Below, in pieces: positions 1-64,000 of a stretch of 64,000 nt of DNA. How positions within the stretch are numbered: position 1 is the stretch's first letter; each line of letters opens with the position of its first letter. The notes beneath the pieces are model-generated. The model was given only the letters and a program-made list of their open reading frames with translations. It had not been told where the DNA came from and searched no databases. Origin of the DNA: Pavona decussata (Eukaryota); assembly GCA_977016875.1 (NCBI GenBank), contig CDRNST010000143.1:3286001-3350000 (forward strand), given 5' to 3'. The position numbers and the translations under genes were made by a program.

Positions 1-1962
1 GAATTTAAACACACAAAAAACTGTTTTTTGAAACGTTTTTGAAAGTTCGCTGATTTGTAGGATGATCCGTAGGAACAGCTTTTTGTCAGTGAAGTCGGCT
101 GACCAGCGAAACGCGATGTAATATATCTAAGAGAGAGTGTTTTGTATAGGGAATTATTTAGTTTTCTTCAATTTTCAGATTTCAGCGTGTGTACTTCCTT
201 AAAATGGTGTGCCCGTTTCGATAGTTATCGATGGTATAGCTTTAGATGTTTTGGTAGTTTCGGTCAAGTTTCCGAAGGATTCATTTATTTTCTTTCTGGC
301 TTTTAGCGTTTCCCGCTGTAAGGTGGCTGGTACCAGTTTCCTCGCGCGGTGAGCAGGTCTGACTATCGTGCATCACCCACGAAAGACACGCGCTAAAGAG
401 GGACTAAAAATCAAAACAAACATGGCGACGCGCGGCTTTTTCTCTTGCTAGGTTAGTTTTATCCTGTTTTAAACGAATTTCGCGTATATCCGAGACTGTC
501 TCTACTAGTATGACCTTAGTTAATTCCTTATGTTCAAGTTAAATTGTTTCTGGTGTTCAATGTTAAGTTTGAAAGGTAGAACTGCGATCGATCGTGACGG
601 AGCTTCAAGGACTCGCAAAATGTCTATCAAATGGAGAACCGACATACTACCACAAATTATCTCGCTTGATCGTCTTGCCCACATTCTATAGTTTGTATTT
701 TTGTGCTCAACGGCCACTCTTACGACGACCTTCACAAACTTTACACAACATTTGTAACTGACACCGCTCGCCATCCTGCCTAATCCACCGACAACTTCAT
801 CAGCGAGGCCGACACCGCGAGTAACGCGGGCGAGGAGAATGTTGGCCGCCATCGTTGTACACTTCGACGGAAACAACCGCGAAGAATAAGGACAAATGCC
901 CGAGAAAATGTCAAATAAAGAAGCTCAGCATTGTACAATTTAGAAGTCTCGCAATCTCCACATTCTGAAACACCGACTGACACGTGTCTTACAAGCAGTT
1001 TTGTCCATTTCAAACTTTCGCTTAAGCTATTTGGCAAACACATGGCTAATCTACCAGACGTTGTGAGAAACTCCTTCAAGGTGAGTCCAGGAGGCTGTAA
1101 CGGCCCCTAAGTAATCTTCTAAGCAGAAAACCTACTGGAAACGGCAGATCAACTGACTCCGAAACTCTACAAAGAGTAGCTGCCCGCATGAGCACACGCA
1201 ACAGTGAGCGGTAGTCAGAACAGATCATGAGCAACTATTGATCTTATAGAATCCAGATTTTGAAAGCGCGAAGACGCGCGTGTGAATAACTAAACTCACG
1301 AACACGAAGGCTTTTACATTTTAAAAACAAGTCCGGTGACCCCCTCTTTTTATTGTTTCAATATGATGTTATTATTGAGAGGAAAGATCAGAAAAAAAAC
1401 AAACCTGAGCCATGAAAGAGAACGCAGCAGCGCTCTTGGAGCAATTTTTTCCTAGAGATAAGAGACATCAGAAAAGAAACAGATCTTTTTGCTTTGAAAA
1501 TGCCATAATTTATTGGAATTTAAGCTTATTGTTATTTACCGTGGCCGCTTTCACAATCAAGAAAGTCTTTCAAGTAAATTTCTCTTCATCGAATTTATAA
1601 TCACTCTTTTTTGCTTACCTTCAAGAAAAAAGTTGTATCCGCTGTACCATGGTACATGTTCACCACAAAAAAATATTATAAGTGTTCCTTGAACAGTGTC
1701 AGAAGCTTTGCAAACTCAAATGAAAAGAAATAAACAACACCATCCGACGTCGCATGTTCATTCACAGAAGTAAAATTTTGATCTGTGCTCGCCAAACCCA
1801 TTTAAGTGCCGTGCTGTCATGCTTACATGACAGTTTTTGAGCCAATCAGAAACCGTCATTTTGAGACGGCAATACGACTTTATATTGACGTCTCAGCGCA
1901 ATGGGAAGATCCCCCAGGATCGCGATAATCTGAAAAGACACCGCAATTTGTGGGAAAAACCG

Positions 1963-2318
1963 AAAAGACCTATAACTTTGCTCAGATTCAACGAAAAATC
2001 TCTATTCTTTCACGAAAATGATTGTCAAATTATTCTCTACAGATTGAATGAGAATATCCTGACGCGCCGTGAACAGAAAATTTTCGCGTGTTTTTTTCCA
2101 CTAATTGAATTTTTCAGTTCAATTATTTTTAAATTTTTAAAAGACACAGCTTTTTGTGGAAAAAAACGAAAAAACCTATAACTTTGCTCAGATTCAACGA
2201 AAAATCTCCATCCCTGCACTAAAATGATTGTCGAATTATTCTCTACAGATTGAATGAGAAATTCCTGACGCGCCGTGAACAGAACATTTCCGCGTGTTTT
2301 CTTCCACTAATTGAATTT
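1963..2318. repeat. Two direct copies of an about 150-bp unit (period about 205 bp)
   Basis: CCTATAACTTTGCTCAGATTCAACGAAAAATCTC...CCACTAATTGAATTT occurs twice. Confidence 0.85.
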
Positions 2319-4065
2319 AAAACTCATTCACTGCGCATGCCCGAAAGTTAACGACAGAACCGACCGACCAACCAACCAACCAAGCGGAAAAGTCCACTAT
2401 CGCTATAACTCGTTCATTGCGCATGCGCGCATTCACGAGTTAAAAAGTAGGTGTGAATAATCCTTTGAACACGTTGCCATGGAAACCGCTAGAGCCGAAA
2501 TGACACTAAATTTTGGTCAACTATAAATTATATAATTCAACCCTACAAGGGTGTTACAATGGCCTTGGTTTATCTTTTTGTCCTATTCTTTCAAAGTCAT
2601 TAACTGTCAAAAAGCTGACAACTGGTACCAGCCACGTACCTTAAGTAACAATTTATTTTATGCCCCAATGTCCGGCGCATCACATTCCACGCATTGGTTT
2701 GTCTTAGGTATTAGTCAGGAGAATCTTCTTCGGTGATCATTTTCTTTCATATCTCATCTCCTGTACGTTGAACAAAGTACTGATGTTGTCAAGGGAAATC
2801 AGATGCTATTGGGGTGTTAAGGATGAAATTAAGATTGGCATTGAGAGGGTATCTTTGCCAATTCCATAAACCATATGGGAATTTGATATAATTTTGCGAT
2901 ATTTTTCAGATCTAAATAAAATTTTCTTACCAGTCCAAACTGTCTTTCAATCCGAGCATGAAAAGGTGGTTTCTTTTCTTGGCGGTACAGCTACCATTGA
3001 ATTCCTAGGTTCCGAATGAATTGTAGGCTCGATTTTCGCCGTCTCCCGGGTCCGGTCTGTGATCCTCCCCGAAGAGGGTATGAGTGCGGGCTCATTTTCC
3101 CGAACAGCGGCTGGTAATCGAGCCTAAATGAATTGCCATGTTCCGGAATTTGGGACATGTCAAGAGGTTAACCAACAGAATTGACGTCAGATACTCATCG
3201 GCGATCCAAATGGCATTGTTTTGTCAATTTTCGCATGATAACTCCTAATAACTCGATTGTTTAATGTTTCGAATTCAGAAGATAGCGATTTTCCGATGTG
3301 AGGCAGCTTCCAACATTAACTCAAACGTTCAATAAAACCTAAATTAGAGCTTACAATTCATTAGTGTCATCCCTGTGCACCTTTACATACCCTCGTCAGA
3401 TCCGTAACCGGCGCTGTTGTTGATTCTAACTCGTGCTTGGCCAGGTAGCACCGACAGTGTTGGAAAGAACACGTTAAAATTTGTAAAATGACTAGGTTTG
3501 AGAGTGATATTATCAGTTAAAACAGCGAAGACATACTTCCATAAATTCGGCAAATTTTACAGACGTGTGGGTGTCTACCGGGGTAACATTTTGCCTACCT
3601 AGAGGCAAATTAAAAAAAAAAAAAAACTTCATGAGGTCTGTAATCGTAATGATGGGGACGTTAAGCAACCACAACGGCAACGCCAACAAAAACCTCACTT
3701 AGAAATACAAATCCATTCTATCTGATCTACTATTTGCTTCTCCCGACCCCTTCAACCTGTACGATTTAACCGAAGAACGTCACTTGAAAATACTTTAATT
3801 TGCTAACCGCGTGAGACAATGTAGCTACTCACCCACCCTATGTCGTTTGGTGTCCCACTTAACACTTTCCGCAACTAGACCCCCATACGGTGATAAAATG
3901 TCATCACCGACAATTTGCCGATTGTCTCCGATTTAAGCGCGAACGGTATACAATTAAAGAGTCCCTTAATATGAGAAACAAAAGCCCCATTGTCTTCTAG
4001 AAAGTCAACCATGGCAACAATAGGCAAAGTTTGATACGAATAGGTGACACTGCCCCTTTAAGATG

Positions 4066-5178
4066 TCATATACTGTTATTCCTTGCTATTTTCGTCAACA
4101 CGACCGCGGGTGTGGAGAACTCCTTCATATTCGACAACGGTGTTTTTCTGTCAACCAATTCTAGGTTATGAAGGGAAGATGTATTCTTACACCTTTGCCG
4201 TCTGGGGCTATTTTCCCTCTCTTTGCTTTTGTGCTTAGCTTGCAGCCACCATGTTTGACGCAATACCTCTTTCAAAGCTTGACGGTATTTTGGTATTGTC
4301 CATGCATAAAGAAACGGATTCAATCCCGAGTTTAGAAACAGAATCGGTTCGGAGAGCTTACTGACAGTTTTTACCACTGGCACATCCATACAGGGTTCAC
4401 AAAGCAGTTCTACATGCAGCATTATATACAATGGAAGCATACAAGAGATGGCAACCAACAACAGACGAAAAACAGTTTGTGTCATTTTCTTCTCTGATCT
4501 GAGCTTTTTTTCGATGTCATCGTACGTAGGTTGTCTTCTTGTTTGGCTGTTGTAGCCTTGAGTCCGTAAAGACCGCGCTAACTGGCGTTTTATTGTCAAA
4601 TAGATGGCTATGTAAAGGCCGATTAAGATGGCGCCAAACAAGGTATAGTTCACGTGTAGATCTATCCAGTAAAATACATCTTGCGGTACGCCAATAAAGC
4701 GGAGCATACTGAACAAAACAGAGTAAATCCACAGTAGAGCTATCAGCGTAAAAATGCGTTTTCGGTTCATCTTTCGATCGTGTAACAAGGGATATCTCAC
4801 TGCAACGTACCGATCATACGCCAGTGAAAGGATAGTTAAAATAGATGCATTTACAAAAATGTATGCTGTTGATTCCCCGATGACATACAAAATTGCGCTT
4901 TCTTTTTCCACAGATCTGCTAATTTCAAATGCTGCGTAAAAAGGCTCTGTTATCAGACCCGTGAGAAGGTCCGCAAAGGCCAGATTGACCACCAGATAAC
5001 TTGCTGTATTTCTCAGGCGTCGGTATGGATCTCTGTAAATTGTGAAACAAAGAAGTGAATTTCCCACAATCGCGATGACACCAACGAGTGCATTAGTTAA
5101 ACCGATGACCAGGGCTGTTCTCGAGCCTTCCGCATTTTCGAAATTGTCTTTTCCACCTGTTCTATTGCTTGATTCCAT
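4066..5178 (-). CDS. Intronless class A (rhodopsin-like) GPCR, orphan, 370 aa
   Basis: Seven hydrophobic segments; GN in TM1, NLAFAD in TM2, YDRY in TM3, W in TM4, CMLP in TM6, NSGLNPFLY (NPxxY) in TM7; N-terminal sequon NRT. Confidence 0.95.
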   Translation of the reverse strand: MESSNRTGGKDNFENAEGSRTALVIGLTNALVGVIAIVGNSLLCFTIYRDPYRRLRNTASYLVVNLAFADLLTGLITEPFYAAFEISRSVEKESAILYVIGESTAYIFVNASILTILSLAYDRYVAVRYPLLHDRKMNRKRIFTLIALLWIYSVLFSMLRFIGVPQDVFYWIDLHVNYTLFGAILIGLYIAIYLTIKRQLARSLRTQGYNSQTRRQPTYDDIEKKLRSEKKMTQTVFRLLLVAISCMLPLYIMLHVELLCEPCMDVPVVKTVSKLSEPILFLNSGLNPFLYAWTIPKYRQALKEVLRQTWWLQAKHKSKERENSPRRQRCKNTSSLHNLELVDRKTPLSNMKEFSTPAVVLTKIARNNSI

Positions 5179-7306
5179 GTCCTTCTGATCGCTGTGGTTG
5201 AATACTTTTTAATGTTGGCCCGATTGTTTTTGTGTTTAAAACGTTTTTAACTGACGAGAAAGCATTTTGGACGGAATTTTCAGTACAGTGAATGCCTGCA
5301 GATCAGAGTTTTCAATAAACCCGGAGCGTTCTCCGTTGTTTCTTTTAAAATTAGTTTGGAAATTTCCCTTATAATGCCATTCAGATTATTTATTTCTGCG
5401 AGTGAAATATACGAATAATCATGTGATATTTGATGACTTATTTCTGTTGACTGCAGGGGATAATTCGTTAACAAAAATAACGTGGATTGGATATTACTCC
5501 ATGAAACCATCATCTAAGTGATTTCCTTGTCTGGAAGTTGTGCTCTATTAAGAAAATTAAATATATAGTATGAGTGACAGTTTTTAGGTTTTAATAACAT
5601 CCTTAGCTCTCATGTGAAAGAAATGATTAAAAAGTAACATTTCGAGTTCGTGTTGATTGAACTTGCCTCGGGGATGTCACGTATTCCTGGGGTGCGCAGA
5701 CATGCAATCGGTGTAAGACTGAGGTTATTGTACAATGAAACAAAACTAATGAAATGAAATTTACTTTCTTTGGTGAGTTGTTTGGATTCAACAACCATTA
5801 AATACAGAATTATTCTGTCGAACAACTACCGCGGGCCAGATGTTCGGCAGCCAATGGGAAGAGAAATAATCCTATTAGATATAACGAGGAAGTATTGTGA
5901 AACAATGGAGGATCTGACATCTGAGCCAGAAAATAATTTCCCGCAGAAAAGTAAATGAAAACAACCGATTCCCATCTCGCCTTCGGTTTCAAGAGCCGTT
6001 ACGGTGCGTTTTAGTGTTTCCGTGCCAGGCTCTGTAATGCAAACTGGCCTTAACTTGCGAAACGTATTCTGGAATAAATTTGAGATAAAGAGTAAATGTT
6101 GGCGTGAAAGGAGGGTTAACCTTTTTGGTAGTAATATATATTAAAAAACACCGAAAAATGTTTAAAAGGAATAATCTATCCTCGGACGACATCTCGTACC
6201 CGTGGGGTGGGGGGAGGGACGGAGAAACCGGTTCCCAGGTTAGGAACTACAACTATTCAATTAGGTCGATTGCACCGAGAAAGGGAAAGGCTAAAGAAAT
6301 CTGGGAGACAAACAATGAAGCAAAAATTCGGCCGCTTAATTAGCATTTGTGGGTTACTTGTTCAATAGTTTAATTTACGTAATGGGAGATGTTTGCCGGT
6401 AGTAAAACGTCTCACGCGCAATGGGATTTAAGCCGGCGTTCAAACTGTGTACGTGATGCAATATTTTGATAAAATAACAATATAGTGTAGAATTCTTCTA
6501 ACATTTTCGCAGAGTAGCATGAACACTCACTGTGGGATTCTGAACTGATTTATTCAAGTAAATCACATATGTAATTTCCTACAAGGCTGGCCTTACTTCA
6601 CTTAAACAGACCTAAAAATGAATGCCCATTTCATTTATCGCACAGACGCGTTTTTCTATCATTGAGCATTCATTCACTTATTGGCTTCAAGTTTGCTCCG
6701 GAGTTAATGAGCCAAGAGGAGGAGGGCGAAGCCCATTTGGTTGTCCTGGAACTTAGGCAACGTCGATGACGACGGCAACGAGAACGCCACAAAACAGTAA
6801 GTTTAATGACGAAAAACAATCGCTCTGCATTTGCGTTTTAAATTTTGGTACATTTCGTTGCCGTTCTCTGCAAAACAACAACGTGAAATGACCAAATTGA
6901 AGGTTATTGAGAACGTGAGCACAACACAGTACATTTGTTCAACTTGAACGCCGTTGGTATCAATTTAGTATCTGTATAGGTCAACAGCATTGTGCAATTT
7001 AGTAGCGTGAATCTATACATTCAAGTGACGTTGCCTTCGTCATTACCTATCATCGACCATAGCACATGTAGAGAAGGCCGTAGGAACCATGATTTCTTTT
7101 GATTTTTTTGTAATTATAATACAATCATCGTTTTTTTTTTATTTTCCAATCACAGTCATTTTGTTTCACTATAGTGTACTACTTAAAACAGACTAAACGT
7201 CTCCTTAATTGTTGAAGTTGGCTGTGCGTTTGAGTTGTCGACTCTCGTTGAAAACTTAGTTGTGTTATCTGATTATTTATTGGCGAACGCTTCTGAAATG
7301 AAGCTG

Positions 7307-7715
7307 TTACTTTGCTGGTCGGCACTGTGATGGGTCGATTAAAGAACCTGCTGCATTGGCTTTCACAGGCTCGTAGAAGTCATCCCAGCTTACCACCGGA
7401 TTCCCCGTTGTAAACCCATGACAGGTTTCTCCGACACCCTTTATCTCTTCCACTGTAAGGACCCTGTCCCACAACGCGAACCCGCTAATATATAGATCGC
7501 CTCTGTCTTCAGCCGCCAAATGCTCTTGTACACCCATTAAAGTCATGTATTCGCCTCCACGCCTATCGGGTGCTCTGCAGGGACGGGCGTACAATTTTTC
7601 TCTAGGTACTTCGACGCCATCTTTGTAGAATTTTCCGCTTTTATCGTCATTTGCTTTCCACGAGACACACAAATGATACCACTGGTTTCGTACAAGTTCT
7701 TCAAGTTGCACTTCG
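7307..7715 (-). CDS. Gene A exon 7 (pentraxin domain 2, C-half, terminal)
   Basis: WYHLCVSW...FYKDG...[12 protein letters not shown]...stop. Confidence 0.9.
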
Positions 7716-10700
7716 CTGTAATAGAAAGACGAACACAGTTATTTTACAGGTGATTTTGGACCTGGGCGGTTCTTGTTTTGTCACCTTTGATAAAATCATT
7801 TGAAACTACATAGGTTAATTGCGCGTTACGTCATGTCGGCCATGTTGGTGGTATGGAACAATAAGATTATTCCCCTCTGGGAGTTAACTGCCATTTATAT
7901 GCAAACTATGTGAGCAAATTTCCTTTTGTTTTTACCACCAACATGGCGGCAATGCAATCCACCTATTAGATTACTCAAATTAGAATCAAATTTAGTACAA
8001 TTTTGACAACGAAAACGCTTACACCTTTTAAGCAACGAGAGTTGCAATGTAGTGTTCCAGGAAATGTTTTTAATAATGACAGGAGCCCGGGTAATGGAAT
8101 CCTGATAATGATAATGACTCACAATTACAATGAAGATGAAATGATGGTGATGATAATGATGGTTGTGGAGGTGGTGATGATGATGAGAACGGTGATAATG
8201 GGTATGGGGGTGACAATGACGATGATGACGATAATGATGATGATGGGCATGATNNNNNNNNNNNNNNNNNNNNNNNNNNNNNNNNNNNNNNNNNNNNNNN
8301 NNNNNNNNNNNNNNNNNNNNNNNNNNNNNNNNNNNNNNNNNNNNNNNNNNNNNNNNNNNNNNNNNNNNNNNNNNNNNNNNNNNNNNNNNNNNNNNNNNNN
8401 NNNNNNNNNNNNNNNNNNNNNNNNNNNNNNNNNNNNNNNNNNNNNNNNNNNNNNNNNNNNNNNNNNNNNNNNNNNNNNNNNNNNNNNNNNNNNNNNNNNN
8501 NNNNNNNNNNNNNNNNNNNNNNNGAGGATGTTGGTGGTGACGGTGACGGTTATCGTGATGTTAATGAAAATGATGGCTGTCGTCATAAACAGCCGATTAA
8601 TGAATGTGACTCTTTCGATCTGGTTTGCATTCTCGTGTTCTCTTGTATTCCTCACCATATTGATGATCCATAACTCTTCAACGGAAACAGCTGAAAACGG
8701 TGCACAACTTTCTGGCGGCACTTCGCACAATACCAGTTCTTAAATATGAGACCAAAGCCATATCCATCATTCCCTTGGCTTGGTTTGTATTCCATCAGCG
8801 TTAATTCCCTATAGGGCCAACTGTCAAACATCACCCAAATGCACATGGTCATTTGTGAGAGCCGTGCAGGCACTGTAGTGATTTTAGCCTGGTCACGACT
8901 AATTAATTGTGACGAAAGGTGAACATCATAACTATGTTGAGCTGAAAAAGAGGGAAAATGGTGCAATAAACTAAAAGTCAACATTTTTTTTTAAGCTCAG
9001 GGAATTGTGTATCAAGTGAGGGAAATTCTAAAGTTTACTTCAAAATCAGTTTAAAGCGAGGAAATTTCACTGTTGAGTAGCCACTAGGTTTGGGAAAGGG
9101 TTTCTCTTTGGCAAAGGTAAAGTTTCAAAGTTGCCGCATTTACGAAGGAATTGGTTTCTGTGACGTCATCGCTGGCTTTATTGGCGAGTTATTTGACTTC
9201 TGTGGTCAGTGAAAGCTAGTTTCTGGTCAGTGATTAAATGAGGTTCGATTTTATCACCCGAGCTCGATTCGATTGCAATCGTGCTCCAGTGAAGACTATA
9301 GATAATCATTAGAGTTGTTTTCAATTAAGTGACGAAAGTAATTTTGCGTTTGCTTTGGTTTTGCTTTACTGCGCTCTGTGATTGGTTAAAAAAGTTCGTG
9401 CCACTATCTCAACCAATGATAAGCCAAACCCTCAAAACAATAGTGTTTTGCTTGAGCGCGCTTAACGCCGTTTACTTGGATTTCCTTGGAATTCTGATTT
9501 GCTTATTGTGCTGTTTATGTCTGCTGTGATTGGCCAGAGTAGTTACTTTGGTCTGGGTGTTGGAAACTTAATCGAAAACCGCTTTGTGTTCGTTTGTAAA
9601 TGAACCCGAAAGACACGAGAAAGTGTACAAGAGGAAAGGTACAAGAAATTCTAGGCAGTATTTCCTAAATTTCTCAAACTTTATCCAATCCCTCACTCAC
9701 TGTTGTTTGTCCAATTGTCAGACCACAGTTTTTGGTCAGAACATGTGTTTGTTATTTTTCACACAACATGCTTTGTCAAGTTTATGAATGATTTTATACA
9801 AGACACAATCAGAAATGTTTATTGACATCTTACGACATTCCTGTGTGTTGCACGCCTCTGTTTCTTCAGCAGGTCCCAGGCCGCTACAGTCCTTTCCAGC
9901 TCCAGCCGGCGGGGGACTGGTACAAGTTCTTGTTCGTGTTTTCACTCCTCCTTCACAAGAAGCACTGCATACAGAAAACGCCGACCATTGTGAGTAACCG
10001 CCATTCACCGCTATGAGGTAGAAAAAAACGGGGTTTTTTTATAGATCCTTCTTTTGTTGTTAAATGTCAAGGTCTGGCTGCCTGGGCCAGTTGTTTTAAG
10101 ACCGATCAAGCTAATTCTGGGTTAACGTGAACTTTATTTCGAGTTTAATCAATAAAGATTCCTCCAAAAGATTTTTGGCCCTCAGTTTCGACTTATACAT
10201 TTCTCTACCATTAGCTAAAAAATAACCCTCTAATTTAAAAACATTTTCTACGAACGAGATGAAAACCTCGGTAAACTTTTGGTCGTGGATTAGAATTAAT
10301 TTGCTTTCGAACAACCGGACTAGGGACACTTGAAGACCGAAATATGGTAGGGGTATTTATATCTGATCCATCTTCGTTAGTTCAGTTGGAAAGGAACTTA
10401 GCATCTCCCGCCCAGTGGTCCTCCTCAGTGCAAGAAATCAACGTGTTGATTGTCAACAAGCATTTTTTCAGATGTTACCATTGACGAAAGAGAACGCTTC
10501 CTAAACTACTTGTTGCCCTGTAATTTATATCCTGTGTAACTAAGCAGGAAAACGGCTTTTTTTTTTCCTTTGGGCTACCCTGTATAATTTTGGCGTCATT
10601 CTGCGTTGATTACTTAGAGTGGCACACATGCACTTTGAAAGGTTTTGTGCTTTTAAGAGAACCTGTCATGATCAGTGCATGCGCGAACTGTGAATATCAG

Positions 10701-11847
10701 TCTAATGTTTTAAGTTTGATTCGCCAAATTCGAAAGAGCTTCCACTTGGGAAAACAGCCGTACTTCAAAGAAAGGACAACTTGGTGGGAAAAACGTGTGT
10801 TTGCTAGGATGAGGATGTTTAGAAATTAAGTTTTGCTTCAGTCGCGCTTCGAGGTACAACAATTCTCGGCAGGTAATTTGTGGCCGATAGTGCATGCGCT
10901 GTTTTTTGAAAACTTCTAGGTGGTGAATGAGGTTTTTCTCCTCACTTGACGTGCTCACAAACCTTCACAATCTGGAAGTGCCTCATTGTGATTAAGAAAG
11001 AGTTCAGGTAAACAAACGAGACAAAGTTGATTTCCTCGGCGCAAAGGGTCACCACTGAATTTCAGTTAAAATTGGTATAATTGAGAATCTTCCTTAGCCT
11101 GGCTGTACTGAGTTAAAATTATCCACAGATCATCAGCATCGCCATCCGTCGCGTCACACTGAACCCAGCTGTGGGTGAAACACGGCATTCTTTTTAACCG
11201 ATTTAACGTCTCCTGACCCCTAAATCATCGCTTATAGATAAAGCTACATTACTTTTGCTTTCGAATGACGTATTAAACTTAGCGATCTGTTGAATTATGT
11301 CGGAGAAAAAATATACACATATAAATGTGAGACGTTAGCGATGAACTGAGAGTGTTACGGATAGCTAAGTGATTCATGAAACAATTCTCTTTCCAAAATG
11401 ACGTACTAATCCCACCAATTTTTGGAGATACGTTTGAGAAAATAAGGTATTGATGAGAGAGGTTTATAAACAGGTTAACAATACCAACACTGTGTCAGAA
11501 ATATGGCGTTTTCTGGGGGTGTTTAACGTCCTTTGACCTTAAAATCATCGACTGCAGCAATTTTTTTAGTGGCCAAAATAAATACGTAGTCTGAGAGAGT
11601 CTGACAGTAAGACGTAGTACTCATCTCGACCCGATACAACTGATGAAACTCTGGTTTTAAATGGAGTTGTAGTACCAAATTTAATGTCTATCTCAAGGAC
11701 GTTGGCTTCTTCTGCTACTGCGCATACGTTCTATGTATCTTGAGGTGGTCTGCTGGAGAGACTCTGATTTCTTTTGCACGGTGCCTACTAATTAACAATT
11801 GTTCCACGAGCGCGCGTTAGATATGAGATGATAGATAGCCAATTAAT

Positions 11848-11879
<32 letters not shown>

Positions 11880-14800
11880 AATCAAGGAATTATGCTAGAT
11901 CTTGCTGATTTCGCTTTGCAAGAACAACCAGAAGAGAATTTAATAATCGTTTTCAATCGGGCATGGTATAATGGCTCATATACAGTGTACCATGGCTGCT
12001 GAACCCTGGTGCGATGATCCAGTTTTTAATAATTCAAGATATTTTTGTGTGGTTTATGACTATGCGGGAAAAAAAGATTGCGGCAAGAGCTACTGAAATC
12101 CAAAGAGAAAATTGGGGGTAGCCTCACATTTTTCAGAGGTAATTAAGCTTCCATTTGGAAAACATTTCATACATTTTTTTGTATGTTAAAGCTTTTTAGA
12201 ATAATTGTCGCTTAATTGTCTCTGAAAAATACGTGTTTACCCTCAATTTTTCTTTTTGAATTTCAATGTCCCTTGCTAAGATCTGCTTTTCCCGCATAGT
12301 CATAATTTTATAATCGTTTTCAATCGGGCATGGTATAATGGCTCATATACAGTGTACCATGGCTGCTGAACCCTGGTACGATGATCCAGTTTTTAATAAT
12401 TCAAGATATTTTTGTGTGGTTTATGACTATGCGGGAAAAAAAAGATTGCGGCAAGAGCTATTGAAATCCAAAGAGAAAATTGGGGGTAGCCTCGCATTTT
12501 TCAGAGGTAATTAAGCTTCAATTTGGAAAACATTTCATACATTTTTTTGTATGTTAAAGCTTTTTAGAATAATTGTCGCTTAATTGTCTCTGAAAAATAC
12601 GTGTTTACCCTCAATTTTCTTTTTGAATTTCAATGTCCCTTGCTAAGATCTGCTTTTCCCGCATAGTCATAAACCACACAAAAATACCTCGACTGAATTA
12701 GGAGAGTAAAATCAGTCTAGTAAAATCAGTGAGCCTCCAAAATTTGGGACATCAAACTCGACCGAAGTACTCAGTTGAAGTGGAATCAACGTATCAGTCC
12801 GGCGACCAATTTCATGTATCATTGGTAATGTTTCTTAGAACAGAGCTGCAAAACACACTATCAAATCAGGAGCGAGTGACTTAATTTCTTGTTGCTTATG
12901 CCTATACTGAGTTTGGTCAACAAGTAAGACTTTACTAAACAGTGAAGCAACCCGCTGGTTTTTCGACACAAGCGGTTACCGTTGTGAAAAACGTTAAGAT
13001 GTAGACTATATTTCCTTCGAAAGACACCATCGGAAAAGTGGCAGAAAGTACCAATCATTTCTCATTTTTCTGTAAGTACTGAGTTTGTTTGCATTTGTAG
13101 GGAACAATCTGTTAAAAAGTGAATGGGTTATGGTGTTTGGAATACATCATGAAATACAACTGAAACAATTTTGAGATGTCACCGAAACCTTACGGTTACC
13201 TATTTGATTTCATCAAGTTGTTATTGTGATTTCCATTTTACACACCATGCACGTGTATTCTTTACAAGAGGATAAGTGTGAGCAAGGATTACGTTTTGGG
13301 CTAACTGAACACTAGACGGAGCTCATTCATCCAAACACGTAAATTGAAATGGCTGTGTAGACCGAAGACGTGAATTTCGATTGGCGTCAAAGACTCAAAG
13401 ACTCATAGCAAACCTCGCAGTTAAGAACGACCCTAAATTATGAAACGTTGCATTTACCATCAACCATTCTCGGTTTACACTATAAGGAAAGCGAAGTAAA
13501 CAAAAGGAAAAGAGCTGCGCAAAGAACACAGAGATATGCACACAGGCAGTAGGACATGGATACGGTCTAGGATATCTTGGAAAGGCTGAAATGAAGCCGA
13601 GTTAAAGTGAGGAGAGGAGCCCTTGTTGAGCTCGATTTAATGCTCGAGGGAGGCTAAAATGACTTTTAAAGCCCAATTTTTAGAGAATAAATCACCCTGT
13701 CAAAGAATTCAGTCGATATGTGCAATAGTGTTCCGACAGTACTACTTACTTTTAGGGACCTGACACTGGGAAGGCGTCCTTACAAACGATGTCAACGCGT
13801 TGTCTCCCCTGCATGCCTCGTAAAAGTCTCGCCAACGAACAATAGGCTGGCGCATGCCTCCGTCGCATTTGCTAGCTTCATAAGTAATATCGTATTCAGC
13901 CAGCTCTCTGTCCCATAGATAAAAATCTGTCATTTCAATATGTTCTGTCCTTCTCCCTCCTCCAAGTTGCAATGTGTTTCCCGCGGGTATTCTTCCACCA
14001 TTGCAGATATGATAATCAAGCTGGTTTCCATTCAGGTAGTACCTTGTAATGCCTATTTCTCTGTCCCATAAAAGACAGATGTGATTCCAGTCTGTGCTCC
14101 CCATAAGTCTTTCTGCGTCAAATTCGCTGCAGCAAATAATTATAATCGTTGTGGTAACTGAAAAGAACCTCAATCAACATATTCACATGAATTCAAAAAC
14201 TTCAATTTATTATTTTTTTTGTAAAGGTTCAAATAATACTATTAAGCCCTGGCCAAACGAAGCATTAACAAGGCGCCAAATTTCAGATTGCTCAGTTTGA
14301 TCAAGATTGGTGTTTACTTGCAATGCTAGGTAGTCATTAGGCTGAAATTTGCCCGGAAATTTGCGCAGGTTTATTATACCTTAGTCACGCAATGTAAGGA
14401 ATTCGTAGCAGTGCTGAGTGCGCAAGACTGCATTGAATATTCTTTTTTTTTTTTTAATTTGCGTCACTTTTTAGTCTGTTGGAACACCCATCGCAAGTTT
14501 GTGGATAAAAATGGCATTTCCAACCCACAATAAATTGTAAGTTCACTTTTCCAGGGATTATCATCATCATCATCATCTCTATTTATATAAACACGGAGTC
14601 CCTTTCATAAAATCCCTTTCATAGAACCCCTTTCAAGTGTGAAAGATACAATAAGTCATCGATATGGGAAATAGGAGTATTAAGTCTTAAGTATATATGA
14701 ATTAATTACAAATATAATACAATACGGAAAACATATAATAAAGCATACAACAGGAGATAATTAGGACTATTATGTATAAATAGAAAACTAAGGTCTTAAA

Positions 14801-17800
14801 TATATACGAATAAATCACAAATGTAATAAAAATGGTTTCAAGCTTGTCTGATCTTGACCTTACCAGCCAGGTCAGTTAAAAAAAAAAATCAGTGTTTAAT
14901 TTTCAGTGGTTTCTTAACAGAGGTATTTTTGGGCGGTTTATGACTATGAGGCAAAAGCAGATTCTTTCAAGGGCTATAACAATCCAAAAAGAAACTTGGT
15001 TGTCACCACATTTTTCAGATAATTAAGCGTCAATAAATCTTCAATCTTGCTTACTTATTCCCTACTACCCCCAGTTGAGCATAGGTCCATGGAAACTGCC
15101 TGCCATCTCAATCTGTTTTGGGATAGCGTTTCTAGCTCCCTCCAGGTGTAGCCTCCCTTGTCCACCTCATCGTCTATCATTCTCCTCCAGCTGTTCCTGG
15201 AGTGACCTCGACTTCTCTTTCCCTGTGGGTTCCATTTCAGTGCAAGCCTGGTGACATTGCTTGTTGGTTTTCTGTGGGTGCGCCCGATCCAACCGCACTT
15301 GCGCCTTCTTATCTGGGTGTCGATTGTCTCCCGTTCAGCTCTTTCCCACAGTTCGTCGTTCCTTATGACCTCCAGCCAGTGGATGCCCATAGTGACGTAA
15401 CAACTTCCACAACACTACCCTATCAATACAGTCAAAGGCCTTCTCATAATCCACAAAGGTCACAAACACGGGAGAGTTTCACTCGAGATACTGCTCCACA
15501 ATGATCCTCAAGGTGGCTATGTGATACGTACATGACCTTTCCTTCCAGAACCCAGCCTGTTCATCTCGCAGACGGTCATCCACCTCTGTTTTAGTCTCTC
15601 CAGGATTATCCTGTTCAACATTTTCCCAGCAGTTGATAATAGCATGATGCCTCTCCTTGCCAGTTCTTTCACGCCTTTAGATCTCCCTTCTTCGGGAGCT
15701 TGATCAAGTAGCCTTCTTTCCAGTCATCTGGTATCTCATTTGTTTCCCAGATTTTACCAAGCAGGTCGGAATAACATTTCAGTCGAGGTTTCCAGGTCTG
15801 CCTTGATGGCTTCTGGACCAGCTGCCTTTCCAATCTTCAGATGTTTGGATGGTTCTCTTGACCTCCTCTTTACTTGGTCTACTCTCATCGACCTCCCAAG
15901 GTGTTTCGGCGGGTTCTTTGTCGGGAATCTCGCTCGGCGGTGGTCTGTTCAGCAGCTCCCTGACGCGATTTGCCCATCCTTTTCGCTGCTCCTTTTTTTC
16001 GGTGAGTAATTCTCCACTCTTGGCTCTGACAGGTCTGTCCGGGATCTTTTAAGCACCTGCCTATGGTCTCGTAATGGAATAGAGCTTTTTCATATCACCC
16101 TTCCCTGCTGCTTCCTCCGCCTGTTTTGCGAGATTAGTTCCGTCTGTCTTTTACCTCCTTGTTGGCTTCGGAGTATTTGGCCTCAGCTTCGGCTTTCCTG
16201 ACTCTCGTTTTGCTGCGATTCAACACCTCCTTCGCCTTTTTCCTGACTTTAACCTTGTTCAGTGTATCCACACTTGCATAGGCCCTGTGCTTTTTGGACT
16301 TCCTTCCCAGTGTCTCCTCACACGTCTCCCTCCATGTGTCTTTTATTACCTGCCACAATTGGTTAACTGCTGTTTAGTTGTTCCCCTCGCTCAGGTGTTC
16401 GTCGTTTTCTTACAGACTTGCCAACACCTGGCACTTGTTGGAGATGGTGAGCTGAAACCTGTTCTTAGTCTCCTCCACCTTCAGCATCTCAAATGTTGTA
16501 TTTGTAACTTGTCTTCTTTCGGCCGAAGGTTGAAGTTCTTCAGTTTCAACCGGCGTCTGCCCCCTGATATGAAGCTACGTCTGCCCCTCTCTTTACTCTG
16601 ACATCCAACATCGACCTTCTGAACCTGAATGACACACAGATGTGGTCAATCTGGTTCTCAGTCCAGTTATCTAAAGAAACTCTAGTCACCTTGTGGACCT
16701 TATTGTATAGGAAAACGCTTTCTCTGATAACCAGCTTATTAAAGGAATAAAAGTCAACAAACAGCTCTCCGTTGTCACACATTTCACCAAGACCATGCTT
16801 CCCCATGACTGCCTCAAAACCTGCATTGTTGCTCCCCACCTTGGCGTTTGTAACCGATGACAACGCGAGCGGTCTAGCGCCGCCAACGGCCGGAGTGCGC
16901 GAGCAATGGCACAACAGACATGAATTTGTGGATGCAAGGAGTGGGCTTAAAAGAACATTATATTACAGCGAAACCCTAAGCTAATTACAACAAAATGAAA
17001 AGAAACGAAACGAACTAATACTAATAAAAAAGGAAATGTTGTAAAAACACGAGAACGTATTAAAAAGAGACTATTACAAAAACGGGATTATAAAAAGTAG
17101 GAATGAGTTCAGTACATACTTACAACGGCACAAACTCCACTAACCAGAGCATAACTGCCTCTGGGGAGCGAGCTACACAGATCACTTGAACAACACTCTG
17201 CTCCACTAATAAACTAAGCTGAACAAATTGTATTTATACCGGAGTAAAACACGTACTGATTATGTGACAGGAAAAGGATTGTGACAGAACAAACACAGAT
17301 TACATGATAACTACGTACAATTTCATCACACAGTACTTGATAATAAGGTTAAAATAACAACGCCCTAATGACCTACTGTTGATATCATGCAGTGTTGCTA
17401 CAAGAAACAGAAAACTGTCTTGTAATCCCACATACAAGGAAACCAAGCCTAGGAAATAATGAACCTTACGCAATGTAACACTACAGCACGTGATAAACTA
17501 AACCAAACTAAATTAAACCACAAATTATACCAAACTAAACTCCAGTGATATGTCACAATAGAACGCTCCAGACTGTGAATGTAAAGCGACTCCACTCACG
17601 TCTGCAATAGGTAAATGATAAAAATAACACTTTACACTACTAAACGTGTCACAAAAATATTCTAAAACGATCTTAGAAATAATTGAGAAATTGCCTTTGG
17701 GAACTGCAAAGTGACTCGGTCACATTCGCCTCTCCTTTTGCTCATCATGTCCTCATATGAGCTAAACAAAGGAAAACTATAAGCCCTTTTAAGAATAAAC

Positions 17801-20800
17801 GACAAGTCCATTTAAAACTAGAGTACTAGAGTCTCTTGAAAACTCACGCATCCTGCATAGCAGTGAGTGGTACTTGATCCATGATCCACGTGCATGCTTG
17901 AACATTTGTGCTTCTGAACCGTACCATTCCAACTAGAGAGGGCGATTTGCGCCAAGTGATCCCGGGAAGCCATCACTATTCAACACCAGTGGACGTACGT
18001 CGTCATCTCCATATGCTTCCATCACGAGAACACACAGCAATATAACATAGTCATACACATGATCACAGATTCTGCTAACCGTTCGTAACAAAGTCAAGCC
18101 AGGTACAATAAAGAACATTCAAGTCAGTCTGGCAAAGTAAAAACTTCATCTTTCGCGACGATATCCTTGTGCAACACAAACTAGCGATCCACGCCAGTGT
18201 AGGGGAAGGGGACTAAACATTGGGGACACAAATAGGCGTAACTCCGGTACCGGTGGTTGGCCTAAAACAAGCTCTTCCTCGGCGAGTAGACACTAAGGTA
18301 CATAGTGGACGTCTTGGAGCTACCCCTGAGACAAATCCTGAACTCCAGAGGTCGGTTGAGAGATCCTGTGAAGGCGACTCATCGATTCATTGAGCCAAAA
18401 TGCAGAGAGTTCTATCTTCGCAATCCTCTTGCAGAACGTGTCAACTCCCATCGCGACTCCACTACCACACTCGTACTAGTTACCAGACATAACGGGGACA
18501 TTTTAGCCACTACACACAGAAATGCTGGGTAGGTATCGAGGGTGTCTCTCACGTTGAGCTTCTCACAGCACAAAGTCAACTATCGCCGCAACATCCTCCA
18601 CAATAGCTAGACTAACGGCCATGGAACTCCACCACTGCTCTGCAGCATCCCAGCTGAAGTCTCTCAGGACTGGAAACAGGAACACTTACTGGAGTAACCA
18701 CGCCACACCACGTCAACATCATTGTGCCGTGTAAATACTCCTAAACTCATTCCCGTTTGTAAAATGCAAAACCTAACTTGCAAAAAACTATTATCTTTTT
18801 TGCTTTTCTTTCAAACAACTGTTAAAGATTCGATGCCACTATTTTACACTTGCATCCCACTTCTGACACCAAAATGTAACCGATGGCAACGCGAGCGGTC
18901 TAGCGCCGCCAACGGCCGGAGTGCGCGAGCAATGGCACAACAGACATGAATTCGTGGATGCAAGGAGTGGGCTTAAAAGAACATTATATTACAGCGAAAC
19001 CCTAAGCTAATTACAACAAAATGAAAAGAAACGAAACGAACTAATACTAATAAAAAAGGAAATGTTGTAAAAACATGAGAACGTATTAAAAAGAGACTAT
19101 TACAAAAACGGGATTATAAAAAGTAGGAATGAGTTCAGTACATACTTACAACGGCACAAACTCCACTAACCAGAGCATAACTGCCTCTGGGGAGCGAGCT
19201 ACACAGATCACTTGAACAACACTCTGCTCCACTAATAAACTAAGCTGAACAAATTGTATTTATACCGGAGTAAAACACGTACTGATTATGTGACAGGAAA
19301 AGGATTGTGACAGAACAAACACAGATTACATAATAACTACGTACAATTTCATCACACAGTACTTGATAATAAGATTAAAATAACAACGCCCTAATGACCT
19401 ACTGTTGATATCATGCAGTGTTGCTACAAGAAACAGAAAACTGTCTTGTAATCCCACATACAAGGAAACCAAGCCTAGGAAATAGTGAACCTTACGCAAT
19501 GTAACACTACAGCACGTGATAAACTAAACCAAACTAAATTAAACCACAAATTATACCAAACTAAACTCCAGTGATATGTCACAATAGAACGCTCCAGACT
19601 GTGAATGTAAAGCGACTCCACTCACGTCTGCAATAGGTAAATGATAAAAATAACACTTTACACTACTAAACGTGTCACAAAAATATTCTAAAACGATCTT
19701 AGAAATAATTGAGAAATTGCCTTTGGGAATCGGTCACACGTTGAAATCTCCAAGGAGCAGTATCAGGTCCTTCCTGGCTACTCCATCTATAAACCCCTGT
19801 AGCCTCGCATAGAACTCCGACTTAACTTCGTCATACGCTTCGTTGGTTGAGGCATAGAACTGGATGAAGGTGGCTTTGCCAACCTTAGTGTAGAACCTAG
19901 CTGTGATAATCCTGGATGATACTGGATTCCAACCTATGAGAGACTTTGCAGCTTGCGGCGTCAGCATGAATCCAACTCCCTCTGTATGGGGAGCATTTAC
20001 ACCGTCATGGCCAGAGAAGAGGACGGTCTGTCCAGTCGACAGTTGTATACACCCAGACTCGAGTCACCTTGTCTCGTAAAGGCCCAAGATTGACAGGTTG
20101 TATGCGGTCATTTCAGCAGCAATCTGTGTACACTTACCTGCTTTTCACAAAGTCCTGACGTTCCATGTACGGAACAGTGTGGTTTCCTTGGGAGTAAGTT
20201 AGGAGGTCGGCATCACGGCCTGCTTTCGGCTTTCCCTGTGATACGTCACACGGGTCCCCGAGGAGACTCCTTCTCCTCCCAAGACAGGTGTGACTGCGCG
20301 TGTTTCCTAATAATCCTGTAGTCGCTTTGTATCCACTTAATGGGTGATTGGCACACCTAGCTTCACCAGAGCCCCGTTGGCCAGGCTTTTCAGGGTACTT
20401 CATGGCTACCATAGCGGCCTGGAGGAACCAGTCCACCGCCATACTTCACCTTGCACAACAATCCTCTACCTACCTGTTCCCAGCTACCACGACGTGGACG
20501 CGGGGTTGGACATTGGTAGCCAAAAGCTCAATTTAAAATACGTAGCGATGAATCGAATTTTTTCTAAATTGAAGATTAATTATCCCTGAAAAATGCATGG
20601 CTGCCCCAAATTATATTTTTAGATTTTAATAGACCTTTCTGTAATCTTCCTGTCCCGCATAGCCATAAACCGAGCAACACAGACCTTTGAACTGGAATGC
20701 ACTGTCCCCACGAAATGAGCTTCTCGTACGATCCCGAGATGCACAGAACGTATGCGTAGTAGCAAAAGGTGGCACCGTCCTTTAGACGACTCCAGATTTA

Positions 20801-21589
20801 ATTTTTACAATTGTTGGAAAAAAAAAAGTGTGTTAAGTGATGTGTGTATCTCTTCCTTGAATTCGGGTGCATCCGTTTTGTGGCTTTTACACTTCAGTGA
20901 TTTTCCTTTTTGGTTAACAAATATTTTTTGGGCGGCCTGCACCGTTTGCAACATCTTACATGGTTGGTCGAGAGAACAAAAAAACGAACAACAGGACAAT
21001 GATCCCACCCTTAAAAAAAAAAAAAAAAATACACCTGCAGGTTATCAGGGTACAGTGAAAATAGAGCTTTTGAAAAGTGCAGGTTTACTGTTATTTTGAA
21101 GGTTCCTAAAAGGAATAAATTTCTACAATATTAAAATGCAAACGAGTTTTACATTGCTATAAGAGAACATTGAGAAGAATTTTCATGTGAAAATTGAGAC
21201 AGTCAAAAATTTTCTTTTCGAACTTTTTTGGCCTCTCTGACACGATTACTTAGAGCGTTAAATAAAATAAAAAATAACGTTCTTACCATGGTGTTTGTCC
21301 AGCACCGGTACCAAAGACAAGTTTGTTATTTCCATTAAGACCCACGAAGAAGTCGCTTGCATAAGTAATTAGCTTTAAGATCTGGCTTGGATTGCTCTTG
21401 AATCTCGTTTGCAGCCTTAGCCACAAACACATTGTCATTTTATTTATATTCGGGAAATTGTGAACGTTGACAGAGAGCGTTGGTAGGTTCGGCTTGATGA
21501 TGACGTCAAAAATATCAATTGCTGCAACGGTATGAAATATTGTCAAATTGTTTTCATGGTGCCAGAAATCTTAGCAATCAGTTACCTAA

Positions 21590-21667
<78 letters not shown>

Positions 21668-23268
21668 CTTTTATTTACCCTCGGCAGTGTTTATAGCACA
21701 AGTTCTAGTGGGGCCGAGCATTAAACTTCATAAAGAAATAATCCCAACTGGCAGGAGGCAGACCAGCTGGCTATTTACAAGCCCGGTCGAGGAGTTGAAC
21801 TTGGGCTACCAAGAAACAACTCCAGCTAGCGGTCAGAGCGGGGCTTGAACCCGGGACCACCGGATTTCAAGTCCGGCGCCCTAACCACTCGACGACGCTG
21901 CCTCCCACCTGTTGTTTTCTCTTATCGCCTCCCACTGTCGTGTAGTAGTAATAATAATAGTAATAATCATATTGTTCATTTTAATAAGCTCATCCATCTT
22001 AAGATAAAAATATGCGCTTGATTTGAAACATTGAAAATATACTAACGATGGTAATAGGAAAACTGTGTGAATTCACGTTCGCCTCATTTTACGCAACGTT
22101 GTGTTTACGTAAGGTCGCTTATGGCTTCAGTAGATTTTCCCTTCTTTACACGCGTGGCCGTTTTCCCTGATACTATGGCAAAAACTGTTGTTGTTATTCT
22201 CAATTCCGTTTAGACTAATAAACATGCATATGGTAATGTGAATAAGGTATTGGTAAAAGCACATAGTGAATTATCACTCACGTTTTCGATTACACGCCTT
22301 TTCCCCACGCAGGTAAGATATTGTAGGAATATACAGGGCAAGACTTTCATCGGATGAAAAACCTAAAAAACAAGAACGTGATATGGGAGGTCTTTTTGTT
22401 TTGGAATCACCAAAGGCCTTTTAATATGTTAAGCGGGTTGGATGTAAAACCATTTTCAGTTCAATCATTAAAATGAGCCAGCTTCATTCACATTCACTCT
22501 TACTAGGAAGTATTTACTGACACCAGCGCCCCCCTGTGTACATTGGAAGTTTACATGAACTTCCTCGTTCAAACATGGTCCGTAAAGGTGCCGACAAAAT
22601 CTGTAGTGTTCTCTTGGTGTTTTATTGGCAAAAAAGGGGGTTGAGGCGGGGTGGATAAAACCTCACGCCCTCGGGAATTAATTTGATATAAACCCTGCAT
22701 GTCGTTAGTTATTCCAGCTTAGAAAATTATCTTGAGCATTCATGATATTAAGATATTTATCAGTCTCTGACATTCGGATTTAAATTTGACGCTCCGAATT
22801 TGCTCAGAATATGAACTCTGTGGAGCCATAATCCTGTTTTGAATTTACTCAAGTAAAAAGATCGTTCCCCCTGGCTAACGTGTATGCAGAAAATGGGCGT
22901 TAACCATTCTAAAGAAAACCCTATTATTGCGGAACACTTATCAATGAATGCCTAATTGTTTAGGTATTCTTCCAATTGGTGTTCTTAGTTGGGAATAAAC
23001 TTCAAGTCTACCTGTTAAAATGGAGAAACGATAATTTATTGAAAAGGATCAGTGGCAGGTGAGCGCAATTGAAAGTGGTGAGTTGTGCATGTGTTGTTGG
23101 TTAACGTTGTTAGTGGCGCGATGCGGGGTGTATAGTTGGATGGGAAGTTGTTACAGTTGAGATGTTGTAGTCAGGATGTGTTCGAGCGTAATCATGACTT
23201 TATAGATAAAACTTACAGTGAGGAAGGAGAGACAATAGGACGGCAAAGAGCAACCGTAGGGTCTTCAT
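7307..23268 (-). CDS. Gene A: secreted pentraxin/LamG-TSP1-pentraxin/LamG protein, 7 coding exons, 538 aa
   Basis: Exons 23217-23268, 22282-22362, 21287-21521, 13750-14126, 9834-10010, 8656-8941, 7307-7715; all GT-AG; phases 1,1,2,1,1,2; 1617 nt open. Signal peptide [20 protein letters not shown]; MTMCLW...WNHICLLW and MTMCIW...WYHLCVSW pentraxin-type motifs; TSP1 [11 protein letters not shown]...TRTRTC. Same structure in gene B. Confidence 0.88.
8105..8585. repeat. (GAT)n-type microsatellite flanking an N gap (8254-8523)
   Basis: Degenerate GAT/GGT triplets on both sides of the N run. Confidence 0.9.
8656..8941 (-). CDS. Gene A exon 6 (pentraxin domain 2, N-half)
   Basis: QLISRDQAK...MTMCIWV; phase 1-2; homologous to 30471-30753. 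Confidence 0.88.
9834..10010 (-). CDS. Gene A exon 5 (TSP1 repeat)
   Basis: [29 protein letters not shown]...CNTQEC; phase 1-1. Confidence 0.93.
10082..10322. mobile_element. Dispersed MITE-like repeat; inverted copy at 41054-41290
   Basis: CTGGGTTAACGTGAACTTT...TCAATAAAGATTC shared in opposite orientation. Confidence 0.6.
11941..12670. repeat. Tandem duplication of about 367 bp inside a MITE
   Basis: 11941-12303 repeated near-identically at about 12308-12670. Confidence 0.9.
13750..14126 (-). CDS. Gene A exon 4 (pentraxin domain 1, C-half)
   Basis: EFDAERL...WNHICLLW...YYLNG...FYLWDREL...; phase 2-1. Confidence 0.9.
15045..20515 (-). mobile_element. Degenerate RTE-clade LINE (APE endonuclease plus partial RT), interrupted by an LTR element
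   Basis: [30 protein letters not shown] (endonuclease); FVDYEKAFD (RT); C-terminal [10 protein letters not shown]...W typical of RTE; TAAG-like tail; stops, frameshifts, RT core deleted near 15390. Ends approximate. Confidence 0.88.
16849..19738 (-). mobile_element. Non-autonomous LTR retrotransposon (Gypsy-like by 4-bp TSD), 2890 bp
   Basis: LTRs 16849-17724 and 18875-19738 with TGTAACCGA...TCGGTCACA ends; TSD CGTT (16845-48 and 19739-42); PBS 18854-18871 complementary to tRNA-Leu 3' end; PPT 17725-17739; no recognisable gag or pol. Confidence 0.95.
21287..21521 (-). CDS. Gene A exon 3 (pentraxin domain 1, N-half)
   Basis: IDIFDVII...MTMCLWLR...[11 protein letters not shown]; phase 1-2. 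Confidence 0.85.
21592..21907 (-). mobile_element. tRNA-derived SINE with (TTA)n tail
   Basis: Minus-strand head GGCAGCGTCGTCGAGTGGTTAGGGCGCCGGACTTGAAATCCGG...GGTTCAAGCCC (A/B-box-like), non-tRNA body, AAT microsatellite 21593-21665. Confidence 0.75.
22282..22362 (-). CDS. Gene A exon 2
   Basis: [27 protein letters not shown]; phase 1-1; near-identical to 43681-43767. Confidence 0.85.
23217..23268 (-). CDS. Gene A exon 1 (signal peptide)
   Basis: [17 protein letters not shown] then GTAAGT; 52 nt, same length as paralogous exon 44193-44244. Confidence 0.85.
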
Positions 23269-23896
23269 TTTCCCTGTTTGAAAAAATAAAGTGGAGATCA
23301 ACGTAAATCACTAATCTTGCAAGTAAGTACTCGGCCTTGTCCGGTTGACGCCAATCGTGTCAAACGTCTTAAATCAAGGTGAACTCAACTCAACGGCAGA
23401 ACGTTGGGGGCTTTTCAAAACGATAATAACCCAAAGAAAGCGGAAAAGTCTCAATACTGTAAAAAAAATAATGGCTCGAAACTGCGATGTCACAACCTTG
23501 GCCTATTTCCCCTCAAATCACTGCTCTGGATTTCGTTACATATAAAATCAAACAGTTTTGATCTTAAACTATACAATGATAGCGAACAACACAAAAATGG
23601 AGAACTTAGAAAGTCCTTCGCTTATTGTCACGAACATACCATCTGAATCAACTAATAACTAAATATAATTCAGTTGGTCATATGATAAAACACTGAGTCA
23701 GCGCGACATTGTCCCGGAGGACGGGAAATATTTGGATTCCGAGCAAATGTTTCCGTCCGGCTCTCCCACTGGATTTCTTATTACATGTTACATTGTCATT
23801 ACATTTTCGTTATATTAATGATCATAAAACTTGTCAAATGTTCGATTTATGTTTCAGTTAATGATAGGAGAAAGCAAGCGTCGACGTCTTTCTCTC

Positions 23897-24099
23897 ATGT
23901 TTATAGCATTGAGCGAGGCAGCCATATTCTCGGTTGTTGTTTTCGTTTAGGTTCCTTTACTTTCAAACTTCTATCAGAAAAAATCTCTCTGAAAGAGAAT
24001 GTTTATAGCCTTGAGCGAGGCAGCCATATTCTCGGTTGTTGTTTTCGCTTAAGTTCCTTTACTTTCAAACTTCTATCAGAAAAAATCTCTCTGAAAGAG
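23897..24099. repeat. Tandem duplication of about 102 bp
   Basis: ATGTTTATAGC.TTGAGCGAGGC...CTCTCTGAAAGAG occurs twice. Confidence 0.9.
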
Positions 24100-24177
24100 C
24101 ATGAACTGTTTTTCGTCAACAGCATTTTTAAATTTACTTACATCAATTTAATATATTCTCAACTGAAATCCAAAGAA

Positions 24178-25442
24178 AGAAAGGCTTTACAGAAAACCAA
24201 GAATTTCCAAACAAATGGAGATAATTAAAGATGAATGACATTTTACTAACTCAAACGTTTTTATTCCAAAAAGGCACGGTAAATTTGGAAAGCTTTGCAT
24301 AACAATCTTACCTGTTAACATAACAATAGAACCTCTTCTGTTTTGCTTAGCACTGGATGATGATACTAGTCAGAATACCTCGGGGAATTAAGACTGGACA
24401 AATCTTCTAGCTTCCGTTTATACTAAGTAAAGTAATCAGTGACTGGATACCAAAAGAAATGTAAATACTCTCTGTTAGGTGGCATGACACCTTAATGGAG
24501 AAAGTTTACTGAACGGTTAAACTTGGTTACTTAGTTTCTTCCTAAGGGAACCAAGAAAAGATTTCAATTAAAAAAAGGCCGAATGAATAAGAAACGTCCT
24601 CGTTTTATTTTTGCAAAAAAATAATCTGAGGTCTGATCTGCTTGGTATTATGAGGGATGAGTCACAGTTTCACGCAGAACAACTCTATCGTCCTGTAAAT
24701 TTCTTTTAACTGTTACTTGTTCGTCTGTTTTTTGTTTGTACTGACCAAACTGGTGCCCATTGACCTGACATTTAAATGTCACCTTTGCAGGTATTGAAAC
24801 AAAGTGAACGTTTTTATGTTTTTTCATAATAGGAAACTAAACCCAAAAGCTGAGCACAAAATTGAAATATAACTTTCTTCTTTGACACGACGGCATTTTG
24901 TTTGTTATCCCCGTAGCGTCTTATTCGGTCCAGTTTCTTGTTTAACTTGCCGGTTATATGTTTACTCCAAAGTCAGAAAGGCTTTACAGAAAACCAAGAA
25001 TTTCCAAACAAATGGAGATAATTAAAGATGAATGACATTTTACTAACTCAAACGTTTTTATTCCAAAAAGGCACGGTAAATTTGGAAAGCTTTGCATAAC
25101 AATCTTACCTGTTAACATAACAATAGAACCTCTTCTGTTTTGCTTAGCACTGGATGATGATACTAGTCAGAATACCTCGGGGAATTAAGACTGGACAAAT
25201 CTTCTAGCTTCCGTTTATACTAAGTAAAGTAATCAGTGACTGGATACCAAAAGAAATGTAAATACTCTCTGTTAGGTGGCATGACACCTTAATGGAGATG
25301 TTTTTTCATAATATGAAACTAAACCCAAAAGCTGAGCACAAAATTGAAATATAACTTTCTTCTTTGACACGACGGCATTTTGTTTGTTATCCCCGTAGCG
25401 TCTTATTCGGTCCAGTTTCTTGTTTAACTTGCCGGTTATATG
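24178..25442. repeat. Tandem duplication upstream of gene A; second copy lacks about 315 bp
   Basis: 24178-24501 matches 24975-25298; 24817-24960 matches 25299-25442. Confidence 0.9.
24312..24535 (-). promoter_or_regulatory. Putative promoter and non-coding first exon of gene A
   Basis: Minus strand: forkhead-type TATTTAC (24461-67), TATAAA (24417-22), donor CAG|GTAAG at 24312; matching acceptor just before the ATG (23273); homologous block upstream of gene B. Confidence 0.55.
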
Positions 25443-28238
25443 ATTACTCGCAGTTACTAAAGCAAATAAAAACAAGCAAACTGTTTCCCATACAATAGAT
25501 GATTAAATGTGAAATTACTGAAATAGTTCATGATACTTAAATATTACTTTAGTGGATCTGTTCGATGTCAAAATAGTGATTATAGACCTAATGTCACATT
25601 AGAACACTCATTTTCTTGATACCATCGGGAGAATTTACTGATGGACTTGTCCTGGGAAAGCCAAACGTCAATGAATGCCTCTGAAATCGAAGAATCATTT
25701 AATCGTTCATTTCTGCTTTCAATCAGATATTTTGCTTTTAAAATTTTGTTTTTAATACTTCTCCACTATCTAAATTTAGGAGCCAAACCCATGTCATTAC
25801 AAGAGCGCTTGCTCGAACCGTAGAAAACAAGGTTCTACTAGAGGTTGGCCTTGTCGAGGAGATAATTGACTGTGTACCGAAGCTTGTCTTCGTCTGAGCT
25901 CCAAACAAAGCTGCCATGACGCGAAGTTCGAATCGTTTACTGACGAATATTCCCTCAGCACGAACCTTTCGCTAGGTTGAGAAAATGCGATTTTCCAAAA
26001 ATATATAATGGTGATTTGCTCTCTAATGTTTTTGATTGATTTCTCTCGTTATTTTAGTTAACGCGGGCGATTTCTTCCGCCCGGCGCCTTCACGTTTCCC
26101 ACCTCCTCTTTTCATGTCCCTTTGGAGACACGATCCATACTGGTTTTAACCAAATATGATAAAATAATGTCATAGGATGAACAAAAGCATACTCAGAAAC
26201 GGGTTTTCAGTAAAAAATTGAAAATCCAATAAAACACTGGGAAGATTGAAGCGGACTTCTAGATGTATTCGAGGCGTACCTTTGACTTCAAGCTGACCGA
26301 AAACTAGTGTCCAGGTCAGCGCGTCACAAAGCTGACTGTGTTCCTTTAGATGCGCATAACTTTTGGTTTAGAACTTTCGGGTCTAAGTTCTGAACACAAC
26401 GTCAATTTTCATTCTTGTTATTGTTCTAGTTTACTTGATAAAAGTCTTTGTTAAAGTTAGGAATCTTGTATTTTAAATTCTAGAAAAATCACCGAAGAAT
26501 TATTGTCCAATCGTTATGAAGTGTCGGGGCGGACATGTTGGAATAAAGTGTGTTGGTTTTGAGTCTGTGGCGGTTACTGCACTACATATACATATAATGG
26601 TTTGGCATTGCTATTCAGTAGCTTCAATCAGTTGGCAGTCAATATGGTTGAGTGAGAATCCTCAATGCCTGTTGGACAGTTAGTAGACTACAAAACCGGA
26701 TTCCGGTTATGAACCGACAGCGAACTGGGATCGACCATGTGATTCTGGCGCTTCGGCTCATGGTTGAAACAAGGTTGAACACCTTATGATGTTTATACAA
26801 CAGAAACTCATTTTGAATTTAACAGCCATGAACCTCGGGTCGTTTTCGTCCTATATCCTGATGTCCACTATACTAACGTGGGCAAGCTGACAAAAGTGGT
26901 AATTTTTAACTTATTTCATAGAGTTAGCCTTGAAAACACCTGACCAGTTTTCAAATCGGTGCTTTAAGGCCCCAAATAACCTGCGTTTAGCACCAAAACA
27001 CTACACTGTTCCCTGCCTAAATGGAACTCTATTCTCTCAGTTCTTCACTGAAAACAAGAGGCTATTACCAGCTTAAACTCGGGCCATATTTGACCGCGTG
27101 GTGCGTAAGTCTACGATCTTTTAGCAGTGATAACCTCCAGCATCGCTAACTCCACCAAATCGATAAATACAGAGATATAGTGAGGCAATAAGTAACCACC
27201 AGATACAATTCCATTACTTGCAGTCAGAATGAAATCAAGGGGAAAACAACATTTGTTAAGTAGAGTACCTTGTGCTTCAATTCCCGGGCTTAAATCCTTA
27301 CGTTTTTACCTTTGATTTGGAGACAGAAACCATTTGTTCATTGATTATGTTTCAATACTAACCGTGAGTCAGATATGTATCTGTGTGACCCCGGGTCATG
27401 ATGACGCTAAAAGATCGCAATTTCCGGTATGATCGTCGTGAAGGCCACATTCAAGTGTTCTACCCTTTCAACCAAATCTTGAACAAGAATTTCTGTTGTA
27501 GGCTACATCGGGACTATGATCATGAAGAATACTATTTCATGTAAACATCATAACGTGTCCAACCTTGTTTTGGAGTACCCATTCTAGAAACAACCTTTAA
27601 CTCATTTATCTATCATCGCTGATCATCGCTAAGTATAGGGGAATCTTTGCTGTCGTCATTATTCGCATTTTCCCTCATTGCCAAAAATCAAACAACAGGC
27701 TATAAACAAATGGACACCACAAACTAATAAAAATGTCACTGGTGGTAGTTGCTGGAAGTAGTGCTGTGAAATGTTGAATAGTCTCAGAGAAATTAGCCTT
27801 CAACAAGTGTGAAACTTTCAAAAAATGCGTGGATGGCTGGCCCAGCCATACATTCTTTTTAAAATGTTAAGTAAAAAAAAAACTATTCAATTTTCCGAAA
27901 ATTCCAAGTTTGCCAAGCTCTTTCAATTTGTGGAGACCATTTATTGGTAGCTAATTGTATCCTTTATGTTAATACAGGCTAGTGAGGCTAGGCTTGTAAA
28001 CAAAAATCTGCTTTTCAAGAGCACGCAGTGAACAAGGTCTTAAAGACTATTTATAATTTCTTTTTCTTTTTTTTTTATTAAAAGCAGAGTCATCGCTCGT
28101 TTCTGTCAAATTACAGTCATTTTATTTCACTGATGTACTAATTAAGAACATAATTAACCTTGCTTAGCTTCGTTGACAGTTCCTCATTGAAAGCTAATAC
28201 TTTATTGTAGAATTCAATTTCTGATGAAATTAATACTG

Positions 28239-28650
28239 TCATGGTTGGCATTTCGTTGGGCTGATTAAAGAACCCTCCGCATTGGATTTCACAGACTCGT
28301 AGAAATCATCCCAGATCACTACCGGACTGAACTTTCTGAACCCTTCGCATGTTTCCCTGACCTTGCCTATCTCTCCAATTGTAAGGACTCTGTCCCATAA
28401 AGCGAACCCGCTAATTTGCACCTCTTCACTCGTGCGAGAAACCGATTGGTCCACGTGATTGGCTACACCCATTAAGGTCATATATTCGCCTCCACTCCTC
28501 TCGCTTGCTCGACAGTGATAACGTCGTAGATTTTTGGGTCTTTTTATCGGGATTCCATTTCTGTAGAACCTTGCATTATTGTTATTTGCTCTCCACGATA
28601 CACATAAATGACGCCACCTGTTTAATTGAAGTCCACGAATTTCCACTTTG
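28239..28650 (-). CDS. Gene B exon 7 (pentraxin domain 2, C-half, terminal)
   Basis: WRHLCVSW...[12 protein letters not shown]...stop. Confidence 0.9.
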
Positions 28651-31600
28651 CTGTAAGAGAATGATGAAGCCAAATGTTATAAGGTCAGTGGGAGGAGGAG
28701 ACCTGGGACGAGTTGCCTAAAACTTAACGGCGGGCGTAAATGCTATCATCAGACGTTAAAATACTGAATGTGACTGGGCTGAAGGTCTGGCGTTAGCAGT
28801 TACGCCCGACGTTAAGTTTTATGCAACTCGTGCCTGGAGCGAAATTTACGAAGGCCGCCTGCAGTATATCTATCCTGAACAATAGGGAGCTTAAGCAGTG
28901 ACGACGGCAACGGCAACGAAAACGTCACCTGGAACTATAACTTTATTTCATTTGTGCTACTTCGCGATTATTTCAACTCATTCAACTTCTACAGAAATGG
29001 CGAACTATCCAGGAACCAAATTGGTTGGAGTGGCGTTCAAGTTAAGAAAGAAAATGAAAAATTCACCGTCGTGTGCTCACGTTTTCCAAAAAACCTACAA
29101 TTTGGTCATTTCACGTTGTTGTTTTGCAGAGGACAGCAAAGAAATGTACCAAAATGTAAGACGCACATACAGAGCGATTATTTTTTGCTCGTTAAACCTA
29201 TTGTTTTGTGGCGTTGTCGTTGTCGTCGCTGTCGTCGTTGCGGAGTAAGGGCTTGAAAGCTGGTGCAGACTGCTTTCAAGCCAGTGTGCTTGTTGAAACT
29301 TTAGGGGCTGATCGCCAAGCATGCGCAGTAGCCTGCTACATAACTCAGTGTTGGGCCTAACTTTCGATAGGTGACTGCATGTTACGTTTCAAGAGCACAG
29401 GGGTGGGAAACGGAGGGTTATGACACTTTTAACTCAGTTGAATTTCTTTTGTTTCCTAGGCTATAGTGAAAGGCGGCATAGTTTGGGCCAAGATCTCCAG
29501 TCAGATGCCTGGCCTGAATAATGGATGGGCTTATGCTGACACAAAGCCTAGGTGCATGGCTCAGTGAAGGTGGGTGACTGGCAGCTGTCCGTCAAAAGTA
29601 CAGTGGGGAGAAGGGGAGTGATACTGGCTACAGGTGAAGTTTGGGCCTTTTACAGTTTGAGGGCAGGTGCATTTTTGCAAATCCAACCTCTTCATATGAG
29701 CCCGTTGACCGCGGGCTCGCCCGGTTAGCGGGGCGAATTTGGTCTTTTTTTTTTTTTCATTTGCCTATGGAAAGTTTCATCCCGGTTACAGAGACGAAAA
29801 AGATGCCGGATTCTTTGCTTTGGCCTTCACGTCCTTTGAACGTCTGTCGAAATCATACGGCAACTGTAAAGCACCCACAGCTCTGAACATAAATGCATCG
29901 TGTACATAAGGTTTTGCCAACCCCACTTACAGTTCTTGGTACTGAATTTGTTTATCGGCGTCGAAATCAAGACTTTTATAGGCCATTTTTGGGAAGTCCT
30001 GGTAACGGGCTGGAGTTTATATATGGAAAATATCGTCAGTCCGTTTACAGAGATCTCGGTTGCAAATCCAAACATCTCAGTAACGAAACTAACCGCCTTC
30101 TCATCAACACATGGAAAGTTTTACAAAGGAAATGCAGATGAGACGAGATCTTGGAAACCGGGCTTATATGAAGAGACCATGAGCTATACATGTAGCTTGA
30201 GCATAAGCACTGCCTTCAGTGATGAATTCGCAAAACAAATCAATGAAATCATGGACGATGATGTCATAATATCGATATGGAAATTGATATCGAAAAGAAT
30301 GTCAGATATCGGTAAATTGCTTACTCATATCAGATCGATTTGAAAAACTGGCATCGGCCAACCCTCAGTAGACATAACGTAAGTATCCATCCACAATCAT
30401 CACGATTACCTGAAGCAATCCAGGGACGGGATTTCACACGGCTTAATCACCATATACATGTATTCCTTACCACTTTTCGTTCTCGGGCACCCCAGGCTTC
30501 ATCCAGAAGATCTTAAAAATGTATCTGTACATAGCTTTTTTCTTCAATTTACCAGGAAAGGTAAGTCTGAGACCAAAACCGTTGTTCTGCACACTTGATT
30601 TGTATTCCACGAGCGTAAAATCCGTAAATTGCCCACTAGTTAACTTCACCCAAATGCACATGGTCATTTCTGAGAGCCGTTCAGGGACTTTAATGGTCTT
30701 AGCCTGGTCACGTTGAATCAATTGGTTGTTAAGTCGAACGTCAAAAGTAATAGCTGAAGAGAGAAAAAAAAAGACATATGGTACACAGCTTAAGGACGGT
30801 GTCTCCTTTTGCTATTGCGCATACATTCTGCGCATCTGCGAGAAAGTCGAGTTTCTATTGGCGGTGCCTGTTAAAACAGAGATATTTTTGCGCGGCTTAT
30901 AACTTCGCGGGAAATGCAGATCTTGGCACGGGTTATTGGAATCCGAAAAGAAGGGTAGGTAGGGGTAAGCGCGCATTTTCCGTCTCACAACCCTTGTTTG
31001 TATATAACTCTGTGGGACGTTAAAGAACCCACTCACTGTTCGCAAAGAGTAGGGGACGTAGTTCCCGGTGTTGTGGTCTGTTCTTTGTGTGTATACTCTC
31101 ATGGTGGGCGCATTTCATCATCACGTCATGTTAAAATGCGCGTTACAAGTTACAAGTATTCGGTATTCAGTATTCGGATATTTAAGCTGGAATTTGAAAA
31201 AAAAAATGCCCATTGTATTGTGTTTTGGCACTTTCTAGAATTATTGTTGCTTAATTATCTCAAAAATAAAATGCGCGGTTACCCGCCAATTTTCTTTTTG
31301 GGTTCCAATAGTCCTTGCTAAGATCTGCTTTTCCCACATAGTGATAAGCCGCGCAAAAATACTTCGGTAAACTAAAATAGAAATATCCTTAATGTTTGTT
31401 ATGTCATAGTTACGCGTGAAAATTAATGAATAGAGACAAGCATGAGCGATGAACAATAAGGCGTTTGATTGACAGTGAGGCACGAGATTCGACTTTGTAT
31501 CATGCATTACGACATACGACCGCCGACCGGTTGGCTCAGTTGGTAGAGCACCGGGCTCCCGTGCAGGAGGTCGCGGGTTCAAACCCCGGCCGGACCAACA

Positions 31601-34600
31601 CTCAGGGTCCTTAAATTAATTAAGGAGAATAGTGTTGCCTTTGTAATGACATATCTGCAAATGGTTAGACTTTCTAGTCTTCTCGGATAAGGACGATAAA
31701 TCGTAGGTCCCGTCTCACAACTCTTGTTCATAATAACTTTGTGGGACGTTTAAGAACCCACACACTGTTCGCAAGAGTAGGGGACGTAGTTCCCGGTGTT
31801 GTGTTCTTGCCTTCTATCTTTCACACTCATGCTTGCATGGGTTGAGTGGGTGGGTGAGATCTAATATGGACCGATAGCGCCTGCCAGAGGCGCCTTCACA
31901 TGCTGACGTCCGATCTCACCCCATAGAATTGTAAACCGCCCTGAGACTTGGTGATATGTGCGGTATATAAGAATTCATTCATCATCATCATCATCTTGCT
32001 CAAGTAAGAACCAAGAATATATGCGGGGAATTATCTGGTGTCTCCTGATAGTAGTTTCTAGATAATCTGATACTTGACAATATCCAACAAATTCAGGGCA
32101 CCTCTTCATGTTATTTTGTGAGTACGACTGCAAAGTAGAAAATATCATCCAGAAGTCACTTTCTTCGTGACCCGCTCGAATATTACCGAATTTGTTAGAG
32201 GCTGTATTGTCCCATCAGCGTAAGCAAGTCATAACTACCGAATGTTCGAGACGGGTGACTTTTCCATTCCTATAAGGGAAAATTTAATTCTCGCTGCCCG
32301 ATCGGACAAAAGCAGCTGCAAAACTCTGTGCTATATGTTTGACTTTTGCCTGTTCGGTTACATTAGCCGAAATGGTCCTCTACAATCGTTTACGTTCTTG
32401 GGCACATTCTTCCTTCAAAAGTAAGTAGCTCAACGGTTTCCAGCATTTCCCCCAAGTTACAGTTTGATCGATCACCACCACCACTCTTTATCAGTGTATA
32501 CTACAATAATGGAATCAAACAAATGTCCAATTATTGAGAAACAAGTTATAATTTTTTCTCTCGATTTTAAAGGTTGCCATAGTAACCACATAAGCTGTTA
32601 AATGCAGCTCTAAATTTAGCTTTAGTTTATTGTTAACTCGAAAACTATATCAGTGATCCCGATATTTTTATTCTGGAACTGTAATCACCATGTTCAGCCG
32701 CAACGTTTTGCCAATTTTAAGAAAAAATGTAGGAAGGGGTTCAGAACCACTTTAAGTTATCGAAAATTTAAGGTGGCTCTGAATCCTTCCGAACATATTT
32801 TCTTTTAATAAAAAAAGATTTGCAAAAAGTTGCGTCTTGACGTGTTAATTACAATTCGACAGTAACTAGTATGGGTCACCGAGCTCGTGTTTGAGTTATA
32901 ATCATTTAAAGGGAACCTCCACTCTTACAACAAATTGACGGGTAAGCGTTGGAAATACAGTCGAACCTCCCTTTGCGACCACCTCTCGTAAGCGACCACC
33001 TCTCATTAGCGACCACTTTTCCAAAATACCAAAAGTTTTCAAGTCAAATCACTATAGATGGAACCTCTCGCAGGCGACCACCTCTCGTAAGCGACCACCT
33101 CCCGTAAGCGACCACTTTCAGAGATGATTATTTAAAACTTCCAATTGTTTTTAACCTCCCGTAGGCGACCACTTGACACACAATCTGCTGTTTCTCTCAC
33201 GGGCGAAAATTGACTGTAACATATTGGGCCACATCATTACAGCGGATGCCGTATTTATAGCCGGAGCTACCGGAAGTGTCTCCCGACATTGAAACAAATG
33301 ATAACATATACATGCACTATAGTGTACACCGAAATAAACTTTAATCAGGTTGAATCCCTATAGGAAAGAAACTTTCTTATCTTGCAAATAGCATACATGT
33401 ACATGCACGACCGGTGATGACTCTCTCAACCTTGTATTATCCAACAGAAAAATTGTGGCGATAAAGAACGTCAACTGGATTATGTAACAAACAAACAAAC
33501 GCCAAAGTTGTTGATGTGTTACGCTTGAAATGTAACATTGCAAACATGCCGTTTACTGTTTGCTCCTAAATCAGGCAGTCTAAAGAAAAGTTTTTACTTT
33601 GGGTTTAGATAAGCACTGGCAAAAGGGTTAGGTGTCCGCAATTACCATATGTAAATTACCCGAAATTTAACCCCCCCCCCCCCCCCCTGTGGCCTGACCT
33701 CTGGTAAGCGACCACCTCCCGTAAGCGACCACATATCCTTGACATTATGGGTGGTCGCTTACGGGAGGTTTGACTGTAGTGTCTAAATTCTAAATATTTG
33801 TCTAAAACGTAGAAATGACATTCAAGTGTGTTAAAAACTAGATATGATTATCGGCAACTTTCGCTTTTATATTTCCTGGGTGCAGCCATTTTGAATTTGA
33901 TGACGTGTAATGGTTGCCGCTATTGTAATTCAGCAGAAGTTCTTTTGTGTAAAACAATTGAGCAACCTTATTACGTCATGAAATCCAAGATGGCGGCGCG
34001 CGGGAAATTTAAAAACGAAAATAGCCGATAATCAAATTATGTTTTTTTCGACACTGAAATATTATTTCCATGATTTCCAATGAAATTCCAAAGAAAATTG
34101 AATTTTCAATAATGTAACGTTAACATGTTTCGAAAGTGGAGGTTTCCTTTAAAGCTAAAATAATGTTGTGGTAACATACAAAGTCGAGAAAACTATGACT
34201 TGTTCACCAATGATTAGGCATTTGTTTGACATTATGTTACTGCGCAGATGTTTTGGCATCTCGAGATACTCGTGTTTCCTATGGTTGGAAACAGGGGTAT
34301 TTTTGCGCGGGTTAAAACTATGCGGAGAAAGCAGAACTTAGCAAGTGCTCTTGGTATTTAAAAAGAAAATTGGGGGTAGCCATTCATTTTTCAGAAATAA
34401 CTGACATTGCTTTGTATTTTAGCACTTTTTAGATTTATTGTTTCTTAATTATCTCTAAGAAATGTGTGGTTACCCCCAATTTTCTTTTTGGATTCCAATA
34501 GCCCTTGCTAAGATCTACTTTTCCCGCAAAGTAATAAACTGCGCAAAAATGCCTCTGTTTTAGTAGGCACCGTCCTTAACTGATCAAAAGTGGTAGTCAA

Positions 34601-37600
34601 AGTTTAAGTGCTGGAAACCGGTGCCAGCCACCTTAAAAAACGGCCAATAAACACATTTTTGGAACGTTGTTACCGTTCTCTTTGACATTAAGCACTTACC
34701 ACCTTTCCAAGAGACCTAATGCCTCACAGCTTAACTAAGTGAAGGCCCCACATATAAACATAACTGTTGTCGTTGTTGTTGGTGGTGGTGGTGTTGGTGG
34801 TGGATTGGTTGGTCACTGGGGTTATGGTCTAAATCCACGTTCTTCCTTGTCCGAATGGATGAGTGTAATTGAAAAAAAGATTCTTGTCCTTGTCCATGTG
34901 GTAAGTCACAATTATTGGTCAGAACATGTACATTTACATAACGTCAGCTTACTATAAAAAGCATCGTTAAAACGATAATGCAAAACAGAACTTAAATGGT
35001 TATTGGCATCTTACGACATTCCTGTGTGTTGCACCACTGTGTTTCTTTATCAGGTCCCTGGCTGCTGCAGCCTCCAGCTCCAGACGGCGGGGGGTTTGTA
35101 CAAGTTCTTGTGCGTGTTTGGAATCCTCCCCCACAAGAAACACTGCATCCACTAAACGCTGACCATTGAGAGTAACCGCCGTCCAACGCTATAAGGTAGG
35201 AAAAAGTTGTCAATACATCCATTTTTGTTGTTTAAGGTGGCTTAATACAGTTTCCAGCACTTCACATCACTTATACTTTGACAGATCAATATACTACCAT
35301 CCTTTATCAACTAATACAACAATAATGGTATCAGGCAAATGCCTAATCATTGGCAAACAAGTTAGGGTCACAATAAGTTACCATGGCAACAAAATAACCT
35401 GTTAAAAACAGCCCCAATTTTAGCTTTAAGGACGGTGCCTAGTAACACAAAGTTATTTTTGCGCAGTTTATGACTATGCAGGAAAAGTGGATTATAGCAA
35501 GGACTATCGGAATCCTAAAAGAAAATTGGTGGTAGCCACGCATTTTAGATAATTAAGCAACAATAATTTTAAAAGGTGCTAAATTACAAAGCAATGTCGG
35601 GCATTTTTTTCCCAAATTGAAGCTTTTAATTATTATCTCTGAAAAATACATGCTTTCTGATAATAAAAGGTTTCGTGAAGCACTTTACAACAAAAATGAG
35701 CGATTGTCTTAGGCAATCCATAGAGATTCAGTAGTCCGCAGAATTCTTCCCAAACACATTGCTGATTTACTGTGTCCAAAAGGAACCAGATTAGCTCATC
35801 TCTATGGATTGCGTAAGACACACAAAAAGCATCTGGCCATGCGACCAATTCTTTCTGCAACAGGGACTTACAACTACGCCCTAGCAAAATGGCCACATGA
35901 GAAGTTAAAGCCCTTCTCAACTAACAAATACACGATGTCCGATATCTTTGAGTTTGCTCAGCAAATCCAACATCTTCAAGTCAACGAAAATGATATCTTT
36001 GTATCGTATGACGTTTCTGTATTATTCACAAGTGTCCCCTTGGAAGAAACGATCCAGATTCTCGCTAACAAAGCCTTTGCCCAGAACTGGTTAACGAAAC
36101 GCATCAGTTAAACATCACCCAGGATGATCTTGTTGAACTATTGAGGATCGGGTTGCTACAAAACATCAACTTTTTCAGTTTAATGGACATCTTTATGAAC
36201 AAATTGACGGAGTTGCCAGGGGCTCGCCCTTAGCCCCACTTATGGCGAATGTTTTCATGTGCTCTATCGAAGAGAAACTGGAAAGCAAAAACAAATTGCC
36301 TTCTTTCTACAGAAGATACGTGGATGATACCTTGGCCACGGCACCCGATATTCCATCTACTGAAGCCTTTCTTACAACGCTGAATGATAGAAACAGTCAC
36401 CAAAAACAAGCTACCCTTCGTTGGAATGGAAATTGAAATGAAAGGAAATCAACTAGCAACAAGCGTCCACAGAAAAACGACCAACAAAGGTCTCTTACTG
36501 CACTATCAAAGTCATGTTGACAATAAGTATTAACACTCACTCTTAAAAACAATGTTAATTCGCGCACACCGCCTTTCAGCTTCTCCGGATCTTTTTACTG
36601 ATAAATGTAACAACCTGAACTCAATGTTCCTGAAATTGAAGTATCCTCCGTGACTTATTGAATCGACCATCAGCAGTTTCATCCGTTCACAAGATCAAGT
36701 CGAACCACAACCCGAAATCCTACTAGATCATCCCATTACAATTGTCTTACCATTCAACTTTGATCAGAGTTCGGCCGACGCTGTACGAAAAGATCACAGC
36801 GAGCAAGAAAAATGGAAGTGATTTGCGCCCAGTGTTTACTAGCACAAAAATTATTGATGATATCAGGAGGCTCCTGATGATATCAAAGTGGTGGAGGCCA
36901 AACATCCCCTGATTAACCAACACTGCGTTGTTTATAAATTTTCATGTGATCTGTGCGATACAGATTATGTGGGATATACATCCCGACATCCCTTTCAACG
37001 CATCACTGAACGTAACCATTCTGCTATTGGTAAACACCTGAAAGAAGAACACAAGCTGCAAGCAACTAATCTACAAGACCAGTTTATCGTTCTAAAGAAA
37101 TGCCGCACAAAGTTTGACTGCCTGACCTATGAGGTGCTGTTTAACAGCAACATAAGGATTCAGTTCGCGCCAAACTTTTTACATAACAATTGAATGCTTT
37201 AACTCCCTTGTTTATTCCCTAAATATTTTCACACTTTTGTTTACTATATATATGATTAATTTTACCCTGTACTTCGAACTTGATAATGATGACATGGAGT
37301 CATCGAAACGTCGTTCACTCTTTAAATACATGCTTACCTCCAATTTTCTCTTTGGATACCAAGAGCACTTGCTAAGTTCTGCTTTCTCCGCATACTTAAT
37401 TAGTCTTAAGCCGCGCAAAAATATCCTTGTATTACTAGACACCACCCAAAGGAAACCCGAGTTTCTCCAGATGCGCAGAACGTATGCCCAGTAACAAAAG
37501 TAGGCACCGTCCCTAAGTGATTATAACTCAGAAACGAGCTTGTTGACCTCCATTTTAATTATGGAACTTTAATCAGCGTGTTCAGATCCAACTTTTTGCA

Positions 37601-38010
37601 AAACTTAAGACGTCTGTAGTTAGGGATTCAAAGCCGTCTTAAATTTTCGAAAATGTAAGATGGTTCTTTTTAACAGGCTATTATCTTGCTATGGTAGCCG
37701 ATTATGACCATAAGTTGTGCACCAATGACTAGGCATTTGCTTGATACCATTATTTTATATCAATTGATGAAGGGTGGTAGTACTGATCCATCAAAGTATA
37801 AGCGCTGGAAAGTGCTGGAAACCGGTGCCAGCCACCTTCATATCAAGTAAGTTAACGTGTAAAAGGAAGATGTAACGTACTATGTGTAAATATGGTTCAC
37901 CGGCCAGGACGCGAACCCTGGTCTCCTGCATTTAAGGACAGTGCCTACTTTTGCTATTGCGCATACGTTCTGCGCATCTCAAGATACTCGGGTTTCCTAT
38001 CGGTGGTGTC

Positions 38011-38048
<38 letters not shown>

Positions 38049-39581
38049 GCGGAGAAAGCAGAACTTAACAAGTGCTCTTGGTATTGAGGGTAACCATGCA
38101 TTTTTAAGAGACAATAAAACTTCAATTTGGAAAAAAAAAACAGCCATATATTGCTTTTTATTTTACGCCTTTTTAGAATTATTGTTGCTTAATTATGTCT
38201 AAAAATTGCGTAGTGACCCCCAATTTTCTTTTCGGATTCCAACAGCCCTTGCCAGCCGTTTTCCCGCACAGTCATAAACCGCGCAAAAATACTTCTGTTT
38301 TAGTAGGCACCGTCCTTAAAATGGGTTATTCCAGGAAGGGTTAGGGATAGGCTATTCCAAATCAATGTCTTCACTTCCATCCTCATCAATTACGCCAAAT
38401 TCTCTAAAAATGGACGCTTATTGGGCAAGAGGCACTTTAGCAATGGGATTGGTTATCAGTATTGGCGTACTTGTAATGAGCTTCTGAAGTTGGGCCTGTT
38501 TAGAAAGATGACGCTTTCAGAAAGAAATGTGCTTAATCAACTCATTATGCCCGCGGAAGGACCTTGAAAAGCGACGGACCATGAAACCGTAATCAAGAGA
38601 GTAATAAAGAAATGAAAATAAAATAAAAGAAGTGAGAAGAAACATAGGAAAGGAAAACTTGGAACAGAGATGTTGAGGTAGAGGGTAGGGAAAATGGCTA
38701 GGAATACTTTGAAGAGGATAAAAGGAATCTTATCAAATCACGACGTTAACGCCAACGAAAACGTCACTTAGAAATAAATATTCACGTCATTTGATTTACT
38801 TTGTGATTATTCCAATCCGTTCAGCTTGCACAATGCGAACGAATTATCCAGGAACATAATTTAAAAATTCACTGCTGTGTACCCACGTTCTCCTGAAAAC
38901 TTTGAATTTGATTAATACGCGCTACTGTCTTGCATAGGACGTTGAAGAAATGTACTTTTTTTAAACGGGCGTGCAGAACCACTGTTTACCTTATTAAACC
39001 GTTTGTGTTGCCCGTCGTTGTTGTGCGTGATAAGGTTCCTATCATTAAACTAGGTTAGTCACAGTAAGAATCTGAAGGCTTAAGGGAAGTGACAAGGCTT
39101 GACTAACTTCCAAAGTGCAATGCTTTGACATGAAATTTCCCTCTTGCAAAATAACCCCGATAAAAAATATTAGAATTGTCGACAACACTTACTTCTAGGG
39201 ACCTGACACTGGGAAGGCGTCCTTAGCACTGGTTTAAACGCGATATCTCCCCCGCATGCGTCGTTAAAGTCTCGCCAATGTACAAGAGGCTGTCCCATTC
39301 CTCCTCCGTTGCATTTTTTAGCTTCATTAATAATATGGGATTCGGCTAGCTCTCTGTTCCATAGATAAAAACCTGTCATTTCAACATCGGTTCCTTTTCT
39401 ATTTCCGCCTCCAAGTTGCAATGATTTTCCCGCGGGTAATGCTCCACCATCGCAGACTTGATAATCAAGCTGTATTCCATTCAGGTAATATCTTGTAATG
39501 CCTATTCCTCTGTCCCGTACAAAACAGACATGGTTCCAGTCTGGACTGTCCATAAGTCGCTCGACGTCAAATTCGCTAAAA

Positions 39582-39613
<32 letters not shown>

Positions 39614-42600
39614 AATGATGATGATGATGATGCCGATGGTAATCACCCTCATGATCATAATCCTACTTATAATCACAATTTTTTGTACTCTTCTTATCTC
39701 AGAGATGAAGTTCTAAGGTCAGCTTGATAGAAATGCGGGGAAGCTAAAGACCGAAATGTGATTGACTTTGTTGTCTAAGGGTGACCCGAAGAGAAAACCG
39801 AGAGTCTTATGGCAGCTTAGAATTTGGCTTTGAAAACAAACTCATTGACGAAGGATATTCACAAAATGGACCGAATGGAGTTAAAAAGCGAAGGTTATCT
39901 GGGAATCTGGTGGAGAGCGTGATGCACGTTGTCAGTGCGTGGAGGTAAAAGGTCATGCAATGATCACTGGTACCAACATTTCCCAAAGAGGGTTCTGAAT
40001 GATGTTGAAAAGTGTAACATCCTGTGGGTCGACCTTGACTTCTTTACAGCTAGAGAGATCGACCATCGGAGACCTGACATTGTGGTATTTTAATATCCCA
40101 CGTGAGTACTAGCTAGATGATCGATGTTGCAATCCGGCCCTAGTGACTACCACATCGCAAAGATTGGGTTGGAAATGCTTGCTAACTACTGAGTATTAGA
40201 AGTAGAGATCCCAAGAATGTGAGACGGTGTCTATCACCAATGTGAAAATAATCGCGTCCTAAAGTGATGACGTCGCAAAAACTAAATTTGGCAAATTATG
40301 CAATTGGATGAGATATTCGAAAAGAGTTTGATCAAAACTGCCCACTTGCCAAAAAATCAACATCTTATTGCAACTTATGTTCTCATGACTCCATGTAAAC
40401 CCCTCTTATTAAGCCTCGGTTCTAAACGAGAAGAACTGAGTAGCATTCAGCGAATGGTCAGGATGGTAACTGAGGCATGCGTATGCTTAGGTGTCCTTGA
40501 CATTGCCACCGTTTGTTTTCTTACAGCTTTAATCTACATGGAAATTGTAGCGGGCTTTTTGCGCTACCTTCGTCTCAGTGATGCTTTCTTTGTAGTGCCA
40601 CGTGCACAAGACGGCGTTAAAATGGCTTTTCGTGCAGCTTGCGCTCACCCTTGAGTCTGTTTGGCCACCCATTGCAACTCTGTGCATACAAGTGGGAATT
40701 TCCAAACTCGCAATGCCTTGAAACTAAACTGATACTTCAGGGAAGATTACTCAGAAAACTGTATACTGTAAATATTTTTTTTTACAAAGTTATACGGACA
40801 TATTTTTTATTTTGTTCATAGCTATCTTACTTATAGGAATCCTTCAACGTTATAGGACCCATCTCTTGTTTTCCTTTTCAAGTTGTAATTTTATGTAAAN
40901 NNNNNNNNNNNNNNNNNNNNNNNNNNNNNNNNNNNNNNNNNNNNNNNNNNNNNNNNNNNNNNNNNNNNNNNNNNNNNNNNNNNNNNNNNNNNNNNNNNNN
41001 NNNNNNNNNNNNNNNNNNNNNNNNNNNNNNNNNNNNNNNNNNNNNNNNNNNNNGTTGTTCGAAAGCCGATTAACGCTAATCTACGATTAAAAGTTAAGCG
41101 AGGTTTTCATTTAGCTTTTTAAAAGTGGTTTTAAAGCCTAAATGCAAGCTAAAGGTAAAGAAAAGTCTAAGTCAAAACTGCGGGGCAAAAATCTTTTCGA
41201 AGAATCTTTATTGACTAGTAATTAAACTTGAATCAAAGTTCACGTTAACCCAGGATTAGCTTAATCGGGCTTTAAAAAACTGAGCCCAGGAGATTGTGTC
41301 ATTTTAAGAAAAAAAAAAATTGGTGTTTGTTTACATGATTCCAGAATTCAGTCTTTCAATTGCTTCAGATGAACGTTTTTGTTGTATCCCCCTTCCCCGA
41401 GATCTGATTTTATGGCTTACTCTCTTTGGATATTTTTTACTTTAGAGAACGTATTAAGGGTTTCCTTGAGCAGAATAAATTCCTTCCAACTTAAAGATAT
41501 ATAAACAATAGCCGCCATTTGGCGCGAAAATATGCTCAAATATCTGAGCATATTTTTAAAGCCAAATGGAGGCTATTGTGGCTATTATCCTTCAAATATT
41601 TTTCGCAACATGTACCAACGAGTTTGAGTATTTGAACATTTCGTTTAAGAACAGTTTACCGTCAAAAACGTTTAGAGCGTATGTTGTTTTCTGATACTGC
41701 TCTATCGACCAGCAGGTTTATCTCTCCTTCTGTCACAAAAGCAAACGTTCCGCCATCTTGACATTAACTGTTCAATTGTAAGCAAGACGCGCCTTGCAGT
41801 TTTTGAAATTGGGGAATATTCACGATGATATTCCCCAGTTTTAGCTGGGGTATATTCGGTTACGAAAATATTTGATGGATTATAACGGTGAATTTAAATG
41901 TAAATGATTATTCCGACGAATTAAGAGTAATGCTGGACAGCGCTTTCCAGCAGAAATTGAAACAATCGCCAATTTTGTACTTCTGATCATTAATTTGTTT
42001 GGCCCCTTAACCTTGAAAGTTTGCGTTACGAGAAGCGGCCTTACCAGTTTTTGTTCCAAAGACCGATGCCAAAGACAAGTTTTTTATATCCATTTACGGT
42101 CAAGGAGAAGCTCTCTCTTGTTAGGATATTAGGTTGGTTGCTATAAGCAATCAGGAAAAGCATCAGGGCGGGGTGTCCTATAAGTTGTCCTTGAAACCTT
42201 AGCCACATACACATAGTCATTCCATTTTTATCCGGGACATCTTGGAGTTTGAATGGCGCCATTCGTGTAGACGAGGAGAGAGTGATATCAAAAGGACCAA
42301 TCGCTGCAACGATAGATTAAAAACATTGTTAGCATCCCTACTGATGAAAGTATCTTGAGCCCTTAATTTTGTACTTTAGTCGCGTTGTTGTTGAACTTGA
42401 CCAGAGGATAAATAATGGGACGAATTAGAGTTTTAAATTGACTGTCATCAAAGGAAAGTAATTACGCTGGCCAATCACAACACGTGAACAACACAATGAA
42501 CCACTATTGCATGTTTGACTGATGCAAAGCGCGGATAAACGCCCGAAAGCAATTCACGGTTGGTTTTGGATGTACTTTTCAATGATTAATAATAATAATT

Positions 42601-44244
42601 ATATAATAATAATTACTTAATAATTAATTAAGAAGTTTGTGCGAGTTTTGTCAACCATCCAGAGAGCGTAGTAAAGCAAAAACAAAGTAAACGCGAGTTT
42701 ACTTTCGATAGTCAGTTGAAAACTGCTTTATGTTTGTCTGCCCACTAAGTACAACTTATAGTGGCTAACTTTATCCAGCAGTGGACAGATGTGTGAAGCA
42801 AGCACTTCTCTCAGTTTTAATAGTGAAGGCTTTTGGAACGTGTTTTCGTTGTTGTCAAACCTATTTGTCAGACTTCATAAGTTTTTCCACGTAGCTACAA
42901 ATATCAGTGCTCTCCAGAACTTTTACTTACATCCTTCTGAATTGATATTATTCCGTTAAACCCTTTTCCCGCGGACGTTTGCAAAAACTAAAAGTCAAAA
43001 AGATAACTACTCGGAAAACGTAAAATATAGGTGTAGACAAGAAACAGAAAAGTATCGTAGTATTTCGGTTCTAAACTTAATTTTATAACAACTGTCAAAA
43101 CTCCTGTGTGCTGATTGGCTCTTAGTTATTGTCTATAAGAGTGCAGACAATTATGATGACGTCACATGTAACGCACGGGTTTTCCCAACGGAAAATAAAG
43201 CCAATTCCACTCGTACTTTTTCCATGTTATTGCAAAAAAAAAACAAAAACACACAAAACAAATAGACGGTGGCTTTCTATGGTCTATCATCTTATAGCCC
43301 ACAAAATGTTCAAAATTTGGCAGTGAAACCGCTCGTTTGCGGCTCGTGATTCCACCTCAGTTTTGAACATTTTATAACGACATTTTATGGTCTATCAGAC
43401 GATAGACCACAGAAAACTGCCGTCGATTTATTTAATAGAGGACCACCTTCCCAGTGGCCCTGATGAAGAACTAATAAGCTATCAAAAGTTACAAAAATGT
43501 CGGCCTCAATCAACGCAGGAGCCCATCTCAATGTTGGTTTCAAGGGATGCCAAAGAACTTGTATTGTTTTAATTTAACGGTAACATTTTTGTAATATTTA
43601 ACTTCGTGACTGTTAGCTGGTGGATATTGGTTATTTTATTTATTAAGTAAATGTCAAGAATTTAGTGATTTATCACTCACGTTTAGTTCGCCGATTACAT
43701 GCCTTTTCTCCGCGCAGGTAAGATATTGAAGGAATATACAAAGGAAGACTTTCATCGTATGAAAAACCTGAAAAGCATAGATTAGTTAGAGCATGGTTTC
43801 CAGTTTAAGCGTTGGGACCTGGTGTAAAAACATATTTTGAAAGTTTAACTTTAAGGGTAATAACCGTATAGACGACAGGTAGGAAACTGAAAACAAGTCG
43901 AACCTTCAGAAGCAGACCTTTGACCTTCCGATACCGCCCAAAATATATAACCATAGGGTTGTGCTGACGTGACGCAAAACTCGAACCCCGGAGCAAACAC
44001 TTATGCAAGAAAAGTCATTACATCACTCCACTGCACCTTGGCGTTGCATTGTTAGGAGAAGTGAGGTATATTATACGCGAAGATGACGGTAGCTCATTGA
44101 AGAGTGCAGATATTGATAGGAAGTTTTTACAGTTGAGATGTTGCCGTCAGGAACAAAATATTAAAGCGTACCACTACATTTGATAAACTTACAGTGCGGA
44201 AGAAATGCCATCAGCAGGGCAGAGACCAATCCAAGGGTTGTCAT
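28239..44244 (-). CDS. Gene B: paralogous secreted pentraxin/LamG-TSP1-pentraxin/LamG protein, 7 coding exons, 549 aa
   Basis: Exons 44193-44244, 43681-43767, 42045-42303, 39193-39575, 35015-35188, 30471-30753, 28239-28650; all GT-AG; phases identical to gene A; 1650 nt open. Signal peptide [20 protein letters not shown]. Confidence 0.88.
28883..29240. mobile_element. Dispersed MITE-like repeat (GACGACGGCAACG family)
   Basis: Inverted GACGACGGCAAC / GTTGTCGTCGCTGTCGTC ends; related copies at about 3655-3800, 6750-7045, 38740-39040. Confidence 0.65.
30471..30753 (-). CDS. Gene B exon 6 (pentraxin domain 2, N-half)
   Basis: QLIQRDQAK...MTMCIWV; phase 1-2. Confidence 0.88.
31522..31995 (+). 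mobile_element. tRNA-derived SINE
   Basis: A box TGGCTCAGTTGG, B box GGTTCAAACC, about 400-bp body, (CAT)n tail; partial body copy at about 30981-31123. Confidence 0.8.
32910..34148. mobile_element. TTAA-targeting MITE (Kolobok-like), TIR AGGGAACCTCCACT
   Basis: TTAA at 32906-09 and 34149-52; 13/14 TIR match. Confidence 0.8.
32958..33776. mobile_element. Tc1/mariner (pogo/Tigger-like) MITE
   Basis: TA on both sides; TIR CAGTCRAACCTCCC; many subterminal TAAGCGACCAC repeats. Confidence 0.88.
35015..35188 (-). CDS. Gene B exon 5 (TSP1 repeat)
   Basis: [29 protein letters not shown]...CNTQEC; phase 1-1. Confidence 0.93.
35430..37512. mobile_element. GGACGGTGCC-family MITE interrupted by a Penelope-like element
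   Basis: TTAA-GGACGGTGCCTA ... TAGGCACCGTCC-CTAA. Confidence 0.82.
35656..37323 (+). mobile_element. 5'-truncated Penelope-like retroelement (RT plus GIY-YIG), pseudogenised
   Basis: [37 protein letters not shown] (RT); [20 protein letters not shown] (GIY-YIG); 12-bp TSD AAATACATGCTT at 35644-55 and 37324-35. Confidence 0.92.
37936..38315. mobile_element. Intact GGAC(A/G)GTGCC-family MITE (Kolobok-like)
   Basis: TTAA on both sides; TIR GGACRGTGCCTACT; further partial copies at about 11695-12690, 30794-31380, 34230-34575. Confidence 0.88.
39193..39575 (-). CDS. Gene B exon 4 (pentraxin domain 1, C-half)
   Basis: EFDVERL...WNHVCFVR...FYLWNREL; phase 2-1. Confidence 0.9.
39700..40230 (+). mobile_element. 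Remnant of a restriction-like-endonuclease non-LTR retrotransposon (R4/NeSL-type 3' end)
   Basis: Degraded HVVSA, HWYQH, ILW...[12 protein letters not shown] motifs. Confidence 0.55.
40900..41053. other. Assembly gap
   Basis: Run of N. Confidence 1.
42045..42303 (-). CDS. Gene B exon 3 (pentraxin domain 1, N-half)
   Basis: IGPFDITL...MTMCMWLR...LVFGIG; phase 1-2. Confidence 0.85.
43681..43767 (-). CDS. Gene B exon 2
   Basis: [29 protein letters not shown]; phase 1-1. Confidence 0.85.
44193..44244 (-). CDS. Gene B exon 1 (signal peptide)
   Basis: [17 protein letters not shown] then GTAAGT. Confidence 0.85.
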
Positions 44245-44939
44245 TCTCCCTGTCTGGCAAAAAGAGAAGCGCAAAATCAACGTAAATAACTCGGAAATAA
44301 TATTGACTATCCGACTGAAGACATACGCATGGAAAGCACGTTTTGGATGGTCCACTCAACTCAATGACGGAACGCGTTCTGAGTGGTTTCGACCGCTAGA
44401 GTGTTCGCTCTTATCCTTCTAGCAGATAAGTAACATTATAAATCATATAACTAAATGTAAATATATCAGATATATAAATCATATAACTAGTAGTAATCAA
44501 AGATTAGGGAGTGCGTTCGATGATGTCGATCCCAGGCTCTCTCGCCTTTGCCAAGTTGGTGATGACGTCATCCACCCCTGCAAAATCTGCGGGGAATGCC
44601 AGATAGGCGTCCCAAGAACCATTCATTCATTCATTCATTCATTGATTTAATCAACATCCCATACAATAATCTTGGCTCCAATCTGTATTAGGAGTACGTC
44701 CTTTTTACGTCGAACGCAATTAAAAACTGGATCATTCGATAACGCAGTTCAGAGTTTCGACTGAGTTATAATACTGGACAACATATATCAGCATTACACC
44801 ATACACGGCCGTCAAATAGTCCTCTGATCTTTCTCGTAAAATGAAATTAGTAAGGTCTAGCCATATTTCTTGGTTTTTTAATAAGAAAAATTATTTCACT
44901 GGCTGTTGTCGGATATAGGATAATCATAGTTGGACCTAA

Positions 44940-45240
44940 CACCTACCTAACAGATATGCTAATTGAATATACACCTACTAGAATACTCCACTCCGTTAAG
45001 AAAGATCTCTTTGTCGTGCCTAAGTACAATCTTAAAACCTATGGAAAGCGAGCTTTTTCTGTAATCGCCCCAGCGCTCTGGAATAATTTGCTTGTCTGTG
45101 ATTGTATTAAAACTTCAGAGTCCTTAAGTAATTTTAAAACTCGTGTTTAAACCCTTTTATTTAAACGTTCTTCCTAAATTTAATACGTTGTCATTTGATT
45201 TCATTGATTGTTATATTATTTTTCTTATTGTATCCTTGCA
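44940..45240 (+). mobile_element. L2/CR1-group LINE 3' fragment
   Basis: VPKYNLKTYGKRAFSVIAPALWNNL...FK, typical ORF2 C-terminus. Confidence 0.75.
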
Positions 45241-45471
45241 TAGTTAGAGCCCAGTCTCGACACTTTAGTCCTTTTGGTACATTTCAGTCCTTGAAATTAG
45301 ACTATTTAGGCCCTAATTTAGTGGAGCCAAATTAAACCTCAATATAGCTCCCGCCGAATCGGCCCCGATTTGGGGACCAAAACATTTTTTGAATTAACAG
45401 TATACAACGCAACTGTTTCTATTAATTCAGATTACCCTTATTTTGAACTAATCCATTTTGTATCTACTTAC

Positions 45472-45685
45472 CACTGAATCCGCTTTTGTTTCCCTTGACA
45501 ATGGATGGAGATAATGATATTATCTTTGAACAGACTGGAAAACTCGTTCAGCCGCTACTGACTTAAAAAGTAAAGGAATCACAGTGACTTGTACCAAAAG
45601 AAATGTAAATACTAATACTATATGTTGGGTGGCATAACACCTTAGGGGGAGGAACGTGCTGAAGCGGTAACCTTGATTACTTACT
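45472..45685 (-). promoter_or_regulatory. Putative promoter and non-coding first exon of gene B
   Basis: Homologous to 24312-24535 (CAGTGACT.GTACCAAAAGAAATGTAAATA...GGTGGCAT.ACACCTTA); minus-strand donor GTG|GTAAGT at 45472. Confidence 0.5.
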
Positions 45686-46573
45686 TTCATATCGTATATT
45701 TAAACGTTTTTGTTTCAACGTTTACCGACAATAAAGCACAACTGGGGAAGCCAAAGACTACCATTTCATGCTGTTTTAAAAAGCGTGAAGCGAAGATTTT
45801 AGATCGTCAACGAATCTTAATCTAGATTTTAAGGGTATGTTTTCCATTCCGTTGTGTATACCAGTCGAAAATAGGAAAAGTGCCAATCGAGGTTTGTGGT
45901 CAGAGTGAGAGAGACCGTACAGATGTAAGAAAAAAAAATGATAATGAGGAAACTTTTAGGAAAGCGCTGCAGACGTGTTGAAAAAATGTGCCTTCTTTTT
46001 CAATGTATCAGAAATGTAATTTTCCCTTTTTCGTGCAGCAAAATTTTCTTTAAACATTATGTAAAACGCATTTGTTTGGATTAATTCAGAATACCGTTGT
46101 TGAGAACAAATGCCTTTTGTATCTAGTTCATACTACTACCCCAAGCTGTAGCGACTTTTCGAGTCACTATACTAGTTTCTACTTACTTTAAAACAATGAA
46201 ATCTGTGCTGACTAGATTCCTCTCCTGGAAGAGTAAATTTATCCGACAACAAAGTTTTTGTTTTGCTACAAGTAACGTTGTCTTGGTTACCCCAAGCTGT
46301 AGCGACTTTCAGAGTCACTATACTTACTTAAAAAGAATGAGATCTCTGCTGTCTACATTCCTCTCATGGAAGAGTAAACTTATCCGACGATGAAGTTCTT
46401 GTTTTGCTACAAGTAACGTTGTCTTGGTTTGCACTCGAACCAAGACGAACAGGTGGCCATTCACTTTCTCCAAACAACTAAGCTTATTTACTTTATTTTA
46501 GCTTATTTTATTTATTAGCTTTGCCATTGTTACTTATGTACCGGCAACATTTCATAAACCCGTTCATATTTTA

Positions 46574-47077
46574 CGGCAGAACCCCGGTAACTCGAACTCG
46601 GATAACTCGAACTCCCCCGCTAACTCGAACTGAGTCTCAATTCCCTTGGATTTGACCCAACTTTTCAGTCATTTTTACTCGGTTAACTCGAGCTCCGATA
46701 ACTCGAAAACCCCGCTAACTCGAACTAAATTTCGTTTCCCTTCATCAAAATGTACCCTGATAACTCGAATTCCTGGTTCTTATAACTGGTCATAACTCGC
46801 CACGGATGCCCATTGAGATATCCCATTTGCTTTTCTTATCGTGTGATGGAATTCTAACACTAGATCAAAGACTGGATCAATTTGATTTTAATTAGTGCAA
46901 CGAACAGATACAAAATGTATTAGTTTCTCGTTAAATAAGTTTAATTTGCACTACCAAAGTGCTGAAAATCAATAAACTACTAATTACTAACCTGGAAAAT
47001 TGAATATTTTAATCGACCCCGATAACTCGAACAGTTTTTCGTTTCCCTTTAGAGTTCGAGTTACCGGGGTTCTACTG
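46574..47077. mobile_element. Tc1/mariner (pogo/Tigger-like) MITE
   Basis: TA on both sides; TIR AGAACCCCGGTAACTCGAACTC; repeated TAACTCGAA motifs. Confidence 0.88.
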
Positions 47078-47335
47078 TATATGATATTAAAGAGATTTTA
47101 AATTACGTTTACGGAAAACGGCAGAAATGACCACGTGATCACGTTTTTCCTACACTTTCCACTCGCTATTTTCAGTTTCTCAGTAAAATTGAGTAGTTTT
47201 GCGTTACCGAGTAAAACCTCCGTTTCTGTCTACAGAAGTTTGAGCCTCCCCAGATTTAATTATATCGATTTGTAAATATTAACAAAATTTAGAAAAAATA
47301 AAGGAAATGAAAAACAATTTCTTAAACAGGTAACG

Positions 47336-49028
47336 ATTTTTAAGGATGAATAACTTAAGACTCGTTAAATATAAAAATTTGCATGACTTACACGTAATGA
47401 TAATCACCTTGCCCACTGAATCCTTTTCTGATTCCCTTGACAGTGCAGGGGCGTAGCCAGGGGAGGGTTCCAGGGGTTCCGGAACCCCCCGTCTCCTATA
47501 TTTGACAGTGATTTTATCCCAGCTAGAATGTAATGGACTCTCGATTCCTGAAATTCTTCGTTTTGTTCTATGCTTACAATAAGTGCAGTGAACGTCATTG
47601 TGGTATCCATTTTTCGTTTCACTTGCATTTTCGGAGACATGAGCAGAGCTGGGATTCCTTTCCTGAAACCCCTGAGTGTAAAACTTCAGAAGAGAGATCT
47701 TGATGTCTACGAGGCATACACTAACAGTAATAATGTCACGGACGATCTCCAGGACATCCGAGACAACATCGAAGACATCTGGACCGAGTGGTTTGATCTG
47801 GCGGTTCGGCTACCGCGGCAAATGTAGGTGTTGTGCCTTCCATCCCACGCCGAACCAATCAGCAGCAGCATCCTGACAATGTACAAGCCCAGACACCATC
47901 TGATTACTATAAGAGGGCAGTTGCTATTCCCCTTCTAGACCATCTACAATCCGAGATGAAAACATACTTCAATCCTACTAATGACGCTGTCTTGTCCAGC
48001 CTCTTTCATCTTCTTCCTGAGCTGGTAGCCGTCGGAGACAAAAATCCTGACATTGAAGCAGCGCTGGAGTTTTATGAGAACGACCTTCCTTCTCCTCTTG
48101 TGGTTGATGTTGAGCTCCTGCGATGGAAGAGAAAGTGGTGTAGTTCTGAGGATGCCGACCTTCCCACCAGTGCAGTTCATCGAGAGTAAGTTCTTTCCTA
48201 ACATCCACACCTTGATCCCCATTTTGTGCACATTGCCGATAACGTCAGCTGAATGTGAGAGCTCATTCAGTACACAAAGAAGGTTAAAAACATACCTGAG
48301 GTCGACCATGTCAAGCGAGCGAGAGTCTGGGTTGGCATTGATGAACATCAATTACCACCGAGACATAAATATCGAGGAAGTGATAAACATGTTCGCTCAA
48401 CGGCAACCAAGGCGTCTTCTGTTTGCGTAGTGTAAACGCCAAAGTCTTGTACGTACGTAATGTAAGGATTTTAGACCAACCGTTTTCGTTGGAACCAATT
48501 TGGAACCCCCCCCTCCTAAAAATCCTGGCTACGCCCCTGCAGTGGATGGTGATATTAGTGTTATCTTAGAACAGAATGCACAAATCGTGAAGCTTCTGCT
48601 AATTTTAAAGAATCGCAGTGACTTGTACCAAAAGAAAAGTAAATATTGTCTGCTGGGTGGCATTACACCTTAAGGCGTAATGCCACCCAGCAGACAATAT
48701 TTACATTTCTTTTGGTACAAGTCACCGCGATTCTTTTACTTTTTAAATCAGCAGAAGCTTCACGATTTGTGCATTCTGTTCTAAGATAACACCAATATCA
48801 CCATCCACTGTCAAGGGAATCAAAATAGGATTCGGTGAGCAAGGTGATTATCATGACGTGTAAGTCATGCCAAATTTATTTAACGAGTCTTAAGTTATTC
48901 ATCCTTAAAAATTATTACTGGCATGGTGTGAATCTAAGTAATCAAGGTTATCAGTTCAGCAAGCTTCCCCCCTTAAGGGGAGACGCTTGCTGAACTGATT
49001 ACCTTGATTACTTAGATTCACACCATGC
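47336..49028. repeat. Two adjacent spacer-less palindromes centred on CCTTAAGG (48668-75 and 48971-78)
   Basis: Left arm 47336-47445 plus 48545-48671 pairs with 48672-48912 (about 240 bp); 48921-48974 pairs with 48975-49028. Confidence 0.92.
47446..48539 (+). mobile_element. Internally deleted hAT DNA transposon with 5-bp TSD (hAT5-like)
   Basis: 16-bp perfect TIR CAGGGGCGTAGCCAGG; TSD CAGTG at 47441-45 and 48540-44; frameshifted transposase C-terminus FPNI..L..ILCTLPITSAECESSFSTQRRLKTYLRSTM..ER..GLALM (hAT dimerisation domain). Confidence 0.93.
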
Positions 49029-49543
49029 ATAAATTCAAGGGTTTTGTCTCTGCCCCATTACCAATTTAGCCCAGTTTCATGGGTCATTTCCCGAACAGTG
49101 GCTAGTAATCGAGCCTAACGTAGTTGCTGATTAAAAAAACAGTAGGCCTTCACCTTTTCTAAGCTCTATTTTCACTGGATCCAGATAATCTGCGGCTCTG
49201 CAGCTCCATTGTCAATTGAAAGCAAAAACTAAACACTTGTTATTGATTAAAATTAAATTCGCGCAGTTCGCTGCGCACAAATTGTTCAATCTTTCAAGGA
49301 CAGGTTGACAACTCATTTATTTCGACAAACCTTTGACCTTTATTAGAATTGTAATTAGCTATTAGGAATCATCTATAAATATTTTATTCATAGGTTATTT
49401 CCTAAAGAATGAAGTTGATCATTGTGTTTTAGCCATTGACCTTGTAATTCCATTGTAATTTTAAATTATATTTATTTAGGCTATCTATATTGTAAAGCGC
49501 GCGAGAGCATCTGTTTAGGATTCGCGCGCTATATAAATAATAA

Positions 49544-49544
<1 letters not shown>

Positions 49545-49611
<67 letters not shown>
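49545..49611. repeat. (TTA)n microsatellite, probable tail of an L2-like 3' end
   Basis: Follows TTGTAAAGCGC...GCGCTATATAAAT. Confidence 0.85.
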
Positions 49612-49612
<1 letters not shown>

Positions 49613-49669
49613 TAATTGTTATTTTAAGGCCCACGAGCGCCTTAATTGTGAGCAGAAACCATCAACATG

Positions 49670-49929
49670 TAGCCTGCGATGCAGATGTTTGTAGGGGTCG
49701 CGCGAGAGCCAGAATATCGGTTAATCGTGGCCGCCATGTTGGATTTGCAAAATTTTAGGGAGTGGAGGAAAGGGAGCGGGAGAGAGAGGCTCCCCCTCCT
49801 TCTTTTTTCTTTCACTCTTTTACCCACCCCCTTGATCGCACTTCTACTCTCCCCAGTCTCCCTCTGTTTTAAAATCCAAGATGGCGGCTATAGCGCGCGC
49901 CCAGAACAATACGCTGGCACTGCAGGCTA
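49670..49929. mobile_element. MITE with TAGCCTGC...GCAGGCTA ends
   Basis: Terminal inverted repeat plus internal inverted GCCGCCATGTTGGATTT / AAATCCAAGATGGCGGC. Confidence 0.7.
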
Positions 49930-50300
49930 ACCAGTGTGAATCAGGCGGTGTGCGTCACGAAATTCGACCAATCAGAATGCGCTATTAGATCAGTGGTTTT
50001 CGCGCCCAAGAAAATCAGTCTGGAGAGGTCAGCCTGTCGAAAATTTCGTTATTAAAGAAGTCTGTGACATGTTTTCCAGGTTGACATTCGTTTCAAAATT
50101 AGAGGAACAAATTGGCTTAATGCTGATTAGGTTACTTTTTAAGCTGAAGCATTTGTTCGCGTTTGTAGCCTTTTCAACTCTTGCTGGGTTTGGCCAATAC
50201 TTTTGCGCGTTAAGTTTGCTTATCCTTACTACAACAAAATTTTCGGGGTCTACCCGGGACTACCCCTTATGGTTTTTCCGTTGGAAGCCGTTCAACTAAT

Positions 50301-64000: not shown

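Follow-up and report, generated by a model that had tools for sequence, protein, structure and literature searches.

A double spacerless palindrome and its direct tandem allele in a pentraxin-like gene cluster of Pavona decussata: probable inversion between two palindromic octamers

Three states of one locus are in hand: a plain site in a related species, a direct tandem duplication in one haplotype of Pavona decussata and a double palindrome in the other haplotype of the same animal. The double palindrome lies in a stretch of 64,000 nucleotides (contig CDRNST010000143.1, positions 3,286,001 to 3,350,000 of the forward strand), which is called the window throughout. We consider it likely that an old tandem duplication of a putative promoter/exon-1 module was later followed by an in-place inversion between two native palindromic octamers. 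The original prediction, made from the letters of the window, held with respect to the geometry of the structure, its reality, its confinement to this locus and its ancestral state, while the cause that it proposed is disfavored and is not needed.

The double palindrome exists as it had been described, namely as X-TTAA-X'-Y'-TTAA-Y with two adjacent palindromes devoid of spacers, and this geometry was recovered both by reading of the sequence and by a repeat finder. On the plus strand X (47330-47445 and 48540-48671) is followed by X' (48672-48918), the dinucleotide tg, Y' (48921-48974) and Y (48975-49028). At both centres the inverted copy directly abuts its template (spacers of 0 nt), and each centre is the octamer CCTTAAGG, hereafter P, whose copies at 48668 and 48971 are its sole occurrences in the 64-kb window. 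The arms of the palindromes measure 247 and 54 bp. Their complementarity amounts to 95% and 94% close to the centres and to 88-90% farther out. The following features were assigned:

24279-24535, plus strand: module A, a paralogous plain X-CCTTAATG-Y, situated inside its own local tandem duplication
45472-45685, plus strand: module B, a paralogous plain X-CCTTAGGG-Y, upstream of a minus-strand pentraxin/LamG-like gene
47330-47445, plus strand: outer part of X, with an inverted match to 48806-48918, aligning with modules A and B and with the ortholog of the related species
47446-48539, plus strand: hAT-type non-autonomous transposon of 1094 bp that splits X, delimited by family matches ending at these coordinates, by PF05699 and by a target duplication
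48540-48667, plus strand: inner part of X, reaching as far as the first octamer (repeat finder, alignment)
48668-48675, no strand: P1, CCTTAAGG, where the X/X' palindrome has its centre and the invertible segment its left end (shared joints of 8 letters; orientation switch in the other haplotype)
48676-48918, plus strand: X', which repeats X in inverted form and lacks the transposon; it is the second repeat unit of the tandem allele, where it is oriented like X (alignment)
48919-48920, no strand: J, junction of the X' and Y' copies, equivalent to the head-to-tail junction of the tandem duplication, its position being ambiguous by 0-3 bp (alignment)
48921-48970, plus strand: Y', the inverted copy of Y, whose reverse complement is 98% identical to Y of the related species (alignment)
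48971-48978, no strand: P2, CCTTAAGG, where the Y'/Y palindrome has its centre and the invertible segment its right end (joints; switch in the other haplotype)
48979-49028, plus strand: Y, about 50 bp, on the gene strand upstream of the exon-1-like segment; presumably the proximal promoter
48668-48978, no strand: segment present in both orientations within the species, palindromic in the reference and direct tandem in the other haplotype (contig L033; Logan joints 48667>48978 and 48668>48979)

Such structures are rare. When the window and 20 random 10-kb pieces of the genome (264 kb altogether) were scanned for nearly spacerless palindromes (spacer of at most 6 nt, arms of at least 25 nt), these two were the only ones found. 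Single strands comprising the two centres are predicted to fold with -55 and -66 kcal/mol (z about -20). A dispersed element or fold-back MITE, in the original prediction the finding that would have spoken against X'Y' as a scar, was ruled out, since all matches of 48540-49028, and thus of X and Y, in the 602-Mb genome fall inside this window and its gene cluster.

The plain modules X-CCTTA(A/G)-Y that had been noticed upstream of genes A and B are indeed present (modules A and B of the list), and an additional copy of X occurs at 25076-25298. When the outer part of X is read on the minus strand, which is the gene strand, an exon-1-like segment appears to end there at a GT donor recognisable in the sequence, and some 50 nt of an intron would follow. 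The reverse complement of X ends with a GTAAGT-type donor in modules A and B as well as at the double palindrome. Judged by these sequence features, X looks like a non-coding first exon together with the start of intron 1 and Y like the approximately 50 bp immediately upstream, and the module would thus correspond to a promoter and first exon. Almost no sampled words of the locus were found in RNA runs of the species, which is not proof of silence. Pentraxin/LamG-like exons reside on the minus strand at 28242-28676 (PF00354) and 39170-39676 (a weak match to Laminin_G_3), and the genome contains at least 150 pentraxin-domain matches. The local tandem duplication around module A consists of the units 24169-24967 and 24966-25449, which match each other at 99.4% (24169-24501 versus 24966-25298) and 98.7% (24816-24967 versus 25298-25449). 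The second unit is devoid of 314 bp (24502-24815, including Y), the deletion beginning 6-7 bp past the TTAA. Elsewhere in the window we noticed an intronless open reading frame of 370 amino acids (4066-5178, minus strand) matching rhodopsin-family GPCRs (PF00001, E 8e-34), a 2.67-kb unit in two tandem copies that are 97.7% identical (50301-52974 and 52971-55639) and runs of N at 8254-8523 and 40900-41053. Immediately to the left of X a very high-copy repeat (46570-47245; summed Logan contig depths of 10^4-10^5) contains internal direct and inverted sub-repeats of the motif ACCCCGNTAACTCGAAC.

Further contigs carrying the locus were retrieved by a search with one pentraxin-like exon and then by way of contigs encoding its relatives. 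Two long-read metagenome assemblies of the ENA agreed with window positions 45000-49552 at 100%, both palindromes and the transposon included. The contigs in question are ctg101998 of ERZ25073751 (L029; 30.8x) and ctg131021 of ERZ25073805 (L030; 64.9x), assemblies that are separate from that of the window's genome and may derive from the same animal. This agreement over 4.5 kb corroborated the earlier view that the arrangement is not an artefact, which had been based on the differences between the arms and on the transposon in one of them. A scan of metagenome contigs for the X-P junction yielded 8 contigs, none of which was homologous to the locus; these were chance matches.

A second contig of ERZ25073805 (ctg133279, referred to as L033; 1.3 Mb, 69.7x), found via the second protein-cluster member of the exon, disclosed the other arrangement. 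It is colinear with the window over approximately 38.0-48.7 kb, with 1.2-3.7% mismatches in the compared segments (about 97% identity). Because of its equal coverage, this degree of identity and the lack of a second copy of the locus in the window's genome, L033 was regarded as the allelic haplotype (hap2). Window positions 48668-48978 lie on the opposite strand in L033 (98.7% identity), whereas both flanks, X with the transposon to the left and Y to the right, are colinear. After flipping of this piece in the reference, 307 of 311 positions were identical and the alignment ran through both octamers without any gap. The order in hap2 is accordingly X-P-Y-J-X-P-Y, that of a direct tandem duplication repeating every 303 bp, in which the copies stand head to tail and one junction is novel. 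Compared with each other, the two alleles display an exact reverse complement between colinear flanks, inverted repeats abutting both breakpoints and junctions at which bases were neither gained nor lost; 8 letters are common to the joints, and the octamer is self-complementary. Beyond the segment, divergence of the haplotypes is strong (38002-49198; 1.2-3.7% mismatch depending on the segment, and many indels), and to the right of about 49198 they no longer align, which suggests a further structural difference.

Short-read evidence came from Logan contigs, for which the listing of joints covered non-reference joints only. A 206-nt contig of run X4 reads X-P-rc(Y')-rc(J)-rc(X' outer end), where rc denotes the reverse complement. 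In run X1 the joint rc(X')-P-Y was present at about half the local depth and the X contig halted directly after P1, as expected of a heterozygote. Both conspecific samples carry C at 48642, the hap2 base, where the palindromic haplotype has A; a second SNP (A/G) that tells the haplotypes apart lies at 48981. Run X4 is probably homozygous for the tandem form, a genotype to be read with the restriction that Logan contigs cannot show absence. Ligation artefacts of Hi-C were dismissed as a source of the short-read junctions, because fill-in would duplicate the overhang while the junctions are seamless and match the long-read contig. The sample comprises about three individuals with four to five haplotypes. 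Run X6 (organism B, about 98% identical) had a coverage of approximately 2.7x, too thin for determining the arrangement. Thus, both arrangements exist as alleles.

The outgroup has the plain state. A contig of a related species (ERZ26692669; L031) is 86-92% identical and colinear in the order left flank-X-CCTTAAGG-Y-right flank, and it contains neither the transposon nor the X'Y' duplication nor a TTAA element at the site. Run X9 (organism C) yielded a Logan contig of 539 nt with the same plain order, flank-X-CCTTAAGG-Y-flank, likewise free of the transposon and the duplication. The octamer is therefore native to the site, and the module is single copy in both. It had been expected that the orthologous site would exhibit either plain X-TTAA-Y or a TTAA element; the first was encountered in both contigs, the second in none.

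The element interrupting X allowed us to order the events. Its ends, CAGGGG...CCCCTG (CAGGGGCGTAGC...GCTACGCCCCTG), are terminal inverted repeats, it encodes a remnant of a hAT dimerisation domain (PF05699, E 1.3e-12), and its family, with members about 1.1 kb long, is represented in the genome by at least 77 matches of 85-95% identity. By inverted ends, dimerisation domain and multiple copies it belongs to the hAT elements. The canonical target-site duplication of hAT elements is 8 bp. Here it consists of 5 bp (cagtg, at 47441-47445 and 48540-48544), as it does in most of 11 other copies inspected (among loci L010-L020), which departs from the canonical rule and fits a 5-bp subgroup of hAT elements. 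The transposon resides in both haplotypes, L033 included, and is absent from X' and from the related species. Since X' lacks it, the insertion postdates the duplication. An exact look-up of the open reading frame within this transposon copy, undertaken to find more individuals, returned the same two contigs only. Alternative transposition by the hAT element was ruled out as the origin of the rearrangement, because the breakpoints lie at the octamers rather than at the ends of the element.

Comparison of the arms, with the related species and the paralogous modules as outgroups, gave a similar order. Of 227 aligned sites, 14 (6.2%) distinguish X from X', seven differences being private to each, plus indels; the two share three clearly derived substitutions. 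Three derived changes are present in the 54 nt of Y, and rc(Y') departs hardly at all from Y of the related species. The two arrangements diverge by only about 1.3% in the flipped piece and the right flank. Considering an arm divergence of about 6%, the duplication is therefore old and the flip younger: the duplication postdates the separation of the species, yet it is much older than the split between the arrangements. As the transposon is common to both haplotypes and missing from X', the duplication came first, then the insertion of the transposon, and the arrangements separated last. At 48975-48990, beside P2, Y of the reference carries derived changes (GGGGAGACGC), the related species and rc(Y') agree on GGGGGGAAGC, and hap2 reads GGGGGGACGC and is thus intermediate.

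The following course of events would account for these data. After separation from the related species, a 303-bp piece, consisting of Y (about 50 bp from upstream), the native octamer and X (about 245 bp, exon-1-like and running into the start of the intron), would have been duplicated head to tail, resulting in X-P-Y-J-X-P-Y. A hAT-type element would then have inserted into the outer copy of X. Later, in one haplotype lineage, the segment from P to P would have been inverted in place, giving X-P-X'-J'-Y'-P-Y. Since P is self-complementary, its two copies could serve as inverted repeats of 8 bp and the flip would be scarless. By bringing the repeat halves head to head with their partners, it would have generated two spacerless palindromes simultaneously. 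With regard to enzymology, we infer that the flip was most likely an inter-strand template switch with return during replication, or an equivalent microhomology-mediated repair, with 8-bp pairing at both jumps: a nascent strand ending in P1 would pair with the other strand at P2, copy back to P1 and then regain its original template at P2.

The sequence between the octamers bears on this directly. Reverse-complemented, X'Y' reads Y-J-X, a stretch found uninterrupted only in the tandem allele, whereas a plain site would give Y'X'. Hence, one inversion between the two copies of CCTTAAGG suffices. According to the four-point template-switch model, the insert is the reverse complement of one contiguous stretch (PMC5453318); under this rule the palindrome is reached from the tandem form in one event, while three switches are needed from the plain site. 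That the tandem form came first is quite probable, judging by parsimony, allele counts and palindrome stability, the outgroup having neither form. Tandem duplications are common, with another case in this family of modules at locus A, more samples displayed tandem junctions than palindromic ones (with the Logan list confined to non-reference joints), and arms diverged by 6% around intact centres fit a young palindrome made from old repeats; among the diverged arms a mismatch is present adjacent to P1. Several considerations weigh against duplication followed by inversion. The sample of haplotypes is small, and the same inversion in the reverse direction would convert an original double fold-back into a tandem duplication. 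In addition, 303 bp is about ten times the size of documented template-switch microinversions, 8 bp is little microhomology, and the TTAA within the octamers might indicate an enzyme that cuts at TTAA. Recombination between the long arms was rejected, because crossing-over between adjacent inverted arms leaves the structure unchanged and the tandem form contains no inverted repeats longer than 8 bp.

The original prediction had taken the structure for the scar of a break at a TTAA. A plain site would have been broken, both ends folded back or capped by hairpins, copied for 247 and 54 nt and joined, and the tandem allele would have emerged later by inversion at the octamers. This is unlikely, even though it predicts the exact geometry with one TTAA per centre, agrees with the plain outgroup and would explain the microhomology of 0-1 bp at the X'/Y' junction, as in end joining. 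Fold-back junctions at short inverted repeats are also documented (PMC10766183, PMC3834830). But a rare event with three junctions would take the place of a common tandem duplication, and no step would be saved, as the tandem allele still requires the same inversion from P to P. Furthermore, a perfect spacerless palindrome of 247 bp would have to have retained its centre while its arms drifted by 6%, a single switch and return cannot make X'Y' from the plain site, and the higher number of samples with tandem junctions, counted among non-reference joints, argues in the same direction. A simpler contiguous source for X'Y' is available in Y-J-X of the tandem allele. With the identical 311-bp piece merely flipped in L033, where it forms a plain tandem duplication, folding back of two broken ends is disfavored and unneeded.

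If the duplication came first, the flip could also have been brought about by a nuclease specific for TTAA (a transposase of the piggyBac family, for example, or a domesticated relative of one), which cut both TTAA sites and thereby released the 303-bp fragment for religation in the opposite direction. TTAA is found in both boundaries, the joints are seamless, self-complementary overhangs of 4 nt allow ligation in either orientation, and putative TTAA-targeting elements were noted in the window at the first reading of the sequence. On the other hand, sequence reading revealed no piggyBac-like terminal inverted repeats beside the TTAAs of the segment, which is moreover unique in the genome, and boundary identity spans the full 8-bp palindrome, so that microhomology explains the joints equally well. 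Besides, piggyBac transposase works on its own ends (PMC7351741). We therefore hold this route to be rather improbable. There is very little probability that the flip is recurrent or enzyme-driven at CCTTAAGG, for instance by a TTAA-cutting, piggyBac-derived nuclease, and that the segment acts as an invertible switch. In such a case the tandem orientation would provide two intact upstream-P-exon-1 units on the gene strand and the palindromic orientation none, and the latter would set exon-1 sense and antisense head to head as a possible source of hairpin RNA. Least credible of all, and in our view practically negligible, is an assembly artefact by which one arrangement would be absent from the animal: palindromes are difficult to sequence and one read set is possibly common to the assemblies, but the window's genome and the two ENA long-read assemblies agree exactly in the palindromic form, the tandem form is carried by a 1.3-Mb contig whose coverage is the same and, together with a matching SNP, by short-read contigs from two samples, and the arms are diverged with a transposon in one of them.

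Duplication followed by inversion connects the locus with known mutations. Microinversions between human and chimpanzee are typically bounded by inverted repeats abutting the breakpoints, and template switching and microhomology-mediated break-induced replication have been discussed as their mechanisms (PMC8755829). Like these and other template-switch mutations (PMC5453318), our alleles are exact reverse complements with inverted repeats abutting both breakpoints, neither gain nor loss of bases occurred, and one switch and return is sufficient. They differ in size (303 bp as against 17-33 nt in the 'definite' human-chimpanzee set), in the flanking repeat, which is one self-complementary octamer present twice only through the prior tandem duplication, and in the product, a pair of spacerless palindromes whose arms measure 247 and 54 bp. 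ODIRA (PMC10766183) and end-capping of sister chromatids (PMC3834830) likewise lead to a spacerless inverted junction on a short pre-existing palindrome. These processes make the inverted copy and raise the copy number in one step, usually over kilobases or more, whereas our tandem allele already contains two copies and orientation alone differs. With excision of piggyBac the locus shares a TTAA at each junction centre; that excision is seamless, and hairpins form on the ends of the transposon and not on the flanks (PMC7351741). The original prediction had envisaged excision of a TTAA element, but both haplotypes and the outgroup are free of such an element at the site, and the inverted segment itself is no mobile element. 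The geometry x-x'-y'-y around an excision site is also that of footprints left by hairpin-forming transposases and of P-nucleotides in V(D)J recombination; these comprise a few nucleotides and retain the target-site duplication. Here, in contrast, the arms extend over 247 and 54 bp and no target is duplicated.

The locus is thus best read as an unusually large natural example of a known mutation class, the microinversion flanked by inverted repeats, and it would widen the span of sizes over which very short inverted repeats are known to bound inversions. Its two alleles may be used to study the stability of palindromes at a heterozygous locus. On this reading, long spacerless palindromes in an animal genome can arise without fold-back repair: a duplicated unit with a short self-complementary motif and one scarless inversion would yield two palindromes at once, which is a caution against taking palindromes for scars of breaks or footprints of transposons.
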